This document shows positions 1 through 64,000 of a stretch of 64,000 nt of DNA, one piece after another. The notes under the pieces are model-generated. The model made no database searches. It was given only the letters and a program-made list of their open reading frames with translations, and was not told the origin of the DNA. The stretch spans positions 124,001 through 188,000 of IMG/VR virus record IMGVR_UViG_3300027996_002186. One strand, written 5' to 3'. A program made the position numbers and the translations under genes. How positions within the stretch are numbered: position 1 is the stretch's first letter; each line of letters opens with the position of its first letter.

Positions 1-639
1 AGTGAAGTAGATACGTTCAAGTGTAGTCAGGCAATAATGGATACTTTATGGTTATATAAATTTATGTATTTTGAGCATAACTTTATGAATATAGATGCTG
101 TTATATTAATGCCAGATGGTAATTCAATAGAAATGGCACGTGAAAAAAATATGTCTTCTGATAATAATATTAAGATGAAGGTCTCATTTGAGGTACAAAC
201 ATATTATCCAGCTTTTAGAAAAGATAGATATAATGGTGTGGGTTATCCTAGGAATTATGGTGATGGTATGACTGATTTAAATGGTCATACAATAGTAGAT
301 GGGTTTTCGGAGGGATTTGGTACTGATAACCCATCGAATTCTCCTGGACCGTTCGCGCCCGGAGGTGGTACTAATAACGTACCGAATTCTCCTTATGATT
401 ATATTGGTGGTCTAGATCCTAATATTAATACTGGTACTACACCATATGGTGCTACTGGTAATTATACATACATTCAAAATCCTAATGGTTCCGGTGATCC
501 TGATTATTATATCACACCTAAAAGAACTAGATGGTTTAATAATATACTAAGAGCTAGACAAAAATCTAGTATACCAATAAATAACCCAAATTCACAAGAT
601 CCTAATAATGGATCATCAGGAAATCCTTACACTCCGTAA
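1..639 (+). CDS. T4 gp15-like tail sheath stabilizer/terminator, 5'-truncated by the window edge; Pro/Gly/Asn-rich C-tail
   Basis: Frame is open from base 1 (SEVDTFKCSQAIM...). DTFKCSQAIMDTLW and SFEVQTYYP resemble gp15 segments. Morphogenesis context. Confidence 0.5.
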   Translation, partial: SEVDTFKCSQAIMDTLWLYKFMYFEHNFMNIDAVILMPDGNSIEMAREKNMSSDNNIKMKVSFEVQTYYPAFRKDRYNGVGYPRNYGDGMTDLNGHTIVDGFSEGFGTDNPSNSPGPFAPGGGTNNVPNSPYDYIGGLDPNINTGTTPYGATGNYTYIQNPNGSGDPDYYITPKRTRWFNNILRARQKSSIPINNPNSQDPNNGSSGNPYTP

Positions 640-696
640 ATATTTTACGATCTGTTAAAGGAATATATAAAAATGGTAAAAAATGACTTTTTACTA

Positions 697-706
697 TTAA
701 TATATA
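697..706 (+). promoter_or_regulatory. Putative late promoter core TTAATATATA
   Basis: Same decamer recurs upstream of many structural genes; 34 nt before ATG 741. Confidence 0.6.
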
Positions 707-740
707 ATAATAAGTAGAAAAAAAAATAATATTTTAAAGT

Positions 741-2024
741 ATGAAGAATCTTAAACTCGAGTTGTTTAACTTCAAGAAAAATCTTTCACTTGATCAAGAA
801 GACGTTGCACTTATTGTAGAGGGGCATATGAATGCTTGTAATGAGCATGCCGAGAAAGCAATAATTAATTCTCTTAATGAGAAATTAAGATCTTTCACGT
901 ATGATAGCGCTGTGAAGGGTCTATTGGAGAGTTTAAACGATGATATGTCAAATCACGAACTAATATATGAATTAAAAAGTTTATATAATGTTCTTAATAC
1001 CCAAAACCAAGGAGAGCTTTATAGACAACCAATTAATGTTCTTTTACAAACAATCAATTTAGAATCTGATGAAGATAGAATGTCTAAGGTTTTGAATGAA
1101 TTAGCTATTTATGACTGGGTTCCAGAAATTAAAGTATTTGTTCATAACTTAACAAAGTCTCCGGAGAAAAGAAATAACCTATTGAGTGGTGGTTCTGGTG
1201 AGTCAGTATTCACTATTGTTGAATCTGTTGAAGATGGTCACATCGCTTTAATTAAAGATTCTTGGTTCTTACTTACAGAAAATGTTATTGAAAAAACACT
1301 TTTAGAAAACCATGTTAAAAATGAAGAAGACTTAAAAAGTCTTAGAATGATTGAATCAGCTATGAAATATGCTACTATCAGTGAAGATAGAGTTAATTTC
1401 AGAATATCTGAATATCTAACAATTGGTCTTTCTGTTAGTAAAAAAGGTGGTATCTTTATTAATGAAGATGAATTAAATGAAGAAACTACATTAGAAAGTC
1501 TTTTCTCATCTCCAATTGTTCCTATTGTTAACAAAAACTTTTACCCTATTTTACTTGAGGTATCTCATAATATGGATAAATTTGTTGAATTGGATGTTGT
1601 TAAAAAGATTAATAACTTAATCAACCCTTATTTAGAGTGTTTTGCATTCAATTATAAAAACACTACTTTCTTATATAGATGTGATGAGAGATATGGTAAT
1701 TCATTCTTTAAGTATGAATCAGCTATCGAACTTGTTAATGAAGTAAGAAATGAACTTAATTATGATTTGACATATTTTTATGAAAATAAATTAGATGGTG
1801 AGTTAATCATTAAGAGAAAGCTTGAAGATAAAGAAAGAGAAATCACTCTTAAATTAGAGGATGTCAATTTCAATATTGAAAAGGTTAAAGGTTCTATACA
1901 AATGATTGGTGAATCGGAAGTTTTATCAACAGCTCTTAATAACCTAGAGAAAAGAAAAGTAAATCTTGATGGTGAATTATTGGGTATTAAAGAAGTACAA
2001 TTCAAAGAAGTAACTAAACTTTAA
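741..2024 (+). CDS. Hypothetical protein, probably virion/head-associated (427 aa, helical, many [LIV]-x-E sites)
   Basis: Long ORF with a late-type promoter and its own terminator; no recognisable motif. Confidence 0.6.
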   Translation: MKNLKLELFNFKKNLSLDQEDVALIVEGHMNACNEHAEKAIINSLNEKLRSFTYDSAVKGLLESLNDDMSNHELIYELKSLYNVLNTQNQGELYRQPINVLLQTINLESDEDRMSKVLNELAIYDWVPEIKVFVHNLTKSPEKRNNLLSGGSGESVFTIVESVEDGHIALIKDSWFLLTENVIEKTLLENHVKNEEDLKSLRMIESAMKYATISEDRVNFRISEYLTIGLSVSKKGGIFINEDELNEETTLESLFSSPIVPIVNKNFYPILLEVSHNMDKFVELDVVKKINNLINPYLECFAFNYKNTTFLYRCDERYGNSFFKYESAIELVNEVRNELNYDLTYFYENKLDGELIIKRKLEDKEREITLKLEDVNFNIEKVKGSIQMIGESEVLSTALNNLEKRKVNLDGELLGIKEVQFKEVTKL

Positions 2025-2042
2025 TTATAAAAAATAAATATT

Positions 2043-2074
2043 AAAAAATCCTCAAAGAAATTTGAGGATTTTTT
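2043..2074 (+). terminator. Intrinsic terminator
   Basis: Perfect 14-bp stem aaaaaatcctcaaa/tttgaggatttttt with GAAA loop. Confidence 0.85.
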
Positions 2075-2082
2075 GTTTATAT

Positions 2083-2109
2083 AAACTTTTCATGATTTAG
2101 TCCTATAAC
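2083..2109 (+). promoter_or_regulatory. Putative pre-replicative (middle) promoter AAAC-N17-TATAAC
   Basis: Motif and spacing recur upstream of about 12 enzyme genes. Confidence 0.55.
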
Positions 2110-2117
2110 ATGAAAGC

Positions 2118-2162
2118 ATGAAAGAACAAATAGAGTTCTATAAAAAAATAAATGCTAATTAA
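2118..2162 (+). CDS. Possible 14-aa leader ORF (MKEQIEFYKKINAN) abutting the late sigma start
   Basis: ATG 2118; TAA 2160-2162 is directly followed by ATG 2163. Confidence 0.25.
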   Translation: MKEQIEFYKKINAN

Positions 2163-2528
2163 ATGTACTTAAATAATAAAGATTTATATGTAGAGATTAT
2201 CGTATCAAAAGCCCAAGGAAGATTAACCAGATCGGCTGAAAAAATGTTAGAACTTCTAGCTAAAAAAACAATCAAAAAAATGAGATACTACTCAAATGAC
2301 GACAAAATGGATTGTTATCAAAGTGGGTTGTTGGATATGTTCCAAAACTGGTTCAACTTCAATGAGGAAAAATCGGTTAATGCCTTCGCATACTTTACAG
2401 AAGTCTTCAAGAGAGGTATTGCCAAGGGTTATAATGAACTTTATAAGAAAAAAGGTGATAACGAACACAAAATAAAATTAATCTCAATAGAGGGTTCTAA
2501 TGATGGTCAAGGTATTCACTCTTTGTAA
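2163..2528 (+). CDS. gp55: T4 gp55-like late transcription sigma factor
   Basis: YLNNKDL ... NFNEEKSVNAFAYFTEVF matches the gp55 YVNNKEL ... NFDETKYKNPHAYITQ pattern. Confidence 0.85.
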   Translation: MYLNNKDLYVEIIVSKAQGRLTRSAEKMLELLAKKTIKKMRYYSNDDKMDCYQSGLLDMFQNWFNFNEEKSVNAFAYFTEVFKRGIAKGYNELYKKKGDNEHKIKLISIEGSNDGQGIHSL

Positions 2529-2549
2529 TAAGTCATCAAAGGTATTCAC

Positions 2550-2633
2550 ATGTTTGGTCGGATCTCCGAATTTGAGAGAAACCAAATAAGAAAACAGAAA
2601 ATAAATAAGATACTAAAAAACCCACTCAAATAA
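2550..2633 (+). CDS. Possible 27-aa ORF MFGRISEFERNQIRKQKINKILKNPLK carrying the RxxKINxIL motif
   Basis: Hand translation. Lies between gp55 and a terminator; motif shared with other ORFs. Confidence 0.4.
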   Translation: MFGRISEFERNQIRKQKINKILKNPLK

Positions 2634-2649
2634 ATGAGTGGGTTTTTTT
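2615..2649. terminator. Bidirectional intrinsic terminator
   Basis: aaaaaacccactca/tgagtgggtttttt stem between convergent genes. Confidence 0.85.
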
Positions 2650-2667
2650 ATTTAATATAAATTATAT

Positions 2668-3750
2668 TTATACTGAAACTGGTACTTCACTAAATATCGT
2701 CTCTAACATTCTTTCAGTAACTTGGTATGGGTCACAATTAGAAGCTGGTCTTCTATCTTCAAAATACCCTTTCTTATCAACAATTGATTGTGCTGGTATT
2801 CTAATACTTGTGTCTCTCGTACTGTAACCGTGTGTAAATTCGTGTATAGTTGAAGTTTCATGTTCTCCTGTCATTCTCTTATCATTCTCTAATCCATATA
2901 CTGCCATGTGCTCTTTGTGAGTTTCTTTTAATTTCATAACAGCTTCATCTATTAAAGATAATCCACCTTCTTCTCTCATTTCCTTTGTTGAGAAGTTAAC
3001 GTGACACCCTGATCCATTCCAATCACCAGTCATTGGCTTTGGGTGTAATGATACAATAACATTGTATTTTTCAGCTACCCTTTCTAATAAGTATCTAGAT
3101 ACCCACATTTGGTCACATCCATTTAGTGGTTTCACTGGTCCAATTTGATATTCCCATTGGCCTAACATAACTTCCGCATTTACTCCTGAGATGTCTAAAT
3201 CAATTTCTATACACATATTCATATGATCTTCAACTATACCTCTACCAACAACACTATCAGATCCTATACCACAATAATAATCTCCTTGTTGTCTTGGTTC
3301 ACCTTTTTCGAATCCTAATGGTAGTGCTCCATTCGTTCCAAATGGATTTCTATCTTTCTTCGTTAAAGTGTATTCTTGTTCCCATCCAAACCAAGGTAAT
3401 TCATCCTTTTCGATTGTTTCGTCTATACCTAGTTCTTCGATTTTTTCTTGTAGTTTGTTTCTGTGATTACTTTCGTGTTGTGTACCATCTGGGTTTAATA
3501 CCTCACAAAAAACTAATTTGTTTTGGTCACCTCTAAATGGGTCCTTAGTTATGAAAACTGGATTTAGTAAACAATCTGTATTCTTCCCCTTTCCCGCTTC
3601 TGCTTGTTTTGTTGAACTTCCATCAAATGACCACATTGAGTAGTCTTCCACTTTTAAGGAATCCTTTGTTTTAATTACTTTTGTTTTACTTCTTAGTTGT
3701 TGTGGATTTGACCCATCCAACCATATATACTCTAATTTAATATTTTGCAT
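2668..3750 (-). CDS. glnA: Glutamine synthetase type II (GSII)
   Basis: LEYIWLDG, WSFDGSST, EQEY, QWEYQIGP, HPKP, WNGSGCH, GYFEDRRP, DPY; about 360 aa, typical of GSII. Confidence 0.95.
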   Translation of the reverse strand: MQNIKLEYIWLDGSNPQQLRSKTKVIKTKDSLKVEDYSMWSFDGSSTKQAEAGKGKNTDCLLNPVFITKDPFRGDQNKLVFCEVLNPDGTQHESNHRNKLQEKIEELGIDETIEKDELPWFGWEQEYTLTKKDRNPFGTNGALPLGFEKGEPRQQGDYYCGIGSDSVVGRGIVEDHMNMCIEIDLDISGVNAEVMLGQWEYQIGPVKPLNGCDQMWVSRYLLERVAEKYNVIVSLHPKPMTGDWNGSGCHVNFSTKEMREEGGLSLIDEAVMKLKETHKEHMAVYGLENDKRMTGEHETSTIHEFTHGYSTRDTSIRIPAQSIVDKKGYFEDRRPASNCDPYQVTERMLETIFSEVPVSV

Positions 3751-3798
3751 AAAAATAGTTTTTGTTTTTGTTTTTATTTTTATTTTTACTTTTTTTTT

Positions 3799-3823
3799 AA
3801 ACTTTGTTTACTTTTTAATATAA
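3799..3823 (+). promoter_or_regulatory. Putative middle promoter AAAC-N16-TATAA
   Basis: Recurring motif upstream of 3847. Confidence 0.4.
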
Positions 3824-3846
3824 AAAAACATATATAAAATATAATT

Positions 3847-4143
3847 ATGAATAAAGTTATTTTACAAATATGGGAAGAATCAGAGAGGGGTCAAGGATCA
3901 CGGCCTGATGGTTGCTCTTTACACATTGATTTAAATAATCAAAAAAAATATGTAAAGGATTCTTATGAAGATAGAAGTGGTGATGTTCCTGATACCTATG
4001 AAAGAATTGTTGGTGATCCAATAGAGGCTTTTATTGATGATGGTTTATTTGATATTATCAATGAAGATAAAAATGTTAGATTATTTGAAAATGAGTTAAA
4101 TAATCTAATAAAAATGGAAGAAATTATAATAAATCATGATTAA
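3847..4143 (+). CDS. Hypothetical protein (98 aa)
   Basis: ORF with A-rich leader, overlapping the next gene. Confidence 0.7.
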   Translation: MNKVILQIWEESERGQGSRPDGCSLHIDLNNQKKYVKDSYEDRSGDVPDTYERIVGDPIEAFIDDGLFDIINEDKNVRLFENELNNLIKMEEIIINHD

Positions 4144-4477
4144 TGTATTTTACATATTACCTATTTTATTCATTTTTATGAATGTTTATCATATGCTTAA
4201 GAATAAGCAATTAGATAAGAGATTTAGAGAAAGAGATATAATTGGTATGTCAAGATTGGATATTATATATTATTTTACTAAAATTTCATATTGGATATGG
4301 GTACCAATTGGTTTCTTTACTAATCAACCAGAACTATTCTATGTATTATTTGTTTTGGGATTTTTGAAATTTCCCACTTACCATTTTAATAAAAATATTT
4401 TCAGGATCTATAATGATATATACCCAATTTTTTCTATATCCACACTAATTACAATTTTTTTTCATTGGTTGTTTTGA
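4136..4477 (+). CDS. Hypothetical membrane protein (about 4 TM)
   Basis: Several hydrophobic segments. Confidence 0.65.
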   Translation: MINVFYILPILFIFMNVYHMLKNKQLDKRFRERDIIGMSRLDIIYYFTKISYWIWVPIGFFTNQPELFYVLFVLGFLKFPTYHFNKNIFRIYNDIYPIFSISTLITIFFHWLF

Positions 4478-5310
4478 AATTCGTACCATTTTTCAATATT
4501 AATAGATTCTGATACATCAAAGTTTTTAAAATTCTTAATTCTTGGTAATCTACCTTTCCATTTTTTATTTAAAAATAATAGTTTGTTTTTATCAATTTTA
4601 CAATTTTTATTCGAAATACTACCCTCATTAAAAAGGTTTATCATTTCATCCATACTTAATGTTTTATGTTTTTTGTCAAAATTTGGATCCGGATGCGACC
4701 ATCCAAATTTTACTAACCAATTTAATAAAACTTCTTTACTATATTCTTTGTAATCCTCTGTTGTTCCATTACCAGTTCTTTTCGATAGTTTTTTATTACC
4801 TTCGAATAAAAGACCAGCATGTGTTATTTCTGGAAATTGTTTATCAGACTCAACCTCACAAATTTTATTCCATATTATTCTTTGTTTTATTTCATTAGAA
4901 ATATGATCTACACCTCTTACTATATTTGTTACGTCATAATCATAATCATCTAATATAGAAGAGAAGTTATAGGTTGGGAATCCATTATTTCTAAGTATAA
5001 CCATTTCATAACCACCCATATCTAACACATAACCCTTTTCAGTTTTCGTTCCGATTTTCTCAGCAACTTCTTTATATCTGTCTAATCTTTCTGATTGTCT
5101 AAATGTTATATCACTATCCAAACCAAATTTATTCATTTGATCATAGATATAATCTATCCATTCTGGTTTATTTCTTTCTTGATCGGTGTCATCAATACGT
5201 AGTATGAAAGTACCATTGTTAGCTTTAGCCATTAAATAGTTTAGCAATGCTGTTCTTAAAGTTCCTAAGTGGAATTGTCCTGTTGGTGACGGAGCTACTC
5301 TTGTTATCAT
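4462..5310 (-). CDS. Minimal glutamyl-tRNA synthetase-like protein (gltX-like catalytic core, shortened CP insertion, no anticodon-binding domain)
   Basis: RVAPSPTG, HLGT (HIGH), LRIDDTD, PTYNF, RGVDH, KLSKR (KMSKS), stem-contact GWS...KLLFLN; only 282 aa. Confidence 0.85.
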   Translation of the reverse strand: MITRVAPSPTGQFHLGTLRTALLNYLMAKANNGTFILRIDDTDQERNKPEWIDYIYDQMNKFGLDSDITFRQSERLDRYKEVAEKIGTKTEKGYVLDMGGYEMVILRNNGFPTYNFSSILDDYDYDVTNIVRGVDHISNEIKQRIIWNKICEVESDKQFPEITHAGLLFEGNKKLSKRTGNGTTEDYKEYSKEVLLNWLVKFGWSHPDPNFDKKHKTLSMDEMINLFNEGSISNKNCKIDKNKLLFLNKKWKGRLPRIKNFKNFDVSESINIEKWYEFQNNQ

Positions 5311-5335
5311 AATAATATTATTTTTACTTATTAAG

Positions 5336-5345
5336 TATATATTAA
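5336..5345 (-). promoter_or_regulatory. Putative late promoter core TTAATATATA
   Basis: Reverse complement tatatattaa, 25 nt upstream of the GluRS-like gene. Confidence 0.5.
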
Positions 5346-5365
5346 AAATAATATGAGTAAATTTT

Positions 5366-5887
5366 TTAACTAAACATTTTCAAATGATCTTCTGTTATTA
5401 TAATAAATTCATAACCCTTTTTATTACACCAATTTATCATAGTTTCCCATTTATTCTTGTTCTTATATGCCATTTTTAAGTCATACTCGAAGTTTTTCAA
5501 CTTTTTAGTTCCTTTTTCAGGAACACTAAGTTTACCAGCATTAAGAGCGATTACCATATTATATTCCTTTTTAGGTTTTACTTCAACAACTACTTGTTTT
5601 AGTACACCATTTACCCTCATTTCATAATAGAAATCTACATAATACGTATGTTTTTTAACTTTAGCATCTCCATTTTCAAAATGTGTCATTTGGTAAGGTA
5701 TATTTAAACATTCGGCTCCCCACATTGTTACTTGATCATTATTATCTAACCAAAACATTATTTTCTTTTCCCAAGAACTCCTATAATAAAGTCCACGTTC
5801 AGCATTTAACTTTATCACTTTATCTTTATTTTTTGGTATATAATTACCACCATGATATTTAGAATTATTTGGTTTCGAGTTTAACAT
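5366..5887 (-). CDS. gp4: T4 gp4-like head completion nuclease (TnsA-like PD-(D/E)xK)
   Basis: YIPKNKDK, YRSSWE, WLDNN, W.AE...IPY, YYVDFY, VEVKP, NKNKW. Confidence 0.85.
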   Translation of the reverse strand: MLNSKPNNSKYHGGNYIPKNKDKVIKLNAERGLYYRSSWEKKIMFWLDNNDQVTMWGAECLNIPYQMTHFENGDAKVKKHTYYVDFYYEMRVNGVLKQVVVEVKPKKEYNMVIALNAGKLSVPEKGTKKLKNFEYDLKMAYKNKNKWETMINWCNKKGYEFIIITEDHLKMFS

Positions 5888-5926
5888 TATGATTATAATT
5901 TTTTTTATATATAAAAGAAAAATGTC

Positions 5927-6643
5927 TTGATGGGTGAATTAGCAGAAAGAGTTAAAATAAATTTATTGGTTAATGGTAATGGCATTCCGGATAACTTCAA
6001 AAATAATTCTTTATTTTTTTATAATAAATATCAAGAATCTACTAAGGAGGTTCTAGGAGTTTCTGTTACTGATATACAACCTGGAGGGTTTTATTTTATA
6101 CACTATTTAGATACCTCTAGTTGGATGCAATTTTCTCCAGTTTTTGTATCTGATTATAAGAAATTCTCAAATAAAATTATTATATTTGCTATCAACTTTA
6201 ACTTTATACCTATTGAGGTTAGAACATTGTTATTTGATCAGTATGTTAGTGAACAAGACTTTGAGAATGATGCTTTATTAAAAGTTGATTATAAAGGTGT
6301 TTATGATAAATTAAGAGATTTGGGTTTTGAATATGCTATGGTGGAGTATGATGCTTCAAGAGTTAAATTAGTACATAAAATAGAATTAGACCTATTACCA
6401 AGATTTTTATATTCACAACATCCTAAAAATATTTATGACCCTAAGAAGTTAATACAAATATGGGATGCTAAGATAGCTAATAGGGATGAGAGACATAAAG
6501 AAATGATGATGGCTAGTATAGATGAATTCTTTGATATAAATAATGATATATCGGAGAAGTATGGTGTTCTTAGAAACCACGTTTCTAGAATACGAAATAA
6601 TATGAAGAAGTATGGACCGGGAGGTTCTAACACATGGACTTAA
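5927..6643 (+). CDS. gp2: T4 gp2-like DNA end protector
   Basis: PGGFYFIHY...SPVFV...AINFNFIP resembles gp2 PGRIYAFAY...FPLII...GLNLHYIP; adjacent to gp4 as in T4. Confidence 0.65.
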   Translation: MMGELAERVKINLLVNGNGIPDNFKNNSLFFYNKYQESTKEVLGVSVTDIQPGGFYFIHYLDTSSWMQFSPVFVSDYKKFSNKIIIFAINFNFIPIEVRTLLFDQYVSEQDFENDALLKVDYKGVYDKLRDLGFEYAMVEYDASRVKLVHKIELDLLPRFLYSQHPKNIYDPKKLIQIWDAKIANRDERHKEMMMASIDEFFDINNDISEKYGVLRNHVSRIRNNMKKYGPGGSNTWT

Positions 6644-6655
6644 AAAATAATAATA

Positions 6656-7006
6656 ATGAGAATTTTCAGAAAAAGTAAAAAAGAACTTAGTGGTGATGTA
6701 AAACCTATGGGTATTAAATATACAATAGAAAGACCAAGTGAGTCTGATATTGCTAACTTACAGAGGCAAAGAGAAAATATGAAAAAGCCAATTACTAATA
6801 AGGTTGATAAGATGATTTTACAGGATATTTCGGATAGATTATATGGTCCTGATTCTGATGATTATATTAAATCGTTGAATAAATTGAATAAATTATTTAA
6901 ACCTAGAGCTGGAAAATCATGTAATGATTTCTTTGATCCAGATATAGTGGAGAATGTCAAGAAAAACCAGAAAAAAATAAATGAAATAATAAAACACGAG
7001 TCTTAG
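6656..7006 (+). CDS. Hypothetical protein (116 aa)
   Basis: ORF; C-terminal QKKINEII weakly resembles the recurring motif. Confidence 0.65.
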   Translation: MRIFRKSKKELSGDVKPMGIKYTIERPSESDIANLQRQRENMKKPITNKVDKMILQDISDRLYGPDSDDYIKSLNKLNKLFKPRAGKSCNDFFDPDIVENVKKNQKKINEIIKHES

Positions 7007-7019
7007 CTCGTGTTTTTTT
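6991..7019 (+). terminator. Intrinsic terminator
   Basis: aaaacacgag/ctcgtgtttt stem plus T-run. Confidence 0.75.
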
Positions 7020-7042
7020 GTTACAGGAGGTAGGTGTTAAAA

Positions 7043-7052
7043 TTAATATATA
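7043..7052 (+). promoter_or_regulatory. Putative late promoter core TTAATATATA
   Basis: 27 nt upstream of the portal ATG. Confidence 0.6.
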
Positions 7053-7079
7053 ACTTAAATTTTTAAATTATTTTAATAT

Positions 7080-8777
7080 ATGCCATCATATAATAACTTT
7101 AACGGAGCAGCAGGAGCAGATTCTAACTTCGCTGCTAGTAATTCAGCAGTTGAGAATAAAGGACTATTTAGTCGTATTCTAAGAAACCTTTCAAATTATG
7201 GTATGAACTATGATGATATGATCATCAGAAATCAAGTTGGTATCGGTATAAATGAGGATCCATATTCAGCTAGAGGTAATTCGATGTATGATTTCTTTAG
7301 TCAGAGAGCTGTGGCTTCTGTTTTGAATAGAAAGTCAATACCTTATCTAGATAAAGCATATGGTGATAAGAGAAGAATACTTAGAGAGTATTCTATTAAG
7401 GATGAAATAAGAGATTTTGTGAGTACTATATCGGATGAGTCTATTGTTTTTAATGATGATGTTGCCTTTTGCTCACCTAAATCACTATCAAATGAATATC
7501 CACAAGAAGTAAGAGATAAGTATCAAGAATATTTCGAAAAAATATACAATAAGTATGGATTTTCTGATGGTATTAGTGCTTGGGATATGATGAGAGATTT
7601 CCTTATTGATGGTTATATAGCTATTGAGATTATATATGATGATAAGAAAAAGAATATTGTTGGTTTCAATAGAATGAGACCAGAAACTTTAGTACCTGCT
7701 TATGAACCAGCTATTGGACACTTATGGATACAATTTCCAGAGGATCCACAATTAAGGAGAATATTTTTAGATTCACAAATAGTTTATATATCATATTCAA
7801 CACAGAATGATTATTCAGAAACTTCTTATGTTGAAGGTTTGATAAAACCATATAATCAATTAAAAATATTAGAACAAACTAGAATAATGTTCAATGTTAT
7901 AAACGCTACTCTTTATCAAAAATTTACAATTCCTATTAAAGGATTGTCTAGACAAAGAGCAGAAGAACAAATAGGTCAGTTAATACATGATTATTCAGAA
8001 GAAGTTGAGTGGGATGATAGTCTAGGAACACTTACTATCAATGGTGCTAAGCACTTACCTTACAATAAACAAATATGGTTTCCTGAGGGAGATGCTGGTA
8101 CTCCTAATATGGAGATGGTTTCACCAGAAGGTCATGATTTGAATGATGAAACTATGTTATCTTGGTTTTATAAGTCTCTTAAAAGAGCTTCTAAGATACC
8201 TATATCTAGATTCGAAGGTGAAAATGGTGGTGGTAACCTTTTTGGTGACGCTTCTGAGATGACTAGAGATGAGATTAAATTTCACAATTTTATTAGTAGA
8301 TTAAGAGCTAACTTTAAAGAACTTATTGTTAAGCCACTTAAATTACAAATGTTAATTGAGTTTCCTGAATTAACAGAGGATGAGGTATTTACTAATAGAG
8401 TTGATATTGACTTCTATACTAATCAAATATTTGAAGATTGGAAGAAGATAAATAACTTAGCTAAGAAATCAGAAATAGTTGGAACTTTATTAGGTGTTAT
8501 GAGAACAGATGAAAAACCTTATTTTCACATTGAGTGGATAATGGATAATATATTCAAGCTTACTCCAGAGGAGAAAGCTGAGAATGACAGGTATTGGGCT
8601 CGTGATGCTGGTGAAGGTGTTGGTTCTGGTGAAGAAGGCGCTGAAGGCGGAGATGATGGAGGCGACTTTGGTGAATCTGGTGATGTTGGTGGTGTAGATG
8701 ATGCTGGTGGTGGAGATGATGGTGGAGATGCTGGTGGAGATGCTGGTGGAGATGACGGTGGAGAATTTGAATTCTAA
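7080..8777 (+). CDS. gp20: Portal vertex protein (T4 gp20-like)
   Basis: FLIDG.IAIE, LIKPYNQLKILE, WFPEG, KSLKRASKIPISRF, TRDEIKFHNFI.RLR.NF; Gly/Asp-rich tail. Confidence 0.92.
   Translation: MPSYNNFNGAAGADSNFAASNSAVENKGLFSRILRNLSNYGMNYDDMIIRNQVGIGINEDPYSARGNSMYDFFSQRAVASVLNRKSIPYLDKAYGDKRRILREYSIKDEIRDFVSTISDESIVFNDDVAFCSPKSLSNEYPQEVRDKYQEYFEKIYNKYGFSDGISAWDMMRDFLIDGYIAIEIIYDDKKKNIVGFNRMRPETLVPAYEPAIGHLWIQFPEDPQLRRIFLDSQIVYISYSTQNDYSETSYVEGLIKPYNQLKILEQTRIMFNVINATLYQKFTIPIKGLSRQRAEEQIGQLIHDYSEEVEWDDSLGTLTINGAKHLPYNKQIWFPEGDAGTPNMEMVSPEGHDLNDETMLSWFYKSLKRASKIPISRFEGENGGGNLFGDASEMTRDEIKFHNFISRLRANFKELIVKPLKLQMLIEFPELTEDEVFTNRVDIDFYTNQIFEDWKKINNLAKKSEIVGTLLGVMRTDEKPYFHIEWIMDNIFKLTPEEKAENDRYWARDAGEGVGSGEEGAEGGDDGGDFGESGDVGGVDDAGGGDDGGDAGGDAGGDDGGEFEF
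8610..8774 (+). repeat. Low-complexity coding repeat (GGDA/GGDD units) at the portal C-terminus
   Basis: ggtggagatgct-type 12-mers. Confidence 0.8.
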
Positions 8778-8794
8778 AAGATATTTAAAAAAGG

Positions 8795-8826
8795 AAACCT
8801 CTTAAAATTAATTAAGAGGTTTTTTT
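8795..8826. terminator. Bidirectional intrinsic terminator
   Basis: aaacctcttaa/ttaagaggttt stem between convergent genes. Confidence 0.75.
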
Positions 8827-9280
8827 ATGCCGCAGTTTTTGGGTCGGGTATATCAAAGTAAAATTGTGTTACGCTATTACAACTTGGAAGTTTCATTTGT
8901 TTAACTTCTAGTAAACACCCCGATTCTAATATGTTTTTTAATTCTTTACCTTTTGGTGTATCTAGAACTTTTAATACTATTTTTAACTCATCCACTTTAT
9001 TATTCGTTATGATAAAAGACATTGACCTAACAAAAAATGATATACTTTTTAATAATATATCAGAATATTCTGGTTTTCCTAAACTACCATATACCGGACT
9101 ATTTATTTTTGATATTTCGGTTACGTCAAATCCAATCCTTTTACCTTCGTTTAATAAAACATTAAGTTTTATCTCACGTTTATATTGTATCCATTGTGGA
9201 AATTTAGTTAGTAATCGATCATAGTTATTTAACTCAACATCATTTCCTAAAACAACATTATATTCTAGTAAATCATCCAT
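8825..9280 (-). CDS. Catalytically dead paralog of the gp21-type prohead protease
   Basis: VYGSLGKPE vs own protease VYGEFDHPD; KVLDTPKGKELKNILESGC vs KLLSTYWGKEAKALVDDGC; the VSSR motif is absent. Confidence 0.55.
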   Translation of the reverse strand: MDDLLEYNVVLGNDVELNNYDRLLTKFPQWIQYKREIKLNVLLNEGKRIGFDVTEISKINSPVYGSLGKPEYSDILLKSISFFVRSMSFIITNNKVDELKIVLKVLDTPKGKELKNILESGCLLEVKQMKLPSCNSVTQFYFDIPDPKTAA

Positions 9281-11184
9281 TACATTTTTATGAAATCTAT
9301 TTGTTTCTTTTCTAAATCAACACCATTAACTATGATAGTTATCTCATCACCTAATCTGATTCTATCCCCAACATCATTAAAGATTTGATAGTTTTGTGTG
9401 TCTATATTATAATTACCTTCTAAAGATTGGTATCTTATCATACCCTCACATTTACTTTCTGTTAATTCAACATATAATCCCCAATCAGTTACACCAGAAA
9501 CTATCCCAGTGAATACTTTCCCAATTTTATCTAAAAGATATTCGGCTTGTTTGTATTTTATAGAATCTCTTTGGGCTCTGGATGCTATCAATTCTCTACT
9601 TGAACACCATTTAGCCTCATCTTCAACTTTAGTAGGGTTTCCTTGTTTCTTATTATGTAAGAAATCAAGTAACATTCTATGTGTCATTAAATCCGGATAC
9701 CTACGTATTGGACTTGTGAAGTGTGAATAGTGTGTGAATCCTAATCCATAATGTCCTATGTTTTGTATTGTGTATGTTGCTTTAGACATACATCTAGTTA
9801 CAACCGTACTTAACATATTTTCTTCTGGTGTTCCTTTAACATCTTGTAATAACTTGTTTATAGATTTTTTAAGATCTTCAGATTCGCCTTCTATTTTGAA
9901 TTCGTGACCAAAAGTCTTACACACATTTGATAATGCTGTTAACTTCTCCATATTAGGAGTATCATGTACTCTAAATACATTAGTTCTCGAATTACTTGAT
10001 AATAGTTTAGCAACAGATTTATTAGCTAGTAACATAAATTCTTCAATTAATTTATTAGCTTCTTTCTGTTCTTTGAAATAAACACCAATTGGTTTCTTAT
10101 TATCCTCTGCTAATTCGAATCGAACTTCCACACCACCCATCTCTAATGAACCGTCTTTAATTCTTTTCTTTCTTATTTTCTTAGCTAATGTGTTTAGATG
10201 ATTAATCATCAATGGATAAACACTACCATCACCTGTGTATTTTTCATCATTACCCTCGATTATCTCTTGAGCATCCTCATAAGCAAATCTCATATCAGAA
10301 TGTATGACTGTTTTACCGTGCCATTCTTTAACAATTTTACCATCCGAGTCTAGTGTAAATACAACTGAAAATGCTAACCTATCTTCATTAGGTTTTAATG
10401 AACATATTCCATTACTAAGTCTTTCTGGTAACATAGATACACATCTATCAACTAGATACACAGATGTTGCTCTTTCATAAGCTTCATCATCTAATTTAGT
10501 ACCAGGTTTAACATAGTGTCCAACATCAGCAATATGTACTCCTACTTCAAATCTATTATCATTCATTACTTTAAGTGATAATGCGTCATCAAAATCACGA
10601 GCATCTACTGGGTCGATTGTTATTGTTGTTGTATCTCTCATATCTCTACGAGATTTTATTTCCTTTTCGGTTATTACTTCTGGTGTGAGTTCTGATTCGT
10701 TTATAACATCTTGTGGAAAATCAACTGGTAATCCATATTCATACATTATCGAATTCATCTCAGCGTTATTATCACCAACATCTCCTAATATCTTAGTTAT
10801 CTTAGCTTGTGGGGATTTACTATCTACCCACTTTGTGAGTTCGACTATAACCTTTTGGTTATCTTCCGATTTTAATCCACCCTTGATATAGAAATCAACT
10901 GGTATTCTTTTATTATCTGCTATAACAAATGTTGATTTACCATTAATATGTACCTTACCAACGAATTCTTTCTTATTCCTTGATATTGTGTTAATTACTT
11001 TAGCTTCTAATTTCCTATCACCCCTAAATACTTCTACAATTACTTTATCTAAGTGTAAAGCATTTTTAGTATTCTTCTTATAAATGAAAATTGATTTATC
11101 GTTTATTGTGATTGTTGCGTGTCTGTTTGTTGAGAACTCTATTTGACCTTCGTAACGTTCTCCTTCTTTTATATTATTATTCAT
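9280..11184 (-). CDS. rnr: Ribonuclease R (RNB family, S1 C-terminus; N-terminal HTH absent)
   Basis: TIDPVDARDFDDALS, ATSVYLVDR..MLPE.LSN..CSL, LIEEFMLLAN, HFTSPIRRYPD. Frame is open to 11244; likely start MNNNIK at 11184. Confidence 0.95.
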   Translation of the reverse strand: MNNNIKEGERYEGQIEFSTNRHATITINDKSIFIYKKNTKNALHLDKVIVEVFRGDRKLEAKVINTISRNKKEFVGKVHINGKSTFVIADNKRIPVDFYIKGGLKSEDNQKVIVELTKWVDSKSPQAKITKILGDVGDNNAEMNSIMYEYGLPVDFPQDVINESELTPEVITEKEIKSRRDMRDTTTITIDPVDARDFDDALSLKVMNDNRFEVGVHIADVGHYVKPGTKLDDEAYERATSVYLVDRCVSMLPERLSNGICSLKPNEDRLAFSVVFTLDSDGKIVKEWHGKTVIHSDMRFAYEDAQEIIEGNDEKYTGDGSVYPLMINHLNTLAKKIRKKRIKDGSLEMGGVEVRFELAEDNKKPIGVYFKEQKEANKLIEEFMLLANKSVAKLLSSNSRTNVFRVHDTPNMEKLTALSNVCKTFGHEFKIEGESEDLKKSINKLLQDVKGTPEENMLSTVVTRCMSKATYTIQNIGHYGLGFTHYSHFTSPIRRYPDLMTHRMLLDFLHNKKQGNPTKVEDEAKWCSSRELIASRAQRDSIKYKQAEYLLDKIGKVFTGIVSGVTDWGLYVELTESKCEGMIRYQSLEGNYNIDTQNYQIFNDVGDRIRLGDEITIIVNGVDLEKKQIDFIKM

Positions 11185-11194
11185 ATTCCTTTTA

Positions 11195-11596
11195 TTAGGA
11201 AATATCGTTTTGTTTATTATCGCGTTTGGATATGTTGTCAACACCGTACTTATCTATAAGTGTTTTTTTCATTTTTTTCAATATTTTATTGTTTTGTATT
11301 GGATAGTCAACACCGTAATTTTCTCTTAATGATTTTTTCCTTTTTGATTCTGAGCATTTTCTACAAGAGTATTCACCCCAGTTATTATCATATTTAATAT
11401 AGTTCTTGAATATTACATCCTTTTCGATTCCACATTTATCACACTTACACTTTATTTTATAGTGGGATCCTTTGGATAGTAATTCAACTGGTATTATTAA
11501 TAATTCACCAATTGTAACATCACTATATCCTAGATTTTCATAGTATGAATAGTTTGCTTCGCTTATTTTAACTTTTATCTCTCTAGTTATTATCAT
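11195..11596 (-). CDS. Zn-binding protein with YGVD repeats typical of phage homing-endonuclease N-termini, no nuclease domain
   Basis: CKCDKC, CRKC, ENYGVDYP, DKYGVDNIS. Confidence 0.5.
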   Translation of the reverse strand: MIITREIKVKISEANYSYYENLGYSDVTIGELLIIPVELLSKGSHYKIKCKCDKCGIEKDVIFKNYIKYDNNWGEYSCRKCSESKRKKSLRENYGVDYPIQNNKILKKMKKTLIDKYGVDNISKRDNKQNDIS

Positions 11597-11686
11597 AAAA
11601 AACCTCAAAATTTTAATTATTTATTAAATATGTGTTGTCCTCTTCCCGTACTCACCAAACCTTCTTTAATAAAAGATTATAGAGCC

Positions 11687-11739
11687 TCTGTAAAGAATCC
11701 ACCTTTGTTATTTTTAGAATTTACATTGTCAATATATAC
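11687..11739 (+). promoter_or_regulatory. Strong late promoter with upstream box TCTGTAAAGAATCCACCTT and TATATAC core
   Basis: The 19-nt box is identical to 13910-13928; AATCCA lies 37 nt upstream of TATATAC. Confidence 0.7.
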
Positions 11740-11765
11740 TAAGAAGCAAAAAATAATTATTTTAC

Positions 11766-13907
11766 ATGAAACCGGTTTTAATAGTAGAAAATTCACAAAA
11801 CCAACTTATTAGAGAGAGTAACTCTGCTAATAAGGGGTACACATTAGGTGGTACATTCACCGAATTCGGTGTCAAGAACAGAAATGAACGTATTTATTCG
11901 GCTGATAAATTTTTACCAGCATTGAATGAAATGAATGAACGTATAAGTGGCTTAGGTGCTGTTTATGGTGAATTCGATCATCCAGACGTTTTTGACACAT
12001 CACTCTCAAGAGCCTCGCATATTATCACAAAGGCAAGTTATATCCAAGAGAAAAATATCGTAGCGGGAGAGATTAAATTACTAAGTACTTACTGGGGTAA
12101 GGAAGCAAAAGCACTTGTCGATGACGGGTGTCCTGTATTCGTTTCTTCAAGAGCTGCTGGTATTACTGAATCTGATGGTTCAGTTTCCCTTAAAAAATTA
12201 TTTACTTATGACATTGTTGCTGACCCAGGATTTGCGTCAGCTAAAATGGATGTTAAGGTACTTAATGAGTCATTGGGATATAATGACGAAAAATCTAACT
12301 TTAGGATATATGAAATGTCCGATGAGTCAAAAATAAATGAGTTATTCAATATGAACAAAAATGAGTTTGTAACAAAAAAACAATTGACTGACTACTCTAA
12401 CTACTTAGTTAACGAATTAGCATCAACTAAGAAGACAGTTAATACAGCCATTACTAAAGGTAATGTAGCTCCAAAGAAATTGGAACAATTATTAGAGTAT
12501 TATGAAGAGTTAAACAACTCTAATTCAAAAGTAGCTAAGTATCTTGATTATTTATCAGAAAAGGTACAAATAGTAGTTAATGAGAATAAATCATTAAAGA
12601 AGACAACTGAGAAATTAGTTAAACATAATGATTATTTAGCAGAAAACTTAGAGAAATCTATTAATTACGCTGAGTATTTAGGTGAAAACTTAGATAAGAA
12701 CATTGATTATTCTGAGTATTTAGCTGAGAATTTAGACAAGAACATATCTTATGCTGAGTATTTAGCTGAGAATGTTGATAAAAACATTTCATATTCTGAG
12801 TATTTAGCTGAGAGTTTAGATAAGAACATTGCTTATTCTGAATATATCGCTGAGAATTTAGACAAAAACATCGCTTATTCTGAGTATATCGCTGAGAATT
12901 TAGACAAAAACATTGCTTACTCTGAGTATATCGCAGAAAACGTTGATAATAATATCGCTTATTCTGAATACTTATCTGAGCATGTTGAAGGTAACATTGC
13001 TTACTCTGAGTATATCGCAGAACATTTAGATGATAACATCGCTTATTCTGAGTATGTAGCAGAGAATCTTGACAAATCAATTAATTATCAAGGATTGATA
13101 GTTGAGAGATTAAACGGAGATAAATTATTTGAATCTGTTGAAGGATCTGAAAGCTTCCCATCTCTAGACGATGCTGGTTTTGAAGCTTTTGATGATGAAG
13201 AAAACAAAGATGAAGAAAATTGTAATCTTGAAGTATCATTAGATAATAATGATGAAGAAAATGGTGTTGAAGAATCTGTTGAGAATACAGATGATTACGC
13301 AACAGAAGAAAACAAAGATGAAGAAAATAAAGATGAAGAAAACAAAGAAGATAAAACTGAAAGCCATGATATGGTAAACGGTGATAGTGATTCTGAATTA
13401 TCTGAATCTATTGATAAACTAATTGAAGAAGCTAAAAAACGAAAAGTTTCTGAAACAACAGATGTGAATTTCTTGAAGTTCATGTCTAAATCACAAGTTG
13501 ACAGCTTTTACGCTTTGTCAAATGACGAACAAGAGTCAGTTAAAGTCCATATAAACGAAAGAGACTACTTTACTCAAAAAGATGTTTTGTTATTGATATC
13601 TGAAGCACTATCAACTAAGAACGAATCTCTTGAAGAGAGAATAATCAGATTGATGCCTGAAAACACAAAGCCAATCTGGGAACAATTAAACGACACTTCT
13701 AAGAAATCTATCTTGTCACAAGCTAGATTATATCCAGAAGACGTTTTAACTACTGAGGCACAAGTTGAACATTTTTGGTCAACTAGAAAGCTAAAGACAA
13801 ATGAGTCTGTAACAAAGAAACTTGTATCACATGAAAGCCTTATCCAAGAAGATAAACTTTCAGATAATGATGTTCAAGCGATAATGGAAAGATTCAAAAA
13901 TATTTAA
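11766..13907 (+). CDS. gp21: Prohead core protease (gp21-like) fused to scaffold protein (gp22-like)
   Basis: GVKNRNERIY, YGEFDHP, VSSRAAG, TYDIVADPGF, then coiled-coil 14-aa repeats and an acidic region; directly upstream of the MCP. Confidence 0.88.
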   Translation: MKPVLIVENSQNQLIRESNSANKGYTLGGTFTEFGVKNRNERIYSADKFLPALNEMNERISGLGAVYGEFDHPDVFDTSLSRASHIITKASYIQEKNIVAGEIKLLSTYWGKEAKALVDDGCPVFVSSRAAGITESDGSVSLKKLFTYDIVADPGFASAKMDVKVLNESLGYNDEKSNFRIYEMSDESKINELFNMNKNEFVTKKQLTDYSNYLVNELASTKKTVNTAITKGNVAPKKLEQLLEYYEELNNSNSKVAKYLDYLSEKVQIVVNENKSLKKTTEKLVKHNDYLAENLEKSINYAEYLGENLDKNIDYSEYLAENLDKNISYAEYLAENVDKNISYSEYLAESLDKNIAYSEYIAENLDKNIAYSEYIAENLDKNIAYSEYIAENVDNNIAYSEYLSEHVEGNIAYSEYIAEHLDDNIAYSEYVAENLDKSINYQGLIVERLNGDKLFESVEGSESFPSLDDAGFEAFDDEENKDEENCNLEVSLDNNDEENGVEESVENTDDYATEENKDEENKDEENKEDKTESHDMVNGDSDSELSESIDKLIEEAKKRKVSETTDVNFLKFMSKSQVDSFYALSNDEQESVKVHINERDYFTQKDVLLLISEALSTKNESLEERIIRLMPENTKPIWEQLNDTSKKSILSQARLYPEDVLTTEAQVEHFWSTRKLKTNESVTKKLVSHESLIQEDKLSDNDVQAIMERFKNI
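12627..13088 (+). repeat. 11 tandem 42-nt coding repeats (SEYIAENLDKNIAY consensus)
   Basis: 462 nt = 11 x 42, in frame, synonymous variation, no spacers. Confidence 0.92.
13305..13349 (+). repeat. 3 x 15-nt coding repeat (EENKD)
   Basis: gaagaaaa(c/t)aaagat units. Confidence 0.8.
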
Positions 13908-13909
13908 TG

Positions 13910-13962
13910 TCTGTAAAGAATCCACCTTGGTAAAAATCAAGAATTTGTGGGTTTATATATAC
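13910..13962 (+). promoter_or_regulatory. Strong late promoter of the MCP with upstream box
   Basis: TCTGTAAAGAATCCACCTT; AATCCA 13919 to TATATAC 13956 = 37 nt. Confidence 0.7.
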
Positions 13963-13992
13963 ATTAATTAAAAAAAATAAAAAAAGAAAATT

Positions 13993-15723
13993 ATGTCACA
14001 CATTAGAATAGACAAACAAAAAGCTATGAAGAAATGGTCTCCAGTATTAGAGAACATGGGAGTTGCTGGTGAAGATAGATTGGATTGGATGTCAGAATAT
14101 GCTGAATTTCACTCAATCAATGAAAACGCTTACGCAAACGCTTCAAACGTATCGGGTATGGGAGCTGTAGTAGCTGCACAACCTAATTCATTAGCTGGTA
14201 ACACAATTGGCAATTACGCTGACTCAACTGGTTCAGGTGATGTTGGTCAAAACCTTTTACCGGTAGCGATGAAAATAGCAGCTCAAACAATCGGTTTAGA
14301 TTTAGTAGCTGTTAAACCTTCTCCAGGTCCAAAAATTGATTTATTATATATCGACTTTAGATATGATGATGCTCATTTAGGAGATTCAGACGAAAGACCA
14401 CAAGTCTTTAAGATTGCACCAAACGCTACATTTTTAACTACTGGTGCTGGTGGTATGACAGCAGTTATCGCTGGATTAAGAGCTCAATTAGCTACGAATA
14501 CAATCACTGAAACAGTTGGTGGTTTAACTGGTAGAATGTGGAATGATATCACAGATGGTTCAGATGTAGTTGTAGAACCAACACCTTCAAAAGAAGGAAA
14601 AGTTGAATTTTTAGGATTCTCTAGAATTGATGGTTATCCAATGTTCAGAGCTTACAGACAGATGAATACATCTCACACAGATGTTGGTTCAGCTCAAGCA
14701 AACTGGGGATTTGACCCGACTAGAAACACATTTAGTCCTACAATGTCAATGGCTTCTCAAATTACTGATTTAGGAGATGTTACTTTAACTGATGAGCCTA
14801 CTATTGAATTAGTATCAGCTCTTGAAGATCACATTCCTGGTTTCTCTGCAAACTGGATGTCGGATGCTACTGGCCCTGCTGGTAACTATCCAATGGATAG
14901 AGAAATGGACGATAAAAGATACTCTGGTATCATCGGACCAAAAATTAGTTCTAAAACAGTTGCCGTAGGTACTATTGAAGTATCTTCAGCTCTTAGAAGA
15001 ACTGAAATTGAAGATATCAAAGCTAACACTGGTATGGATATCGTTCAAAAAATGGAGTCAATTCTTGTTAATGAATTATCTCAAACAATCTCTAAGCAAA
15101 TTGTTGCTAAGATATTTGAAATGGGTTCACTTAACAGATTATCTGCACCAGCTTATGTTGGAACAGCACCGGCACCATTAGCGGGACAAACAATCTTTGA
15201 CTTAAACACAGCTTATGCAACTGTTGCTGCTGGTAATGGAAACGTTGGTGGTGAAACTACACACGCTGTTCAAAGAAAGCTTGTAACTAAGATAGCTCAC
15301 GCTTCTAACTACATCGCTACAGAGGGACGTGTTGGTCCAGCTCAATACCTTATTACAAATGGGGGATTAGCAGCAGCACTTTCTGATATCTCTGGTTATA
15401 CAATTAACCCAGTGAAATCAAAAATCAATGGTCAAGGTCAATTATACCCAGTAGGTTCAATTGGAGATATTTCAATATATGTTGATCCATATATGAGATA
15501 TAACGACAATAGAATTGCTCTTGGTAGAAAGAACAATCCAGATCAACCAGGTATTATTTTTGTACCTTACTTAATGGCTCAGTCTATATCTGTAATTTCT
15601 GAAGCGACTTTCGCTCCTAGAATGTTACTAAGATCTAGATACGCTGTAACAGAAGTTGGTTGGTTCCCACAAAAACAATTTATGACTATCGAAGTTACAG
15701 ATGTGAATACACTTCTTAACTAA
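13993..15723 (+). CDS. gp23: Major capsid protein (T4 gp23-like)
   Basis: KKWSPVLE, IAAQTIGLDLVAVKP, ILVNELSQTISKQIV, IYVDPY, FVPY, TFAPRMLLRSRYA; follows protease/scaffold. Confidence 0.92.
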   Translation: MSHIRIDKQKAMKKWSPVLENMGVAGEDRLDWMSEYAEFHSINENAYANASNVSGMGAVVAAQPNSLAGNTIGNYADSTGSGDVGQNLLPVAMKIAAQTIGLDLVAVKPSPGPKIDLLYIDFRYDDAHLGDSDERPQVFKIAPNATFLTTGAGGMTAVIAGLRAQLATNTITETVGGLTGRMWNDITDGSDVVVEPTPSKEGKVEFLGFSRIDGYPMFRAYRQMNTSHTDVGSAQANWGFDPTRNTFSPTMSMASQITDLGDVTLTDEPTIELVSALEDHIPGFSANWMSDATGPAGNYPMDREMDDKRYSGIIGPKISSKTVAVGTIEVSSALRRTEIEDIKANTGMDIVQKMESILVNELSQTISKQIVAKIFEMGSLNRLSAPAYVGTAPAPLAGQTIFDLNTAYATVAAGNGNVGGETTHAVQRKLVTKIAHASNYIATEGRVGPAQYLITNGGLAAALSDISGYTINPVKSKINGQGQLYPVGSIGDISIYVDPYMRYNDNRIALGRKNNPDQPGIIFVPYLMAQSISVISEATFAPRMLLRSRYAVTEVGWFPQKQFMTIEVTDVNTLLN

Positions 15724-15743
15724 ATAGTTAAATTGAAAATACC

Positions 15744-15772
15744 GAAAAAAGACTCCTTGTGGGTCTTTTTTC
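15744..15772 (+). terminator. Intrinsic terminator after the MCP
   Basis: gaaaaaagac/gtcttttttc stem. Confidence 0.8.
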
Positions 15773-15797
15773 TTTTTAAATAATTTATATATACACT

Positions 15798-16187
15798 ATG
15801 ATTAAAAAGTATAATTATTTCTTTGAGTCTAAGAAGACTAAGTTCCCTAATATTAAGAAAGTTGAAGTAGAAGGATTCTTTATTCATATAGGTAGAGACT
15901 CCAAATCTAACGACCACTTAACATTTAACGTTGCTGATGATAAAGACATCTGGATGCACGCTAAGGGTGTTCCTGGGAGTCATGTTATTATAAGAGTTAG
16001 AGAAAACTTACCAACTCAAGAAATACTAAGATATGTTGCTGAATTAGCTAAAAAGAATAGTAAAGCTAGTAAAGAAGATAATGTAACTGTTGTTTATTGC
16101 CAAAGAAAATTTGTTAAGAAAGAAAGTGGTATGAATGAGGGTCAAGTAAGAGTTGATTATATCAATGCCTACGAAATCGTAGTTTGA
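15798..16187 (+). CDS. NFACT-R (DUF814-type) RNA-binding domain protein with CTS-like N-terminus
   Basis: IGRDSKSNDHLTF...DIWMHAKGVPGSHVII...VVYCQRKFVKK...GQV; N-terminus MIKKYNYFFES. Confidence 0.85.
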   Translation: MIKKYNYFFESKKTKFPNIKKVEVEGFFIHIGRDSKSNDHLTFNVADDKDIWMHAKGVPGSHVIIRVRENLPTQEILRYVAELAKKNSKASKEDNVTVVYCQRKFVKKESGMNEGQVRVDYINAYEIVV

Positions 16188-16190
16188 TAT

Positions 16191-16200
16191 TTAATATATA
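16191..16200 (+). promoter_or_regulatory. Putative late promoter core TTAATATATA
   Basis: 24 nt upstream of ATG 16225. Confidence 0.55.
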
Positions 16201-16224
16201 AGATTAATAAAATAAATTTTTATA

Positions 16225-17580
16225 ATGGCAGGAGAAACTAAAAGAGTAAAATTTTCGGATAAATTACTAAAGATACTTAAAAGTATGGAGGATAATAATA
16301 GTTATCTAGCTTTTGAACTTCTTTGGATGAATGATCCAACTGCAAAATATCATAATGGCCTTAATATAACAAATGTTGATTGTGGTACAGATAAATCATC
16401 AGATTTTAATTTCACTGTTGTTATTGGTGGTAAGAAAAATATAATGAAAATTGGTAAATTCATTAGATATTACTTTTCTAATCTATTTAGTAGTGATGAG
16501 ATAACAAAATTTGCTCATGCTTTCAATAGAGTGAAGAATGGTGGTAAGGCTGAACAATCTGGTAAAAAAGTTGAAATACCTGAGTTTAGTTATAATCCAA
16601 AAGACCCTAGGTCTACATTCTTATCACTTGTTACAGAAACATACCCACACCCACATGAGGAGAAAGTTATGAAATACTTACCAAAAGACTTAGATAAAGA
16701 TGAATTTGGTAATTATTATAAAGTGATTCCTGGTGATGATACTACAATGTTTAGTTCTCACCTTGATACGGCTGATAGAAGTCCAGTTCCTACTAACCTA
16801 TTCACTAAAGAGGTAGATGGGGATGAGATAATCTATACTGATGGTAGTACAATATTAGGGGCTGATGATAAGTCTGGAGTTACTGTTATGATGTATATGA
16901 TGGTTCATAATATCCCAGGTATTTATTATTTCTTTATTGGTGAAGAAAGAGGTGGTATTGGTTCTAATCAATTAGCTGATGTTTATGATAAATTTGATTT
17001 CCTAAAAAATGTTAAGAAATGTATTTCTTTTGATAGAAGAAGAACAATTTCTGTTATAACACATCAAATGGGTGGTCGTTGTTGTTCTGATGCTTTTGGT
17101 ACAGGACTTTGTAAAGAGTACAATAAACAAGGACTTAACCTTTCATTGGATAATGGTGGCGTTTATACTGATTCTGCTTCATTTATGGATATTATTCCTG
17201 AGTGTACTAATTTATCTGTTGGTTATTTAAATGAACACACAGGTAGAGAAGAACAAAACATGACATTTTTAATACAGTTGTGTAAAACTTCTATTAATGT
17301 TGATTGGGCTGGATTACCAGTTGCTAGAAAAGTAGGTTTGAACCTTGATTTAGTGCAGAAGCACAAATCTTTAATTGATGTTATAAAAAATGCAGTATTT
17401 GAATTAGAGGTGAAGATGGTTGGGTTTGAGGATAAAATATATATAAGAATAGATTTAGATGATACTAATCTAGTAACTGTTTATGATACTTTGAATATTG
17501 TACAAAACTTACTTGATAAACATAAAGTAGATAGTATGTGTATTTTTACTGAAACATATCTTAAAATAGAATTAACATAA
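16225..17580 (+). CDS. M28/M20-family Zn peptidase-like protein with N-terminal extension (paralog 1)
   Basis: SHLDT, LGADDKSG, GEERGG, SFDRR, YTDSA, NLSVGYLNEH. Confidence 0.8.
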   Translation: MAGETKRVKFSDKLLKILKSMEDNNSYLAFELLWMNDPTAKYHNGLNITNVDCGTDKSSDFNFTVVIGGKKNIMKIGKFIRYYFSNLFSSDEITKFAHAFNRVKNGGKAEQSGKKVEIPEFSYNPKDPRSTFLSLVTETYPHPHEEKVMKYLPKDLDKDEFGNYYKVIPGDDTTMFSSHLDTADRSPVPTNLFTKEVDGDEIIYTDGSTILGADDKSGVTVMMYMMVHNIPGIYYFFIGEERGGIGSNQLADVYDKFDFLKNVKKCISFDRRRTISVITHQMGGRCCSDAFGTGLCKEYNKQGLNLSLDNGGVYTDSASFMDIIPECTNLSVGYLNEHTGREEQNMTFLIQLCKTSINVDWAGLPVARKVGLNLDLVQKHKSLIDVIKNAVFELEVKMVGFEDKIYIRIDLDDTNLVTVYDTLNIVQNLLDKHKVDSMCIFTETYLKIELT

Positions 17581-17581
17581 T

Positions 17582-18076
17582 ATGAAGAATATTAAGAATT
17601 ATAAGAAGTTCCTAGAAAAGGAAAATATAAGAGAGGATGAGAACTCATATCTTAATGATGATATTAACGATCCTTGGGGTGATCCAAGTGATAGATGGTC
17701 TGATCGGTCGGATTATGATGATGAGGGTTACCAGTATCTTAATGGTGGTGAGTCTAGATCTAGTGAGGATGATAATGATGATAGAGATGATGTTCAACAT
17801 TTACTTTACTTGTTAAGAACAATGTTTAAGAACAATGGTATTGAGGTTGAAATAGAACATAAGAACTTAGATATTATGATATATTGTGTTATGAATAGAA
17901 AGGAAAGATTAAAAGATGTTATTAATGTTTTAGATGTGGCTAATAAATTGAAGAAGGATGTATTACCACAATATGATTGTGAGTTTGAGATGTGGGAAAC
18001 TAGAAAAGGTAAACCAATGTTAACCTTTAACTTCTTTTATGATGAAGGTTTGAACGATGATCGTGTTCCATTTTAA
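17582..18076 (+). CDS. Acidic hypothetical protein with CTS-like N-terminus
   Basis: MKNIKNYKKFLE. Confidence 0.7.
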   Translation: MKNIKNYKKFLEKENIREDENSYLNDDINDPWGDPSDRWSDRSDYDDEGYQYLNGGESRSSEDDNDDRDDVQHLLYLLRTMFKNNGIEVEIEHKNLDIMIYCVMNRKERLKDVINVLDVANKLKKDVLPQYDCEFEMWETRKGKPMLTFNFFYDEGLNDDRVPF

Positions 18077-18077
18077 C

Positions 18078-18129
18078 TATAAACAATCCATTTTAACAAC
18101 TTTTAAATATTTTAGTATATTATATATAC
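18078..18129 (+). promoter_or_regulatory. tmRNA promoter with upstream AAACAATCCA box and TATATAC core
   Basis: tataaacaatcca is identical to 58921-58933; AATCCA lies 38 nt upstream of TATATAC. Confidence 0.6.
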
Positions 18130-18146
18130 ATTAATTACAAACACTT

Positions 18147-18526
18147 GGGGGTGTCATAGAATAGATTCGCAGAGTAAAGGTAGTTATGCAGGTATCGGAT
18201 TGTTAAATACCCGATTAATAAATTAAATAACAAAACAGTAAACGGAAACGTAACAGAAGTAGCAAGCAAAGAAGATTTAGTATTTGCTCTACAAAACAAC
18301 CTACTTAACGTAGGGGAGTTAGTTGAAGCTTAATAGAGGAAACTCTTGAAAATTTAACAACTGATTTACACAGTTAAAAAGGTAAGACCGTTATTTGATA
18401 ATTTTTAGAAGTCTTTTCAAAAAAATTATCTAGTTTGAAAGTTTAGAAAAACTTTCTAAGCCTGTAAATGAATAATTATTGTTAACTGAGGAAGACACGA
18501 TGGGCAGTACATCGTCATCTCCACAA
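18147..18526 (+). ncRNA. ssrA: tmRNA (one-piece); tag ORF 18244-18333 GNVTEVASKEDLVFALQNNLLNVGELVEA*
   Basis: 5' GGGGGTG pairs with CATCTCC-A (G3:U wobble); T-arm cgatg-GGCAGTA-catcg; about 380 nt; internal ORF after GTAAAC ending TAA TAG. Confidence 0.9.
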
Positions 18527-18529
18527 GAG

Positions 18530-18591
18530 CCGATTGAATACTTTCAATTGGATTTTTTAACCTCACTTCCTACATGGGAGTGAGGTTTTTT
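18530..18591 (+). terminator. Two tandem hairpins/terminators after tmRNA
   Basis: ccgattgaa/ttcaattgg and aacctcacttcc/gggagtgaggtt, each followed by a T-run. Confidence 0.8.
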
Positions 18592-18624
18592 AATGCTATA
18601 GAACTATGACGTATTGTTTTTGAT

Positions 18625-18651
18625 AAACTAATCTATTATTTTAAATATAAT
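18625..18651 (+). promoter_or_regulatory. Putative middle promoter AAAC-N17-TATAAT
   Basis: Directly upstream of NADAR. Confidence 0.55.
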
Positions 18652-18655
18652 AGTT

Positions 18656-19132
18656 ATGATTAATAAATTCGAAGGTCGCTGGAGATTTCTATCAAACTTC
18701 TATCCGTGTGTGGTAGAACACCAAGGTATATCATATCCATCAAATGAACATTATTATGTTGCTATGAAAGTGACGGATGAACAATTTATTAATGGTAGAT
18801 ATTATACCGCTGGTGATTTCAGAGAAATGATAGCGACAATACCAAGTGCTGCTATTGCTAAAAAGTTAGGACAGAAAATAAAGGTTCGTAAAGATTGGGA
18901 AGTTAAGAAGATTGAATTTATGAACTGGGGTGTTAGAGAAAAATTTAATAACAACTCAACTCTTCGAGAATTATTATTATCAACTGGTGACGATGAACTA
19001 ATCGAGGGTAATTTTCATAAAGATACTTTTTGGGGAGTTTGTAATGGAAAGGGTAAAAACCATCTTGGTAAAATTCTTATGGAAGTAAGAAGAGAGTTGA
19101 GAGGTGAGAAGAGAGTTGGTCTGTTTATTTGA
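18656..19132 (+). CDS. NADAR (YbiA-like) ADP-ribosylhydrolase family protein
   Basis: FLSNFYP, YPSNEHYYVAMK, AKKLG, W..KK..FM..GVREKF, LLSTG..ELIEG...DTFWG, GKNHLGKILMEVR. Confidence 0.9.
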   Translation: MINKFEGRWRFLSNFYPCVVEHQGISYPSNEHYYVAMKVTDEQFINGRYYTAGDFREMIATIPSAAIAKKLGQKIKVRKDWEVKKIEFMNWGVREKFNNNSTLRELLLSTGDDELIEGNFHKDTFWGVCNGKGKNHLGKILMEVRRELRGEKRVGLFI

Positions 19133-19143
19133 ATAAAAAAGGG

Positions 19144-19171
19144 AAACTTTTGATAAGATTGCTTCTATAAC
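19144..19171 (+). promoter_or_regulatory. Putative middle promoter AAAC-N18-TATAAC
   Basis: Upstream of the dam operon. Confidence 0.5.
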
Positions 19172-19226
19172 TAAAAGTAAGAAAAAATATAGAAAATAAT
19201 TTCTAAAAAATATAAAACCAATAAAA

Positions 19227-20198
19227 ATGTCTGTTATTAGCTATTTTGGTGGCAAGTCCTCAAAGGTCTTCCATCAGTTCATCAACACAAGAATACCAAA
19301 AGATGGTATCAAAACTTATGTAGAACCATTCTCAGGTGCAATGGGAACGTATATGGATGACCCAAATCTTAAATTCGATACAGTTGTTTATAATGATAAG
19401 AACCGCCACCAGGTGAACTTATATAAGTGTTGTCAAAATCCAACAGAAATGTTGATACATATAGATAATCTAAAGAGTGGTTTATTACACACAACAGAAA
19501 CGGATCCAATAAAAAATTGGGATTTTTATAAAGCTATTTATAAGACATTTCAAAAGAATGATTTCTTAGATGATATGGATTTTGAGATTGGGGATTATGA
19601 AAAAGCTGCTATGTATGCTTTCTTAATTACATCAGCTCATAATTCAGTTTATCCAAGAGGAGCAGGGTTTAATGGTTATAAGAAGAATAATGGCAAACTT
19701 AAAATAGAAGCACTTGTTAATAAACTAAAGAAGGGTAAGTACACAGAGAAATTGGAATCAATTACTGAGTTCTATAATATTGATTTTGAGGAATTGATAA
19801 ACAAATATGATTCAGTAGATACATTTCTTTACTTAGACCCACCTTACGCTAGATTTGACGAGGCTAAAGGAATGGATGATGCTAGGAGACTATTCTGGTA
19901 TGGATGTGATGATGAAGGTGTCTTTGGACCCGAATCACATAGAAGGTTATTAGAAATGCTTAAAAAGACTGATTGTAGATGGTCATTATCTTATTATTAC
20001 TTTCCTTTATTAGAAGAATTATTACCAAGAGACCAATATAACTGGGTTGAGAAAGAAGTATTTAGAAGTTCTGCTCATGGTGGTAACAATTCGGATAATA
20101 AAAAGGTACAAGCTAAAGGTGTTGAGATGCTTATTATGAATTATAATCCAGAAACGGGAGAAAAAATCACTAATAAGGATGTCGAATGTGAACTTTAA
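19227..20198 (+). CDS. dam: Dam-like (D12 class) DNA adenine methyltransferase
   Basis: YFGGKS, YVEPFSGA, YND, FLYLDPPY, EMLIMNY. Confidence 0.88.
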   Translation: MSVISYFGGKSSKVFHQFINTRIPKDGIKTYVEPFSGAMGTYMDDPNLKFDTVVYNDKNRHQVNLYKCCQNPTEMLIHIDNLKSGLLHTTETDPIKNWDFYKAIYKTFQKNDFLDDMDFEIGDYEKAAMYAFLITSAHNSVYPRGAGFNGYKKNNGKLKIEALVNKLKKGKYTEKLESITEFYNIDFEELINKYDSVDTFLYLDPPYARFDEAKGMDDARRLFWYGCDDEGVFGPESHRRLLEMLKKTDCRWSLSYYYFPLLEELLPRDQYNWVEKEVFRSSAHGGNNSDNKKVQAKGVEMLIMNYNPETGEKITNKDVECEL

Positions 20199-20931
20199 GA
20201 TTGTTGATATTTTCGAGAGTGTTAAGGATGATATTTTTTCAATTCAACCATATTTATCTATTAATAATAATCTAAAAAATTTCACTACTAATACATTTAG
20301 TTTATCAATTCCGATGGAATTGGATGGGTTTGGTGTTGATACTGATGCTGAGATGATAAGTCTTATTAGGATTGAGATGAATCAAAGTATTTATAAAACA
20401 ATTTTGAAAGAATTATTCAATACTTCAAAATTTGATTATATAGATATTTCTAAAACTGTTAATACTCACCAATCTGTTAATGATATTATTGATTTTTTAT
20501 CTATTGATTGTATAGATAAAAAATATAAGTATTTAGTTACGAATACTTCTATGGCTAATTCAATAGGTGATAGTTCATTATTTAACTTTAAACCAAGTGC
20601 ATCGGTTGTAGAATCTCAAGGTTTACCATATTTATTTGGGTCTTTGATTAAATATGATGTTTATATAGATCCTTTTATGAAATTTGATGATAATAGAATT
20701 TGCTTATTTGATTCTTGTGAGATTAATATAGAGAATATAAATCAAACTGTTACATCAGCGGCCACATTTGCACCTAAGATGATGATAAGTTATGATGTGG
20801 CTTTTAAAATAGCAGACTCTAAGGTTATATTTGTTTTAGATGGTAATGAATCAAGTAGTTCTTATAAGCAATATAAACAATTACAGCGTGATATAAAAAT
20901 AAATTCTTTATTAGATGGCTCAACAGATTAA
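20179..20931 (+). CDS. Truncated, diverged paralog of the major capsid protein (250 aa)
   Basis: YLVTN, QGLPYLFGSL.....YIDPFMKFDDNRICL and SAATFAPKMM align with MCP YLITN, QGQLYPVGSI.....YVDPYMRYNDNRIAL and SEATFAPRML. Confidence 0.8.
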   Translation: MSNVNFKIVDIFESVKDDIFSIQPYLSINNNLKNFTTNTFSLSIPMELDGFGVDTDAEMISLIRIEMNQSIYKTILKELFNTSKFDYIDISKTVNTHQSVNDIIDFLSIDCIDKKYKYLVTNTSMANSIGDSSLFNFKPSASVVESQGLPYLFGSLIKYDVYIDPFMKFDDNRICLFDSCEINIENINQTVTSAATFAPKMMISYDVAFKIADSKVIFVLDGNESSSSYKQYKQLQRDIKINSLLDGSTD

Positions 20932-21136
20932 TAATACATTCCAGGTGAATTCGGCTTCTAATAAAAATGCTATTGTGGTTGATCCAGATGGATACACAAC
21001 TATTGATAAATTAATACTTGTTGATCAAAAAGATGGAACTAAGTGGGATTTTTCAATTTATGATGGTGAGGTATTAGTTGAGCCACATGGTAAATCAGAA
21101 AAAAGAGAATATAGAATCAATAAGGTTATTTCTTAA
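20915..21136 (+). CDS. Small hypothetical protein with C-terminal REYRINKVI motif
   Basis: ORF coupled to the MCP paralog. Confidence 0.65.
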   Translation: MAQQINNTFQVNSASNKNAIVVDPDGYTTIDKLILVDQKDGTKWDFSIYDGEVLVEPHGKSEKREYRINKVIS

Positions 21137-21584
21137 TTAATTTAATCTTTAAGTTACCATTTCCTTTTATTAGTCTATGATAAACACCCATAGGTATTTC
21201 TACAATACCCTCAATTACTTTTGGAAGTTGATTATCGATTTGAATCATCCAATCAGTTTCATTTATAGACTCTATAATTCTATCTTCTCTATCACGATGC
21301 CAAATAAATTCACCTGAATCAGTTTCTTGTTTAAATTCTCTGATAAATGTATTCTCTGATAACTGTTCTTCAATAAATGGTAATACAACGTCTGGGTTTT
21401 CATTTTGCCATTCTTTCAAAGCTTTCATATCAAATTCTTTTAATTCATTATCATATCCACATTGGTGACATAAATATTTTCTATCATCATTTATTTCAAT
21501 TTCCCAATTCCAATCACAGTTATCACAAGTAATTTCTTTGATTTTAGCGATTTCGAATATTTTATATGTTTCTAAGTGTTTCAT
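21126..21584 (-). CDS. CTS-tagged protein: Zn-ribbon (CDNC...CHQC) plus cupin-like C-terminal domain
   Basis: MKHLETYKIFE; WHRD.EDR and IPMGVYHRLIKG suggest a cupin fold. Confidence 0.6.
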   Translation of the reverse strand: MKHLETYKIFEIAKIKEITCDNCDWNWEIEINDDRKYLCHQCGYDNELKEFDMKALKEWQNENPDVVLPFIEEQLSENTFIREFKQETDSGEFIWHRDREDRIIESINETDWMIQIDNQLPKVIEGIVEIPMGVYHRLIKGNGNLKIKLIKK

Positions 21585-21604
21585 TTATTATAAATACTAA
21601 TATT

Positions 21605-22174
21605 TTACCAATACCCAGGGTAGGTTCGCCCATTCCAAAGATGTCCGTATTTCGTGAGACGACAAGCCCAATATCCAGCAGTTGTTCTATCCTTTTTGGT
21701 TGAGCATTTATGTCTAGCCGCGAAGCTCTTTCTAGCATCTGGGTTACTAACTTTAGCTGTTAGTCCACCATGTACATCTCCAAAGGCAAGTTTTTTAACA
21801 TTACCAGTCTTTGGGTTTTTAACATAAACGTGATATTTCTTAGTCCCGCCTCTTTTAGGATAATTTAATTTAACTTCTTTACCCTTATACTCTGCTTCAT
21901 TTAATTCTTGAATATTTTCTATTGGTAAATCAAGTGGTACTAATTCATTATTAAACACTCCGAACCTACCAATATCTGTTGATTCGAATAATTCATTATC
22001 TATATCACACAATTCAACAGTATTAGAATCGAATAACTTTCTAGCTTCTTTTATTACTTCATAAAAAGCATCTGAACCAGGTCTAAAAACATTTTCAGTT
22101 ATAGGTTTAGAACTATCTAAATGGTATTTTAGATTCTCTGATATTTCTTTATATTGATTAAATTTGTGTATCAT
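21605..22174 (-). CDS. CTS-tagged protein with basic C-terminal domain (RKSFAARHKC...GYWAC)
   Basis: MIHKFNQYKEISE; several [LIF]-x-E sites precede the basic domain. Confidence 0.65.
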   Translation of the reverse strand: MIHKFNQYKEISENLKYHLDSSKPITENVFRPGSDAFYEVIKEARKLFDSNTVELCDIDNELFESTDIGRFGVFNNELVPLDLPIENIQELNEAEYKGKEVKLNYPKRGGTKKYHVYVKNPKTGNVKKLAFGDVHGGLTAKVSNPDARKSFAARHKCSTKKDRTTAGYWACRLTKYGHLWNGRTYPGYW

Positions 22175-22590
22175 TCTTCTACTTCATTTTCACCATCACT
22201 TGTAAATTCAGAGAAGTTAATAACACCAACACCATCACTCTCAACACATTCGCATCCGGGGCATCCACATTCACAGCCAGCTTCTCCGGTGCAATTATCA
22301 CAACAAGCACAATCTCCTGATAAAGTTTCATCACTTTCTTCTTCTAATTCATTCTCCATATCAATATTCTCAATATTCTCAATATTATCGATGTTAATCG
22401 TTATGAAGTTTTCAAACTTAACAATCTTATCCATTTCTTTTTTAAATGCCTTATCAACCTTTTCTTGGTCCTCAACAGATGTTGTGAATCCAGGTTCAAC
22501 ATCTTTATCAACTAGTTCTTTAGCATCAAATGTAATTTCTTGTGTTTCTTCTTCTTTTTTGGCTTCATTAAACCTTTTAATCTTTTTCAT
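22171..22590 (-). CDS. CTS-tagged acidic protein with metallothionein-like Cys cluster
   Basis: MKKIKRFNE; CACCDNCTGEAGCECGCPGCEC. Confidence 0.7.
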   Translation of the reverse strand: MKKIKRFNEAKKEEETQEITFDAKELVDKDVEPGFTTSVEDQEKVDKAFKKEMDKIVKFENFITINIDNIENIENIDMENELEEESDETLSGDCACCDNCTGEAGCECGCPGCECVESDGVGVINFSEFTSDGENEVEE

Positions 22591-22598
22591 AGTTTTAA

Positions 22599-22805
22599 TT
22601 ATTTCTTTTGGTACATTCCTTCCAGTACTTGGTACATAGCATCAACAACTCCATAAGAGTCAACTCCGAAGTCACCTTCATATTTTTCAGCAATTGAGAT
22701 TATATCCTTTTCAAGTTCTTCCCATTTATCTCCAGATCTTTGTTTTTTTAGAACATCATCCCAATTAAACTCTTCACTTTCGTTAAATTTCTTTAAGTGT
22801 TTCAT
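22599..22805 (-). CDS. CTS-tagged small protein
   Basis: MKHLKKFNE. Confidence 0.7.
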   Translation of the reverse strand: MKHLKKFNESEEFNWDDVLKKQRSGDKWEELEKDIISIAEKYEGDFGVDSYGVVDAMYQVLEGMYQKK

Positions 22806-23179
22806 TATTTACTACTTATTTTTTTAATTATCTGAGCACATTTTTCATACTCTTCTTTATCTTCATATTCAGTTAGAAACTCTCTTAATTGTTGAGTATC
22901 TGCCAATTCTAATTTTATTAGAAATTTAATTTCCTTTAATTCATCGAAGTTTTTTATTTCATGGTCAATTATTTTATCAACAATTTCTCTATCAAATTGT
23001 GACATTCCCATAAAATCATTCCAATCATTAATATCATTATCTTTTAAGAATTCTAAAATGTTAAATAAACAAGTATCTAATCTTGATTTTTTAGATGACT
23101 TATTTGTTTTTTTCTTATTAAATATCTTTCTAAAGAATTCTTCGTTTATAAATTCCATATAGCTATCGATTCTTATCAT
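22805..23179 (-). CDS. CTS-tagged protein with C-terminal UVR-like motif
   Basis: Likely start MIRIDSYMEFINE at 23179; EDKEEYEKCAQI at the C-terminus. Confidence 0.6.
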   Translation of the reverse strand: MIRIDSYMEFINEEFFRKIFNKKKTNKSSKKSRLDTCLFNILEFLKDNDINDWNDFMGMSQFDREIVDKIIDHEIKNFDELKEIKFLIKLELADTQQLREFLTEYEDKEEYEKCAQIIKKISSK

Positions 23180-23183
23180 TACA

Positions 23184-23227
23184 TATATATTAATTTTCTC
23201 TATCAAGAAATGTAAAATTAATATATA
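23184..23227. promoter_or_regulatory. Divergent pair of late promoter cores TTAATATATA (23184-23193 minus; 23218-23227 plus)
   Basis: Exact decamer on each strand facing the divergent operons. Confidence 0.65.
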
Positions 23228-23249
23228 AACAAAACCGGAATGTAAATAG

Positions 23250-26200
23250 ATGTCAAATCATAAGAATCTTGTATTTTTCAATAAAGAAGGAGACTACTTA
23301 AACTTTAATTATAGTGAATCTAATGATAGATTCGAAGGAGATATGCTCTTTCACGAAAATTCAACAGATACGTTTAAGACTTATGGTCTTTATACTATGG
23401 AAAATATACCATCTTTTGAGTTTGAATTACCTGGTGAATTAACAACTAAAAAGTTTCAATTATTTAATGAATATGGTTTAAACCTATATGGTGCTAAGTA
23501 TGATGACCAAGATATAATAAATATCGAACCGGTTAATAACGATCCCTCTTTCTACTCTAAATGGATATATGGTATTGACTTTGAATCAAAATTCCCAACA
23601 GGAACACTTATCAAGTTTAATAGTCCTTTATTTGAGTTTAATAATATTAACCAAACATATGCTGTTGTTAGTAGTAAGAAAAATGCTATTATGATTATTG
23701 GGCAGATGGATAATGCTACATTTGAAAGTACTTACTATTCATCATATATTGATGTGAATAGTTATGATAATAAAACGATAACGGGAATTAATGCTGTTGG
23801 TGTTTATAATTATATAGATTCTTCTTATGATAATAATTTATCTGATTGGTCAGAGCCGGATTTTTATGATGAATATTATGTTGGTAAGAAATTAAATTTA
23901 GTTAATACTGAATTTAATGATTCGGTAGTCTCTGTTGAGAATATAGATGTTACAGATCAAGTTCATTTTGAATTCTCAACAAACAATTCTAATTTACCCG
24001 ATGATTCAAATTTTATAATAGAAGTTATAACAAAAACTGATATACCTAAGGTGTATGAAGGAGGGTTAAGTATAACTACTGATAGTAGAATCTATATAAA
24101 TAACGTTTTTAATTACCCACATATACTAAAATCTGGTACGGAATTCAAAATTATAGGATCTGTTGATAATCAAAATTTTTTAAGAGTTTCTAATATACCA
24201 ACATTTGCTGGTAACACACAATTAACATATTATGCTACACAGTCTCAAGTTTTATTCAATAATAGAATATATGAATGTGTAAAAGGTTATACACAAAGCT
24301 TTGCATCACAAACAACATCCTTTGTAACACCTTTAAATACTAATTATTGGTCTAACCCAACTTATGTTAAAGTTGAACAGTCCACGGTTGCAGAATCTTT
24401 ATTATCTGCTCAGATATATTTAACAACAGATAGATATTATTTTTATACTGGTTGGACTAGTTCAGCTGCTGTTACATTAGCGTCTGCTGCTGATAAATAT
24501 AAAGAAGATCTTAAAATATTTAATATTGATTTATTTTATAAAAATAATACATTAAAATCTGATTTAATTTATCCTAGTGATTATGCTAAAGTTAACTTTT
24601 ATCATAGTGAAATAGGTGCTACCTATTCCATCGGCTCTGAATTAAAAACTTCTGAGAGATTGGTTGAGGTTGAAGAAGAATTAAATTATGAATTAAATTA
24701 TGATATATCTGAGAATTTCAAATATAATATTGTTTTTACTGATATTGATGAATTTGGTATACTGGTCGAGGTCAATAAAATGATATATGATGAAGAAGTT
24801 GCCTTTATTTATACCGGATCAATCATTGATATGGAAAGAACAATAGATAGAACTTTAAGATCTTGGTTATCACGGTGGTATTTAAGATTATTATCATTAG
24901 GTATAATAGCTGAATTAAAATATGTAGGTAATTATACTTCTGTATTTTATAATTCAATTGTTTTGAGAACAGAATATCCTAATGTTCCACTTGATATAAA
25001 TAATGTTGAGGTTGGTATAACAGCAAATTATCATATAGAACACTCTAGAGTTTTGTTCGATGACATGGGACCATTTTTAAATATCATAATAAATGATGAA
25101 TCATATTCACAACAAACAATTTATAGTGGATTACTTCCGGATATCCCATCTACTTTATCAGCTTGGATGGAAAAACATTCTGAGATATTAGTCAGCTTCG
25201 AGATTTTCGTAACAAATATTAATAATTTATTGAAATTTGATATTAAGCATTTGGGTAGAAGACTAGATTATACAATAACTACTGGTAAATTAAATATACC
25301 GGGTTTACAAGATTATATAATAACAGAAAAGATATTAGGTAATCATGGTATGTTAATAGCTTCTAATGAGGTTTTACTACCTGATACATCATTAACATCA
25401 TTTGAGGATTCTGGGTTCGCTACGGGTATGGTATTTGCTATAAACAATACATACCATCCATATGTTAATCAAGATTTTAATATACAATTTTTAGACCCAC
25501 AGGTGCTGAATTTGAGTTATCAAGGACCTTTTTGGGGATTAACCGATAGTATTTGTAATTCATCAGCTTTTGTTACATTAGCATTTGATTATGGTTTTGG
25601 CCAAACTGGTTGCCAGCCAATAATTGTACCAACTCAATCTGAGGGTGGTGCGTTTGGCGGAGGTGATGATGGTGCTTCTCCAGGATTACCAATGAGCTCC
25701 TTCGATTTGAATATGTTCTCTTTATCATATAATCTGAATGAATATGTGGTTAATGAATATGATTTAAATTCTTTCTCTGGGACTACCGGATTAGTTGATA
25801 TTAAATATGTTCAGTTATCTAATTCTATGTATGCTTATGGAGATGAATTAGTTGTTATAGATGCTTATATAGGACAATATATAACAACAGTTGCTTTACC
25901 AGGTAATACACAAAGTATAGAGGTTGAATTTAACCCTATAAATAATTATCTTTACTGTTTATCTAAAAACAGTATTTATGTTGTTGATCCTCTTATTAAT
26001 ACCTTGATTAACACAATTTCTTTATCTAATGACGCTTTTGATATCGGGATGAATCCAATAAATGGTGATGTTTATGTTACATATGATAATATACCATATA
26101 TTGATATTTGGGAATATAATAATTTAACTAATATACCAAATCATAATCTGACAACACCATCACCATTAGATACTAAGACGGGAAAAATGGTATTTAATGA

Positions 26201-29117
26201 TTTTGAAGGTGATATGTATATTACAACTAATGCTGATTTGGTAGTTAGAATAGATGGTTTAACAAGAACATTTCAGACGAGTTATGGTGTTACTGGATTA
26301 ACACATTCGATTTTTTATGAACCGGTTAATGAGGGTATATATGTTTATGGATCTGCTAGTTTATGGAAAATAGATAATGGCGCTACACAATCGATTGCTT
26401 TACCATCACAAGCATTCAATGATGTTATATTTAATAATATAACTGGTGAGATGAACGTATCCGATTCATCTACAAATTTTACTAGAATGAATTTAGATAC
26501 TGATTTTTATTTACAAACCGGTGTTTCTAATTATGGGTATTTAATGATAAATCAATTTGATGGTGATGTTTATTTATCATCACAAACATATGATAATATA
26601 CTGGTTTTGGATGGTGTTGATGGTACTGTTAAATATACCGCTCCTGTGAGCGCACAGACGACAAAATTAGTTTATAATCCTGAAAGAAAATCTATATGGG
26701 CAATACAGCCATCTATAAACTCAGTCGTTGAGCTTGATGTTGAGCTTGGTGGTGTTATAAATTTATTACCACCAACATATGATACAATTGAGGATAATCA
26801 ATACGGTACTTTGGATCCAGATTATGAACAAAGAGAAAGTATTTGGTTAAAAACCAGAGATTATATGAGAAGACCGAGAGAAAATTTTGAGGGTGATGTC
26901 TCTGTTAAGTATTATTGGAGGTGGCTTTCTGATAATGTTCCTCAATTCTTCTTATATGATTTTAGTGGTATTCAATTAGATAGAACCACAACTGGATCAT
27001 ATTCTTATATTGGTGAAAGACCTTTAACAGAAGTAGTTCTTAATAAATATCCAAATAGTGATATTAGTAAGGTATCTTTGTCACAATACCAACAAACTAT
27101 ATTCGATAAGGTCGAACAAACATTAAGTTATGTTGATGATGAGGATGATATTTCAACTGATGTAGAACCTTTGCAATTATTTTTGGGATTCAAATCTGAA
27201 AATCCAGGTGCTTTAAGATCTGTATTGCAATTGTATAAGAAAGAAGAAATTTATTTCGATATTATATCGGATACTGTGAATAGTATTACACTTGAAACTT
27301 TGGATATTAATAATGAGAATAAAAGAGGTCAATTAACAATATTAGAATCATCAATTGAAACATTTACTAAAAAGGGATTAAAACCTGGTCAACATATTGT
27401 TGTTTATTTAAAGGATACTATGAATGATGAAAATCAGTATATATCTGGTAATAATGGTATTCTTTTGAAGGTTAGGGAGGTTTATACCAAGACGTTAGTT
27501 GTGGATTTCTTTAATCTATCTTATGACTTCATAGAGTATGAAAATACTGTTATATCGGATTATCCATTTGTCGGTACTAATACTTATTTAGATTTAAGTA
27601 TAAAGGTTGTTGATAGAGAAATAGGTAGGTTCACAACCTATGCTGAGACAGAGGAGGAAGATATTCGATTTAAAGTAGAATTGGGTAATGTTGGTAAATT
27701 AATTGGTCCAAATGAAGTTTTTATATTCAAGGAGTATGATATATTAGAGGGTGGTATAGACTGGCCTTATCTCAATAAGAAGAGAAAGGAGATGTTGATG
27801 ATGAAACATTTGATATATCCTTATATCGGAGCTTATAAGTCTATTATAAATGCGATTAATTACTTTGGTTATAATGATTTACAATTGAATGAATATTATA
27901 AAAATGTTGATCCAGCTTCCGAGAATTTCTCTAAGTTGTTTAAGGTTGAAATACCTGATATATTTGATAATAGTGTTGATGGTTGGGAAGAAAATGACTT
28001 CATAAAACACACAATGCCGAATAATAAATTTGATGGTACAAATTTATTTAATTTAACATATTTTATAACAGATAAAGAGGGTAATAATGTACTCAGTTAT
28101 AGTATTGATGAAATTATTATAAAATTACAAGGATTGAAATTTTGGCTTAAGAATAATATTATCCCATTGACACATAAGATAATGGATATAACAGGTAAAT
28201 CTTATATAAATAATGGTACTTATATAGTACACAAGGTACATGATGTTAGAATATTTAATATAAATCAAGAAATGACACCGATAACATTTAAATTAAATGA
28301 GTCTTATTTATCTCCTGTTAATAGTGGATCTACTGTTTATGATTGTGTTCTTGATTTTTATTCAATAATACCTGGAGTTGGTGCTGAGATTACACCATCG
28401 GAGACATTATTAGAAAAGCCTAAAACTTTTAATGGTTCTAATTTGGTTCTTCCTGATTATTTTAATATTAAAATAAGAACTTATAAAACTTATAAAGAAT
28501 GGGCTCCTTTTAAAACTTATATTACCGGTGATAAGGTTACTTATTATGATAAATTATATGAGTCTGTTATTGATAACAATAAGGTTAAAAATCCTAGAAA
28601 ATATGAAAATGCTACTGAGTGGAATGCTACTGATGGTTACCAATTAACTAATATAGTTCAATATAGAAGAGATTTTTATGTTTATAGTGGTTTAGGTAAT
28701 ACACAATCAATCATCAGTCCTAATTTAGATCCAGGAAATTGGTTAGATGTTACTGAGTGGAGGCAACTTGATTATGATCCTGTACAGACTATAAATGAAT
28801 TTAGATCTGGTGATGATTTGTTACCATTTAATTTCATTATTGATTCAAATATTGACCCGTTTATAGTCATTGAAGTTACATCAGATAATGGATATGGTAG
28901 TGTTTATAGTGATAAAAAAAATTATGAAATTAGAGGATTGAAAGATTTAACAGAACCATATAATCCTATTGATCCAATTGGTCCTTTTGAGCCAATACCA
29001 CCAGTTTATGGAGAACAACCAGCAATTCCTTTCCATGGTGGGCATGGAAACCCACATGGTGAGCCACCAGTACTACCACCACCCGGCCGTGGAGGAATTC
29101 CAAATATTTCGCCGTAG
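23250..29117 (+). CDS. Large virion structural protein (baseplate wedge/tail-associated) with beta-propeller and CBM-like modules
   Basis: 1955 aa; YVTN-like repeats (EFNPINNYLY, MNPINGDVYV); W...TY.TGDKV.Y..KLY modules; YIGAYKSIINAINYFGY is baseplate-like. Confidence 0.65.
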   Translation: MSNHKNLVFFNKEGDYLNFNYSESNDRFEGDMLFHENSTDTFKTYGLYTMENIPSFEFELPGELTTKKFQLFNEYGLNLYGAKYDDQDIINIEPVNNDPSFYSKWIYGIDFESKFPTGTLIKFNSPLFEFNNINQTYAVVSSKKNAIMIIGQMDNATFESTYYSSYIDVNSYDNKTITGINAVGVYNYIDSSYDNNLSDWSEPDFYDEYYVGKKLNLVNTEFNDSVVSVENIDVTDQVHFEFSTNNSNLPDDSNFIIEVITKTDIPKVYEGGLSITTDSRIYINNVFNYPHILKSGTEFKIIGSVDNQNFLRVSNIPTFAGNTQLTYYATQSQVLFNNRIYECVKGYTQSFASQTTSFVTPLNTNYWSNPTYVKVEQSTVAESLLSAQIYLTTDRYYFYTGWTSSAAVTLASAADKYKEDLKIFNIDLFYKNNTLKSDLIYPSDYAKVNFYHSEIGATYSIGSELKTSERLVEVEEELNYELNYDISENFKYNIVFTDIDEFGILVEVNKMIYDEEVAFIYTGSIIDMERTIDRTLRSWLSRWYLRLLSLGIIAELKYVGNYTSVFYNSIVLRTEYPNVPLDINNVEVGITANYHIEHSRVLFDDMGPFLNIIINDESYSQQTIYSGLLPDIPSTLSAWMEKHSEILVSFEIFVTNINNLLKFDIKHLGRRLDYTITTGKLNIPGLQDYIITEKILGNHGMLIASNEVLLPDTSLTSFEDSGFATGMVFAINNTYHPYVNQDFNIQFLDPQVLNLSYQGPFWGLTDSICNSSAFVTLAFDYGFGQTGCQPIIVPTQSEGGAFGGGDDGASPGLPMSSFDLNMFSLSYNLNEYVVNEYDLNSFSGTTGLVDIKYVQLSNSMYAYGDELVVIDAYIGQYITTVALPGNTQSIEVEFNPINNYLYCLSKNSIYVVDPLINTLINTISLSNDAFDIGMNPINGDVYVTYDNIPYIDIWEYNNLTNIPNHNLTTPSPLDTKTGKMVFNDFEGDMYITTNADLVVRIDGLTRTFQTSYGVTGLTHSIFYEPVNEGIYVYGSASLWKIDNGATQSIALPSQAFNDVIFNNITGEMNVSDSSTNFTRMNLDTDFYLQTGVSNYGYLMINQFDGDVYLSSQTYDNILVLDGVDGTVKYTAPVSAQTTKLVYNPERKSIWAIQPSINSVVELDVELGGVINLLPPTYDTIEDNQYGTLDPDYEQRESIWLKTRDYMRRPRENFEGDVSVKYYWRWLSDNVPQFFLYDFSGIQLDRTTTGSYSYIGERPLTEVVLNKYPNSDISKVSLSQYQQTIFDKVEQTLSYVDDEDDISTDVEPLQLFLGFKSENPGALRSVLQLYKKEEIYFDIISDTVNSITLETLDINNENKRGQLTILESSIETFTKKGLKPGQHIVVYLKDTMNDENQYISGNNGILLKVREVYTKTLVVDFFNLSYDFIEYENTVISDYPFVGTNTYLDLSIKVVDREIGRFTTYAETEEEDIRFKVELGNVGKLIGPNEVFIFKEYDILEGGIDWPYLNKKRKEMLMMKHLIYPYIGAYKSIINAINYFGYNDLQLNEYYKNVDPASENFSKLFKVEIPDIFDNSVDGWEENDFIKHTMPNNKFDGTNLFNLTYFITDKEGNNVLSYSIDEIIIKLQGLKFWLKNNIIPLTHKIMDITGKSYINNGTYIVHKVHDVRIFNINQEMTPITFKLNESYLSPVNSGSTVYDCVLDFYSIIPGVGAEITPSETLLEKPKTFNGSNLVLPDYFNIKIRTYKTYKEWAPFKTYITGDKVTYYDKLYESVIDNNKVKNPRKYENATEWNATDGYQLTNIVQYRRDFYVYSGLGNTQSIISPNLDPGNWLDVTEWRQLDYDPVQTINEFRSGDDLLPFNFIIDSNIDPFIVIEVTSDNGYGSVYSDKKNYEIRGLKDLTEPYNPIDPIGPFEPIPPVYGEQPAIPFHGGHGNPHGEPPVLPPPGRGGIPNISP

Positions 29118-29234
29118 TGTTTCGAATCCAAAATAATAGCTCATCAAAAGTTGAATATTTTACCTAACGCTCGATTAATTTAATGGTACACGTTTCCAGA
29201 CATATACGGTTTTTAGTAAAACTAAACATCATAA

Positions 29235-29266
29235 AAAAACCCCATCATAAAAATGATGGGGTTTTT
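29235..29266. terminator. Bidirectional intrinsic terminator
   Basis: aaaaaccccatcat/atgatggggttttt. Confidence 0.85.
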
Positions 29267-29287
29267 ATTTATTGTTTATTCTATTAT

Positions 29288-29968
29288 TTAGTTGTTTGGT
29301 TCAACAACGTTTGCTTCAACAACTTCCGATTCAACCTCTTTAGCTACTGGTGGTGCGATATTAACACCCTCTTCAAAAGAAAGTACCCAGTCTTGTATTT
29401 GAGTTGAAAGATTCTTAGCTGTAGCATCATAGTAATTAAATACTTTACTGATTGCTCCAATTCTACGTAGAACTTGTGCGAAGTAATAAGCTGCGTTTGT
29501 AAGTCCTTTTACTTTATGCTCTGATATTAAGTGATAGATATATGTTATCTCAGTTGCGTTTACAGGAAAAGATACTAGGTCTGTATCATTTGTGTATTTA
29601 GCTTCTTTCATACCACCTAATAATTCTGTTAGTTCGATAGCAAAGAATACAGTATTTGTATCATATTCTAAATGCTTAAGAATTAAATCAGTTAAGAATT
29701 TATATTGTTTTCTGTTTAGGTGAAAATTATATTTCGCATTTGTCATAACAACCGACAATTCTTTCCAAAGCATTTGTGAATTTTTATAAAGTTCATCTTT
29801 TTCTTCAGCGGATTTACCTTCACCATGATTATTTATCATATAATCATTGATTTCTTCTATTTTAGAATCAAGAGCTGATTCATTTTCAGGTGTTAATAAC
29901 AGTTGTTCTATTTCATTTTCCATGAAAGTAACATCTGGTTTGATAACATTTGTTTCGATTTGTGTCAT
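29288..29968 (-). CDS. Hypothetical protein (226 aa)
   Basis: ORF in a minus-strand operon. Confidence 0.7.
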   Translation of the reverse strand: MTQIETNVIKPDVTFMENEIEQLLLTPENESALDSKIEEINDYMINNHGEGKSAEEKDELYKNSQMLWKELSVVMTNAKYNFHLNRKQYKFLTDLILKHLEYDTNTVFFAIELTELLGGMKEAKYTNDTDLVSFPVNATEITYIYHLISEHKVKGLTNAAYYFAQVLRRIGAISKVFNYYDATAKNLSTQIQDWVLSFEEGVNIAPPVAKEVESEVVEANVVEPNN

Positions 29969-29998
29969 ATTAATTAATTTATTTTTTATCTATATTTA

Positions 29999-30253
29999 TT
30001 ATACTCTTTCTGTGTAAATTGTTTCGTCAAATATTGAATTTAATGATTCTAATTTATCTTTTGAGTTTGTATATTTTTCAATCCATTTATCATGTTCATC
30101 CATTAAATCAGAATGTTCACCTATAGCTACTAAGTTGTTTACATATAGTGAAAGGTTAGCTCTTGCTTCTTCCATTTCTGCTTCATACTTTTTTCTTAAA
30201 GCTTTGATGTAGTTATATCCTAGGTTTTCACCTTGTTTTATCTTGTTTTCCAT
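29999..30253 (-). CDS. Small coiled-coil hypothetical protein (IGEHSD motif)
   Basis: ORF in operon. Confidence 0.7.
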   Translation of the reverse strand: MENKIKQGENLGYNYIKALRKKYEAEMEEARANLSLYVNNLVAIGEHSDLMDEHDKWIEKYTNSKDKLESLNSIFDETIYTERV

Positions 30254-30254
30254 A

Positions 30255-30686
30255 TTAAACTATAAATTCTTCGTCACTTTTAGCATCCTTTTGTTGCTCT
30301 TGATACAATTCCTCAACTTTATTAGCTCTTGCTACTTTTTCCACACCATATTTGTTTACTAATCCAGAGAATGTATTAAGGTCTGTTCTAACTAATTTAA
30401 TTTTACCAGAATCGATGTTAATATTAATTTTATCAATTTCTTGTTCGAATAAAATTGTTATTGATTCATCATCATAAGCAGTTAATAAATCTTCATTGAT
30501 TGAAATCAATAATTCCTTATCCATGATTGCTACATACTTATCTGGTATTTTACTCACGTTGATGATTGCTTTTTGTTTCTGGTCTCCTTGAAATTGAAAT
30601 TTCATTGATACAGGGAATGACTTTTTATTGAAAATCTCATAAAAGTCGCTTATTGTGTCTTCCGACAGTTCGTAAAATCTATCCAT
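30255..30686 (-). CDS. Hypothetical protein, possibly a degenerate phage metallopeptidase-like fold
   Basis: LLISINE...ILFEQEIDKI sits where HExxH would be expected; weak. Confidence 0.5.
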   Translation of the reverse strand: MDRFYELSEDTISDFYEIFNKKSFPVSMKFQFQGDQKQKAIINVSKIPDKYVAIMDKELLISINEDLLTAYDDESITILFEQEIDKININIDSGKIKLVRTDLNTFSGLVNKYGVEKVARANKVEELYQEQQKDAKSDEEFIV

Positions 30687-30708
30687 TGTTTAATGTTTTT
30701 GTTTTTAT

Positions 30709-30735
30709 ATTATAAGGTGTATATATGAAAAGTTT
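30709..30735 (-). promoter_or_regulatory. Putative middle promoter AAAC-N17-TATAAT
   Basis: Minus-strand copy upstream of 30686. Confidence 0.5.
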
Positions 30736-30740
30736 ACTAT

Positions 30741-31214
30741 TTATATAAATAAAAATAGTAATATCGTTGATAAAACGACAGCAGTTGGTATTACTTTATA
30801 ATATAAGTTATTGTAATACTTATCTGACTTAAAAATTGAAAATCCAACAACAATTAAGTATGAGTATTTATCAACTTTATCAATCTTATAAACATCATAA
30901 AGTTCTAGTAGTCCTTTTGAAGATAAATACTTTGATAATTCTGATGTATATTCTTTTATGTAGGTTTCTGATATTTTATCTATATCTGCCTTTTTAAGTG
31001 AAAAATTTTCCCCTATTAAATCTTCTGGTACGTTAAGTACTGTGTAAATTCTCTTAGCACTATCAATTCTAACATTGAATTTTGGCTCTAGTTCAAATTG
31101 TATTTCCTTTAAAATCTTTTTATAAGATCTAAAGAGTTTGATCTTTTTAAAGAGTGATATATTCTTATTCATAAATGTTATATCATTAATAATGTTTTTG
31201 TTTATGTGAATCAT
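30741..31214 (-). CDS. Hypothetical protein with C-terminal membrane anchor
   Basis: VIPTAVVLSTILLFLFI. Confidence 0.65.
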   Translation of the reverse strand: MIHINKNIINDITFMNKNISLFKKIKLFRSYKKILKEIQFELEPKFNVRIDSAKRIYTVLNVPEDLIGENFSLKKADIDKISETYIKEYTSELSKYLSSKGLLELYDVYKIDKVDKYSYLIVVGFSIFKSDKYYNNLYYKVIPTAVVLSTILLFLFI

Positions 31215-31226
31215 TAATTTTAAAAA

Positions 31227-34200
31227 TTAGTTTAATTCCTCTACATTCTGAATCTTTCCATCACTCGCATCTTGTATAAATTCATCTATTGTGTTTGTTG
31301 ATTTGTCAATATTTGTCAATAATCCTATTAATAAATCCAGTTGTTGTGGTATTGATCTACCTTCTAAACCATACTTAGTTTTATCTGTAAGATTAGGTAA
31401 CTTAACATTCTTTTTACCAACTGATTCTGGTTTATCTTCTCCACCCCATAATCCGGTAAATTTACCGAGGTCATCCATTGGGTGCCATCCACCATCATTC
31501 TCACTTTTTATTTGACTTAAATCATTTGCTAATTGATCAGTTTGAAGAGATTTAACTTCCTTTAGCTTTTCCATGTTGATTGCTTCTAAAGCAATTCCAA
31601 ATTTCTCAAAAGAGGTGGTTAATATATCATATGAATCCGCTAATACAACCATACCACCTGCAATTCTCATTATTGGATCCTCTCCAAATCCAAATGCGCC
31701 AGCAACACTACCCAAGAAGGATCCTTCTTTTTCTTCGACTCTTGTTAAATACTCAGCTAATCTAGTATAGTCTATTATATTTCTGCTTAATTTCTTTATA
31801 AAGAGAGGGTCTATTTTAACATCAAAATATTTTTTATTTTTATAAAAAATATAAGCTGTGTTTGCCATAGCTTGTGCTACTCTATCAATAATACCCATAT
31901 CTTTTTCAGTTCTAACCACTTCCGTTTTCGTACTCGTCTTAGCACCGAAACCAGCAAATCCTCCTGATTTACTACTTGTAGTTTTTGTTGAAGTAGTTAC
32001 TAACATATCATCAAGCCATTTTCCCAACTTTGCGAATCCCATTACATTCGTAGCTATATTTGGTATAAATTTTGGATCTAGTTTAACTGCAAAATATCTT
32101 TTATTATCAAAAAGAATACGGGCTGTGTTTGCCATTGATTGAACACCACCCTCCAACATTGAGGAGTTCACAGAAAAACTGTATTCGCTGTATCCAGCCA
32201 TAGTTAAATCATAAAATATATCTAAAAAGGAATTTATCGCCTTTCGAATACCGATACCCCATGCTTCATCAGGATGATTTTGCCAATATTCTTTCCCAAC
32301 ACTCCCTAGTGTTTCTCCAGCACTCCTTATAGATCTAGCTATGATTCTTATCCCAGATCCTAGTGATTGTGCTACTTCCTCTTGGCTTGGTCCAGTCCAT
32401 CCACCACCATTTGTCATCATCAGATTAAAGACTTCCGAGAACGATCCAATTGCTTCTGCAACACCTTTACCCCAACCTTTACCAGGAACATTGTCCTTTT
32501 TCCATATTTCTGGGATAGTGTCATAAAATATCCAACCCGCATCAACTATCGCCCTTGAAACCGATCGAATTCCGTAACTCATTGCCTTTATTGTCGTAAC
32601 AGACGAAGAATACCAGCTCGTATTGTTCATAGCTTCAAATACTGGTGCAAATGAGTTAATTGCTGCTCCAACACCTTCTCCCCAACGTTTTTTTGGATAG
32701 TTTTTCTTAAATGCTGCTTTATTTTCTGCGAATATACCCGCTGCATCTATAATAGCATAAGATATAGATCGGATAGCTCTTTCCATATCAGCTACTGATG
32801 GTCCATTGGACCACCCTCCTTGATTGTTCAAAACCTCATATACTGGTGCGAATGCGCCAATTGCTGTTCCAACCCCTTCGGCCCAACGTTTTGATGGTCC
32901 ATCCTTGAATTGGTCACTCGCTCCGGAAAATTTATCAGCGGCTGATATAATACCATCAGAAACCGTTGTGATAGCATTCGTAAAATCATCAGGACCTACA
33001 CCACTACCACCAAGTATTGACATTATAGAATTCATCTGCATCATTTTATAAATAGGCATAAATGCTCCTAATGCTATCGATATTCCTTCTGCCCACTCTT
33101 TTGTTGGACCACCTTTATAATTTCCCTTATAAAGAGTATGTGATACGGCTACTATTGTATCTGCTATCGTCAACATCATACCCTGTGCTACTAAAAATGG
33201 ATCATCTCCTCCGAAGAATGAAATAATAGCACCCGCTACACTCATGACACCCAATGCCATTATAATTGGTGTAAATGTTAAATATAATAATGCTGTAGCT
33301 GTTGCCCATTCTAACATACCTGCATTATCATATTTACCCTTGGATAGAATATCTGATACTTTTGCTATAGTAGCAGCTACAACTAGTATAGCACCTAAAC
33401 CAGCTAAAAATATTAGTGCTTGTGGACCAAATACCATCAGACCCAAGAGTATAGCGGCGGTAGCCATAACTGTCATAGCTAAGGCCACTCCGGCTAACCA
33501 CTCTATACCTGGGTAGGTTTCATAAGTACCTAATGCTTGAATGTAATCCAATGCTACAATAGCAAGTGCTACAACTAGTATAGCAACTAAACCAGCTAAA
33601 AATACTAGTGCTTGTGGACCAAATACAAACGATCCTAAGAGTACAGCAGCGACACCCATCGCTACCATACTTAAACCTACTCCGATTATCCAATCTAAAC
33701 CTGGATATGTATCATAATTACCTAATGCTAAAATGTGTGATGTTACCATTACTGCTACCGCTATAATCAAAATTGCTAATCCACCTTTTAATAGATCAAC
33801 AACACCCATCTTACTTAATACCTTCATTGGTCCGACTAATGCAATAGTAAGACCGGCCATTAATACACCAATTGCTGCTATTTTAAGTATTAGTCCCCAA
33901 CTTATATCAGCGGTTAATGCTAAAATGTGTGATGATACCATAATCGCTATTGATATCAATGTAAAGAATATTGGTATTTTAGGGAGTGATGACCATTCCA
34001 TTTTATTCATTGCTTTAACTATTTTTACCATCCCAAATGATAAAACAACAAATAATATTGCTATAAGTACTGATGTAAACCATTGCATAAGACCCACTGG
34101 TTGTACTAAAGAGAGTGCGTATGATGCTCCTGCTATACCTAGTGCGATAGCTGGTAGAATTAATGGTAAGAAAATAGATGCTTGTATTAAATCTTTGGTA

Positions 34201-35051
34201 CCCATTCCCTTAAATGCTTGTAACATATTTCTAATACCATATGATACTACTGCGAATATTGCCGCTATGAATATAGATGCTATTACTTGTGAGAATCCTA
34301 TTGGTTGTACTAATCCTAATGCGTATGATGCGAGAGCAATACCTAATGCGATAGCTGGTAAAATCAATGGTAAGAAAAGAACAGATTTCACTATACTGGC
34401 CATTGATAGACCCTTAAATGCTCCTAATAATTTTCTAATACCAAATGCAATTACCGAAAATACACCAGCTACAAAAACAGCGGTTATTGCTTGCATAAAT
34501 GATATAGGCCTTATCATTGATAATGCGTAAGATGAAAGAGCTACTGCTATTGACATAAATACCATAGCTAAAGAAGCCAGAGCTATATCTTTTAATGAGG
34601 ATCCTTTGGTCGCTTCCGCCACTTGAGCAAACGCGAATCCTATTGCTACCATAGCTAATCCTAAACCAATAGCTGATAAAACATCAACCGGTCCGACTAA
34701 TTTCAACGCTAATCCTATTGCTAAAACAGCTACTGCTATTAGTAATATAGTACCAACACCTTTTTTAATACTACTTTCTTTCTTCTTATCAGTACCACTT
34801 TCCTCAATAACATCCTTAGATTTCTCTTTGGAAAGAGCTATTATTGTTTTCTGATTGGTTAAAATTTCTTGAGTATCAGTTTTAATTGATTGTATACCTA
34901 CGTTTATGGCTTCTAATTTCTTACCAAAATCACCTCCTTTTAATGCAGCGCCTGTTGCAGAAGCACCATCTTTCTTACTATCGAGAGCTGCCGCTATCAT
35001 TTCTAATGAAACTGATAAATTGTCTAATGCTTTTAATAATTGCTTATCCAT
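31227..35051 (-). CDS. Tape-measure-like protein (1274 aa)
   Basis: Ala/Gly-rich helical repeats (VQPIGF x3; W.EG...AI..F.PV x5) with long hydrophobic stretches; late promoter upstream. Confidence 0.65.
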   Translation of the reverse strand: MDKQLLKALDNLSVSLEMIAAALDSKKDGASATGAALKGGDFGKKLEAINVGIQSIKTDTQEILTNQKTIIALSKEKSKDVIEESGTDKKKESSIKKGVGTILLIAVAVLAIGLALKLVGPVDVLSAIGLGLAMVAIGFAFAQVAEATKGSSLKDIALASLAMVFMSIAVALSSYALSMIRPISFMQAITAVFVAGVFSVIAFGIRKLLGAFKGLSMASIVKSVLFLPLILPAIALGIALASYALGLVQPIGFSQVIASIFIAAIFAVVSYGIRNMLQAFKGMGTKDLIQASIFLPLILPAIALGIAGASYALSLVQPVGLMQWFTSVLIAILFVVLSFGMVKIVKAMNKMEWSSLPKIPIFFTLISIAIMVSSHILALTADISWGLILKIAAIGVLMAGLTIALVGPMKVLSKMGVVDLLKGGLAILIIAVAVMVTSHILALGNYDTYPGLDWIIGVGLSMVAMGVAAVLLGSFVFGPQALVFLAGLVAILVVALAIVALDYIQALGTYETYPGIEWLAGVALAMTVMATAAILLGLMVFGPQALIFLAGLGAILVVAATIAKVSDILSKGKYDNAGMLEWATATALLYLTFTPIIMALGVMSVAGAIISFFGGDDPFLVAQGMMLTIADTIVAVSHTLYKGNYKGGPTKEWAEGISIALGAFMPIYKMMQMNSIMSILGGSGVGPDDFTNAITTVSDGIISAADKFSGASDQFKDGPSKRWAEGVGTAIGAFAPVYEVLNNQGGWSNGPSVADMERAIRSISYAIIDAAGIFAENKAAFKKNYPKKRWGEGVGAAINSFAPVFEAMNNTSWYSSSVTTIKAMSYGIRSVSRAIVDAGWIFYDTIPEIWKKDNVPGKGWGKGVAEAIGSFSEVFNLMMTNGGGWTGPSQEEVAQSLGSGIRIIARSIRSAGETLGSVGKEYWQNHPDEAWGIGIRKAINSFLDIFYDLTMAGYSEYSFSVNSSMLEGGVQSMANTARILFDNKRYFAVKLDPKFIPNIATNVMGFAKLGKWLDDMLVTTSTKTTSSKSGGFAGFGAKTSTKTEVVRTEKDMGIIDRVAQAMANTAYIFYKNKKYFDVKIDPLFIKKLSRNIIDYTRLAEYLTRVEEKEGSFLGSVAGAFGFGEDPIMRIAGGMVVLADSYDILTTSFEKFGIALEAINMEKLKEVKSLQTDQLANDLSQIKSENDGGWHPMDDLGKFTGLWGGEDKPESVGKKNVKLPNLTDKTKYGLEGRSIPQQLDLLIGLLTNIDKSTNTIDEFIQDASDGKIQNVEELN

Positions 35052-35071
35052 AAAAAACTTTTATTTCCAAA

Positions 35072-35108
35072 GTATATATAAAAACTGGATACGTCTTCTT
35101 AATATATA
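35072..35108. promoter_or_regulatory. Divergent late promoter cores (TTATATATAC minus 35072-35081; TTAATATATA plus 35099-35108)
   Basis: Motif on each strand between divergent genes. Confidence 0.55.
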
Positions 35109-35130
35109 CATGTACAAATAATACATTATT

Positions 35131-35580
35131 ATGGGATTTAAAAAGTTAGTTAATTACTACGTATTACGCAAATCTTTAAAAGAAATCGAGATGAATAGAA
35201 TTTTAGAAAAAATATACAAGAAAATAAAAATTTCTACTAAAGAAAAGAAATTTTTGGATTTATATAATCGTACTACCGAAGAGGTTGCTAAGGATTTGAT
35301 GTTCTTGTCTAAAAATGCAACTTCTAGAAAGGTTAAAGAAATATTAGAAAGAGGTAAGAAAGTCATTTGTGATTTACATGATAGGGATGGTAAAATTGGA
35401 CTTGAGATACTTAGTATTGAGAATAATGTCGATTCTGTTACATGTGATGTTATTATGAGAAATGAGACACATCAATTACATGATAGATTTTTATATAATA
35501 TTATTTATAATAATATAAAAAAAGAGTATTCATTACAAGAACAAGACGAATATTATGAAAAAATAGAAGCTACGAAATGA
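35131..35580 (+). CDS. Hypothetical protein with DUF6576-like segment
   Basis: MNRILEKI......TKEKKFL. Confidence 0.65.
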   Translation: MGFKKLVNYYVLRKSLKEIEMNRILEKIYKKIKISTKEKKFLDLYNRTTEEVAKDLMFLSKNATSRKVKEILERGKKVICDLHDRDGKIGLEILSIENNVDSVTCDVIMRNETHQLHDRFLYNIIYNNIKKEYSLQEQDEYYEKIEATK

Positions 35581-35849
35581 TAAAGAAATTTAAACAATTT
35601 AATGAAGAAATATCTGGTACTGAATTGGTTGGTCCTATTGGTCCTGCTTATGGTGAGACGGGGTTACAGAATAAAACCATAAATTCACATGACACAAATG
35701 TTATTTATTCAGAGATGGATTCTAAGATATATACAATAGATGAATATAATGATATTTATGGTGAGTACCTTAAATTTGGTGGATCTCCGTTAGATGGATT
35801 TACAAAAGAAAATATAGATATAATATTGGATTTTTTACAAACTAATTAA
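35577..35849 (+). CDS. CTS-tagged small protein
   Basis: MIKKFKQFNEE. Confidence 0.7.
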   Translation: MIKKFKQFNEEISGTELVGPIGPAYGETGLQNKTINSHDTNVIYSEMDSKIYTIDEYNDIYGEYLKFGGSPLDGFTKENIDIILDFLQTN

Positions 35850-35894
35850 TTTAATTTATATATACATTTTGATAAAAAACAGAAATCAAAATTT

Positions 35895-37223
35895 ATGAGC
35901 AAGTTAGTAACATTAAACGGGTTAAATGATGAAGAAATATTAAATGATATATTCATCGATGAGATAATTGTCCTTGAAGATATACAGGGAAGTAAAATAT
36001 GGGTTAATTGGGATGGTAAGCATTTTAATATCAAACCTAAATCTATATCAAATGAGTCAATAAATCTAATTGACTTAGCAATGCAAAATTATTATAATCC
36101 GGCTATCAATTATTTAAATTCATTAGATGATAGAACAAAAAGCCTTTTAAATAAAAAATGGTGGTTTTGTTTCGAGTATTTTCCTGATGAGCAACCTGCT
36201 AATATAGAGTATAATAGAGTTCCTAAGAATAATCTTGTTCTTACAGCTATTTCTAAGTCTAGAAAATATGAATTTACTATTGAAGAGTTAGATGAGTATT
36301 CTAGATTATTTAATGTTGATGTGGTGCCGGTTATATATCAAGGTACTTTGACCGAAAGTATGAAAGAAGCGATAAAGTATTTTATTAATACTAGTGAGGA
36401 TGATTTAGAGTATATTTTTGGTGAAAAGTCATTTGCATTCTTCTTTTATGGAATATTAAACCCATCAGTTAATAACTCTTTCTTAATGGATAATGAATTC
36501 CAAAATAATGTTGAGAAACTTATTATTAAGAGTAAAACAAAGGATATTTCATTTCAGTTATTAAATCCTTTATATAAAAGGTTGAGTGATGATAATCATA
36601 CAGACTTTGTTGAGATTTATACATTAATATTAATTAATTTCTTGAATTTTTCTCAATCTATTAATTTAGAAGATATTAAATTGAAAGGTGATAGAAAAGA
36701 TGAAGTTTACATATATTTAGTTTCTAAAATATTCAATGTTTATATATCGGAGGTCAAACAAGATTTACTTGACTTTGACTTTGTTGTTCCTGAATTCTTT
36801 GATAAGGATAAATTTAAGATAAATATTGAATTGATTAGTAATAAATTAACAAAGGATTATATAAAAGAGAGTGATAAATTAGAATATATTTTTAAGGTTA
36901 TTCTTGGATCTTTCAACAAGAAAAGAAAGAAACCAATTGGTATATTCACTGAGAATACAGTTAAGTTATTTAATAAATTTGTAGTTGATATCGATGATTA
37001 TATCGATACTTATTTAGGAAAACTACATGAAATTGAATTAGGTAGATCTGGTCTACTAGATTTCGGTGACTTCTTTGATATTCAATATGATACTGATGGA
37101 GAGGGTGAAGTTTATCCAGATGTTTACTCAGAGTTTTCTAAGACTGGTGGTCAGAACAAGAAGAAGAAAAAAGGTAAGGGTGGTAAATTCCCAATTGATC
37201 CAGGTAAAATTCCATTTAAATAA
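35895..37223 (+). CDS. RNA-ligase-like (Rnl2-type nucleotidyltransferase fold) protein lacking the adenylated Lys
   Basis: VLEDIQGS in place of EKxDGS; FCFEYF, VVPVIYQG, VEKLIIK resemble motifs III, IIIa and IV. Confidence 0.45.
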   Translation: MSKLVTLNGLNDEEILNDIFIDEIIVLEDIQGSKIWVNWDGKHFNIKPKSISNESINLIDLAMQNYYNPAINYLNSLDDRTKSLLNKKWWFCFEYFPDEQPANIEYNRVPKNNLVLTAISKSRKYEFTIEELDEYSRLFNVDVVPVIYQGTLTESMKEAIKYFINTSEDDLEYIFGEKSFAFFFYGILNPSVNNSFLMDNEFQNNVEKLIIKSKTKDISFQLLNPLYKRLSDDNHTDFVEIYTLILINFLNFSQSINLEDIKLKGDRKDEVYIYLVSKIFNVYISEVKQDLLDFDFVVPEFFDKDKFKINIELISNKLTKDYIKESDKLEYIFKVILGSFNKKRKKPIGIFTENTVKLFNKFVVDIDDYIDTYLGKLHEIELGRSGLLDFGDFFDIQYDTDGEGEVYPDVYSEFSKTGGQNKKKKKGKGGKFPIDPGKIPFK

Positions 37224-37414
37224 TGATTGATATTAAAATGACCTCTGTCGAGGTAAAGGCCGAAGTACGCGAACTAAAATGTAAATATACTCGTGAAATG
37301 GCTAAGGATATACACTATTATAGTGGTTTAGATCCTTTTAGTATGGATAATAGAAGAACAACAAGAAAAGATTCGATTAATAATATTTTTAATATAACAA
37401 AACATGATAAATAA
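37223..37414 (+). CDS. 63-aa mini-protein consisting of a gp23-like capsid segment plus the R..SINNIF motif
   Basis: VEVKAEVRELKCKYTREMAKDIHYYSGLD resembles T4 gp23 VIEAKSRQLKAAYSIELAQDLRAVHGMD; overlaps both neighbours. Confidence 0.65.
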   Translation: MIDIKMTSVEVKAEVRELKCKYTREMAKDIHYYSGLDPFSMDNRRTTRKDSINNIFNITKHDK

Positions 37415-38666
37415 TCCGCCTATAAAGAATATGAAGGTATCAAAAAAATTATCCAGTACGGATTCTTCCAAAAATATAGTTGAAAAGCTAAACAAGAAAA
37501 CTTTCCTATTACAATACTTACCATCCGTTTTAGAATACTTAGAATCAGAAAAATACATAAATTATAAAAATGAAAAGTTAAAAACAGCTTACTTGATCGA
37601 TATCATACATAATATGGTATTAAAATATTATTTCAAGAAAGAGAATAAATTTGTTATAAATGCAACTATATTGAAAGATAAGTATGGATATCTTTATAAT
37701 TATTATATCAATTATCTAATTGAGACCAAGATAATAAGTATGGTTTCTAATTATAGGAAAGGTGTATCTTCTCGTAAATATTCACTAAATGCTAAAATCA
37801 TCAAATCAAAGATTCAAAGAAGATATAGAAACAAAGATAAAGTCTTATTGAAGAAATATAAAAAGAAAGTAATGGATAGCATTGACTTCTCTGATAATGA
37901 TGATTATTTGATAGGTAAAGATATCCGAGAGAAATTAATATCTGACCTTTTTTCCGTTGAGATTCAATTCGATAGAGCTATATTTTTCCTGGATGCATTA
38001 AAAGATGAAAAATATGATGTCTATAATAGAAATGTTTATTCTGTTGAGTGTGTTAATGATAAGCATATATTTTATCACTTTGATAGCTATGGTAGAATGC
38101 ACACCAATTTCACAATACTTAGATCATTCATTAGAAAGAATTGTTTATTGATAGATGGTGAGGAAACTTGTGAGATAGATATTAAAAATAGCCAACCATT
38201 ATTCCTATCTAAATTAATAAAAGATAGTGATACTAAGTGGGTCAAGGAGGAAGAGTTTGAATTATTTAGAGAACTAACACTTAGTGGTAATTACTACCAA
38301 TACATGATGAATGTATTGGGTATTAAAAATAGAAACGATGCTAAGGAATTAACATACAAAGTTCTTTTTGGTAGAAACATTACTAGTAAGGCTGATATTG
38401 GATTTAGAAAGGCTTTCCCGACTATACACAATTTTATAAAATTATATAAAAAGGATAATGGTAATTATAAAACGATGGCTTATGATTTACAAAAAGCAGA
38501 GTCGAATCTTATATTCAATCGAATAATAAGACGTATAATTGTATTATACCCAGAAATAAAAATGATAACGGTACATGATAGTATTGTTTTTCCTAAAAAA
38601 TATAAAGACATTATTGATGATATCTTTGAACAAGAACTTGAAAATGAATTCAATTTAACAAAATAA
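37404..38666 (+). CDS. Compact family-A polymerase-superfamily protein (TV-Pol/T7-RNAP-like core, no exonuclease)
   Basis: YGRMH, motif A EIDIKNSQP, motif B RNDAKELTYKVLFG, Q..ES, motif C TVHDS. Confidence 0.75.
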   Translation: MINNPPIKNMKVSKKLSSTDSSKNIVEKLNKKTFLLQYLPSVLEYLESEKYINYKNEKLKTAYLIDIIHNMVLKYYFKKENKFVINATILKDKYGYLYNYYINYLIETKIISMVSNYRKGVSSRKYSLNAKIIKSKIQRRYRNKDKVLLKKYKKKVMDSIDFSDNDDYLIGKDIREKLISDLFSVEIQFDRAIFFLDALKDEKYDVYNRNVYSVECVNDKHIFYHFDSYGRMHTNFTILRSFIRKNCLLIDGEETCEIDIKNSQPLFLSKLIKDSDTKWVKEEEFELFRELTLSGNYYQYMMNVLGIKNRNDAKELTYKVLFGRNITSKADIGFRKAFPTIHNFIKLYKKDNGNYKTMAYDLQKAESNLIFNRIIRRIIVLYPEIKMITVHDSIVFPKKYKDIIDDIFEQELENEFNLTK

Positions 38667-38676
38667 TATATACAAT

Positions 38677-38838
38677 ATGAAAACTTACTATTTAAAATCA
38701 AAATTATCAAAAGAGGTTATAAGTAAATCAGTTTTTGAATCATTATCAATAGCTATTGAGTATTTTTCTGAAGTTAAGAGATTAAACCCTGAAGAACTTC
38801 TTAAAATATACATAGTCAATGATAGTGAACTAAAATAG
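38677..38838 (+). CDS. 53-aa hypothetical protein missed by the ORF track (MKTYYLKSKLSKEV...ELK)
   Basis: Hand translation; TAATATATAC immediately upstream; fills the intergenic gap. Confidence 0.6.
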   Translation: MKTYYLKSKLSKEVISKSVFESLSIAIEYFSEVKRLNPEELLKIYIVNDSELK

Positions 38839-38853
38839 TTAATATATACCTTT

Positions 38854-39393
38854 GTGATTGATTTAACTAACCCCAAAATATCATATATTGTGATATCATC
38901 TGAAAAGATTGATGATATTATGTCAATTTTGTATGCTAAAAATTATCAAATTATACCGATAAAGGGTTATTATCAAGGTCAATATGAGGATTCATTGATG
39001 GCTTTTGGTGTTGATAATGATGAGTTAAGAAAAGATTTGATTTTTTTACTTAACCATTTTAGAGAGGATTGTGGTATAGTTAAATACTTTGGTGAGACCG
39101 GTGCTAAGAAAGTGTTCAAAGACGGCTCAGAGAAGCCCTTAGGTATCGTATTGTATAATACAGACTCAGATAACATTTCATATTTATATGATGGTATATC
39201 GTTCTCTTTTGTTGAACAAGTTAGATATTGGAAACCTAAGAATAAAGAAGATTTTTCTGTTGGTATGTTAGTTGAATATATGAATAATAATAAGTGGTAT
39301 GAAAAGGAAGTTATTAATCCATCAGAAGAATACCATAAGCTATATAAGCTTATGATAAAGTATGATAAGATTAGAGTAGCTACTACTAACTAA
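38854..39393 (+). CDS. Hypothetical protein (179 aa)
   Basis: GTG start 5 nt after TTAATATATA. Confidence 0.7.
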   Translation: MIDLTNPKISYIVISSEKIDDIMSILYAKNYQIIPIKGYYQGQYEDSLMAFGVDNDELRKDLIFLLNHFREDCGIVKYFGETGAKKVFKDGSEKPLGIVLYNTDSDNISYLYDGISFSFVEQVRYWKPKNKEDFSVGMLVEYMNNNKWYEKEVINPSEEYHKLYKLMIKYDKIRVATTN

Positions 39394-40189
39394 TCTCAAA
39401 CCAAACAATTCGATTCTCGAATGTTGGTGTTTCTTTTATAAAATAAGTTTGATAATTATCTCCGTTATTAACATTGTTAACAACATTTAATCCTGTACAT
39501 CTCTCACCTTTTGGTCTTACTCCGATTACTTTACTTGGATTTATTTTACTTGAGTGTATTACTTGAGCCCCATTTATATTACCTATGATGTCATCATAAT
39601 TATTTGATAAATTAAAATTATATGATGTTGATAATAAGTATTCTACTATATTATCTCCTATAATAAATGCGGTAGCGGGACCTAAGTTACTTTTCATAGA
39701 TAAAACATTACTAATAAATGTCATCTTTGTGATTATTCTTCTGGAATCAGCATCTGATTGTTCATTTGTTGTTAAAAATTTATCATTTTTTAATTTAAGA
39801 GTTACGTCTGTGTAAAATTTACATTTTTTCATTGGTTTACTTGTTAAAGTATCCAATGTTGATATAATATCATTATATAATAATGCTTCACTTATGAATT
39901 TTTTAGCAGTTACATTTTGCGACATCATTCTTGTTGAGAATGTTCCAATTGTATCCAACCCATCATAAATACCTTGCGGTAACCAATCCATATCATCATA
40001 TTCTTCTTGTTTTTCAGCAAGAACAGAATTTATAGATGATTGTCTATGTCTTCTTTTGAGTTCATTCATTATCCACTCATCATCAGATGATAAAGTATCC
40101 GTATAATAAATAACACCCTTGGGTAAAGAGGGTTTATTATTTTCTGTGTAATTACATATCAATTTTATATTAGACAGCAAGGTGCTCAT
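39386..40189 (-). CDS. Second diverged, truncated major-capsid-protein paralog
   Basis: SRRIITKMTFISNVLSMKSNLGPATAFI aligns with MCP QRKLVTKIAHASNYIATEGRVGPAQYLI; IGNING..V and VIGVR..GL.VV also align. Confidence 0.6.
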   Translation of the reverse strand: MSTLLSNIKLICNYTENNKPSLPKGVIYYTDTLSSDDEWIMNELKRRHRQSSINSVLAEKQEEYDDMDWLPQGIYDGLDTIGTFSTRMMSQNVTAKKFISEALLYNDIISTLDTLTSKPMKKCKFYTDVTLKLKNDKFLTTNEQSDADSRRIITKMTFISNVLSMKSNLGPATAFIIGDNIVEYLLSTSYNFNLSNNYDDIIGNINGAQVIHSSKINPSKVIGVRPKGERCTGLNVVNNVNNGDNYQTYFIKETPTFENRIVWFEIS

Positions 40190-40937
40190 ATTTGTTTTTC
40201 ATTCCTATTTTTGGTATAGATGCGTTTGTTATCTTTTGTATTTCTTCTTTACTCATCTTGGAAGTTTTTTCTAATAATTGTAAAGTTCTTTGGTAATATC
40301 TATTATCAGGAGCCACTCTTTCATGGTATAGGTGATAACATCTAGCTTTTAATTCGGTGTGTTTCAAGAAGTGTTTAACTTTCATTGTTTGATAATCATC
40401 TTCACCACCCCAGCCTATAAAGTCTTCGTTCCACCCACCAATTCTTAATAAAGAATCTCGTCTGAAAATTGCTATACCTCCTGAAATATTTATTTTTTGG
40501 TTATCTGTCTCACCTCTACCAGGTCTATTAATATTAACAACCTGTTCCAAAGGTAGATTGGACTCCTGTGGATTTAGATCAACCACGGAATGATATGGAC
40601 TAACCATATCATATTCTGTTAATGCCTGGAGACCCTTTATGAAATCTTTTGGATTCATAACTAAATCAGAATCACCACAAACAATTATGTTTGAGTTGGA
40701 GTGTTTTAATCCTATATTAAATGCCCAAGACCTATTATAAGGCATTTTTGATTTTATGAAAATATGCTTACATCTTAAATTTAAGTGTGATATTTTTGAG
40801 TGTTTATCTTGTTCTACAAGAATAATTTCTGATCCTGAAAAGGAGTTAGCCCAATCCAGTGTTCTTCTTAGGTTGTTTAACCTATCTATTGTGTGTCTAT
40901 ATCCTATTATAAACGTGAATTTGTATGATTGTTGCAT
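40170..40937 (-). CDS. GT-A glycosyltransferase (galactosyltransferase-like C-terminus)
   Basis: YNRSWAFNIG, CGDSDL (DxD), GGWNEDFIGWGGEDD, YHLYH. Confidence 0.85.
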   Translation of the reverse strand: MQQSYKFTFIIGYRHTIDRLNNLRRTLDWANSFSGSEIILVEQDKHSKISHLNLRCKHIFIKSKMPYNRSWAFNIGLKHSNSNIIVCGDSDLVMNPKDFIKGLQALTEYDMVSPYHSVVDLNPQESNLPLEQVVNINRPGRGETDNQKINISGGIAIFRRDSLLRIGGWNEDFIGWGGEDDYQTMKVKHFLKHTELKARCYHLYHERVAPDNRYYQRTLQLLEKTSKMSKEEIQKITNASIPKIGMKNKYEHLAV

Positions 40938-40955
40938 TAAAAAAGTTATTTTTTA

Positions 40956-41025
40956 TTTATATAAACACTTATAGCTTTTGTTTTATAGTTCTTAACTAAA
41001 CATTATATAAATATTATTCTATAAT
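40956..41025. promoter_or_regulatory. Divergent middle promoters (AAAC-N18-TATAAA minus 40956-40983; AAAC-N18-TATAAT plus 40998-41025)
   Basis: Motif on each strand. Confidence 0.5.
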
Positions 41026-41042
41026 ACTTTAAATCTTATATT

Positions 41043-41447
41043 ATGGATAAAAAAGTAGGAAGATTTGAAAAAATATTTTTTCCTGAACTAAATATAAAAG
41101 TGGATTCTAAAATAGACACTGGTGCTTATAGCGTTTCTTTACACGTTGAGGATATCAACGAAGTGGATGGTAAATTATACTTCTGGGTTGGTGATGAATC
41201 TAATAAATTCATATATGATGATTTTAATATTATTAGTGTTAAGAGTTCTTTTGGTAAAAATCAAAAAAGATATTCTATAAAATTGAAGATGCATCTGGGT
41301 AAACTTACCTATGATGTTTTCGTATCACTGAGTGATAGAAAAAAAATGAAGTTTCCTTGTTTGATAGGTAGAAAATTTCTACATAAACACGGATTTTTGG
41401 TAGATGTGAGAAAAAAGAATTTACATGATAGAAATAAAAAAATGTAA
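41043..41447 (+). CDS. Retropepsin-like putative protease (RimK-associated family)
   Basis: SKIDTGAYSVSLH, LSDRKKMKFPCLIGRKFL. Confidence 0.8.
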   Translation: MDKKVGRFEKIFFPELNIKVDSKIDTGAYSVSLHVEDINEVDGKLYFWVGDESNKFIYDDFNIISVKSSFGKNQKRYSIKLKMHLGKLTYDVFVSLSDRKKMKFPCLIGRKFLHKHGFLVDVRKKNLHDRNKKM

Positions 41448-41964
41448 TTATTTTACTGGTGATAATAGCATCTCTGATGGTATTAAAGATATTGTTAATT
41501 TTTTAGAATTATCAGGCAGAAATTATTTGCTATTAACTCCACCTAAAAATAGTGACATTGATAAATCAACACAAACAAATACAATAAAATATTATTTGGA
41601 TAATCAATTACACTTTAATAACTTTGTTGAGTTTGTTGATATTATAGAAAATGAAGGCAATTTATTTAGGGTTGATTTGTTGGTTTTGGATTTTTGGCAT
41701 TTAACACCTATTGAGATATCTATTTGGAAAAAAGAAATTGATAAATTGGGATTAGACCATTTGATAATAGCTAAAGAATATCACTATAAATCTACTGATG
41801 ATGTTACAGACTATCATCTTAGAAGAGAGTATAAAACGGTTGGTAAAAATGAATTATTTATAACTGATAATATAAATAAATGGACATCAACTTTAGAATC
41901 TTTAATAAAATCTTATAGAAGAGATAAGAAAATCAATGATATATTTGGTGGAACTGATAATTAG
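41425..41964 (+). CDS. Hypothetical protein, possibly a degenerate RecA-like fold; C-terminal RDKKINDIF motif
   Basis: RVDLLVLDFWHL resembles helicase KIDMIVVDYITL; no Walker A. Confidence 0.55.
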   Translation: MIEIKKCNYFTGDNSISDGIKDIVNFLELSGRNYLLLTPPKNSDIDKSTQTNTIKYYLDNQLHFNNFVEFVDIIENEGNLFRVDLLVLDFWHLTPIEISIWKKEIDKLGLDHLIIAKEYHYKSTDDVTDYHLRREYKTVGKNELFITDNINKWTSTLESLIKSYRRDKKINDIFGGTDN

Positions 41965-41975
41965 CCCTATATTTG
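41944..41975 (+). promoter_or_regulatory. Bacteroidota sigma-A-type promoter TTTG-N20-TATATTTG
   Basis: Exact -33/-7 consensus, 24 nt upstream of ATG 42000. Confidence 0.6.
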
Positions 41976-41999
41976 TTATTAAATATAAACTAAATATAT

Positions 42000-43082
42000 A
42001 TGAGAACTAGACGAAAATTTATTAAACTAACAAAGTTTACATATCCATATGGAACCGAAAATCAATTAAAAAAATTCTTACCGAAGGGATATACAGAAGA
42101 TGAGCATGGTAATTTCTATTTGAAGATTGGTGATAAACCATCTACTATGTTTACTTGTCACCTTGATACGGCTTGTGCTGAACAAGAAAGAGTTAATCAT
42201 GTATTTCGTGGTAAGTTTGTTGGTACTGATGGGACTACAATTTTAGGAGCTGATGATAAAGCCGGAATGGTTATTATCTTATCACTTATCGAAAAAAAAG
42301 TACCTGGACTTTATTACTTCTTTATTGGAGAGGAAGTTGGGTGTATTGGTTCAAACGCACTTTCCGGAACTTGGTTAAAAACTGAATTCTCTGAATACAT
42401 TACAAAATGTGTATCTTTTGATAGAAGAGGTACTACTTCTGTTATTACAGAACAATTGTATGGTAGATGTGCGTCTGATGAATTCGCAACTGAACTTTCA
42501 CTTAGATTAAATAATGTTGGTAAATTTAATTTCTCACCTGATGATACTGGAGTTCTAACAGACTCAATTAACTTTATGGATTTTGTACCGGAGTGTACTA
42601 ATATATCTGTTGGTTATTATAATGAACATGGTGGTGATGAAATCCAAGATTTGGATTTCTTGAAGAAATTAAGTAAAGCTGTTTGTGAAATTGATTGGGA
42701 AACACTTCCAATTAAAAGAGATCCAATATCTGATTTTGATGATGATGATGATGATTTACATGAGTATGAAGAAGATGGTAAATTCTCAACAGAGTTCTAT
42801 TCATACTTTAAGAGTAAAGAAGATGTGAAGAAAATGTATATATCTATTAATCATATAGAATCCGAAAAAGCTGAAATACGCAATTGGTTATATGTGAGTG
42901 GTTCTTATCCTGGATTTACTGATATTTTATGGAATGGCCATAAATTAAGAGTTAAAATTAATGATGATATAGAAGTTGTTGGTGATAGAATTGAGTTAAT
43001 TGATTTGATGCCGGAATTAGGATCTGTTCCTAAAAGTCAATTAAGTGCTAGTGTTAAAAAATATAGAAGTATTGTGATGTAA
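42000..43082 (+). CDS. M28/M20-family Zn peptidase-like protein (paralog 2)
   Basis: CHLDT, LGADDKAG, GEEVG, SFDRRG, LTDS, NISVGYYNEH. Confidence 0.8.
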   Translation: MRTRRKFIKLTKFTYPYGTENQLKKFLPKGYTEDEHGNFYLKIGDKPSTMFTCHLDTACAEQERVNHVFRGKFVGTDGTTILGADDKAGMVIILSLIEKKVPGLYYFFIGEEVGCIGSNALSGTWLKTEFSEYITKCVSFDRRGTTSVITEQLYGRCASDEFATELSLRLNNVGKFNFSPDDTGVLTDSINFMDFVPECTNISVGYYNEHGGDEIQDLDFLKKLSKAVCEIDWETLPIKRDPISDFDDDDDDLHEYEEDGKFSTEFYSYFKSKEDVKKMYISINHIESEKAEIRNWLYVSGSYPGFTDILWNGHKLRVKINDDIEVVGDRIELIDLMPELGSVPKSQLSASVKKYRSIVM

Positions 43083-43607
43083 TCAGATTCTTTTATCTGG
43101 ACTTACAAAATCATTATAGGTGTCTGCCTTTACAACGAGGTAGGCATCTTCTAGTTCATACCAATTTCCTTCATCCACATCATCACCTCCTAATCCTCTA
43201 TTAGCAACATCATCAGTAAAAACTTTGAACTTATAAATTGAATAACCACCATCAAAATAAACAGCGATAACTTCATCACCGTCCTTAACAGAATCTCTTT
43301 CATCAGAAAGTTCTTTTAATTCATTAACATCAATTTCACTTGATCTTATTTTTTTGAAATCTTTTCCTAGATTTTGATGAACTTGTTTAGATATTAACTT
43401 AGCCATTTTCTCTTGAAGGTCACCCAATTCAAATGATTGTCCTGGTGTTATATCTCCTGATACTGTATCAAATTCTCCGTGTATATCAAAAAATAAATCA
43501 TTAATTTTATCTTCTAATAAATCTAATGTATATTTATAAATATCATCCTCTGTATGAGAAACCTTTTCAAAAGACTCAGTTATATATTCTGACCATTTTT
43601 TAATCAT
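43083..43607 (-). CDS. CTS-tagged acidic protein
   Basis: MIKKWSEYITE. Confidence 0.7.
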   Translation of the reverse strand: MIKKWSEYITESFEKVSHTEDDIYKYTLDLLEDKINDLFFDIHGEFDTVSGDITPGQSFELGDLQEKMAKLISKQVHQNLGKDFKKIRSSEIDVNELKELSDERDSVKDGDEVIAVYFDGGYSIYKFKVFTDDVANRGLGGDDVDEGNWYELEDAYLVVKADTYNDFVSPDKRI

Positions 43608-43756
43608 AATTTAGGGGTTTTATATTCTGGTTTATTTGCTATTATTAACATCTGTCCAGTTGTTAACTCATTATAATTCCAACCATTCTTTTTACAAAAG
43701 CCTATTATAAACCTCTCTCTTAGTATCGATTTTCCTTTATTTGCTTTCTTTTTCAT
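43604..43756 (-). CDS. 50-aa basic protein missed by the ORF track (MKKKANKGKSILRERF...PKL)
   Basis: Hand translation; ATGA overlap with 43607; fills the gap. Confidence 0.6.
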   Translation of the reverse strand: MKKKANKGKSILRERFIIGFCKKNGWNYNELTTGQMLIIANKPEYKTPKL

Positions 43757-43758
43757 AA

Positions 43759-44166
43759 TTAAATTAAAAATATATATATGAACACTTGTAAAGAAACACC
43801 AAATAAAACCATTGGTGTTTTCTTTTTATCTTGTTCTGAAGGTGGTAAATGCACATGTGTCTCTGTTATTGAATTTTTATCCAATTTTTTAATTGTTTGT
43901 TCAAATATTATTCTATGAAAATACTTGAACATAAAAATTTGTGCTATTATAAATGGTATTGATACCCATCCAATTGTATATGTTAATAATGTCCCAGTCG
44001 TTAATAACACTAAAAATCTTTGAATATTGAATATTTTTTTAGCACAAAATTCAGAACTCCTTTTATTTTTACTCTTGATATGTTCAAAAAAACCTTCCCG
44101 TAAACCTTCCGACATAGAATAAAGTATCCAGATTAAGTTTGTTATTGTTATTGCTATAAAATCCAT
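43759..44166 (-). CDS. Hypothetical membrane protein
   Basis: 3-4 hydrophobic segments; TTAATATATA (minus) at 44190-44199. Confidence 0.65.
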   Translation of the reverse strand: MDFIAITITNLIWILYSMSEGLREGFFEHIKSKNKRSSEFCAKKIFNIQRFLVLLTTGTLLTYTIGWVSIPFIIAQIFMFKYFHRIIFEQTIKKLDKNSITETHVHLPPSEQDKKKTPMVLFGVSLQVFIYIFLI

Positions 44167-44185
44167 ACTTATAAACTTCTGCTTT

Positions 44186-44217
44186 TTTGTATATATTAAA
44201 TATAATAACTATATTTG
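44186..44217 (+). promoter_or_regulatory. Bacteroidota sigma-A-type promoter TTTG-N20-TATATTTG
   Basis: Exact consensus; only 4 nt before ATG 44222. Confidence 0.55.
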
Positions 44218-44221
44218 TTGT

Positions 44222-44680
44222 ATGTTTGAAATAAAAGGTAAAATAGTATTCGATCCAATCGATAAAACTAAGAAGCACTCTAAGCAGTCTTCCTGGAAGA
44301 AAGTCGTTATGATCGAGTTCAAGGATGATACTTGGTCTTACTATTCTTGGTTTTTAAAAAAAAGATTTGGACTAGTCTTGAATAAACCACTTCGAGGAAC
44401 CCACTTTACTATTATTAACGATATTGTTGATGATGTAATATACAAACAAGCTAAGAAAATGTTTGATGGTACTGAAATAACAATTCAATACGATCCAACA
44501 AATATACGTTCTAATGATAAAGGTCACTGGTGGATAAAGGCTTATTCTGATGATGCTATAAATATAAGAAGTGTTATGGGATTGGGTGATCCTTATTTCG
44601 GTTTCCACATTACTATGGGATTAGCTACTAACACACAATTAGAACACTCTAAATATATTAAACAATATTTGAGATTGTAA
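44222..44680 (+). CDS. 2H phosphoesterase superfamily protein
   Basis: Two HxT motifs: GTHFTII and GFHITMG. Confidence 0.7.
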   Translation: MFEIKGKIVFDPIDKTKKHSKQSSWKKVVMIEFKDDTWSYYSWFLKKRFGLVLNKPLRGTHFTIINDIVDDVIYKQAKKMFDGTEITIQYDPTNIRSNDKGHWWIKAYSDDAINIRSVMGLGDPYFGFHITMGLATNTQLEHSKYIKQYLRL

Positions 44681-44705
44681 ACTAAAATAATAATACCACT
44701 ATAAT
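44679..44705 (+). promoter_or_regulatory. Putative middle promoter AAAC-N17-TATAAT
   Basis: Upstream of 44710/thyA. Confidence 0.5.
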
Positions 44706-44709
44706 CTAT

Positions 44710-45186
44710 GTGGTTAATAATCTAAGAAATATAATTATTGGTGATACCAATGTAGGAAAATCTACTTATTTGTATCAAATAGCAAACACATTAAATAAAT
44801 GTGGGTATTCGGTATGCCTTATTGATGGTGATGGGTCTGGTATATCAAACCCTATTGATAATGATGTTATAAACCTTGTGAATAAGAATGATGTTAGGTT
44901 ATTTAAGATGGTAAATAATATTGATGATATTGATGTTATTTTAATTGATGATATTGGATATTTATCTTCTGAGTGTATATCTGAGGTTTCTGATAGTAAA
45001 AAGGTTATTATATCAATTTGTTTCAAGGACTGGGGATCCAAACTGAATAAGTTTGTTGAAAAAAGTGAAATATTTAAATTGACTAAGACAACAATTGAGT
45101 ATAATAATTCTATTATAGATAGAAATGGATATTTATTACAATCAATAAGAGAAACAAAACTAAAATACTTATTAAATGAAAAATAG
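44710..45186 (+). CDS. Miniature P-loop NTPase (RecA/DnaB-like fragment) with C-terminal RETKLKYLL motif
   Basis: IIIGDTNVGKS Walker A, VILIDD Walker B; 158 aa. Confidence 0.65.
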   Translation: MVNNLRNIIIGDTNVGKSTYLYQIANTLNKCGYSVCLIDGDGSGISNPIDNDVINLVNKNDVRLFKMVNNIDDIDVILIDDIGYLSSECISEVSDSKKVIISICFKDWGSKLNKFVEKSEIFKLTKTTIEYNNSIIDRNGYLLQSIRETKLKYLLNEK

Positions 45187-46234
45187 TGTGGATAAACAGT
45201 ATATAGATTTTCTAAAATATATACTTGAAAATGGTGAATTAAAAGAAGATAGAACCGGAACCGGAACCATTTCAATATTTGATTATTCAATGACATTTGA
45301 TATGTCAGAGGGTTTTCCGTTATTAACTTCTAAGAAAGTTTTTACAAAAGCTGTAATACACGAGCTAATATGGTTTTTGAGAGGTGATACAAATATAAAA
45401 TATCTTGTCGATAATGGTGTTAATATTTGGAATGGTGATGCCTTTAAGAATTATATGAAGAATTCTAGTGAATTTAAGGGTGATTGGCCAGATACTATGA
45501 TTGATTTTATTGATAGGGTTAAATCTGATGGTGAATTTGCTAAGAAATGGGGAGATTTAGGCCCTGTTTATGGTAAACAATGGAGAAACTGGAAAGGTTA
45601 TAAGAAAGTTGTTAATGGTTGGGAACATAATTCTCCTTCTAGTTGGAAGGACGTTCCTCAGGTAGACCAAATAGCCGATTTAATAAGAGACCTTAAAAAT
45701 AATCCAGATTCTAGAAGGCTTATGGTCAGTGCTTGGAATCCTGGAGAGCTTGATAAGATGGTTTTACCACCTTGTCATTATGGGTTTCAGTGTTATACTA
45801 ATAAAATGACACACGATGAAAGAAGGGAATGGTGGTGTTCGTCAATAAATAAGTCTTTAATATATTCACAGGATATGACTGATGATATGTTAGATGATAG
45901 AGAAGTACCTAGAAAAAAATTGAGTCTTAAATGGAATCAAAGATCAGTGGATTCATTTTTAGGATTACCATTTAATATAGCATCATATGGTATATTATTA
46001 CACCTTTTAGCTAGAGAGGTTAATATGGTTCCAAATCAATTAAAGTTTTCTGGTGGTGATTGTCATATATATACTAACCATGTTGATCAAGTAAAACAAC
46101 AATTAACAAGAGAAACATTTGGTTTGTGTAAAATAGAATTAAATAACATTTCGATAGATAATTTATATTTTGATAATATCAAGATTATTAATTATGAATC
46201 ATCTGGTGTTATAAAAGCACCTTTATCAAACTAA
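45176..46234 (+). CDS. thyA: Thymidylate synthase
   Basis: DRTGTGT, FPLLTSKK, ELIWFLRG, LGPVYGKQWR, RRLMVSAWNP, LPPCH, QRSVD.FLGLPFN, HIY.NH. Confidence 0.97.
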   Translation: MKNSVDKQYIDFLKYILENGELKEDRTGTGTISIFDYSMTFDMSEGFPLLTSKKVFTKAVIHELIWFLRGDTNIKYLVDNGVNIWNGDAFKNYMKNSSEFKGDWPDTMIDFIDRVKSDGEFAKKWGDLGPVYGKQWRNWKGYKKVVNGWEHNSPSSWKDVPQVDQIADLIRDLKNNPDSRRLMVSAWNPGELDKMVLPPCHYGFQCYTNKMTHDERREWWCSSINKSLIYSQDMTDDMLDDREVPRKKLSLKWNQRSVDSFLGLPFNIASYGILLHLLAREVNMVPNQLKFSGGDCHIYTNHVDQVKQQLTRETFGLCKIELNNISIDNLYFDNIKIINYESSGVIKAPLSN

Positions 46235-46279
46235 TTTATTATTAATAGATGGGTTTAAAAATTAAAATTAAAAATATAA

Positions 46280-46774
46280 ATGAGTAATTTAGCAAAACAA
46301 TATGAATATTTAGAAAAACTTGTTGAACAGGTTAAAGATATGGATACTGATGAATTATCAGATGAGGTGGATAATGAATCTTCTACTAAGGTAATTGAAG
46401 AACAAAAGATATTTTTTTGGATTAGACTTTATTTAAGTGAGGAAGATCCTAATGTTAAAGTTGGTGATGATATCACAATAGAATGGGTACATACGGGTGA
46501 GAAGTTAAAAACTAAATTTGCTGCTTATGGTAAAGAAGGTGTTAATAAAGACCAAGGTGATGAAATGACAAATTATAACCCAGAAGATGATAAAAGAATA
46601 CTTTGTTTGATGATAGATACTAAAATGATTAACTTCAATGATGATTTACCTTTTATAAGAACATTATTTAAGACTGGTTATCATTATGAGTATCAATTAG
46701 TGAAAAGAAATGATTTAACATTTACTAATGATAGAAGTGGTATTATGTTGGATTATTTTGATTGTGATTTTTAA
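46280..46774 (+). CDS. Hypothetical protein (164 aa)
   Basis: ORF with A-rich leader. Confidence 0.7.
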   Translation: MSNLAKQYEYLEKLVEQVKDMDTDELSDEVDNESSTKVIEEQKIFFWIRLYLSEEDPNVKVGDDITIEWVHTGEKLKTKFAAYGKEGVNKDQGDEMTNYNPEDDKRILCLMIDTKMINFNDDLPFIRTLFKTGYHYEYQLVKRNDLTFTNDRSGIMLDYFDCDF

Positions 46775-46815
46775 TAAAAGTGTATTTCATACTTTATATA
46801 TACTTTAATTAATTA

Positions 46816-46860
46816 TATCCCGAAATATCAAGGAAACGAGTTTTTGGATATAATATATAC
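46816..46860 (+). promoter_or_regulatory. Late promoter TAATATATAC with upstream TATCC...GGATA dyad
   Basis: TATCC 46816, GGATA 46846; same spacing as the AATCCA box. Confidence 0.45.
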
Positions 46861-46883
46861 AGTATAAAAAATTATATTTTAAT

Positions 46884-47279
46884 ATGAAATATTTAAAGAC
46901 GTTTGAAAATTACTCTCCAGTAAATGAAGAGGAAGAAGGAATAAGAAAGTTCTTTACTGGTCATGACAGTAGTGATGATAGAGATAAGGCTATGGTAGCT
47001 TTCAATAAAGCTTTAGATGATGCTGAAGAAGCTGCAAATAAAAATCCAAAGGGTTATTCGTTTAACAGAGAACGTTTAGAAAAAGAAGCTAGTGAAAATA
47101 ACTATAAAGGTGGATTAAGAATCCAAAGAGGTGGTAGAAAAGACAGATCACCCGGTCAAGCATCCGCTAATTCGAGTAGAATGTACGTTGTTTATGACGA
47201 TGGTGTTACTGGATTTGTAGATGTGTTTGTAAAACCAGCAGCTGCTAATAGAAAAGATAGTGGATTTAATAGACCATAA
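46884..47279 (+). CDS. CTS-tagged protein
   Basis: MKYLKTFENYSPVNE. Confidence 0.75.
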   Translation: MKYLKTFENYSPVNEEEEGIRKFFTGHDSSDDRDKAMVAFNKALDDAEEAANKNPKGYSFNRERLEKEASENNYKGGLRIQRGGRKDRSPGQASANSSRMYVVYDDGVTGFVDVFVKPAAANRKDSGFNRP

Positions 47280-47300
47280 TTCATAAGGAGTTAAATAAAT

Positions 47301-47330
47301 AAAAAAAGGGACTTTTGAGTCCCTTTTTTT
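47301..47330. terminator. Bidirectional intrinsic terminator
   Basis: aaaaaaagggact/agtcccttttttt. Confidence 0.85.
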
Positions 47331-47339
47331 ATGCCTTTT

Positions 47340-47756
47340 TTATGATGCTGTTGATGATAAAATATTTTTATCAATTTTATCTAGTGAGTCCATACCAGTT
47401 TCATTAATCTTATCAAGTATATCATCAATCGAAGTCGTTTCTACTCGAAAATCTTCAAATAGGTAAGGTGTTAATTTCTCTACTTCTGGATATTTTTTTT
47501 GTGTCTTACCCTTAATAACCGAATCAGTTACATCAAGAACATCAAATTCAAATCCGTATTTTGTGAAAATATTAGCAAATGTATCAACTTTATAATCATT
47601 TAGTCTAATAAAGACATCATCATTTTCTGTGAATCCTACATATTTTACATCCTCAGGATTTAAACAATTAGTAAAGTCATTATATATTGGGTGTTTTACA
47701 TCCTCAATATCGACAAGTTTCGTGAATTTTAGTAAGTAAATTTTGTTAGCTTTCAT
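47340..47756 (-). CDS. Hypothetical protein with C-terminal DUF6576-like motif
   Basis: IDDILDKINETGMDSL...DK.IL. Confidence 0.65.
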   Translation of the reverse strand: MKANKIYLLKFTKLVDIEDVKHPIYNDFTNCLNPEDVKYVGFTENDDVFIRLNDYKVDTFANIFTKYGFEFDVLDVTDSVIKGKTQKKYPEVEKLTPYLFEDFRVETTSIDDILDKINETGMDSLDKIDKNILSSTAS

Positions 47757-47899
47757 AATAGTGGTTTTAATGAATATCTTAATTGATATACTACAATATA
47801 CGAATAATATATCAATTAACCTAATTTTTAGTAAGTTATTTTTAATATAATTACTTTATATATTGTCTAATAAATATACACATATTATTTCGATAAACA

Positions 47900-47926
47900 A
47901 AACATTTCATAACTTTTCTCTATAAA
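47900..47926 (+). promoter_or_regulatory. Putative middle promoter AAAC-N17-TATAAA
   Basis: Upstream of the PolB gene. Confidence 0.5.
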
Positions 47927-47953
47927 TTATCTATAATAAATTAAAATAAGAAT

Positions 47954-49492
47954 ATGTTAGTCGAAACTCAATATTTAACACATAGTAAAAAATTAGTAGT
48001 AAGTTACGTTGATAAGACGGGCGATATAAAATTAAAATATTATAATTGGGATAATCCAATGAAATATGTTTCTTGTGAAGATACTGATAAGCAAAAGCAT
48101 CCAAAGTTTAAATCTTGGGATGGTAAGAATGTTAAGCAAATAGAGGTTAATCACCCAGATAGATATGCTGTTTATGAATTCTTAGATGGTTTACCAGAGA
48201 GTGAGAGAGAAGAAATATTCGAATTTAATTTACCTAAAATATACTTTATTGATATTGAGACAGAAATTGTTGATGGCTTTCCAGAAGCTGCTGATATTTA
48301 TAAGGAGGATGCTGATGGTAATAATATCCTTATAAAGGAGGGAGCTTGTACTAGAGTATTATCTATATCGATAGTTTATGATGATAAAATCATTCTATTG
48401 GGATTAAAGGATATGCCGGAAGATATGCAGGAAAGAATAATAACAAATACCAATGAATATTTCAAAGATGTTGGTGGTGTAGAGTATAAATTTAAGTATG
48501 TCAAATATGAAGATGAGTTTGATATGTTATATGCTTTCTTTCATAAGATGGTTCCTAAGATGCCACTACTAACTGGTTGGAATTTCCTTAAATATGATTG
48601 GTTGTATTTAGTTAACCGTTGTAAAAAGATATCAAAATGGGTAAATGGTAAAGAATATACCATAAATCCAAATGTTTCATCTTTAACAAAAAGATTAAAT
48701 AAGAAATGGGGTACTGAATATGAAGTTCCTGCTCATAGGATGATTTTTGATTATATGCAGTTGTATGAGATATGTGATACATCTATTAAAGTAAAGGAAT
48801 CATCATCTTTAGATTTCGTTTCGAGTAAATTAGTTGGTGTTGAAAAGATTAAATACACTGGGTCGTTACAGAAGCTATATGAGGATGACTTTGAAACATT
48901 TATGTATTATAATGCTGTCGATTCTGTATTGGTACAAAAAATACATGATTCAAGAAATTATATCTCTATTATTTATGCGATTTCTTCATTGTCTAAAATC
49001 AGAATAGTTGATGTTGTTTCTCAAATGAATAATGCTCTTGGTTCATTAGCTATTACAGAAGGCGTTTTGAGAAACAGATTTCGTGAAATGGATAACATAG
49101 TATTATTCAAAGAAGAAAAGGGTGATGCTGAATCCACAATCGCCGGCGGATGGGTTAAGGATCCTGTCGTGGGTATGAATGAGTGGGTTGTGTGTTACGA
49201 TTTTGCTTCCTTGTATCCAACTACACAAAGGCAATTTTATATATCACCAGAGAACTTTGTGGGTATCCAAGATAAAGAGGATAAGGCTAAGTGTGCTAAT
49301 GGTAGACCGATTGAAGATAATATGGTCGTCTGTGTAAACGGTAGTGTTTTTGAAAAAAGATTATCACCTACACTTAGGATGTTGGAGGATGTTTATGGTG
49401 ATAGAAAGAAGAATAAGAAAATAATGATGGTTAAGAAAGAAGAACGTAAAGATATTCTTGATCAAATAGCTGAATTAGAAGGAGAGATATAA
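47954..49492 (+). CDS. gp43: Family B DNA polymerase, N-terminal subunit (3'-5' exonuclease plus motif A); split gp43A-like
   Basis: FIDIETE, TGWNFLKYDW.Y, YNAVD, YDFASLYP; ends before KxxxNSxYG and YGDTDS. Confidence 0.88.
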   Translation: MLVETQYLTHSKKLVVSYVDKTGDIKLKYYNWDNPMKYVSCEDTDKQKHPKFKSWDGKNVKQIEVNHPDRYAVYEFLDGLPESEREEIFEFNLPKIYFIDIETEIVDGFPEAADIYKEDADGNNILIKEGACTRVLSISIVYDDKIILLGLKDMPEDMQERIITNTNEYFKDVGGVEYKFKYVKYEDEFDMLYAFFHKMVPKMPLLTGWNFLKYDWLYLVNRCKKISKWVNGKEYTINPNVSSLTKRLNKKWGTEYEVPAHRMIFDYMQLYEICDTSIKVKESSSLDFVSSKLVGVEKIKYTGSLQKLYEDDFETFMYYNAVDSVLVQKIHDSRNYISIIYAISSLSKIRIVDVVSQMNNALGSLAITEGVLRNRFREMDNIVLFKEEKGDAESTIAGGWVKDPVVGMNEWVVCYDFASLYPTTQRQFYISPENFVGIQDKEDKAKCANGRPIEDNMVVCVNGSVFEKRLSPTLRMLEDVYGDRKKNKKIMMVKKEERKDILDQIAELEGEI

Positions 49493-49496
49493 TTAA

Positions 49497-50135
49497 TTAC
49501 TTGACCTTAATAGGTTCCCAATTTAAATTTGGAAGTCTTTCTTTTATAACCTTAGTTGCTTTTCTTAAAAATTTTGAATTATCATCATAGAATATAACTT
49601 TATTAACACCAGTTTCTTTAACAAGTTCAACTATTTTGTGACCTTTCCACTCACCCGCATTTTTTATTCTGGTTGGTAACATATGTAATCCATATTTTGG
49701 ATATTCAATTCCTAACTTTGATAAAACGGATATTAACTTTTCTTTTATTACTTCTGGTCTAGCTGTTACTATACATTTATTATCCACCTTATTATATAGG
49801 TCAATTAGTGGTTTTAATTCTGTTGGTAAACTCTCATCTGTTTGTGAAAATATATTTGGAGTTACTAGATATAATCTAGATTTTTTTCTAACCCAGTTTC
49901 CAAATTCTTTATATCTATATGTTGGGTCGTCAAGATATATGCGACCATTTTCCCATTTTAAATCTTCGATTTTACAACCTGATCTTCTAATAGAAATATC
50001 TAATAGGTCTTTGACTGAATAACTCTCCTTTAAGTATTTTAGAGCTAGTTCCTCAAAACTAGGAGTCTCTACTAATGTATCATCAAAATCAAATACATAT
50101 AAGGTATCATATTCTTCAAATCTGTTAATCCTCAT
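49497..50135 (-). CDS. HAD-superfamily phosphatase (RNA-repair-associated type), CTS-like N-terminus
   Basis: VFDFDDTL, IVTAR, FYDDN; MRINRFEE. Confidence 0.75.
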   Translation of the reverse strand: MRINRFEEYDTLYVFDFDDTLVETPSFEELALKYLKESYSVKDLLDISIRRSGCKIEDLKWENGRIYLDDPTYRYKEFGNWVRKKSRLYLVTPNIFSQTDESLPTELKPLIDLYNKVDNKCIVTARPEVIKEKLISVLSKLGIEYPKYGLHMLPTRIKNAGEWKGHKIVELVKETGVNKVIFYDDNSKFLRKATKVIKERLPNLNWEPIKVK

Positions 50136-50304
50136 AAAGAACTTCGTTAATTATATCCGAAAGCATATCACCAAACATAAATATACATTTATTATAAACG
50201 ATTTTATCATCAGTCTCTCCTAGACCAATCAAATTTTCGATATATATTTCAATGTCTTCTTTTGTTGTGTAAGTTCCGAATTCGTCATAAAAGTGCGGTA
50301 TCAT
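50125..50304 (-). CDS. 59-aa hypothetical protein missed by the ORF track (MIPHFYDEFG...VLYED)
   Basis: Hand translation; overlaps the HAD start by 11 nt. Confidence 0.6.
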   Translation of the reverse strand: MIPHFYDEFGTYTTKEDIEIYIENLIGLGETDDKIVYNKCIFMFGDMLSDIINEVLYED

Positions 50305-50361
50305 AAAATATTTAGGTGTTTTCTTATATATTTATATTACTTCTTAAAAAAGTACATTTTA

Positions 50362-50388
50362 CAACTAAAGTCTAAAAAAAGATATAAT
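50362..50388 (+). promoter_or_regulatory. Putative middle promoter variant CAAC-N17-TATAAT
   Basis: Upstream of ATG 50410. Confidence 0.4.
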
Positions 50389-50409
50389 TTTTATAAAATA
50401 AATTATTCT

Positions 50410-52077
50410 ATGTCTCTAAAAAAAGATTTATCCAAATACAAACCTAGAAAAGAACAACAAGAAGCTTTAGAATTTATTGATGGTCAATTCAATGCTGATC
50501 CTCTAAAGAAATTCTTTCTACTTAATTTACCAGTTGGGACCGGTAAAAGTCACTTAGCTTTGATGATATCAGAATGGTATCGAAAAAATGTTAACCGAAC
50601 AGCTAGAGTTGATATTATAACTAACAGTAAAATATTACAAGATCAATATGCTGATACTTATAAATCAATATCCGATTTAAAGGGTAAAGATAATTATGAG
50701 TGTGAGCAATACTCTTGTTCTTGTGCTCAAGGTGCTGAGTTTAATAAACTTAATAAGACTACTTGTGATTCTTGTCCATATTCAAATTCTAGAGAATCTT
50801 ATATGGCTGGGGGTATTTCATTGACAAATTTCTATCTTTATATATTATACGCTATGTATAATCCTAAGATGATGGAGAATAGAGGGGCTAGGGTATTGGT
50901 GGTCGATGAAGCTCATGATTTTGATGATGTTATGTCTGATTTTGTTTCTATTAGAATGACAGAGGGTATAATTAAGAAATTTATGTTTAGTGACGAAAAG
51001 AATCTTATTAAGAAATTAAAAGCTGTTCGTAACATAGAACAGTATGTTTCATATCTTAGAATATTAAATAGTGAGATACTATCAACTGTTGAGAGTATGG
51101 AAAAGGGAATTGGTTCTAAGAGTAGAAATGTTCGAGAAGATAAGAGAGATCTTAAATTAAGTAAGTTATTTAAATCTAAAAATTCGGATGTTAAGGTAAT
51201 GCAATTAGTTAATGATTTGAGACAGTATCAAGTCAAGATAGAACTTTTCTTAAAAGAGTTCAAGGAGAATCCAAATAACTGGGTGCTTGAATCTAGATAT
51301 AATGAAAAGTTAAGGCAAAAAGAGTTATCATTAGAGCCTATTTGGGCTTATGACTACTTAGATAAGTATGTATTTAGTAATTATGATATGGTTTTTCTTA
51401 TGTCTGGTACTATTTTGGATAAGAATTTATTCTGTCAGTTGAATGGTTTAGATATTAAGAAAGCAGCTTATTACTCAATTGAGTCTCCATTTCCATTAAA
51501 GAATAGACCACTATATTATATGCCTCTTGGTAAGATGTCATATAAGAGTAAAGAGGAAACATTCAAAAGATATATTCCATATATTAAGAAGTTATTGAGT
51601 AAGTATGAGGGTAAGAAAGGTATTATACACACCAATTCATTTGAATTAGCTAATTGGATACAGAAATCAATAAAGGATCCAAGATTGGTTTACCATGATT
51701 CATCCAATAAAGATGAAGTTCTAAAGATGCATTTTGAGAGTGATGAACCAACAGTTATTGTTAGTCCAAGTATGGGTACTGGTGTTTCGTTTGATGATGA
51801 AAGAGCTAGATTTCAAATAATCGCTAAGGTTCCTTATCCTAGTTTAGCTTCTCAGAAGAATAAATTGAGACAAAGTAATAACCCGGATTGGTATGCTTGG
51901 AAGACGGTTTCTGGTATAATACAGATGAGTGGTAGAGCAGTTAGGTCAAATACTGACTACTGTGATACGATTATAATCGATGGTTCTTTTGGTGATGTTA
52001 TTAAACATAGTTCACACTTCTTACCACAATGGGTACAAAGTGCGGTCAAACGTATTAATATAAAAATAGAAGCCTAA
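50410..52077 (+). CDS. DinG/XPD-like SF2 helicase
   Basis: LPVGTGKS, DEAH, MSGTI, IIAKVPYP, QMSGRAVRS..D; likely start MSLKK at 50410. Confidence 0.85.
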   Translation: MSLKKDLSKYKPRKEQQEALEFIDGQFNADPLKKFFLLNLPVGTGKSHLALMISEWYRKNVNRTARVDIITNSKILQDQYADTYKSISDLKGKDNYECEQYSCSCAQGAEFNKLNKTTCDSCPYSNSRESYMAGGISLTNFYLYILYAMYNPKMMENRGARVLVVDEAHDFDDVMSDFVSIRMTEGIIKKFMFSDEKNLIKKLKAVRNIEQYVSYLRILNSEILSTVESMEKGIGSKSRNVREDKRDLKLSKLFKSKNSDVKVMQLVNDLRQYQVKIELFLKEFKENPNNWVLESRYNEKLRQKELSLEPIWAYDYLDKYVFSNYDMVFLMSGTILDKNLFCQLNGLDIKKAAYYSIESPFPLKNRPLYYMPLGKMSYKSKEETFKRYIPYIKKLLSKYEGKKGIIHTNSFELANWIQKSIKDPRLVYHDSSNKDEVLKMHFESDEPTVIVSPSMGTGVSFDDERARFQIIAKVPYPSLASQKNKLRQSNNPDWYAWKTVSGIIQMSGRAVRSNTDYCDTIIIDGSFGDVIKHSSHFLPQWVQSAVKRINIKIEA

Positions 52078-52106
52078 AAAAAGAGACTCGATTGAGTCTC
52101 TTTTTT
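52077..52106. terminator. Bidirectional intrinsic terminator
   Basis: aaaaaagagactc/gagtctctttttt. Confidence 0.85.
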
Positions 52107-52124
52107 GTTTTATATATCTGTTAA

Positions 52125-52466
52125 TTATTTCTTTTCTATTGTTACTTCATAATAAGTACCATTTCTACCACCTACACTAAGTACTGGAAATTTCTCTTTC
52201 ATTTCTTTGAGAATTTCCTCATCAAAAGGCATATATACATAAAAAGCTTCTTTACCATCATTTTTCCATCCATCTCCATTCCAAATGAATGCTGTTTTAT
52301 CTGACCCAGGATCACTTACACCCTTGAACTTTTTACCTAAATCATGACCCTCATTACCTGAGTTGATATCTTTAACTTCTAAATCATTGTTTTGTAAGAA
52401 GGATTTAGCCATGTCAATTTCTTTAGATTCTACACTTTCGTTAAATTTTAACCAATTCTTAATCAT
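52125..52466 (-). CDS. CTS-tagged small protein
   Basis: MIKNWLKFNE. Confidence 0.7.
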   Translation of the reverse strand: MIKNWLKFNESVESKEIDMAKSFLQNNDLEVKDINSGNEGHDLGKKFKGVSDPGSDKTAFIWNGDGWKNDGKEAFYVYMPFDEEILKEMKEKFPVLSVGGRNGTYYEVTIEKK

Positions 52467-52939
52467 TATTTCTTTTTCTTTTTAGCTAAGATTGCTTTTT
52501 GTAATCCAGCTGGAAGTTTCTTTTGACCCGCAGTTAATCCTTTGGTATCTACTTTATCTTCCTTCTTATCTTCCTTCTTATCTTTAGTATCTTTCTTACC
52601 TTTAACATCTTTCTTATCATCCTTATCAACATCTTTACCTTCTTTTTTCTTACCTTTTTGTTTATCTAAGTAAGCTTTTAACCCAGCGTTCATGCCTTTT
52701 TTCTCAACTACTTGTGATTCTTCGTCACCCCAGAGTCTTATTTTTCTTTGGTTTTCTTTTTCTTCTAAATCTTCTTCTTCTTCATCTGATACGGAACCTA
52801 ACTGTCCTTCAAAATCTTCAATACCTTCAACATCATCGATTAAATCTGTATTTTCTTCTTCCGGATTGATATCATCTTCATTATTAAATCTACCAAGATC
52901 TCTAGGATCGTAGTTTTCAAATTTCTTTAGGTATTTCAT
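52466..52939 (-). CDS. CTS-tagged protein: acidic N-half, Lys-rich C-half (possible DNA-binding internal protein)
   Basis: MKYLKKFEN; KKDxK repeats; KLPAGLQKAILAKK; TTAATATATA (minus) at 52963-52972. Confidence 0.7.
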   Translation of the reverse strand: MKYLKKFENYDPRDLGRFNNEDDINPEEENTDLIDDVEGIEDFEGQLGSVSDEEEEDLEEKENQRKIRLWGDEESQVVEKKGMNAGLKAYLDKQKGKKKEGKDVDKDDKKDVKGKKDTKDKKEDKKEDKVDTKGLTAGQKKLPAGLQKAILAKKKKK

Positions 52940-53074
52940 ATATGTTAATATTTTTTATAACTTATATATTAAATTATATAATGTAATTTCTTGATTTATC
53001 TTCTTTTGTTAATGTTTTTAAAAAAAAACATTTTATTTCACCTTTTTTCTAGGTGGTTTTTAATATATATTAAT

Positions 53075-53887
53075 ATGAATAGTATAAAGAGATATGGTGA
53101 ATATGTGAGTTTCGATGACATGGCCTTTGAGTTTGTTGACTCATTCCAAACGATGATAAAAGAGAATGATGAGTTGGATGATGATGGTGATTGGAAAACA
53201 CATTGGAAAAAATTTAAAAACGATTTAAAATTACACGGTGGTCTTATCGGTACATTTGGTGCTGGTATCGGTGCTTTCATACCCGTTGTTCAATCAATGA
53301 TGGGTAATATGAATATATCAACCGAGGTCACTCTTGAAATTTCTGTATTACTCACTATATGTTCATTGACTATAATTTATTTAGAAGAAAAGAAATTTAA
53401 AAATTATGAGGAAGAAGCTTTATTAACAAAAGATTCTAAATCTATGTTAGAAGAATTGAAGATGAGAGGTATTGGAAACGGCCTTGTTAAATTGGTTATC
53501 AAATCTTTTGAATCTGTGACTAATATATTTTCGGTTATTGGAAAACATTTAGGAGCTCTTGTTGGAGGTGTTATTGATATGTTTACTTATACAGCTTTAA
53601 TGATTCCTGTTATGAATGGTATATTGTATTTAATTGGTAAGTATGAACTTACTCCTGAAACAGTTATTCAAAATCTTATAGGCCTTGCTGCTGGTATAGG
53701 TACATTAGTTGCTAAACATGGCATAAATTATATAATTAATAAGATTAAAGGAAAATTCAAAATAGAAAAAGGTGATGTCCTTGATGAACTCGACACACCA
53801 AAAATCCAAAAATTTAATCTTTATGGATCCGATATCGATGATATGTTTGATGATATTGAACCTATAAACGATGAGAACTTAATTTAA
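53075..53887 (+). CDS. Membrane protein with CTS-like N-terminus
   Basis: Likely start MNSIKRYGEY, 5 nt after TTAATATATA; 4-5 hydrophobic helices. Confidence 0.65.
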   Translation: MNSIKRYGEYVSFDDMAFEFVDSFQTMIKENDELDDDGDWKTHWKKFKNDLKLHGGLIGTFGAGIGAFIPVVQSMMGNMNISTEVTLEISVLLTICSLTIIYLEEKKFKNYEEEALLTKDSKSMLEELKMRGIGNGLVKLVIKSFESVTNIFSVIGKHLGALVGGVIDMFTYTALMIPVMNGILYLIGKYELTPETVIQNLIGLAAGIGTLVAKHGINYIINKIKGKFKIEKGDVLDELDTPKIQKFNLYGSDIDDMFDDIEPINDENLI

Positions 53888-53903
53888 GATACTGGATTAT
53901 TAT

Positions 53904-53930
53904 AAACTTAGTTAGTTCATTTAATATAAT
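53904..53930 (+). promoter_or_regulatory. Putative middle promoter AAAC-N17-TATAAT
   Basis: Upstream of the replicative helicase. Confidence 0.55.
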
Positions 53931-53950
53931 ATTAAAATAAAAGATATTTA

Positions 53951-55285
53951 ATGACTACACCTCAATTAGAGAAAGTATATTTTAATTACGTTGTAAGCAA
54001 CAAGAAGTTTTTCGAGATCGTAAAACCGTTCTTCTTTAGGAATTCAGAAATCCAATTTGTTTATGGGGTAATTAGAAATTATATGTTAAGTGGTAAAGAC
54101 CCTGACATTCCAAGCCCAAGACAAATATTAGATATGGTTTCTTTAGAAGATAAAGAAGGTAATATCACGAAAGATATTTTAAAATCAATACTAAAAGTAG
54201 ATCTTAAAGAATATGATGAGAAGAATTTCATCGAACCTAATTTTAATGGTTGGGTACTTTCTAATAGGTTGAAAACTGGTACTGTTGATATAATAGATGA
54301 GACAAGAGGTCTTGATAATATATCTGATTTTGATAAAGCGATTGAAGCAGCAAATAGAATAAAATGTATAGTTGATGATATGTCAAGTTTAAATTTTATT
54401 CAAGATGATGATTTAGGATCCGATTTTGATGATGCTGAAAATCACATACAAGATTCTTCCAAATTTAAAGTTAAATGTGGATTTGAGACAATTGATCATA
54501 TGCTTGGTGGTGGATGGGACATTCAAACACTAAATGTGATAATGGCTGAAACTAATGGTGGTAAATCACTATGGATGCAAAATTTTGCTGTTCATTCCGC
54601 TAATATGGGTTCTAACGTCCTATATATAACTATGGAAATGAGTGAGCGAAAAGTTATGAAGAGACTTGGTGCTATGAGATTGAAGATTCCTATCAATGAT
54701 TATGATAATGTATCAAAGGATACTGATTTAATTAAAAAGAAAATAGCGGCTTTGAGTCAAACTGAGGGGGTTGGTGATATTTTTGAAAAGAGTGTCGGTA
54801 AAATTTATACTAAATTTTGGGCTGCTGGTACCGCGAACATTTCAGACTTTGATAACTATATTCAAAGATTGAAAGAAAAGAAAGGTATTAAGATAGACAT
54901 GATAGTTGTTGATTATATAACATTAATTGCTCCTATTAAAGGAATCGGATCTGATAACTTATACTCTAAAGGTAAACAATTAGCCGAGGGTCTGAGAGCA
55001 CTGGGAGCTAAATATATGTGTCCTGTTATCACCGGTGTTCAAGTAGCTAAAGATGCTTGGGGATCATCTGATATAACATTAGAGAGTGTTCCTGAGTCTA
55101 AGGCGATAGCCGAAACTGCTGATACATTCTTCGCTATTATCAGAACGGAAGAAATGAAAAGACAAAACCTTTATAGGTTTAAGTTATTAAAACAAAGAGA
55201 TGGTGATTTCTTAAAATCACAGATAAGGTTGAATTTGAATTCGACATATTTGACTCTTGAAAATGATCAATTTATCGATCAATAA
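53951..55285 (+). CDS. gp41: DnaB-like replicative helicase (T4 gp41-like)
   Basis: GFETID.MLGGG, MAETNGGKS, YITMEMSE, IVVDY, ITGVQ, ESKAIAETAD, KQRDG. Confidence 0.9.
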   Translation: MTTPQLEKVYFNYVVSNKKFFEIVKPFFFRNSEIQFVYGVIRNYMLSGKDPDIPSPRQILDMVSLEDKEGNITKDILKSILKVDLKEYDEKNFIEPNFNGWVLSNRLKTGTVDIIDETRGLDNISDFDKAIEAANRIKCIVDDMSSLNFIQDDDLGSDFDDAENHIQDSSKFKVKCGFETIDHMLGGGWDIQTLNVIMAETNGGKSLWMQNFAVHSANMGSNVLYITMEMSERKVMKRLGAMRLKIPINDYDNVSKDTDLIKKKIAALSQTEGVGDIFEKSVGKIYTKFWAAGTANISDFDNYIQRLKEKKGIKIDMIVVDYITLIAPIKGIGSDNLYSKGKQLAEGLRALGAKYMCPVITGVQVAKDAWGSSDITLESVPESKAIAETADTFFAIIRTEEMKRQNLYRFKLLKQRDGDFLKSQIRLNLNSTYLTLENDQFIDQ

Positions 55286-55300
55286 AAATGAAAAAAATCT

Positions 55301-56203
55301 ATGATTAAAAAGAAAGATGAAGAATTCGATGATGAGTTGAATGATGAAATAAATGATGATGATAAATTAGACATCGTTGAAGAGTCGGGTGATGCTGAAG
55401 AGTCGGGTGATGCTGAAGAGTCGGGTGATGCTGAAGAGTCGGGTGATGCTGAAGAGTCGGGTGATGCTGATAAGAAGAAAGAGGGAGATGTTCTTTTATC
55501 TAAACATAAAGAGGAAGGTAAACACGCATTGAAATATGACTCTATATTTAAGGGTAGTAAAAAAGAACCTTTAGCTGATGATGACTTTGATAGTTTTTCT
55601 GGATACTATCCAGATAGTATTGAGGTTGATAAATCATCACAATATCATTTTGAATCTATTGATAACGAGCAGTATGTTAGACAGAAGCAAGTTAAAGAAA
55701 GTGTTTATGATATTTTAAATGAACATACTAGTATAAATTTTTTGAATAATAGAAGAAAACCCTCTAAAGTTGATTTCAATAATTACTACGCTTTATTGAA
55801 ATCACATCTTAAAGAAGAGAGTTTTACCAATATTGAATTGTTCAATGAGTTGTCTGTTTATTTTTCAGATAATATATTTAATATGTTTAAGCTTTTAGAT
55901 AACGAATGGAGAAATTTGATATTAAAAGAACTTGAAGACCATATTGGCAAAAACAAAAAATCAAAAGATGTCATAAATCGTAATATTTATGAAGGAACTG
56001 AAATTGAATTCATGTGGGAAGATGAATTTGGTGATGATAAAGTAATAACAGGAGTTGTGTTGGAAACAGATTATGAAAATTCATGTTACAAGATAGATTC
56101 TTATGAAAATATTTTCACGATTGAGCTAGATCAGATAACACAAATTTTAAATAATAAATTCAAGTATAACTTAAATAAGTTAAACAACATAGACTTTTTG
56201 TAA
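55301..56203 (+). CDS. Acidic hypothetical protein with EESGDA repeats
   Basis: ORF directly after the helicase. Confidence 0.7.
   Translation: MIKKKDEEFDDELNDEINDDDKLDIVEESGDAEESGDAEESGDAEESGDAEESGDADKKKEGDVLLSKHKEEGKHALKYDSIFKGSKKEPLADDDFDSFSGYYPDSIEVDKSSQYHFESIDNEQYVRQKQVKESVYDILNEHTSINFLNNRRKPSKVDFNNYYALLKSHLKEESFTNIELFNELSVYFSDNIFNMFKLLDNEWRNLILKELEDHIGKNKKSKDVINRNIYEGTEIEFMWEDEFGDDKVITGVVLETDYENSCYKIDSYENIFTIELDQITQILNNKFKYNLNKLNNIDFL
55379..55468 (+). repeat. 5 perfect tandem copies of 18-nt GAAGAGTCGGGTGATGCT
   Basis: Read directly; in frame; no spacers. Confidence 0.95.
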
Positions 56204-56225
56204 AAATTTTTATAAAAAAAGATAA

Positions 56226-56252
56226 AAACTTTAATATAAAAAACCTTATAAA
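56226..56252 (+). promoter_or_regulatory. Putative middle promoter AAAC-N17-TATAAA
   Basis: Upstream of nrdA. Confidence 0.45.
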
Positions 56253-56325
56253 AATGAAATGTTGTACTTTTTAATGTAAGTAAAACATCAATATATAAAA
56301 AACAAAAAATAATTAATAAAAAGCA

Positions 56326-58869
56326 ATGATAAAAGTAATAAAAAGAAATGGGAAGAAAGAGCCGGTAATGTTAGATAAGATTGTTGATAGAATAACTCAA
56401 CAAACTTACAAACTAGACCAGAAGTGGGTAATTCCTTTTGACGTAGCTCAAAAAGTAATTGCTGGAGTGGCTCCTAATATTAAAACTTCCGTACTTGATA
56501 GATTAGCTATGGAAACTGCAGCGTCTTTGGCGACTAAACATCCAGATTATTCTATACTAGCAGCTAGGTTGGCTATAACAACCTTACACAAAGAAACTAA
56601 GAAGAGTTTTTCGGAGACAGTTTCAGACTTATATAATTATATTGATCCAAGAACAAATAGATTATCTCCTATTGTTTCTGATTCTTTTCAGAATATTGTA
56701 AATGAGCATAAGGGTAGATTAGATTCTGCTATTGTTCACTCTCGTGATCATAATTTTGATTATTTTGGATTTAAGACACTTGAGAAATCATATCTATTGA
56801 AATTAAATGGTGTTGTAGCTGAAAGACCTCAGTATATGTATATGAGAACAGCAATACAAATTTGGGGTAATAATATTGATAAGGTTATTGAAACATATAA
56901 CTACCTATCAGAAGGATATTATACACACGCTACACCAACATTATTTAATTCCGGTACAGGTAGACCACAATTATCTTCTTGTTTTCTATTAGATACCGAA
57001 GATGATTCAATTGAGGGAATATTTAATACTCTTAAAGAATCAGCTCAAATATCAAAGAACGCCGGAGGTATTGGTATATCTTTTAATAAAGTAAGAGGTA
57101 AAGGAACATATATCGCTGGTACTAATGGTACTTCAAATGGTATTATTCCATTCTTGAAGATTTTTAATGAGACTGCAAGAGCTGTTGATCAAGGTGGGGG
57201 AAAACGTAAAGGTTCTATTGCTATTTATATGGAACCTTGGCACTCTGATATTATGGAGTTCTTAGACCTTCGTAAGAATCAAGGTAAAGATGAGATTAGA
57301 GCTAGAGATTTATTCTTGGCTATGTGGATGAATGACTTATTTATGGAAAGAGTTGATTTAGATGAGGATTGGTCTTTGATGTGTCCACATGAATGTACTG
57401 GTTTGAATGAAACTTATGGTGAAGAATTCCGTGAATTGTATTTGAAATATGAAAAGGAAGGAAGATATAAGAAAGTTATTAAGGCTAGAGAAGTTTGGAA
57501 TAAAATACTTGAATCGCAAATAGAAACTGGTACACCATATATCTTATATAAAGATGCTATTAATGAGAAATCAAATCAATCAAATATTGGTATTGTTAGA
57601 TCTTCTAACTTATGTGCTGAGATTGTTGAAGCTACTGGTATTACTAAGATTCAAAAGGAAGTATTGAAGAATAAAGAATTACTTGAGAGTTTAGATTTGG
57701 GTGAGTTTTATGGTAGAGAATATGTTAATGAAACTGCTGTATGTAACTTAGCGTCTATTGCTCTTCCAAAGTTTGTGAATAAGAATAAAACTTATAACCA
57801 TAAGAAGTTATATGATGTGGCTTACAATGCTACTATTAACCTTAATAATGTTATTGATGTTAATTTTTATCCATCAGAGGGTGCTAAATTTTCTAACCTA
57901 TTACATAGACCAATTGGTTTGGGTGTTCAGGGATTGGCTGATGTTTTCTTTATGACAAACTTAGCATATGATTCAGATGAGGCTAAAGAATTAAACAGAG
58001 AGATATTTGAAACGATTCACTTCGCGGCAATGAAAGCTTCTTGTGACTTAGCTAAAGAACAAGGACCATACGCTACTTATAAAGGTTCTCCGATATCAGA
58101 GGGTAAATTTCAATTTGATTTGTGGGGTGTTGTTCCGACAAAGAGATGGGATTGGGATAAACTAAGATCTGAGATTTTAGAATTTGGTGTGAGAAACTCA
58201 TTAACTGGTTGTATAATGCCAACAGCATCAACGGCTAATATATTGGGTAACGAAGCATCTTGTGAGGGTCAAACTTCAAATATGTACACTAGAAGTGTTC
58301 TTTCTGGAACTTTCATTATGGTTAATAAATATTTAGTTAAAGAATTGGTTAAATTAGGAATTTGGGATGATTCGTTAAGAAGAAAGATAATTTCTGAGAA
58401 TGGTTCAGTTCAAAACATACCAGAAGTACCAACGAATATTAAAGAAATATTTAAAACTGTTTATGAGATTAAACAAAAAGATGTAATTGATATGGCGGCT
58501 GATAGAGGAGCCTTTATTGACCAAACACAATCAATGAATATCTTTATGGATTCTCCGAATTTTGCTAAATTAACAGCAATGCACTTCTACGGTTGGGGAA
58601 GAAGAAACTTTATGTTAGATGATAAAGGACAACCAATCTTACCAAAAGGTGAAGGTATCGAAATCGTTTATGATGAAGATGGGAAACCAAGATTCTTTAG
58701 AGATAAGAAGTACTCACTTAAAACTGGTATTTATTATTTGAGAAATAAATCAGCAACGGATGCTGTTAAATTCACTGTTCAAGAAGATAAGAAATCTATT
58801 GAGGAGCAAATGGATGAAATAGCTTGTTCGCTTGATAATCCAGATGATTGTTTGTCTTGTGGAGCATAA
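56326..58869 (+). CDS. nrdA: Ribonucleotide reductase class Ia alpha subunit with ATP cone
   Basis: VIKRNG, THATPTLFN.G, QLSSCF, SSNLCAEI, TAVCNLAS, IMPTAST, LKTGIYYLR, C-terminal CLSC. Confidence 0.96.
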   Translation: MIKVIKRNGKKEPVMLDKIVDRITQQTYKLDQKWVIPFDVAQKVIAGVAPNIKTSVLDRLAMETAASLATKHPDYSILAARLAITTLHKETKKSFSETVSDLYNYIDPRTNRLSPIVSDSFQNIVNEHKGRLDSAIVHSRDHNFDYFGFKTLEKSYLLKLNGVVAERPQYMYMRTAIQIWGNNIDKVIETYNYLSEGYYTHATPTLFNSGTGRPQLSSCFLLDTEDDSIEGIFNTLKESAQISKNAGGIGISFNKVRGKGTYIAGTNGTSNGIIPFLKIFNETARAVDQGGGKRKGSIAIYMEPWHSDIMEFLDLRKNQGKDEIRARDLFLAMWMNDLFMERVDLDEDWSLMCPHECTGLNETYGEEFRELYLKYEKEGRYKKVIKAREVWNKILESQIETGTPYILYKDAINEKSNQSNIGIVRSSNLCAEIVEATGITKIQKEVLKNKELLESLDLGEFYGREYVNETAVCNLASIALPKFVNKNKTYNHKKLYDVAYNATINLNNVIDVNFYPSEGAKFSNLLHRPIGLGVQGLADVFFMTNLAYDSDEAKELNREIFETIHFAAMKASCDLAKEQGPYATYKGSPISEGKFQFDLWGVVPTKRWDWDKLRSEILEFGVRNSLTGCIMPTASTANILGNEASCEGQTSNMYTRSVLSGTFIMVNKYLVKELVKLGIWDDSLRRKIISENGSVQNIPEVPTNIKEIFKTVYEIKQKDVIDMAADRGAFIDQTQSMNIFMDSPNFAKLTAMHFYGWGRRNFMLDDKGQPILPKGEGIEIVYDEDGKPRFFRDKKYSLKTGIYYLRNKSATDAVKFTVQEDKKSIEEQMDEIACSLDNPDDCLSCGA

Positions 58870-58880
58870 CATATATAATT

Positions 58881-58918
58881 AAAAAAAAGGAGAAGATTTT
58901 TAACTTCTCCCTTTTTTT
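58881..58918 (+). terminator. Intrinsic terminator after nrdA
   Basis: ggagaag/cttctcc stem flanked by A and T runs. Confidence 0.8.
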
Positions 58919-58920
58919 GC

Positions 58921-58971
58921 TATAAACAATCCACCTTCGAAAAAAATGAAATTTTAGAGGTTGATATATAC
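58921..58971 (+). promoter_or_regulatory. Promoter for the Y-RNA-like locus with AAACAATCCACCTT box and TATATAC core
   Basis: AATCCA 58928 to TATATAC 58965 = 37 nt. Confidence 0.65.
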
Positions 58972-58997
58972 ATATAGAAATTAGAAACGAATAAAAA

Positions 58998-59069
58998 ACC
59001 AGTAGTGATTTAAAGAGTTACTTCGAAATATAAATTCTAAAAACACACTCTTTGATAACTTCCTCTGGT
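58998..59069 (+). ncRNA. Y-RNA-like RNA 1 (short, 72 nt)
   Basis: Terminal stem accag/ctggt; TAGTGA; inner stem aaagagt/actcttt followed by TACTTCGA; upstream of Ro60. Confidence 0.7.
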
Positions 59070-59084
59070 CTATTATTATAATAA

Positions 59085-59298
59085 GCAAACATAGCGATAG
59101 TTTGAGATACTTCGAGATCTAAATGATCAACTATGAAAAAAAGTGATTAGCGACAGCGAATCTACCAAAACACTATAAAGTAGTTGAGGTGAAAAAGTCC
59201 GAGTGACTACGTAAAGGTCAAAGTGAGATGGTCACTTAAACTATCGGCGAATATTCTCACGAATCTTCGTAGCGCTTCGGCTAAATTTTCTTGTTTGC
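59085..59298 (+). ncRNA. Y-RNA-like RNA 2 (long, 214 nt)
   Basis: Terminal stem gcaaaca/tgtttgc; TAGCGA; 12-bp stem cgatagtttgag/cttaaactatcg followed by ATACTTCGA; multi-hairpin insert. Confidence 0.7.
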
Positions 59299-59309
59299 AA
59301 ATATTATAT

Positions 59310-59355
59310 AAAAGACCAGATTAACTACAAATGTAGAGAGTCTGGTCTTTTTTTT
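59310..59355 (+). terminator. Terminator-like hairpin between the Y-like RNAs and Ro60
   Basis: aaaagaccaga/tctggtctttt plus inner ctac/gtag and a long T-run. Confidence 0.8.
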
Positions 59356-59384
59356 GAATTAAAAATTAAATAAAAATAAAAATT

Positions 59385-60836
59385 ATGTCAAAATTTAACA
59401 CAACAATGCCAAAGGCAATAACAAAGACTTCCAATTTAGCTGGTGGGGAATCTTATTCACAATCTAATGAGTTAGTGTTGGTTTCGCTATTATTAACATC
59501 ATTTGTTAATACTCAATTTTATAGAGATGGTGGTAATTCTTTAGTAGATTTGAAAAATATTTCTGAGAAGGTTAAGGATAAAGAGTTTGTTGCGAAAGCT
59601 GCTATATTTGCTCGTGACCGTTTCGGGATGAGAAGTATTACTCACGCTTTAGCTGGTGAATTGACTTCACAACTTACTGGTCAAGAGTGGGCTAAGGATT
59701 TCTACGAGAAAGTGGTTGTTCGTGTTGATGATATGACAGAAATATTATCTTACTACTTAGAAAACAAAACATCTAAAGATAATCCAAAGTTTCCAAATGC
59801 TTTGAAGAAGGGATTTGCGAAGGCTTTTGATAAATTTGATGGATATAATCTATCTAAGTATAAAGGTGAGAATAAGGAAGTGAAGTTAGTTGATATTGTG
59901 AACTTAGTTCACCCTGTTCCGACTTCTAGAAATAAAGAAGCGCTTGAGTCACTTATCAGAGGTGAGTTGAAAAACACACAAACTTGGGAAGCTAAGTTAT
60001 CTGAAGCTGGTCAAAAGGCTGATTCTAAGGAAGATTTGGAAAAATTAAAATCAGATGCTTGGGGAGAGTTAATCTCAACTGGTAAGATTGGATATTTCGC
60101 TCTTTTGAGAAACTTGAGAAATATTATAACTCAATCACCTACTTCTATTAAGGAAGCTTGTGAGATGTTAGTTAATGAAAAGTTAATCAAGAAGTCAAGA
60201 ATTCTTCCATTCCGTTTCGCTACGGCTTATGAGGAAATCAATAAGATTGGTTCTTCTAAGGATGTCAGAGATGTACTTATTGCTCTTAATCAAGCACTTG
60301 ATATATCAGTAGCTAACGTTCCTAAGTTCGAAGGAGAAACACTTGTAGTTATGGACGTTTCAGCTTCTATGAGGGGTATAGCATCTGACACGGCTTCTTT
60401 ATTCGGTGCAATTCTATCAAAGGTTAATAACTGTGATGTTATGACATTTGCTAGAGAAGCTAACTATATGGCATATAATCCAATGGATTCTGTGTTAACT
60501 ATTAGAGATGGTTTTAGATTTGCTGGTGGTGGAACAAACTTTAAGTCAATTTTCACAACTGCTAACAAGAAGTATGATAGAATAATAATTCTTTCAGATA
60601 TGCAAGGATGGGTTGGTTATACTACACCATCTGATGAATTTAACCAATATAAGAATATGTTTGGTGCTACACCATTCGTTTATTCTTGGGATCTCGCTGG
60701 GTATGGTACATTGCAGTTCCCAGAAAATAATGTCTTTGCTTTAGCCGGATTTTCCGATAAAGTATTCGATATTATGAAGTTGATGGAGGTCGACAAAAAG
60801 GCTCTCTTCAATGAGATAAAGTCTATCCAGCTTTAA
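59385..60836 (+). CDS. rsr: Ro60/Rsr TROVE-vWA ribonucleoprotein
   Basis: NLAGGESY, ARDRFGMRS, RVDDMTEIL, IGYFALLRNLRNI, ILPFRF, MIDAS DVSASM, GGTNF, LSDMQ. Confidence 0.93.
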   Translation: MSKFNTTMPKAITKTSNLAGGESYSQSNELVLVSLLLTSFVNTQFYRDGGNSLVDLKNISEKVKDKEFVAKAAIFARDRFGMRSITHALAGELTSQLTGQEWAKDFYEKVVVRVDDMTEILSYYLENKTSKDNPKFPNALKKGFAKAFDKFDGYNLSKYKGENKEVKLVDIVNLVHPVPTSRNKEALESLIRGELKNTQTWEAKLSEAGQKADSKEDLEKLKSDAWGELISTGKIGYFALLRNLRNIITQSPTSIKEACEMLVNEKLIKKSRILPFRFATAYEEINKIGSSKDVRDVLIALNQALDISVANVPKFEGETLVVMDVSASMRGIASDTASLFGAILSKVNNCDVMTFAREANYMAYNPMDSVLTIRDGFRFAGGGTNFKSIFTTANKKYDRIIILSDMQGWVGYTTPSDEFNQYKNMFGATPFVYSWDLAGYGTLQFPENNVFALAGFSDKVFDIMKLMEVDKKALFNEIKSIQL

Positions 60837-60839
60837 CAA

Positions 60840-60880
60840 AAACACACTTCTTTGAAGTGGGTTTTTTGTTTTAATATATA
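60840..60880 (+). terminator. Terminator hairpin (60840-60867) followed by late promoter TTAATATATA (60871-60880)
   Basis: cacttc/gaagtg stem plus T-run; exact decamer. Confidence 0.65.
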
Positions 60881-60901
60881 CAAAAAAGAAATATAAATAT
60901 T

Positions 60902-61201
60902 ATGGCTATTAAAAAATTTAATGAAGCTTGGGATGAGAATTCTGGTGAGTATGTTGATTACAATGGATATATAGATCAACACGGAGAATTTGGTGATATA
61001 CATGATTCTTTAGGATCGAGTAAATATGGTGTGGGTGAGTTTAATAATATGATGGCTGAGTTAAATGTTAATGAAAATGAATTACCACAAGAATTGATTG
61101 ATATGATAGAAGATATCAGAGGTGATTTAGGTGGAATCAAAGGTAAAATAGTAGATTTATTCTCGGCCTTAACAAAAGAAGATATGTCATATTTAAAATA
61201 A
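60902..61201 (+). CDS. CTS-tagged acidic protein
   Basis: MAIKKFNE. Confidence 0.75.
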   Translation: MAIKKFNEAWDENSGEYVDYNGYIDQHGEFGDIHDSLGSSKYGVGEFNNMMAELNVNENELPQELIDMIEDIRGDLGGIKGKIVDLFSALTKEDMSYLK

Positions 61202-61524
61202 TGAAACATTTGAAAACATTTAATGAGGGAAATTTACCAGAAAGAGAGGTAGTTTTTACTAATAAGAGAAATAGACATATGGTTTTTTCTGTGTTTAAAA
61301 CTCCTGATGGTAAAATAACAAGAATCGAAAAATTACCAAATATTAGATTCCCTTTTCAAGTAGGTCAACTATTTAATAGAACTATTGAAGTATGGGCTTG
61401 TAATAATAATTACCTAATGGATGGTAAAGATACTTGTCCTGAGAAAAAGATTATGGGTATGAGAGCTTCTGATATACCAAAGGGTCATGAACTAAGACAC
61501 ATATTCCCACATAAATTCAAATAA
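61201..61524 (+). CDS. CTS-tagged protein
   Basis: MKHLKTFNE. Confidence 0.75.
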   Translation: MKHLKTFNEGNLPEREVVFTNKRNRHMVFSVFKTPDGKITRIEKLPNIRFPFQVGQLFNRTIEVWACNNNYLMDGKDTCPEKKIMGMRASDIPKGHELRHIFPHKFK

Positions 61525-61544
61525 TAAAATTAATATATAGAATA

Positions 61545-61829
61545 ATGAAACATTTAATAAAATTTAATGAGGGTGTTATAGGTAGAAGTGATGATGATTT
61601 TGATCCACCTAAATCTAAGTGTCCTAGTTACGAAGAAGCTTTAGAAAAAATGTGTAAATATATAGCAGATCAGATATACGGTGATTATATGGATGGATCT
61701 ATGAATCCTAGTTATGATGGTCAGTCAGGTTGTGAAGATACATTATCAATATTATATGGTGTTAGTAGGAAGAAGGTACGTAGGGATGTTGATACTATCA
61801 TCGAAGAATACAGAACAGGAAAAAGATAA
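61545..61829 (+). CDS. CTS-tagged protein
   Basis: MKHLIKFNE; TTAATATATA at 61530-61539. Confidence 0.75.
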   Translation: MKHLIKFNEGVIGRSDDDFDPPKSKCPSYEEALEKMCKYIADQIYGDYMDGSMNPSYDGQSGCEDTLSILYGVSRKKVRRDVDTIIEEYRTGKR

Positions 61830-61837
61830 TTATAATT

Positions 61838-62245
61838 ATGAAATATTTAAGAAAATTTAACGAAGAATTAGAGAGTGAGGGATTAGATACTATCAATGAT
61901 TTGAAAGAAATATTTGAAAATGGTATTAATGTTCCGGTATTCTTAGAAGATTTATTATCTGGTACAGGTATTATACTTGTAACAACAGAGGGTAAGGTAT
62001 TTGAAAAATCAAAATCAGGAGAATGGAAAGAATATGAATCACCAGAAGCATTTAAAAATGAGACAGGTGCTTCTTTGGACGAAGAATATGTAGGTAGTAA
62101 AAGTCAACAATTGTTGAATTTAATAACTGGTGCCGATGGTGAGTATGATGGTATTGATGATTATAGAGTAGGTTATATAGAATCAATTTATTTTGATGAT
62201 GAGCCAACTGATATGTTAAAAAAATTATTAAGAAATTATGATTAA
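61838..62245 (+). CDS. CTS-tagged protein
   Basis: MKYLRKFNE. Confidence 0.75.
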   Translation: MKYLRKFNEELESEGLDTINDLKEIFENGINVPVFLEDLLSGTGIILVTTEGKVFEKSKSGEWKEYESPEAFKNETGASLDEEYVGSKSQQLLNLITGADGEYDGIDDYRVGYIESIYFDDEPTDMLKKLLRNYD

Positions 62246-62729
62246 AAAGTGGAAACAATTCGTTAATGAATCAAATAGTGATTATAGTTTATTGAACTTC
62301 TTTCAGGAGATGCAATCATTTCCAGCGGCGGGAGTAGATAAACAAGACATTGAAGAAGCGTCTAAACCTGTGAATAAAATGAAGACAGTTAGTAATGTTC
62401 CTGAACTTCAAGGATTGTTAGATGATTGGAGTGGTGGGAAGTATGATGAAGATCCTGGATATTTAGTAAATGAATTAAGAGGTTTACTTGAGAGTAATAA
62501 AATTGATGAGAATCTATCAGCAGAATTAGATAAAGAAACAATATTACATATTTTAAATTTGAAAGTTAAAGAAGGTCTAAATAAGAAAGTAAATTATGAA
62601 TTATGGGATTTTGATGATGCCTACAAAGGTGTCTCTGATGGTGGTACAGTAAATGCTTATAAATCTGGTAGAAAAAAAGCTTTTAAGGAAGTTTTGGATA
62701 TGATAAATGATTTTGATAAAAATAAATAA
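62238..62729 (+). CDS. CTS-tagged protein
   Basis: MIKKWKQFVNE. Confidence 0.75.
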   Translation: MIKKWKQFVNESNSDYSLLNFFQEMQSFPAAGVDKQDIEEASKPVNKMKTVSNVPELQGLLDDWSGGKYDEDPGYLVNELRGLLESNKIDENLSAELDKETILHILNLKVKEGLNKKVNYELWDFDDAYKGVSDGGTVNAYKSGRKKAFKEVLDMINDFDKNK

Positions 62730-62735
62730 AGAAAG

Positions 62736-63176
62736 ATGATTAAAAAGTGGAGTCAATTTAACGAAAGTAAAGCAGAGAAACCAGGTGAAAATATACCGGG
62801 TTCTGTTAAGGTAAATTTAACTGATGAGGATGTTAACGCATTTACAGATAACACATCTTTACAAAAATTAATTTCTGATGATAAAGTTGCATTACTTGAT
62901 GGAGAAGCTTGGTATTGGGAAGATGATATGACTACTAAAGGTATTTTAGATCAATATTTAGAAATACCTGGTACTGTTGAAGAAGAACCAACTGGAGATT
63001 TAGTTAGTGAGAATTTTCAATGGTCGGATGATGAAATCAATAAATTAGAAATAGATATTCATGATGAGATTGCTAAAGGTATGACTAAGGAAGAATTTTT
63101 AGAATATTCTTCTAGTTACTCTTTTGGTATGGGTGAGGTTTTTGAAGTATTGAAAAAGTGGGCTTTTAGACCTTAA
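62736..63176 (+). CDS. CTS-tagged protein
   Basis: MIKKWSQFNE. Confidence 0.75.
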   Translation: MIKKWSQFNESKAEKPGENIPGSVKVNLTDEDVNAFTDNTSLQKLISDDKVALLDGEAWYWEDDMTTKGILDQYLEIPGTVEEEPTGDLVSENFQWSDDEINKLEIDIHDEIAKGMTKEEFLEYSSSYSFGMGEVFEVLKKWAFRP

Positions 63177-64000
63177 TTATCTTTTAAGATTTTCCCAAAG
63201 TATTTGATAGATATCATCTATTTTATTATACTTTATTCTAATTAAATTAATATAATTATCTTCACAGTAATTCTTCTTAATTTTATCTATTTCCCTTATC
63301 CTATTTAGTGTTTTTAATCCCCCAAACTCATCTATTGGTTCAAAATGATGTCTACCATCAAATTCTATTATTGTTCTTGTTTTTGGTAGATAATAATTAA
63401 ATATTAAACCATCTATGTTGTGGTTTTTATAATACCTTATGTCATTTTCATCTAAGAAATGTGATATATAATTCATATACTTAAATTCATCACATTTTTT
63501 ACAACCTATTCCGTAATTTAAGTGTGTATATGCCCTTTGTATAAAGGAACCGTGTATAGGACACAAAACTTCTATATGTGAGTTTATATTTTTATATTCA
63601 TTTACATTTATAATGTATTTATATTTAAAATTGTGTGTTATTTGACACTTGGATATTAGTTCATTTATTTTATTTTCTCTTGTTTTCTTATAAACTTTAA
63701 CCTTTGGTTGCTTCGCCTTTTTTGCTTCTGTGAGAGAGTAATATTCTGCTAATATATTTTCTATGTTTTTATAATCGGTGAATTTTATCCTCAATAAATC
63801 TATTTTATTATCGGTACAAAACTTATTTTTAATATTATCTCTTATTTGTGTTTCCTTTAACTTTTTGATACCACCCCATGTTTCTATTATTTCCGAGTGT
63901 TGTGGTCCATCATATTCTATACAAGAATTGAATTTGGGTATATAAAAATCAAATTTTAAGTTTTTTTTATATTCACACCCCTCAAATTCCTTTTGTGATA
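63177..64000 (-). CDS. Homing-endonuclease-like protein with two tandem PD-(D/E)xK (Vsr/DUF559-like) modules; 5'-truncated by the window edge
   Basis: Frame stays open to the window end: LKFDFYIP...CIEYDGPQH...RIK, then CPIHG/GCKKC Zn motif and IFNYYLP...IIEFDGRHH...RIK. Confidence 0.75.
   Translation of the reverse strand, partial: SQKEFEGCEYKKNLKFDFYIPKFNSCIEYDGPQHSEIIETWGGIKKLKETQIRDNIKNKFCTDNKIDLLRIKFTDYKNIENILAEYYSLTEAKKAKQPKVKVYKKTRENKINELISKCQITHNFKYKYIINVNEYKNINSHIEVLCPIHGSFIQRAYTHLNYGIGCKKCDEFKYMNYISHFLDENDIRYYKNHNIDGLIFNYYLPKTRTIIEFDGRHHFEPIDEFGGLKTLNRIREIDKIKKNYCEDNYINLIRIKYNKIDDIYQILWENLKR

What the first reader, a model, noticed from the sequence alone, without database searches (positions are those of the whole stretch)
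37404..38666. Compact family-A-superfamily polymerase in a phage that replicates with PolB
Seen: motifs A (EIDIKNSQP), B (RNDAKELTYKVLFG) and C (TVHDS) in 420 aa, with a basic wHTH-like N-terminus and no exonuclease. It lies in an operon with a dead ligase and a capsid mini-fragment. Known: TV-Pol-type proteins are related to both PolA and T7 RNAP and were predicted to be primer-synthesising enzymes. Inference: could be a primase, repair polymerase or small-RNA polymerase.
Basis: partly seen in the sequence, partly recalled or inferred. Interest (0 to 1): 0.65.

Follow-up and report, generated by a model that had tools for sequence, protein, structure and literature searches.

The report
Compact winged-helix PolA-type polymerase in megaphage
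A marine megaphage encodes a 420-residue enzyme made of a basic winged-helix domain fused to a stripped-down family-A DNA polymerase core; it belongs to a very large, uncharacterised family also carried by bacterial mobile elements, and is best read as a TV-Pol-type DNA polymerase, possibly a primase-polymerase, not an RNA polymerase.

Summary
The ORF (37404-38666, +, 420 aa) and its motifs are real. [quoted passage not shown] Residues ~40-142 form a basic winged helix, and there is no nuclease domain.

A profile of 95 diverse members aligns to PolA with motifs A, B and C in register (E 5.5e-5) but not to T7-type RNA polymerases (E 0.72). The catalytic residues are invariant. The sugar-selecting positions look DNA-polymerase-like: Gln where PolA has its steric-gate Glu and T7 RNAP has Gly, and Phe where T7 RNAP has Tyr639.

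The family has about 2,700 clusters at 50% identity, no Pfam model and no characterised member. Bacterial relatives with the same architecture sit beside resolvases, integrases and excisionase-like genes, as described for TV-Pols.

The supposed operon partners are not functional partners. The downstream gene is a SAM-lyase-like counter-defence protein. The ligase-like upstream gene is unlinked in distant megaphages. The capsid-fragment similarity is marginal.

Relatives encode a Toprim primase, so a missing primase cannot be used as an argument. Primase-polymerase versus gap-filling remains open. It is a new member of a known kind, of moderate interest.

The parts
37404..38666 (+). Whole ORF, 420 aa (P0001): basic winged-helix domain fused to a minimal family-A polymerase core
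37506..37838 (+). Residues ~35-145: winged helix-turn-helix domain, strongly basic (residues 1-165 net charge +22); presumed nucleic-acid grip
   Evidence: DSSP of the model. About 30 winged-helix hits at Z 6-7 over model residues 40-142, including ORC WH, TubR and Rpa2 WH. Charge. The domain is conserved in bacterial relatives.
37839..38063 (+). Residues ~146-220: helical thumb region
   Evidence: Helices 146-160, 172-182, 189-197 and 204-218. The polymerase hits start at model residues ~160-166.
38073..38105 (+). Residues 224-234: beta-hairpin with invariant R231 and H233, in the string G-R-x-H-T-N-F, which resembles the PolA 'GRxHTS' motif
   Evidence: The resemblance to the PolA motif is from my own knowledge. 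The TV-Pol definition of a hairpin with an invariant Arg is in PMC2579912.
38160..38198 (+). Residues 253-265: palm strand and motif A, with catalytic D259 (invariant) and Q264 at the steric-gate position
   Evidence: D259 aligns to T7 DNAP D475; Q264 to E480
38331..38372 (+). Residues 310-323: motif B / O-helix (R310, K314, Y318, F322, G323)
   Evidence: aligned to T7 DNAP R518, K522, Y526, Y530, G531
38487..38504 (+). Residues 362-367: conserved L-Q-x-x-E-S; Q363 aligns to T7 DNAP Q615 and E366 is invariant
38565..38594 (+). Residues 388-397: palm hairpin and motif C, with T-V-H391-D392-S393 (H and D invariant)
   Evidence: aligned to T7 DNAP H653, D654, E655
35895..37223 (+). Upstream neighbour, 442 aa, Rnl2-ligase-like by features, with an invariant E-D-[IV]-Q-G-S-K string (Asp where ligases have the nucleophilic Lys). 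Syntenic in 77 of 84 related loci but unlinked in distant megaphages. Not shown to be a functional partner.
37223..37414 (+). 63-aa ORF overlapping both neighbours; marginal Gp23-like similarity; detected in only 35 of 84 loci
38854..39393 (+). Downstream neighbour, 179 aa: phage SAM-lyase (T3 SAMase) fold plus a small C-terminal beta domain. Not an SSB.

Best explanation
The gene encodes an active, DNA-templated, dNTP-using polymerase of the TV-Pol type. It is a minimal family-A thumb-palm-fingers core with no proofreading or 5' nuclease domain, fused to a strongly basic winged-helix domain that probably holds the template or a specific DNA site. Shown: the fold, the two-domain architecture, invariant catalytic residues (D259, D392, K314 and the hairpin R231), closer kinship to PolA DNA polymerases than to T7-type RNA polymerases, and membership of one family with proteins of bacterial integrative elements. 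Inferred: (i) dNTP preference, from Gln at the steric-gate position and Phe at the T7 RNAP Tyr639 position; (ii) the role. I think it most likely acts as an auxiliary primase-polymerase or initiator that starts or extends short DNA stretches beside the split PolB replisome, with the fused winged helix doing what the separate ssDNA-binding partner MP does for the SCCmec primase CcPol-MP. I put about 0.85 on 'active family-A-type DNA polymerase', about 0.7 on dNTP over NTP, and about 0.35 on true de novo priming.
For: The AlphaFold model has pLDDT 93.7 and pTM 0.90. The top Foldseek hits are all PolA, E from 6e-5. In the VIA-align search, 17 of the top 18 chains are PolA or T7-like RNAPs: Z 12.8 apPol, 12.5 Aquifex Pol I and T7 DNAP, 12.0 Klenow, with ~245 residues aligned at 3.4-4.0 A rmsd. 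hhalign of the family profile against a PolA mini-profile gives E 5.5e-5 over 164 columns, with motifs A, B and C in register. Catalytic residues are invariant in 95 members that are 27-65% identical to the query, which argues for an enzyme under selection. The family is large: 2,744 clusters at 50% identity. Bacterial relatives share the full architecture (hhalign E 2.7e-64 over 369 columns). They sit next to HTH_17, resolvase and integrase genes in islands, which is the context Iyer et al. used to propose replicative priming for TV-Pols. The only characterised TV-Pol, CcPol-MP, is a dNTP-using primase that needs an ssDNA-binding partner. In LR756511 a family member is translationally coupled to a Pfam-recognisable compact PolA, in a phage with no PolB hit. 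In LR756504 an XPD-like helicase lies 1.9 kb downstream of the family member.
Against: There is no biochemical evidence for any member of this sub-family. Megaphages of this group encode a Toprim-type primase: a PHROG 849 hit at E 7e-27 in LR745206 and a primase subunit annotated in Mar_Mega_1. A second primase is therefore not required. No helicase, SSB or integrase is adjacent in this phage. No RNA-library contig covers the ORF. The Q264 steric-gate assignment rests on a profile alignment with a 2-residue gap next to it, not on a superposition. Pfam DNA_pol_A does not detect the protein. The family profiles do not detect anything in Ma-LMM01, a phage said to carry a TV-Pol.
Confidence: 0.6

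Rival explanations
1. It is a gap-filling or repair DNA polymerase with a Pol I-like job. An exonuclease-less PolA core fills primer gaps or repair patches, while separately encoded RNase H/5' nuclease and ligase finish the job, as a 'Pol I in pieces' beside the PolB replisome.
For: It has the same fold and dNTP-like active site as Pol I. A canonical Toprim primase exists in relatives, so priming is already covered. A related megaphage is annotated with a separate RNase H/5'-3' exonuclease. The gene lies 10-13 kb from the PolB N-part and an XPD-like helicase in the window, and 1.9 kb from such a helicase in LR756504.
Against: It does not explain why the same family is the apparent sole replication-type gene next to resolvase/integrase in bacterial islands. 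It gives no reason for a fused, strongly basic winged helix. The adjacent ligase-like protein lacks the nucleophilic lysine in all 61 homologs and is unlinked to the polymerase in distant megaphages.
Confidence: 0.25
2. It is a miniature T7-like single-subunit RNA polymerase that makes small RNAs or RNA primers.
For: T7 RNAP, mitochondrial RNAPs and N4 RNAP II appear among the structural hits (Z 8.3-10.8). Motif C is H-D-S as in T7 RNAP rather than H-D-E. One Atlas look-alike cluster is auto-named 'DNA-directed RNA polymerase family'.
Against: The RNAP hits score about 2 Z units below the PolA hits and have high rmsd (5.8-7.6 A). The profile comparison to T7-type RNAPs is not significant (E 0.72, against 5.5e-5 for PolA). 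The position of T7 RNAP Gly542 is Gln in 93 of 95 members, and that of Tyr639 is Phe in 87 of 95. The G-R-x-H-T-N-F hairpin motif is PolA-like.
Confidence: 0.07
3. It is a relic or passenger of a mobile element that inserted into an ancestral megaphage and does nothing for the phage.
For: Relatives live in bacterial integrative elements. Iyer et al. describe a TV-Pol element inside phage Ma-LMM01. The gene's position differs between distant megaphages.
Against: It is present as a single copy in all six huge-phage records tested (five distinct genomes, since LR756503 gives the same hit as LR756501) and in 172 IMG/VR relatives. Catalytic residues are invariant. No integrase, resolvase or HTH_17 gene lies next to it in the phages. 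Its position is stably syntenic across a clade down to ~51% identity.
Confidence: 0.08

Closest known systems
TV-Pol family (Iyer, Abhiman & Aravind 2008, PMC2579912), subset with an N-terminal accessory domain linked to resolvase, integrase or transposase genes
   Same: Both have a minimal family-A core: a helical thumb, a beta-hairpin with an invariant Arg, an RRM palm with two invariant Asp, and fingers carrying RxxxK. Neither has a nuclease domain. Sizes are 400-600 aa. Bacterial relatives occur in Bacteroidota, Planctomycetota and Verrucomicrobiota next to resolvase/integrase genes.
   Different: No direct sequence link to a named founding member was obtained (nothing in Ma-LMM01). The virophage TV-Pol (Zamilon) is structurally no closer than ordinary PolA. 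The N-terminal domain is a winged helix here, whereas the paper predicted an all-helical domain. The phage copy has no helicase or recombinase neighbour.
CcPol-MP primase of SCCmec and the PolA-SSB primases (PMC7581432, PMC10061031)
   Same: Both have an A-family catalytic core carried by a mobile element or virus and lack proofreading. The proposed logic is the same: an added DNA-binding module lets a PolA core start chains with dNTPs.
   Different: CcPol needs a separate OB-fold partner encoded downstream and sits in a helicase operon. Here the downstream gene is SAM-lyase-like, no helicase is adjacent, and the DNA-binding candidate is a fused winged helix. CcPol keeps the steric-gate Glu (E174); this family has Gln.
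Bacterial and phage DNA polymerase I / T7 DNA polymerase (family A)
   Same: Best structural matches (Z 12-12.8). Motifs A, B and C align in register, and there is a PolA-like G-R-x-H-T hairpin.
   Different: About 255 residues instead of ~400 for the polymerase domain. No 3'-5' or 5'-3' nuclease domains. Not detected by Pfam DNA_pol_A. Motif C is HDS rather than HDE, and the steric gate is Gln rather than Glu.
T7-like single-subunit RNA polymerases, including the compact N4 RNAP II
   Same: They share the palm-fingers-thumb fold and the HDS form of motif C. N4 RNAP II gp16 has a similar size (404 aa).
   Different: Lower structural scores, no significant profile similarity, and no Gly/Tyr pair at the sugar-selecting positions.

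Membership tests
Family-A polymerase superfamily (PolA / T7 RNAP fold) | Right-hand thumb-palm-fingers fold of family A | tested here: met
   Foldseek E from 6e-5, with all top hits PolA. VIA-align Z 12.8-12.0 over ~245 residues at rmsd 3.4-4.0 A.
Family-A polymerase superfamily (PolA / T7 RNAP fold) | Motif A Asp, motif B R-x3-K-x3-[YF]-x3-[YF]-G, and motif C H-D, all conserved and in register | tested here: met
   hhalign against a PolA mini-profile gives E 5.5e-5 over 164 columns. Residue invariance is shown and T7 numbering was verified.
Family-A polymerase superfamily (PolA / T7 RNAP fold) | Recognised by the curated Pfam model DNA_pol_A (PF00476) | tested here: not met
   No hit at E<=1 for P0001 or at E<=0.1 for 95 members. 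PF00476 finds only the true PolA in bacterial genomes that also carry a relative.
TV-Pol family (PMC2579912) | Minimal core: helical thumb, beta-hairpin with an absolutely conserved Arg, RRM palm with two conserved Asp, and fingers with RxxxK | tested here: met
   Secondary structure. R231, D259 and D392 are invariant; position 310 is R or K in 86 of 95; K314 is invariant. The definition was read.
TV-Pol family (PMC2579912) | Never fused or linked to nuclease domains | tested here: met
   The 420-aa model has only a winged helix plus the polymerase core. No nuclease domain was found in the neighbours.
TV-Pol family (PMC2579912) | Linked to a D5-like helicase, or to resolvase, integrase or transposase genes in mobile elements | tested here: inconclusive
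   Met for bacterial relatives: resolvase and HTH_17 in Mucilaginibacter, integrase and HTH_17 in Moheibacter, resolvase and integrase in Haloferula. Not met for the phage copy.
TV-Pol family (PMC2579912) | Detectable sequence relationship to a named founding member | tested here: not met
   Profiles A1 and A5 find nothing in Microcystis phage Ma-LMM01. The Zamilon virophage replication protein is only a Foldseek E 2.8e-3 hit, no better than PolA. Other founding members could not be fetched by name.
PolA-SSB primases (CcPol-MP type) | A small OB-fold ssDNA-binding partner encoded next to the polymerase | tested here: not met
   The conserved downstream 179-aa protein has a SAM-lyase fold (Z 12.2 to 7ock_L; Foldseek E 6.7e-4). 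The 53-aa and 63-aa ORFs are detected in only 38 and 35 of 84 loci.
PolA-SSB primases (CcPol-MP type) | Primer-independent DNA synthesis with dNTPs | not testable with these tools
   This needs a biochemical assay, as in PMC7581432.
T7-like single-subunit RNA polymerase | Profile-level sequence similarity to the T7 RNAP family | tested here: not met
   hhalign E 0.72 (profile) and 0.58 (single sequence).
T7-like single-subunit RNA polymerase | Small residue (Gly542) at the steric-gate position and Tyr639 for 2'-OH selection | tested here: not met
   Gln in 93 of 95 and Phe in 87 of 95 at the aligned positions. The register comes from a profile alignment, not from a superposition.
Rnl2-type RNA ligase (for the 442-aa neighbour) | Nucleotidyltransferase motif I with the nucleophilic Lys, and recognition by Pfam RNA_ligase | tested here: not met
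   No Pfam hit in 26 members and no PDB profile hit. The motif-I-like string has Asp at the Lys position in 61 of 61 homologs. Only the Atlas features point to RNA_ligase clusters (0.93-0.94).
Phage SAM lyase / T3 SAMase (for the 179-aa neighbour) | SAM-lyase fold | tested here: met
   7ock_L Z 12.2, rmsd 2.7 A, 118 residues aligned; the next unrelated hits are at Z about 7. Foldseek gives 7ock, 8bb1 and 6znb as top hits. Catalytic residues were not examined.

The most novel reading that the evidence does not exclude
This may be a single-chain family-A primase-polymerase. The fused basic winged helix would replace the separate ssDNA-binding subunit of CcPol-MP, letting a ~255-residue PolA core start DNA chains de novo with dNTPs. 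That would make the ~2,700-cluster family a third widespread primase type, used both by megaphages (beside or paired with their main polymerase, as the tandem arrangement in LR756511 hints) and by bacterial integrative elements.
Probability: 0.3. Interest if true: 0.7.

Novelty: new member of a known kind. Interest (0 to 1): 0.45.

Why it matters
Only one TV-Pol-type enzyme (CcPol-MP) has ever been assayed, and it proved to be an unconventional dNTP-using primase. This protein represents a much larger branch with no Pfam model and no characterised member. The branch is a conserved single-copy gene of the largest known phages and also occurs in bacterial integrative elements. A 420-residue, single-chain, exonuclease-free family-A polymerase with its own DNA-binding domain is a tractable target. 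It could help define the minimal PolA catalytic unit and show how priming can arise in this fold. It could also help explain how megaphages with a split PolB organise replication or repair, and it may be a useful compact enzyme. The work also corrects the context: the neighbours are a SAM-lyase-like counter-defence gene and an unlinked ligase-like protein, not partners of the polymerase.

Tried and rejected
- **Sequence-only searches of P0001 found nothing.** This covers Pfam, PHROGs, NCBIfam, PADLOC, PDB sequences by phmmer, and the A1 profile by hmmsearch.
I used a 20-sequence subset instead.
- **Contexts of three distant metagenomic members** were on contigs too short to be useful. Three bacterial look-ups were not on record.
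- **PolA-SSB hypothesis for the downstream 179-aa gene: rejected.** The protein is SAM-lyase-like, not OB-fold. I therefore make no binding claim and did not run complex prediction.
- **Functional 'ligase-polymerase cassette': rejected as unsupported.** Synteny in 77-81 of 84 loci is matched by unrelated neighbours (an opposite-strand glycosyltransferase in 75 of 84) and breaks in distant megaphages.
- **'No primase, so this is the primase': rejected.** A Toprim primase core is present in LR745206 and a primase subunit is annotated in Mar_Mega_1.
- **Direct link to the Ma-LMM01 TV-Pol:** two profile searches found nothing.
- **Extra fused domains in longer bacterial versions:** none found by Pfam.
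- **Promoter scan:** uninformative in this AT-rich DNA (49 sites against 37 expected).
- **Expression:** RNA-library contigs cover the 149-aa and 442-aa genes but not the polymerase ORF, which is no evidence either way.

Table 11 was used throughout.
Full report
**1. The observation**

The window carries an ORF at 37404-38666 on the + strand, 420 aa, stored as P0001. The first 165 residues have 36 Lys/Arg against 14 Asp/Glu (net +22); the rest is net -2. Sequence-only methods do not recognise the protein. Pfam, PHROGs, NCBIfam, PADLOC and a phmmer search of all PDB chains found nothing relevant.

**2. Genome and environment**

The window is part of a 76.9-kb IMG/VR fragment. It has a T4-type portal and Gp23 capsid gene, an RNase R/II-like gene, ribonucleotide reductase, an XPD-like helicase and the N-terminal part of a PolB.

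In the phage collection the protein has relatives only in uncultured huge phages of 595-735 kb: LR745206 (75% identity), LR756502, LR756501/3, LR756504 and LR756511. These are the Al-Shayeb et al. 2020 megaphages discussed with the marine Mar_Mega_1 in PMC9723777. Near-identical DNA occurs in seawater, marine and brine metagenomes from about 15 studies. IMG/VR holds 100% identical copies on contigs up to 483 kb.

**3. The family**

- The word-based search found 1,313 unnamed proteins with no Pfam domain.
- The exhaustive search of 50%-identity representatives found 2,744 clusters at E<=1e-3 and 921 at E<=1e-10.
- In an alignment of 95 full-length representatives (27-65% identical to P0001), R231, H233, D259, Y298, K314, E366, H391 and D392 are invariant.
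- N262, S263, Q264, P265, F322 and G323 are at 87-93 of 95.
- Even this profile finds nothing in PDB sequences, and none of the 95 members hits Pfam.

**4. Fold**

With that alignment AlphaFold2 gives pLDDT 93.7 and pTM 0.90.

- Foldseek against the PDB returns only family-A DNA polymerases at the top: apicoplast Pol at 6e-5, then Pol theta, M. smegmatis Pol1, Klenow, T7 DNAP and Taq.
- The Foldseek-independent VIA-align search of 48,161 chains gives Z 12.8 (apPol), 12.5 (Aquifex Pol I, T7 DNAP), 12.0 (Klenow) and 11.9 (Pol nu), with ~245 residues aligned at 3.4-4.0 A.
- T7-like RNA polymerases follow: yeast mtRNAP 10.8, T7 RNAP 10.3 and N4 RNAP II 8.3, the first two with rmsd 5.8-7.6 A.
- The polymerase match covers model residues ~165-418.
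- A separate block of ~30 winged-helix hits (ORC WH, TubR, Rpa2 WH, MCM8 WH; Z 6-7) covers residues 40-142.
- There is no room for, and no sign of, an exonuclease domain.
- In BFVD the closest structure is a 403-aa protein already labelled 'Putative DNA polymerase I [uncultured marine phage]' (45% identity, TM 0.91). The virophage TV-Pol protein of Zamilon scores only E 2.8e-3, no better than ordinary PolA.
- Atlas searches return unnamed or 'family A palm' clusters from Bacteroidota and Uroviricota.

**5. DNA or RNA polymerase?**

I built small profiles from T7 DNAP plus six bacterial PolA proteins, and from eight T7-like RNAPs. hhalign of the family profile gives E 5.5e-5 (164 columns) against PolA and E 0.72 against the RNAPs (single sequences).

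The aligned residues, with T7 numbering verified, are:

| This protein | T7 DNA polymerase |
|---|---|
| D259 | D475 |
| Q264 | E480 |
| R310 / K314 / Y318 / F322 / G323 | R518 / K522 / Y526 / Y530 / G531 |
| Q363 | Q615 |
| H391 / D392 / S393 | H653 / D654 / E655 |

From established knowledge of family A, E480 (Klenow E710) is the steric gate against ribonucleotides and corresponds to Gly542 in T7 RNAP. Y530 (Klenow Y766) corresponds to T7 RNAP Tyr639, whose hydroxyl selects the 2'-OH. This family has Gln (93 of 95) and Phe (87 of 95) at those positions. That is not the RNA polymerase pattern, and Gln is nearly isosteric with the DNA polymerase Glu. CcPol, the one characterised TV-Pol, keeps the E710 and F762 equivalents and uses dNTPs.

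The only RNAP-like trait is Ser instead of Glu after the motif C Asp. I therefore favour a dNTP-using DNA polymerase. This is an inference, and the Q264 register rests on an alignment with a neighbouring gap.

**6. Relatives outside phages**

A scan of one genome per species found 39 loci in Planctomycetota, Bacteroidota, Verrucomicrobiota, Ignavibacteria and others, including cultured Mucilaginibacter, Haloferula, Hymenobacter and Moheibacter. Eighteen of these proteins (349-653 aa) align to the phage-centred profile with hhalign E 2.7e-64 over 369 columns, N-terminal domain included. They are therefore one family with one architecture.

Their neighbourhoods are those of mobile elements:
- HTH_17, then the polymerase, then a resolvase 2 kb on, in Mucilaginibacter.
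- Integrase, Fic, HTH_17, then the polymerase, with an IS3 nearby, in Moheibacter.
- Resolvase, the polymerase, then integrase at an island edge, in Haloferula.
- ParB/methylase genes on one side and CBASS plus a type I R-M system on the other, in Botrimarina.

This is what Iyer et al. describe for the TV-Pol subset that carries an N-terminal domain. All four structural features they use to define the TV-Pol core are present here. However, neither family profile detects anything in Ma-LMM01, which the paper names as a TV-Pol carrier. Membership is therefore supported by architecture and context, not by a direct sequence link.

**7. The 'operon'**

Genes at 35131-39393 lie on one strand with overlaps or gaps of at most ~15 nt and no + strand terminator. 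Across 84 related viral loci the 442-aa gene lies upstream in 77 and the 179-aa gene downstream in 81. An opposite-strand glycosyltransferase is retained in 75, so this is general collinearity.

In LR756501 and LR756504 the 442-aa homolog is ~258 kb and ~92 kb from the polymerase.

The 179-aa protein folds confidently (pLDDT 91). Its residues 6-124 match the T3 SAM hydrolase/lyase (7ock_L Z 12.2, rmsd 2.7 A, 118 residues; the next unrelated hits are near Z 7). Foldseek also ranks 7ock, 8bb1 and 6znb first. It is a counter-defence-type protein, not an SSB.

The 442-aa protein resembles Rnl2-type ligases only by language-model features (0.93-0.94), with no HMM or PDB-profile support. Its motif-I-like E-D-[IV]-Q-G-S-K string is invariant in 61 homologs, with Asp where ligases have the nucleophilic Lys. 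'Dead ligase' is therefore plausible but unproven.

The 63-aa ORF's Gp23 similarity is marginal, and it is detectable in only 35 of 84 loci.

**8. Replication inventory of complete relatives**

- The four PolB-type megaphage genomes have no Pfam PolA, no zinc-ribbon or N-terminal DnaG domains, no AEP Prim-Pol, and only borderline Toprim_2 hits.
- However, the LR745206 Toprim ORF (193 aa) matches PHROG 849 'DNA primase' at E 7e-27.
- Mar_Mega_1 is annotated with a primase subunit, a primase-helicase and an RNase H. A canonical primase is therefore present in this group.
- PolB is split. The N-part (as in the window) and a C-part ORF lie ~100 kb apart in LR745206 and LR756502. Only the N-part is in this fragment.
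- LR756511 has no PolB hit and has a clear DnaG-like primase. There the family member (387 aa, E 7e-43 to the profile) overlaps by 4 nt a 428-aa compact PolA that Pfam recognises at E 1e-19.
- In LR756504 an XPD-like helicase lies 1.9 kb downstream of the family member.

**9. Expression**

Contigs from two marine metatranscriptome libraries match the 149-aa and 442-aa genes at >=99% identity, but none covers the polymerase ORF. DNA carry-over cannot be excluded. This gives no information on expression of the polymerase.

**10. Verdict**

The protein is almost certainly an active, exonuclease-less, family-A-type DNA polymerase with a fused basic winged helix. It belongs to a huge uncharacterised family shared by megaphages and bacterial integrative elements, and it fits the TV-Pol concept.

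The RNA polymerase reading is disfavoured. Whether it primes de novo or only fills gaps cannot be decided computationally. I lean to a primase-polymerase or initiator role because of the mobile-element contexts and the CcPol-MP precedent. The presence of a Toprim primase in relatives keeps the gap-filling rival alive.

The neighbouring genes say nothing about its function. Literature searches found no paper describing this sub-family.

Noticed in passing
window 38854-39393 (+): This 179-aa protein is conserved in 81 of 84 related loci. Its residues 6-124 have the phage T3 SAM hydrolase/lyase fold (Z 12.2 to 7ock_L; Foldseek E 6.7e-4), followed by a small C-terminal beta domain. It is a likely anti-restriction or counter-defence gene in a marine megaphage. 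No Pfam, PHROG or PADLOC hit.
   Followed up: partly
window 47954-49492 (+); LR745206 233.9 kb and 130.6-131.9 kb: PolB appears split. The 512-aa ORF in the window holds only the exonuclease and the start of the polymerase domain (Pfam profile 17-151). In LR745206 and LR756502 the rest (profile ~124-452) is a separate 474-484-aa ORF about 100 kb away.
   Followed up: partly
L004 (LR756511) 3599-4762 and 4759-6045: This megaphage has no PolB hit. It carries a member of this family (387 aa) overlapping by 4 nt a 428-aa compact, exonuclease-less PolA that Pfam recognises (E 1e-19). This could be a two-polymerase pair.
   Followed up: partly
window 35895-37223 (+): This 442-aa protein is better conserved (62-86%) than the polymerase. 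It is Rnl2-ligase-like by Atlas features only, with an invariant E-D-[IV]-Q-G-S-K string (Asp at the ligase lysine position). RNA-library contigs from two marine metatranscriptomes cover parts of it.
   Followed up: partly
L221 (LR745206 361.5-366 kb) 1106-1870 and 1867-2448: The Toprim primase core (193 aa, PHROG 849 E 7e-27, profile positions 150-337 of 435) is preceded by a 254-aa ORF that overlaps it by 4 nt and has no hit. The primase may be split or have a divergent N-terminal part.
   Followed up: no
window 9280-11244 (-): A full RNase II/R-type exoribonuclease (RNB domain E 1e-110, with CSD and S1 domains) is encoded next to the portal and capsid genes of the phage.
   Followed up: no
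window 31227-35051 (-) and 23250-29117 (+): There is a 1,274-aa protein with many repeated hydrophobic segments in a locally GC-richer stretch (0.39 against ~0.29). I did not scan it against any family library. There is also a 1,955-aa ORF with no Pfam hit.
   Followed up: no
L003 (LR756504) 7181-8866: An XPD/Rad3-like helicase (Helicase_C_2, ResIII, DEAD_2) lies 1.9 kb downstream of the polymerase homolog. It has the same Pfam domain set as the helicase at window 50293-52077, which sits beside the PolB N-part.
   Followed up: no
L128, L129, L130, L220 (bacterial loci): Bacterial family members sit in islands rich in defence genes: NB-ARC, a DNA methylase, CBASS with patatin, type I R-M and Fic. 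An HTH_17 excisionase-like gene lies just upstream in two of the four loci.
   Followed up: partly

What the first reader, a model, noticed from the sequence alone, without database searches (positions are those of the whole stretch)
58998..60836. Phage-encoded Ro60 with two tandem Y-RNA-like RNAs, one carrying a non-tRNA-like effector domain
Seen: two elements share one architecture: terminal stem, TAG(T/C)GA, inner stem ending GAG, (T/A)TACTTCGA, then a 3' AA(C/T)TT(C/T)CT before the closing stem. Element 1 is 72 nt with an A-rich loop. Element 2 is 214 nt with a roughly 130-nt multi-hairpin insert (gatc/gatc, aacta/tagtt, gtgac/gtcac) and a CUUCGG hairpin, with no recognisable T-loop. They share a promoter box with the capsid genes and tmRNA. 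Known: bacterial Ro60 (Rsr) is tethered by Y/Yrl RNAs to effectors such as PNPase; Yrl RNAs usually mimic tRNA and are known from a few phages. Inference: a phage RNP with a new effector module, possibly recruiting the phage RNase R or acting as an RNA decoy.
Basis: partly seen in the sequence, partly recalled or inferred. Interest (0 to 1): 0.8.

Follow-up and report, generated by a model that had tools for sequence, protein, structure and literature searches.

The report
Phage Ro60 with two Y-like RNAs
A huge uncultured phage encodes the RNA-binding ring protein Ro60 and, just upstream, two conserved structured RNAs of the Y-RNA kind, the larger of which carries a 160-nt folded domain that is not the usual tRNA mimic and matches no described RNA family.

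Summary
Window 59385-60836 encodes a Ro60/TROVE protein. Upstream on the same strand lie a 72-nt element (El1, 58998-59069) and a 214-nt element (El2, 59085-59298). Both have the same frame: terminal stem, URGYRA loop, inner stem, UUACUUCG, and a 3' ..UU.YCU loop.

More than 45 related phage contigs keep this pair, and the stems show many compensatory changes. The same frame occurs upstream of Ro60 in more distant phages and in Bacteroidota genomes. There it often encloses a tRNA-like domain that gives sub-threshold but significant Rfam YrlA hits. So the elements are best read as Y-RNA-like partners of Ro60.

In phages whose Ro60 is at least 65% identical to the window's, the tRNA-like domain is replaced by a multi-hairpin domain. 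Most relatives also have a pseudoknot there. This domain matches no Rfam family.

The CUUCGG "hairpin" is the 3' strand of the inner stem, and its C is peculiar to this window. The tmRNA is not confirmed. An RNase P P4-like look is not supported by covariation.

Nothing tests the partner of the new domain (phage RNase R, host PNPase or other), or Ro60 binding itself.

Verdict: a new variant of a known kind, of moderate interest.

The parts
58881..58918 (.). Two-way intrinsic terminator that closes the upstream ribonucleotide reductase gene (56326-58869)
   Evidence: Terminator scan found a 15-pair stem followed by a T run on both strands. RNR Pfam domains.
58920..58973 (+). Promoter-like bipartite box: CTATAAACAATCCA, then about 52 nt on, (G)ATATATAC
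   Evidence: The same box at the same spacing stands at 11688, 13911 and 18077. WATATATA[CA] lies 15-30 nt before many start codons in the window. The box is conserved upstream of El1 in relatives. Promoter function is inferred.
58998..59069 (+). El1, a short Y-like RNA. Stem 1 58998-59002/59065-59069; UAGUGA 59003-59008; stem 2 59009-59017/59048-59056; UUACUUCG 59018-59025; A-rich loop to 59047; 3' loop AACUUCCU 59057-59064
   Evidence: 29 homologs: 89.6% of cells paired against 30-54% for slid controls; 12 pairs with compensatory change; 0/500 shuffles reach this. 81 distinct modules from phages and Bacteroidota: 90.3% paired against 37-54% slid, and all 14 pairs of stems 1 and 2 show changes on both sides. 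Covariance model R1 scores 81 bits here and finds no other copy in the window.
59085..59298 (+). El2, a long Y-like RNA. S1 59085-59091/59292-59298; UAGCGA 59092-59097; S2 59098-59106/59275-59283; AUACUUCGA 59107-59115; inner domain 59116-59274; 3' loop AAUUUUCU 59284-59291
   Evidence: 31 distinct homologs of 214-292 nt. Forty pairs in eight helices are 96.9% paired against 31-49% slid, with 17 compensatory pairs against 9.2+-1.6 in shuffles. U.G pairs in S2 fix the + strand as the RNA strand.
59116..59274 (+). Inner (effector-position) domain of El2. Hairpins 59145-59162, 59163-59191 (UACC/GGUG closing a variable hairpin), 59221-59237 and 59247-59270. Conserved single-stranded GUGAAAAAGU at 59189-59198
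   Evidence: Helix coordinates from the constrained fold. Covariation per helix. Conservation map. No Rfam match here or in two homologs. Function unknown.
59310..59355 (+). Intrinsic terminator after El2 (core GACCAGA/UCUGGUC, then U8), 30 nt before the Ro60 start
   Evidence: -22 kcal/mol, z -6.4. A hairpin plus U run stands at this place in nearly all relatives.
59385..60836 (+). Ro60 (TROVE + vWA) gene, 483 aa
   Evidence: AlphaFold model: pLDDT 82.6, helical N-terminal part plus an alpha/beta C-terminal domain. No promoter motif of its own within 130 nt, so read-through of the El2 terminator is inferred. Its own terminator-like hairpin lies at about 60835-60870.
9280..11244 (-). Phage RNase R/II-family exoribonuclease, a candidate partner only
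   Evidence: RNB E 1e-110 with CSD and S1 domains. Conserved across the clade. Any link to the Ro60 RNP is inference from published Rsr work with RNase II.

Best explanation
El1 and El2 are two Y-RNA-like noncoding RNAs that partner the phage's own Ro60.

Transcription (inferred): they are transcribed together from a capsid-type (probably late) promoter box. Most transcripts end at the strong terminator after El2, and some read through to give Ro60 mRNA.

Fold and binding: each RNA pairs its 5' and 3' ends (stem 1), then forms a second stem (stem 2). Between and beyond these stems sit nearly invariant unpaired bases: U-R-G-Y-R-A; UUACUUC; AACA; and on the 3' side UU.U.UCU. These are the likely Ro60 contact surface. 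The URGYRA loop and the 3' ACUU-type loop sit where YrlA and animal Y RNAs carry GNCGAA/GGUCCGA and ACUUG.

El1 is the short form, with only an A-rich loop, and probably acts as a gate or regulator of the Ro60 ring.

El2 carries a 159-nt multi-hairpin domain in the position where relatives carry a tRNA mimic. By analogy with other Y RNAs, this domain tethers Ro60 to a second protein. The most plausible candidate is a 3'-5' exoribonuclease with S1/cold-shock domains, either the phage RNase R or host PNPase, so that structured RNAs are degraded or processed during late infection.

Shown: the Ro60 gene; the RNA structures and their covariation; linkage to Ro60 across phages and Bacteroidota; replacement of the tRNA-like domain in one clade.

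Inferred: transcription, Ro60 binding, tethering, and the identity of the partner.
For: 1. Ro60 identity.

2. Shared frame, beyond chance: (2 hits against 0.02 expected).

3. Conservation: the tandem pair El1+El2 stands upstream of Ro60 in every related locus with Ro60 at least 65% identical and enough upstream sequence. All 21 IMG/VR contigs found by the El2 5' DNA pattern alone come from this family; for the 9 not seen before, a Ro60 start lies downstream.

4. Structure: El1 and El2 both show strong covariation against slide and shuffle controls. The unpaired invariants are listed.

5. Link to the Y/Yrl family:
- In L048 (Ro60 50% identical), four tandem modules share the same frame. One encloses an ARAGORN/Rfam tRNA (50 bits). 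Two give YrlA hits of 31.9 and 24.9 bits.
- In 15 further phage loci, 12 YrlA hits of 33-45 bits, E 1e-6 to 2e-3.
- R1 finds 76 modules in 50 phage loci and 56 in 62 Bacteroidota loci, nearly all upstream of Ro60 on its strand.

6. Precedents:
- Two Yrl RNAs upstream of a phage Ro60 bind it in EMSA and form a ternary complex with host PNPase (PMC12135203).
- Bacteria have at least two Y RNAs each, one tRNA-like and one short (PMC4201824).
- Y RNAs are modular, with a Ro60-binding stem and an effector-binding module (10.1101/312249).
- Rsr works with RNase II.
Against: No transcript, RNA end, or binding data exist for this uncultured phage.

Neither element reaches any Rfam Y-RNA model, even at E<=10.

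The canonical GNCGAAN0-1G motif is only approximated (UAGCGAUAG in El2, UAGUGAUUU in El1).

In the window's own El2, the inner stem S2 has a U.C mismatch, and an alternative pairing of its 3' strand with AAGUCCGAG is 6.7 kcal/mol more stable in silico. The comparative fold lies 7.6 kcal/mol above the MFE.

El1 alone folds no better than shuffled sequence (z -1.58).

Co-occurrence with RNase R is uninformative.
Confidence: 0.68

Rival explanations
1. El2 with its terminator is mainly a cis-acting leader (attenuator) that sets Ro60 expression. For example, Ro60 binding to the nascent Y-like fold could decide whether the terminator forms, rather than El2 acting in trans as a tether.
For: A structured RNA followed by a strong terminator 30 nt before the start codon is the classic attenuator layout. 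Ro60 has no promoter motif of its own. The terminator stem (GACCAGA/UCUGGUC) has the same sequence as El1's terminal stem, so cross-pairing is possible. The two change together in L183/L186, L187 and the L210 group. The window's El2 has two competing folds.
Against: The co-change fails in L013/L037, L176 and L215. No conserved anti-terminator overlaps the 3' strand of S1. In 26 of 31 homologs the Y-like fold is the more stable one. The same frame occurs in arrays of up to six copies, and upstream of other genes before Ro60. That fits trans-acting RNAs processed from a precursor, as in M. smegmatis. The two roles do not exclude each other.
Confidence: 0.12
2. El2's inner domain is a decoy or sponge rather than a tether. 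It would soak up a host factor (a defence nuclease, an RNA chaperone, or an exoribonuclease), with Ro60 only protecting the RNA.
For: Phage-encoded structured RNAs with A-rich single-stranded linkers (GAAAAAAAGUG, GUGAAAAAGU) could bind S1/KH/cold-shock proteins. Ro60 stabilises Y RNAs in other systems. The domain is clade-specific, as counter-defence parts often are.
Against: No target is identifiable, and there is no similarity to any host RNA family in Rfam. The data here cannot tell this apart from the tether model.
Confidence: 0.12
3. El2's inner domain is a reduced member of a known RNA class: an RNase P-like catalytic core (AAAGUCCG...CGGCU resembles helix P4 with its bulged U), a hidden tRNA mimic, or a 5S-like fragment.
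For: In the window sequence, AAG(U)CCGAG can pair with CUUCGGCU exactly as a P4 helix with a bulged U would, and this is the thermodynamically preferred fold.
Against: No RNase P, tRNA, YrlA, tmRNA or 5S model scores at E<=10 in the window or in two homologs. The C that completes the P4-like helix is unique to the window; 30 of 31 homologs have A or another base there. The bulged register breaks in L013 and L054. Overall these pairings are 78-82% paired, against 98.9% for the Y-like inner stem that uses the same 3' strand. No T-loop motif is found in any locus of the clade.
Confidence: 0.03
4. The elements are not functional RNAs but DNA-level signals (protein-binding repeats, replication or packaging sites) or neutral leftovers.
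For: No expression data exist. The region is AT-rich, where hairpins arise easily. El1's fold energy is unremarkable.
Against: Compensatory changes keep the pairing, including many G.U pairs that would be A.C on the other strand. Strictly invariant unpaired motifs persist across phages and bacteria with 41-100% Ro60 identity. Orientation and position relative to Ro60 are fixed.
Confidence: 0.03

Closest known systems
YrlA / YrlB of Salmonella Typhimurium and Mycobacterium smegmatis (Rfam RF02553 for YrlA; Chen et al. 2014, PMC4201824)
   Same: Encoded next to Ro60 on the same strand, at least two per locus. The 5' and 3' ends pair; an internal loop carries a G.CGA-type motif on the 5' side and an ACUU-type motif on the 3' side; then comes a second stem and an inner module. 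One long and one short RNA. In relatives of this phage, the same frame encloses domains that score as YrlA.
   Different: The window's RNAs get no YrlA score at all. El2's inner module has no T-arm or D-arm and is about twice as long. El1's loop is A-rich and about 30 nt, not small and pyrimidine-rich. An extra invariant UUACUUC follows stem 2.
Yrl1 / Yrl2 and phiRo60 of Thermus phage phiLo (PMC12135203; PDB 9KOP, 9L5Y)
   Same: The best solved-structure match of the window's Ro60 (E 1.9e-22). Two Y-like RNAs in tandem directly upstream of a phage Ro60 gene. They were identified by a CGA(A) motif in an internal bulge, shown to bind the protein, and shown to form a complex with host PNPase.
   Different: Only about 25% protein identity. 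The phiLo RNAs are described as simple one- or two-hairpin RNAs; nothing like El2's multi-hairpin domain is reported.
Deinococcus radiodurans Yrn1 / Yrn2 and the Rsr-Y RNA-PNPase machine (RYPER)
   Same: The working model is borrowed from here. The stem binds the Ro60 ring and the second module binds S1/KH domains of an exoribonuclease. There is also a short second Y RNA. Rsr also works with RNase II.
   Different: Yrn1's module has a T-arm. No sequence similarity was detectable. The nuclease partner here is unknown.
Metazoan Y RNAs (Rfam RF00019)
   Same: [quoted passage not shown]
   Different: No model match. Different polymerase and 3'-end biology. Sizes lie outside the usual 80-130 nt.

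Membership tests
Ro60 / TROVE proteins | TROVE domain | tested here: met
   PF05731 E 2.4e-18, 67 bits against a cut-off of 23.
Ro60 / TROVE proteins | C-terminal vWA domain with MIDAS DxSxS | tested here: met
   Aligned over residues 13-478 to phiRo60. D324, S326, S328, T384 and D405 are invariant in 8 relatives.
Ro60 / TROVE proteins | Ring of HEAT-like helices closed by the vWA domain | tested here: inconclusive
   AlphaFold model with pLDDT 82.6 and pTM 0.79 shows a helical N-terminal part plus an alpha/beta C-terminal part.
Y RNAs (general definition) | Encoded within about 2-4 kb of a Ro60 gene, same strand | tested here: met
   El1 lies 316-387 nt and El2 87-300 nt upstream, + strand. 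Same arrangement in all relatives.
Y RNAs (general definition) | 5' and 3' ends pair to form the stem that holds the Ro60 site | tested here: met
   Stem 1 and stem 2 with compensatory changes.
Y RNAs (general definition) | Conserved Ro60-binding bases (GGUCCGA in animals; GNCGAAN0-1G in bacteria) near the 5' end | tested here: inconclusive
   At the matching position stands U-R-G(99%)-Y-R-A(100%). El2 reads AGCGAUAG and El1 reads AGUGAUUU. This resembles the motif but does not match it.
Y RNAs (general definition) | Length 80-130 nt | tested here: not met
   Predicted 72 nt (El1) and 214 nt (El2). RNA ends were not mapped.
Y RNAs (general definition) | Bound by Ro60 and stabilised by it | not testable with these tools
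   Needs EMSA or RIP.
YrlA (Rfam RF02553) | Covariance-model score at or above gathering (69 bits) | tested here: not met
   No hit even at E<=10 in 58850-59400. Relatives with the same frame score 25-45 bits.
YrlA (Rfam RF02553) | tRNA-like module with T-arm and D-arm | tested here: not met
   No tRNA or YrlA match and no ARAGORN gene. No GGTTCRANNC motif is found in any locus with Ro60 at least 65% identical.
Short second Y RNAs (YrlB, Yrn2) | [quoted passage not shown] | tested here: not met
   El1 is a long hairpin, but its loop is about 30 nt and A-rich.
RNase P RNA | Helix P4 with bulged U, supported across homologs, and a model match | tested here: not met
   No Rfam RNase P hit. The bulged register is 82% paired with a fixed G.A/A.A mismatch and breaks in L013 and L054. 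The same 3' strand pairs 98.9% in S2.
   ARAGORN finds none. RF00023 scores 8.8 bits, E 0.22, against a gathering score of 47.

The most novel reading that the evidence does not exclude
El2's inner domain is a new class of Y-RNA effector module. It would be a pseudoknotted, multi-hairpin RNA that replaced the tRNA mimic in one lineage of huge T4-like phages. It would couple the phage Ro60 ring to a partner other than PNPase, most attractively the phage's own RNase R-family enzyme, giving a wholly phage-encoded RNA-degradation machine active late in infection. A variant of this reading is that the competing pairings of the S2 3' strand make El2 a switch that Ro60 binding flips.
Probability: 0.2. 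Interest if true: 0.75.

Novelty: new variant of a known kind. Interest (0 to 1): 0.55.

Why it matters
Y RNAs are thought to decide what the Ro60 ring does by choosing its partner. In bacteria, almost all known examples use one solution, a tRNA mimic.

This locus gives a natural experiment. The same Ro60-binding frame is found with no module (El1), with tRNA-like modules (distant phages and Bacteroidota), and with an unrelated 160- to 240-nt structured module (this phage clade).

That makes two open questions directly testable with synthetic RNAs and one recombinant protein:
- Which bases does a bacterial-type Ro60 read? The near-invariant URGYRA, UUACUUC and AACA give sharp predictions.
- What does the second module recruit?

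It also adds a Bacteroidota/phage Y-RNA subfamily that current Rfam models miss.

Tried and rejected
1. Rfam on the whole window at gathering scores, and on the locus at E<=10: nothing relevant. The same held for the longest El2 homolog (L019) and a divergent one (L061).

2. RNase P-like reading of AAAGUCCG...CGGCU: rejected on covariation and because the key C is unique to the window.

3. A long-range helix CGAUAGUUU/AAACUAUCG: 81% paired, and substitutions are not compensated.

4. A bulged-helix model for the loop between stems 1 and 2 (G9-C71): the 3' base is A in most homologs. A 3-bp alternative (A8-U69, G9-Y68, Y10-R67) holds in the close set, but its third pair fails in 38 of 81 modules. 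It is left as an internal loop.

5. UACUU pairing with AAAGU, as RNAalifold proposed in one run: 43% paired.

6. Similarity of El1, El2 or the box to other parts of the window by short-word BLAST: only the promoter box recurs.

7. RNase R co-occurrence as a test of partnership: both genes belong to the clade's backbone, so the test has no power.

9. mafft Q-INS-i for structural alignment: not installed, so E-INS-i was used instead.

10. A search for a cultured phage carrying this system: none. All annotated phages except LR745206.1 have at most 31% Ro60 identity.
Full report
WHAT IS THERE

The window comes from a low-GC, T4-like huge phage. It has a Gp20-like portal at 7080-8777 and a Gp23-like capsid protein at 13993-15723. 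Contigs holding an identical copy of this locus reach 483-493 kb. The nearest deposited genome is the 634.8-kb uncultured phage LR745206.1, at 78% DNA identity over the locus.

ORF 59385-60836 is a Ro60 protein:
- Pfam TROVE, E 2.4e-18.
- Full-length match to the solved Ro60 of Thermus phage phiLo (E 1.9e-22), with weaker matches to Xenopus Ro60 and Deinococcus Rsr.
- An invariant MIDAS motif.
- A confident AlphaFold model, pLDDT 82.6. The fold-library check was not available.

The 515 bases between the ribonucleotide reductase gene and Ro60 hold no ORF of 40 aa or more.

THE TWO ELEMENTS

The joint motif TAGYGA-N9-WTACTTCGA is found twice in the window, only here, against 0.02 expected.

The pair is kept upstream of Ro60 in every related locus with enough sequence. 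I collected 31 distinct El2 sequences and about 30 distinct El1 sequences from IMG/VR and JGI contigs, and more with a protein-profile scan.

El1 structure. Stem 1, a short middle helix and stem 2 are 89.6% paired across 29 homologs, against 30-54% when the 3' partners are slid. Twelve pairs show changes on both sides, and 0 of 500 shuffles reach this.

El2 structure. Forty pairs in eight helices are 96.9% paired, against 31-49% slid, with 17 compensatory pairs against 9.2+-1.6 in shuffles. The helices are:
- the terminal stem S1;
- the inner stem S2;
- a UACC/GGUG-closed arm;
- the local hairpin AAGUGA/UCACUU;
- an extended 3' hairpin;
- in most relatives, an extra AAGGAA hairpin whose loop pairs with a downstream stretch, forming a pseudoknot.

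The window's El2 is the shortest known form and lacks that extra hairpin and pseudoknot. Many U.G pairs fix the + strand as the RNA strand.

WHY THEY ARE Y-RNA-LIKE

Neither element scores with any Rfam Y-RNA model, so the argument is comparative.

A covariance model of El1 (R1) finds one copy in the window. It also finds 76 copies in 50 other phage Ro60 loci and 56 in 62 Bacteroidota genome loci, almost all just upstream of Ro60 on its strand.

Over 81 distinct modules the stems vary freely: all 14 pairs of stems 1 and 2 show changes on both sides, and 90.3% of cells are paired against 37-54% slid. That alignment is fitted to the model, which favours it. The unpaired bases are nearly fixed: U-R-G(99%)-Y-R-A(100%), UUACUUC (96-100%), AACA, and 3' UU.U.UC(98%)U.

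In loci whose Ro60 is 46-60% identical to the window's, one to six such modules stand in tandem. Many enclose a T-loop about 25 nt after UUACUUCG. These give full-length YrlA matches of 25-45 bits (E down to 1e-6; gathering score 69). One in L048 encloses a complete tRNA-like gene.

The module's layout matches the YrlA consensus printed by cmscan: stem, then a 5' G.CGA-type loop opposite a 3' AACUU-type loop, then a second stem.

The published definition of bacterial Y RNAs fits. They are encoded next to Ro60; they have a terminal stem, a Ro60 motif and a second, effector-binding module; and there are at least two per species, one long and one short (PMC4201824; 10.1101/312249). The closest solved Ro60, from phage phiLo, has two Y-like RNAs in tandem upstream that bind it in vitro (PMC12135203).

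WHAT IS NEW

In all loci with Ro60 at least 65% identical to the window's, the second RNA has no T-loop. It carries instead the multi-hairpin domain. The domain's core motifs persist through large sequence change: an AGC..ACAGC hairpin loop, G.UGAAAAAGNCCG, the GAGAUG loop, AUCGG, and the 3' hairpin.

Nothing like it is found next to Ro60 in the Bacteroidota loci. It matches no Rfam family in three tested homologs.

Non-tRNA inserts as such are not unique. Neolewinella aurantiaca, an isolate whose Ro60 is 49% identical, has two 105-nt RNAs with the same frame and small UUCG-type hairpins inside.

CUUCGG is not a hairpin. It is the 3' strand of S2, and its C is found only in the window's sequence.

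That same C creates an RNase P P4-like helix with AAG(U)CCGAG, and it makes an alternative fold 6.7 kcal/mol more stable than the Y-like fold in this one sequence. In 26 of 31 homologs the Y-like fold wins, and the P4-like pairings are only 78-82% kept. I therefore reject an RNase P relationship.

The 'tmRNA' behind the same promoter box is not confirmed.

EXPRESSION (INFERRED)

A bipartite box, CTRTAAASAATCCA followed about 52 nt later by ATATATAC, precedes El1, the major capsid gene, ORF 11766 and the noncoding stretch at 18130. The second half of the box is a general motif 15-30 nt before many genes.

El2 is followed by a strong terminator. Ro60 starts 30 nt later with no motif of its own. 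The RNAs are therefore probably made in excess, with Ro60 expressed by read-through, much as YrlA, YrlB and Rsr share a precursor in M. smegmatis.

MECHANISM

The best-supported reading is a phage Ro60 ribonucleoprotein. The invariant loops and stems 1 and 2 bind Ro60. El1 acts as a gate or regulator. El2's domain binds a second protein.

The partner is open. The phage RNase R (9280-11244) has S1 and cold-shock domains of the kind that PNPase uses on Yrn1, and Rsr is known to work with RNase II. But both genes are simply clade backbone.

Rival readings are an attenuator of Ro60 expression, a decoy, a known RNA in disguise, and a non-RNA signal. Each is weighed in its own section.

VERDICT

The Y-RNA interpretation is supported by comparative evidence but not by any binding or expression data. 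The effector idea is untested. This is a new variant of a known kind.

Noticed in passing
window 18077-18600: A noncoding stretch of about 450 nt sits behind the same promoter box and ends in a terminator. ARAGORN finds nothing, and Rfam tmRNA scores only 8.8 bits (E 0.22) over the full model length.
   Followed up: partly
window, many sites (e.g. 7045, 11731, 13954, 16193, 23220, 35857, 56290, 60873): WATATATA[CA] lies 15-30 nt upstream of many start codons on both strands. It is probably the phage's general -10-like promoter element. Only four sites add the upstream CTRTAAASAATCCA half.
   Followed up: partly
window 59314-59347 versus 58998-59069: The terminator stem after El2 (GACCAGA/UCUGGUC) has the same sequence as El1's terminal stem. 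The two change together in L183/L186, L187 and the L210 group, but not in L013/L037, L176 or L215. Possible cross-pairing, or common origin; unresolved.
   Followed up: partly
L005, L008, L001, L013 and most El2 homologs (absent from the window): An extra hairpin (AAGGAA...UUCCUU) whose loop pairs with the stretch just before the next hairpin. All three pairs scored covary strongly (for example UAUC/GAUA, CAGCU/AGCUG, GUUUU/AAAAC), so this is a pseudoknot.
   Followed up: yes
L048:780-1425: Four tandem Y-like modules upstream of Ro60: one short, one enclosing a complete tRNA-like gene (ARAGORN tRNA-Pro agg; Rfam tRNA 50 bits) whose acceptor stem begins inside UUACUUCG, and two YrlA-like.
   Followed up: partly
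L313:1153-1258 and 1311-1415 (Neolewinella aurantiaca SSH13): A cultured Bacteroidota isolate has two 105-nt RNAs with the same frame upstream of its Ro60, with small UUCG-type hairpins inside and no T-loop. It offers a tractable native system for this Y-RNA subfamily.
   Followed up: partly
L295:118-184, 229-759, 1501-: In a Saprospiraceae bin, an El1-like RNA is followed by a Tpt1/KptA RNA 2'-phosphotransferase gene (PF01885, E 1.6e-50) and then Ro60, which is an RNA-repair context.
   Followed up: partly
L215:1501-3633 (also L216): The Ro60 gene is split into 156-aa and 324-aa parts by an inserted 224-aa ORF with weak HNH/NUMOD3 homing-endonuclease matches. This is probably an intron or a free-standing endonuclease insertion.
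   Followed up: partly
window 2668-3750, 4462-5310, 45176-46234: Host-like metabolic and translation genes: a glutamine synthetase-like gene, a Glu/Gln-tRNA synthetase catalytic-domain protein of only 282 aa, and thymidylate synthase.
   Followed up: no
window 58929-58968: Inside the promoter box, AUCCACCU and AGGUUGAU form an inverted repeat. It is also present in the capsid-gene box at 13911 but not at 11688 or 18077. It may be a regulator site or a 5' hairpin.
   Followed up: no

What the first reader, a model, noticed from the sequence alone, without database searches (positions are those of the whole stretch)
60902..63176. Cassette of six tandem, mutually dissimilar tagged genes right after Ro60
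Seen: six ORFs of 94-163 aa, similar only in their first 8-11 residues, tightly packed behind two late promoters and bounded by a convergent endonuclease gene. Inference: a variable cargo locus where new domains are recruited behind the loading tag, like the hypervariable T4 IPI locus that encodes anti-restriction proteins.
Basis: partly seen in the sequence, partly recalled or inferred. Interest (0 to 1): 0.6.

Follow-up and report, generated by a model that had tools for sequence, protein, structure and literature searches.

The report
Leader-tagged variable gene cassette in megaphage
Six small, unrelated genes behind the Ro60 gene of a marine giant phage all start with the same 9-12-residue leader, which heads about a tenth of the genes in this phage clade and most likely works like phage T4's capsid-loading tag, though that function is untested.

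Summary
Six tightly packed + strand ORFs (99, 107, 94, 135, 163 and 146 aa) lie at 60902-63176. They resemble each other only in residues 1-10/15, and a run of six has permutation p = 0.003.

- **Variable locus:** in the 634-kb relative LR745206, genes 1 and 4 are missing. Genes 3 and 5 keep only the leader, and gene 6 has a different C-terminus.
- **Not special to this locus:** the leader (M-K-[YH]-[LI]-[KR]-x-[FY]-[NE]-E, or MIKKWxQFNES) heads 19 of 88 ORFs on this contig. It heads 8-12% of ORFs in related megaphages and occurs in at least 119 IMG/VR stretches.
- **Phage-specific:** it is essentially absent from 596 Gb of cellular genomes.
- **Behaves as a modular peptide:** it is selected at the amino-acid level, is poorly modelled in two predicted structures (unstructured in gene 2), and can be swapped or lost.

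The phage has a T4-type portal, a prohead protease fused to a scaffold, and a gp23-like capsid protein. The leader resembles the T4 tag MKTYQEFIAE and ends in a hydrophobic-x-Glu site. A capsid-loading leader is therefore the best mechanism (about 0.4).

Against it: no virion data exist, 65-80 genes per genome carry the leader, and the cargo is acidic, unlike T4's basic internal proteins.

The parts
59385..60836 (+). Ro60 (TROVE + vWA) gene, upstream neighbour of the cassette
   Evidence: Pfam TROVE E = 2.4e-18; PHROG 850 E = 2.9e-41
60845..60869 (+). Terminator-like hairpin plus T run that separates Ro60 from the cassette
   Evidence: Terminator scan; sequence
60872..60899 (+). TAATATATA box (60872-60880) and T4-late-like TATAAATA (60892-60899) ahead of gene 1
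   Evidence: In LR745206 the box lies within 60 nt upstream of 46% of tagged ORFs against 13% of untagged ORFs
60902..61201 (+). Gene 1: 99 aa, degenerate leader MAIKKFNE, pI 4.2. Absent from LR745206
61201..61524 (+). Gene 2: 107 aa, leader MKHLKTFNE, basic (pI 9.9). Conserved family of 74 clusters; fold has no match
61531..61539 (+). Second TAATATATA box, 5 nt before the gene 3 ATG (spacing that would suit a leaderless transcript)
61545..61829 (+). Gene 3: 94 aa, leader MKHLIKFNE. Only the first 19 codons are shared with LR745206
61838..62245 (+). Gene 4: 135 aa, leader MKYLRKFNE. Elsewhere its body occurs behind a type-A leader, a type-B leader, no leader, or leader plus adaptor domain
62238..62729 (+). 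Gene 5: 163 aa, leader MIKKWKQFVNES. Its C-terminal half is a module that occurs elsewhere behind the gene-6-type domain (P0102)
62736..63176 (+). Gene 6: 146 aa, leader MIKKWSQFNES, then a conserved ~85-aa domain ending ..EIPGxVEEEP, then a variable C-terminal module
63177..64000 (-). Convergent homing-endonuclease-like gene (runs off the window; 627 aa on the contig)
   Evidence: PHROG 559 E = 1.8e-50 and PHROG 9084 E = 3e-34
21126..22805 (-). Another array of four leader-tagged genes (MKHLETYKIFE, MIHKFNQYKE, MKKIKRFNEA, MKHLKKFNES)
52125..52939 (-). Pair of leader-tagged genes (MIKNWLKFNES, MKYLKKFENY)
35577..35849 (+). Single leader-tagged gene (MIKKFKQFNEE)
46884..47279 (+). Single leader-tagged gene (MKYLKTFENY) with a TAATATATA box at 46851
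7080..8777 (+). T4-type portal protein (gp20)
   Evidence: Pfam Portal_T4 E = 2e-56
11766..13907 (+). Prohead protease (S77-like, PHROG 207) fused to a scaffold-like tail with about 12 tandem 13-aa repeats NIAYSEYIAENLDK. This is the candidate enzyme and receptor for the leader
13993..15723 (+). Gp23-type major capsid protein. Its N-terminus ..AMKKWSPVLEN.. and conserved ..SINEN.. resemble the leader and its hydrophobic-x-Glu end

Best explanation
**Shown.** The six ORFs are genuine accessory genes of a marine Mahaphage-clade megaphage whose genome is at least 551 kb. They form one of many arrays of genes built as leader + linker + unrelated small domain.

The leader is 9-12 residues long. It reads M-K-[Y/H]-[L/I]-[K/R]-x-[F/Y]-[N/E/D]-E-[S..], has a longer form ..Y-K-[I/L]-F-E-S, and a one-residue-shifted form M-I-K-K-W-x-Q-F-(x)-N-E-S. 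Its properties are:
- It is conserved as a peptide, not as DNA.
- It always sits at the extreme N-terminus.
- It is poorly modelled in both predicted structures: unstructured in gene 2, a low-confidence short helix in gene 6.
- Its two forms are interchangeable on the same protein body.
- It can be lost from a body altogether.

The genes behind it turn over quickly, and the recombination junctions lie at or just after the leader.

**Inferred.** The leader is a phage-specific sorting signal equivalent to the T4 capsid targeting sequence. It would dock the proteins onto the scaffold core built by the protease-scaffold fusion while the gp23-type shell assembles. The T4-type prohead protease would then clip it after the hydrophobic-x-Glu at its end (F-N-E or I-F-E). 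The mature, mostly acidic cargo would stay in the head and be injected with the DNA. There it would act at the very start of infection, in counter-defence or host takeover. The variability of the cassette would reflect an arms race.
For: - **Genes and leader are real.** establish the ORFs, the leader-only similarity and the non-random run.
- **The leader is genome-wide and enriched at N-termini.** In LR745206, 65 of 923 ORFs carry it, against 0.33% of internal Met positions. Taking only ORFs that start MK[YH][LI] (78 of 923), position 5 is K/R in 77% and position 7 is F/Y in 90%. LR756502 has 80 pattern hits against 1 for the control.
- **It is phage-specific.** IMG/VR gave at least 119 stretches against 11 for a reversed-peptide control. 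Of 90 matches, 85 start an ORF of 50 aa or more. A scan of 596 Gb of cellular genomes gave only 29 stretches. More than half lie in one MAG that also carries this phage's protease-scaffold (62% identity) and capsid protein (73%), so it is a mis-binned relative.
- **Selection acts on the peptide.** Synonymous codon use inside the leader is close to the genome-wide pattern.
- **It is modular.** Leader residues have pLDDT about 50, unstructured in gene 2 and a short helix in gene 6. The leader stays at the extreme N-terminus when 30-80-aa inserts follow it. The two forms are swapped, or the leader is absent, on the same body.
- **The locus turns over.** On this contig, 8 of 15 tagged genes keep an orthologue in LR745206, against 65 of 73 untagged genes (p = 0.003).
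- **The head machinery is T4-type.** The window encodes a portal, an S77-like protease and a Gp23-type capsid protein. The scaffold repeats ..YSEYIAE|N.. and the conserved capsid-protein motif ..INE|N.. show candidate hydrophobic-x-Glu cleavage sites like the end of the leader.
- **It matches T4 precedent.** The T4 tag is MKTYQEFIAE and is cleaved once next to the tag (PMC8442874). T4 internal proteins share only that leader and sit in a diversifying hotspot (PMC12373910 and PMC3012670). T4-family proteases all cut after Glu (PMC5694885).
Against: - No proteomic, cleavage or packaging data exist, because the phage is uncultured.
- 65-80 or more tagged genes per genome is far more than the 3-10 internal proteins of T-even phages.
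- Tagged proteins are acidic (median pI 4.9 against 5.6 for untagged, p = 6e-7; five of the six here have pI 4.1-4.9). T4 internal proteins are highly basic.
- A few tagged proteins carry domains that look cytoplasmic (NUDIX, NFACT-R, MazE-like).
- The 735-kb relative LR756501 has the same scaffold repeats but almost none of the common leader form. It has only a small MIKK[FY]xxF set. Cultured relatives with the same capsid-protein type lack the leader.
- In the F-E-x-[FY] variants the Glu is not in a hydrophobic-x-Glu register.
- Hydrophobic-x-Glu is a weak motif in this AT-rich proteome.
Confidence: 0.4

Rival explanations
1. The leader is a docking or sorting peptide for some other phage-specific partner, not the capsid. 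Candidates are a phage chaperone or hub protein, a timed-degradation protease (degron), or a phage-built compartment. The cargo proteins would act inside the infected cell after normal synthesis.
For: - The same modularity, peptide-level selection and phage specificity fit this reading.
- The large number of tagged genes (8-12% of ORFs) and their acidity fit soluble early effectors better than DNA-associated head proteins.
- Presence of the leader is not coupled to the scaffold repeats. LR756501 has the repeats but few leaders.
Against: - No candidate partner was identified.
- The resemblance to the T4 tag, and the hydrophobic-x-Glu end in a phage with a T4-type protease, would be coincidence.
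Confidence: 0.25
2. The leader is mainly an expression element. It would be an AT-rich, unstructured start of the coding region that gives efficient initiation or early elongation in a host without Shine-Dalgarno use. Initiation would often be on leaderless or very short-leader mRNAs, and the peptide itself would have no role.
For: - No Shine-Dalgarno sequence precedes any of the six genes.
- All leader residues use AT-rich codons.
- In LR745206 a TAATATATA box lies within 60 nt upstream of 46% of tagged ORFs against 13% of untagged ORFs. A sharp spacing class at 4-6 nt before the ATG covers 84 genes, many with leader-like N-termini.
Against: - Synonymous sites are free, and substitutions are conservative at the amino-acid level (K/R, L/I/V, F/Y). 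For example, position 7 is F/Y in 90% but almost never Leu, which is one base away.
- Half of the tagged genes have no box. Four of the six here are operon-internal with overlapping or abutting stops.
- The capsid protein and most other genes do without it.
Confidence: 0.15
3. The leader is a relic and a tool of recombination. Genes would arise by duplication and shuffling at a short conserved 5' sequence, comparable in role to the mobile regulatory cassettes of T4-type phages. The shared N-terminus would be carried along without a function of its own in the protein.
For: - Homology breakpoints between the window and LR745206 sit at or just behind the leaders.
- Contigs of other loci in metagenomes match only the leaders.
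- Tagged genes cluster in arrays.
- A homing-endonuclease-like gene abuts the cassette.
Against: - A neutral relic would not keep its amino-acid pattern across relatives whose capsid proteins are only 36-78% identical while synonymous sites drift.
- 27-36 nt at about 80% identity is a poor substrate for homologous recombination.
- The two leader forms are swapped on one body, which points to selection for having a leader at all.
Confidence: 0.1

Closest known systems
T4 internal proteins IPI/IPII/IPIII with the capsid targeting sequence (CTS, MKTYQEFIAE)
   Same: - A leader of about 10 residues at the extreme N-terminus is the only similarity between otherwise unrelated small proteins.
- The pattern M-K-x-hydrophobic-x-x-F...E is shared.
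- The genes sit in variable loci.
- The same genome has a T4-type portal, prohead protease and gp23-like capsid protein.
   Different: - The sequence is different.
- There are 65-80 or more genes per genome instead of 3-10.
- The cargo is mostly acidic rather than basic.
- There are three leader registers (short, long, shifted).
- Packaging and cleavage are not shown.
Propeptide-bearing ejection and inner-body proteins of giant phages phiKZ, 201phi2-1 and SPN3US
   Same: Many head-internal proteins are processed after Glu by a T4-related prohead protease. Paralogues have conserved N-termini and diverged bodies (PMC5694885).
   Different: Those propeptides are mostly over 100 residues and family-specific. 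They are not one short universal leader, and the cleavage motif there is A/S/G-x-E.
Mobile promoter/stem-loop cassettes (PeSL) that mediate modular shuffling in T4-type phages (recalled from memory: Arbiol, Comeau and Krisch 2010)
   Same: A short repeated sequence at gene starts coincides with the junctions of gene shuffling in variable regions.
   Different: Here the repeat lies inside the coding sequence and is conserved as a peptide. Only 2 of the 6 genes have an upstream box, and there are no intergenic stem-loops.
Polymorphic toxin/effector architecture (conserved N-terminal part, fixed junction motif, swappable C-terminal modules)
   Same: - The gene 6 family has an invariant leader plus a ~85-aa domain ending ..EIPGxVEEEP.
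- At least 8 unrelated C-terminal modules follow that junction.
- The bodies of genes 4 and 5 occur as such modules in other phages.
   Different: No toxin or immunity domain was recognised. The proteins are phage-encoded and very small, and no secretion system is implied.

Membership tests
T4 internal protein / CTS system | Short N-terminal leader as the only similarity among otherwise unrelated proteins | tested here: met
   BLASTP among the six proteins finds similarity only in residues 1-10/15. The same holds genome-wide.
T4 internal protein / CTS system | Leader homologous to the T4 CTS MKTYQEFIAE | tested here: inconclusive
   The skeleton M1-K2-x-hydrophobic4-x-x-F7...E9/10 is shared, but only 3-4 of 10 residues are identical. 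That is too short for a homology test.
T4 internal protein / CTS system | T4-type head assembly machinery (gp20 portal, gp21-type protease, gp23 capsid protein) in the same genome | tested here: met
   Portal_T4 E = 2e-56. Gp23 E = 2.7e-26. PHROG 207 head maturation protease E = 1.6e-30; the Pfam S77 match is only sub-threshold.
T4 internal protein / CTS system | Leader removed by the prohead protease after Glu | not testable with these tools
   The sequence is compatible: F-N-E or I-F-E at the leader end, and YIAE|N scaffold repeats. No cleavage data exist. The complex prediction gave no verdict.
T4 internal protein / CTS system | Proteins present inside virions and injected with the DNA | not testable with these tools
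   The phage is uncultured and no proteome is available. Cultured phages with a related capsid protein lack the leader.
T4 internal protein / CTS system | Genes in hypervariable loci with the leader retained | tested here: met
   Comparison with LR745206 and 12 further Ro60 loci. Orthologue loss is 7 of 15 for tagged genes against 8 of 73 for untagged genes.
T4 internal protein / CTS system | Highly basic, DNA-associated cargo encoded by a handful of genes per genome | tested here: not met
   Five of the six proteins have pI 4.1-4.9. Median pI of tagged proteins is 4.9. There are 65-80 or more tagged genes per genome.
PeSL-type mobile regulatory cassettes | Repeated non-coding promoter plus stem-loop between the shuffled ORFs | tested here: not met
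   Only 2 of the 6 genes have a TAATATATA box. The only hairpin in the cassette region is the one behind Ro60. The repeated unit is coding.
Polymorphic toxin/effector systems | Conserved N-terminal part, fixed junction and unrelated C-terminal modules | tested here: met
   Gene 6 family alignment A3. Modules are shared with genes 4 and 5.
Polymorphic toxin/effector systems | C-terminal modules are toxins paired with immunity genes | tested here: inconclusive
   No Pfam or PHROG toxin or immunity match for any of the six proteins. No fold match for gene 2.

The most novel reading that the evidence does not exclude
The leader is a universal address label of a megaphage clade. It would load some 70-100 different, rapidly exchanging effector proteins per genome into the capsid for co-injection, or into a so far unknown phage-specific compartment. 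Either would be by far the largest and most modular pre-packaged effector arsenal known in any phage. The leader would also be a one-line sequence rule for finding such effectors in metagenomes.
Probability: 0.3. Interest if true: 0.85.

Novelty: new variant of a known kind. Interest (0 to 1): 0.63.

Why it matters
If the leader is a loading or sorting signal, a simple sequence rule would pick out hundreds of candidate injected or early effectors in uncultured megaphages. These would be natural candidates for counter-defence proteins. It would also show that the T4 strategy of leader plus exchangeable cargo has been scaled up roughly tenfold in the largest known phages.

The leader could serve as a portable tag for loading foreign proteins into such capsids, as the T4 tag already does.

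Even if the mechanism differs, a phage-specific N-terminal peptide on about 10% of a proteome is an unexplained and testable regularity. The full-text searches run here found no description of it.

Tried and rejected
**Searches that gave no function**
- Pfam and PHROG scans of the six proteins gave no significant family. The best were SFV1_VP5 at E = 0.013 and RraB at E = 0.11, both below cut-off.
- The gene 2 model (pLDDT 81) has no fold match. Foldseek against PDB and BFVD gave E > 0.3, and VIA-align wide gave a best Z of 4.3.
- The 'atlas' fold library was not available.
- The ESM Atlas search for gene 4 gave no usable hit.
- The gene 6 model was too poor (pLDDT 62) to search.
- The complex prediction of protease-scaffold with gene 2 returned no verdict (score 0.00). 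It is not evidence either way.

**Relatives and literature**
- Cultured phages with a related capsid protein (Tenacibaculum PTm1 and pT24, Flavobacterium MaF61, Chryseobacterium MA9V-2, Sphingomonas PAU) and Lak phage have only 0-3 loose pattern hits each. Their virion proteomes therefore cannot be used.
- A widespread tagged family (MKYLKRFNEELKPQTY..) has no relative in cultured phages.
- Full-text searches for leader strings and for 'Mahaphage' found no description of the leader.

**Ideas rejected**
- That the leader is a host-type sorting signal: it is absent from cellular genomes.
- That the TAATATATA box marks late genes only: the box also precedes the portal gene, and its shorter AATATATA form precedes the protease and RNR genes.
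- That the tag depends on leaderless starts: half of the tagged genes lack the box.

**Other**
- Rfam at gathering thresholds and a tRNA scan of the whole window found nothing.
- Laying reads gave only short contigs. There was no structural variant of the cassette in three seawater runs. One near-identical 277-nt contig over gene 5 came from a metatranscriptome, which is weak evidence of expression.
Full report
**1. Observation**

The region 60902-63176 holds six ATG-started ORFs on the + strand, of 99, 107, 94, 135, 163 and 146 aa. They are packed with spacers of -8 to +20 nt and have no Shine-Dalgarno sequences.

All-against-all BLASTP finds similarity only in the first 9-15 residues. Without those residues nothing scores better than E = 0.018. 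None of the six has a significant Pfam or PHROG match.

Upstream lies a Ro60 (TROVE/vWA) gene, closed by a terminator hairpin at 60845-60869. Downstream lies a convergent homing-endonuclease-like gene. Two TAATATATA boxes (60872 and 61531) and one TATAAATA (60892) precede genes 1 and 3. A run of six tagged genes is unlikely by chance (p = 0.003).

**2. What genome this is**

The window is part of a 76.9-kb contig. The exact gene 6 protein occurs on 65 contigs, the longest 551,101 bp. Three IMG/VR contigs of 154-483 kb carry the identical locus.

The nearest GenBank records are the 634-kb and 642-kb 'uncultured phage' genomes LR745206 and LR756502. These are the Mahaphage-clade genomes, predicted to infect Bacteroidetes (PMC7162821).

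The cassette's sampled 31-letter words are fully present in nine marine or seawater metagenome runs from at least six studies. This is therefore a marine megaphage.

The window also encodes a T4-type portal, a prohead protease fused to a long scaffold-like tail, and a Gp23-type major capsid protein.

**3. The leader is not special to this cassette**

On this contig, 19 of 88 ORFs start with it. In LR745206:
- 65 of 923 ORFs match a strict pattern, against 0.33% of internal Met positions.
- Tagged genes cluster. 25 have a tagged neighbour against 8.7 expected.
- In an unbiased count, 78 of 923 ORFs start MK[YH][LI]. Within that set position 5 is K/R in 77% and position 7 is F/Y in 90%.
- The leader ends either in ..F-[N/D/E]-E or in a longer ..Y-K-[I/L]-F-E-[S/N].

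In 400 kb of LR756502, 72 of 582 ORFs start MK[YH][LI]. That genome has arrays of up to nine consecutive tagged genes.

In 85 of 90 cases it starts an ORF of at least 50 aa.

In 596 Gb of bacterial and archaeal genomes it finds only 29 stretches. More than half lie in one MAG that also carries this phage's protease-scaffold (62% identity) and capsid protein (73%), so it is a mis-binned relative. The leader is therefore specific to this phage clade and is not a host signal.

It is nearly absent from several related phages:
- The 735-kb LR756501 has only a small MIKK[FY]xxF set.
- Lak phages lack it.
- Cultured jumbo phages with a related capsid protein lack it.

**4. The leader behaves as a modular peptide**

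- Synonymous codon use inside it is close to the genome-wide pattern. The substitutions are conservative at the amino-acid level.
- In the gene 2 model (pLDDT 81), residues 1-10 have pLDDT 52 and no secondary structure. In the gene 6 model (pLDDT 62) the leader is also poorly modelled, with pLDDT about 50 and one short helix.
- In the gene 2 family (74 clusters) the leader stays at the extreme N-terminus even when 30-80-residue inserts follow it.
- The gene 4 body occurs in five contexts: behind the MKHLKKFNE form, behind the MIKKWNKFNES form, with no leader, behind an unrelated ~80-aa N-terminal domain, and behind leader plus the gene-6-type domain.
- Gene 6 relatives have an invariant leader and a ~85-aa domain ending ..EIPGxVEEEP, followed by at least eight unrelated C-terminal modules. 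One of those modules is the C-terminal half of gene 5.

Genes 4, 5 and 6 thus belong to one combinatorial system of leader, optional adaptor domain and exchangeable module.

**5. Variability**

Against LR745206 (82% nt identity over the shared parts):
- Gene 1 is absent.
- Gene 2 is 92% identical.
- Homology ends 59 nt into gene 3.
- Gene 4 is absent.
- Only the 37-nt leader of gene 5 matches, and a different 113-aa gene follows it.
- Gene 6 matches for 86 codons only.

In relatives whose Ro60 is 77-80% identical, the space behind Ro60 holds unrelated minus-strand genes, some with leader-like starts. Within the marine population the cassette is invariant.

Across the contig, 8 of 15 tagged genes keep an orthologue in LR745206, against 65 of 73 untagged genes (p = 0.003).

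**6. Most likely mechanism**

T4 internal proteins share nothing but a leader of about 10 residues, MKTYQEFIAE. That leader targets them to the prohead core and is clipped once by the prohead protease. The proteins are injected and block restriction systems, and their loci diversify (PMC8442874, PMC3012670, PMC12373910, PMC5694885).

The leader found here has several matching features:
- It has the same length, position and skeleton (M-K-x-hydrophobic-x-x-F...E).
- It ends in hydrophobic-x-Glu, the type of site cut by T4-family proteases.
- The phage's own protease carries about 12 scaffold repeats NIAYSEYIAE|NLDK. Each repeat contains such a site and itself resembles the T4 tag.
- The capsid protein has a conserved ..INE|N.. 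and an N-terminal ..MKKWSPVLEN.. that resembles the MIKKWSQFNES form.

I infer that the leader loads the proteins into the prohead and is then removed. This step is inferred, not shown.

**7. Against this mechanism**

- The number of tagged genes is about ten times that of T-even phages.
- The cargo is acidic (median pI 4.9 against 5.6 for untagged, p = 6e-7). T4 internal proteins are basic (PMC8442874).
- Of 65 tagged proteins in LR745206, only five match a Pfam domain (NFACT-R, M15 peptidase, NUDIX, DUF6576, MazE-like).
- LR756501 keeps the scaffold repeats with few leaders.
- The F-E-x-[F/Y] variants do not place Glu in the expected register.

The complex prediction gave no verdict.

**8. 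Rival explanations**

- **(a) Docking or degron peptide for another phage-specific partner.** This has the same support from modularity and fits the numbers and acidity better, but no partner is known.
- **(b) Expression element.** The TAATATATA box lies upstream of 46% of tagged ORFs against 13% of untagged ORFs. It has a sharp spacing class 4-6 nt before the ATG, which would suit leaderless mRNAs. However, synonymous sites are free, half of the tagged genes lack the box, and four of the six genes here are operon-internal.
- **(c) Recombination relic.** Junctions sit at the leaders, but the amino-acid pattern is kept over deep divergence.

Recombination at the leaders is probably a by-product that speeds up cassette exchange. 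The adjacent homing-endonuclease-like gene may add to local turnover; that is inference only.

**9. Novelty and verdict**

The T4 paradigm is known. A different leader on 8-12% of the genes of the largest known phages, with interchangeable forms and an adaptor-plus-module layer, was not found in the literature searched. I rate it a new variant of a known kind. Confidence is 0.4 for capsid loading. Confidence is high, about 0.9, for the descriptive claim of a modular, phage-specific N-terminal leader on fast-evolving cargo.

Noticed in passing
window 58920-59353 (intergenic between RNR and Ro60): This non-coding stretch is strongly conserved among relatives whose Ro60 is only 65-84% identical. 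RNAalifold gives a long hairpin (58999-59070, CCAGUAGUGA...CCUCUGG) with at least 6 compensatory pairs. It also gives a long-range helix GCAAACA/UGUUUGC (59085/59292) closing a branched domain, and a terminator at 59312-59353. There is no Rfam hit. It is a candidate Y-RNA-like partner of the phage Ro60.
   Followed up: partly
window 11766-13907 (residues about 290-450): The prohead protease is fused to a scaffold-like tail with about 12 tandem 13-residue repeats NIAYSEYIAENLDK. These are conserved in LR756502, LR756504 and LR756501. Each repeat resembles the T4 CTS (TYQEFIAE) and contains an I/L-A-E site.
   Followed up: partly
LR745206 genome-wide (L002-L033); window 61531-61547: AATATATA boxes (mostly TAATATATA) lie upstream of 177 ORFs with bimodal spacing to the ATG. 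84 genes have spacing of 4-7 nt, which would give leaderless or near-leaderless mRNAs, and about 79 genes have spacing of 15-32 nt.
   Followed up: partly
window 56326-58869 versus L001 5514-6090: The class I ribonucleotide reductase gene between the 300-aa acidic protein and Ro60 is present here and in the relatives with 77-80% Ro60 identity. It is missing at this position in LR745206.
   Followed up: no
gene 6 family (alignment A3); window 62736-63176: A fixed junction ..EIPGxVEEEP separates a conserved N-terminal domain from at least 8 unrelated C-terminal modules. This resembles the demarcation motifs of polymorphic toxins. The bodies of genes 4 and 5 are among the modules.
   Followed up: partly
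L241-L266, G001 contig C59: The MAG labelled 'Candidatus Muiribacterium halophilum bin 137' holds many contigs with arrays of up to five leader-tagged genes per 8 kb. It also holds a protease-scaffold (62% identity) and capsid protein (73%) of this phage clade. It most likely contains a mis-binned megaphage.
   Followed up: partly
LR756501 (L191-L210): The 735-kb relative lacks the common leader but has at least 12 ORFs per 400 kb starting MIKK[FY]xx[FY]. Several of these are followed by a DPYGEE(xW) motif.
   Followed up: no
window 9280-11184 (-), 15798-16187 (+), 4462-5310 (-): The window has an RNA-centred gene content around the head module: an RNase II/R-type exoribonuclease (RNB, E = 1e-110) and a small NFACT-R domain protein with a leader-like start just after the capsid protein gene. 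A gene with a class I tRNA-synthetase-like N-terminus is my reading of its start sequence and was not scanned. Ro60 adds to this.
   Followed up: no
L174 7001-8450: In one otherwise identical IMG/VR contig the Ro60 reading frame is split into 129-aa and 223-aa pieces. This is either an assembly error or a disrupted variant.
   Followed up: no
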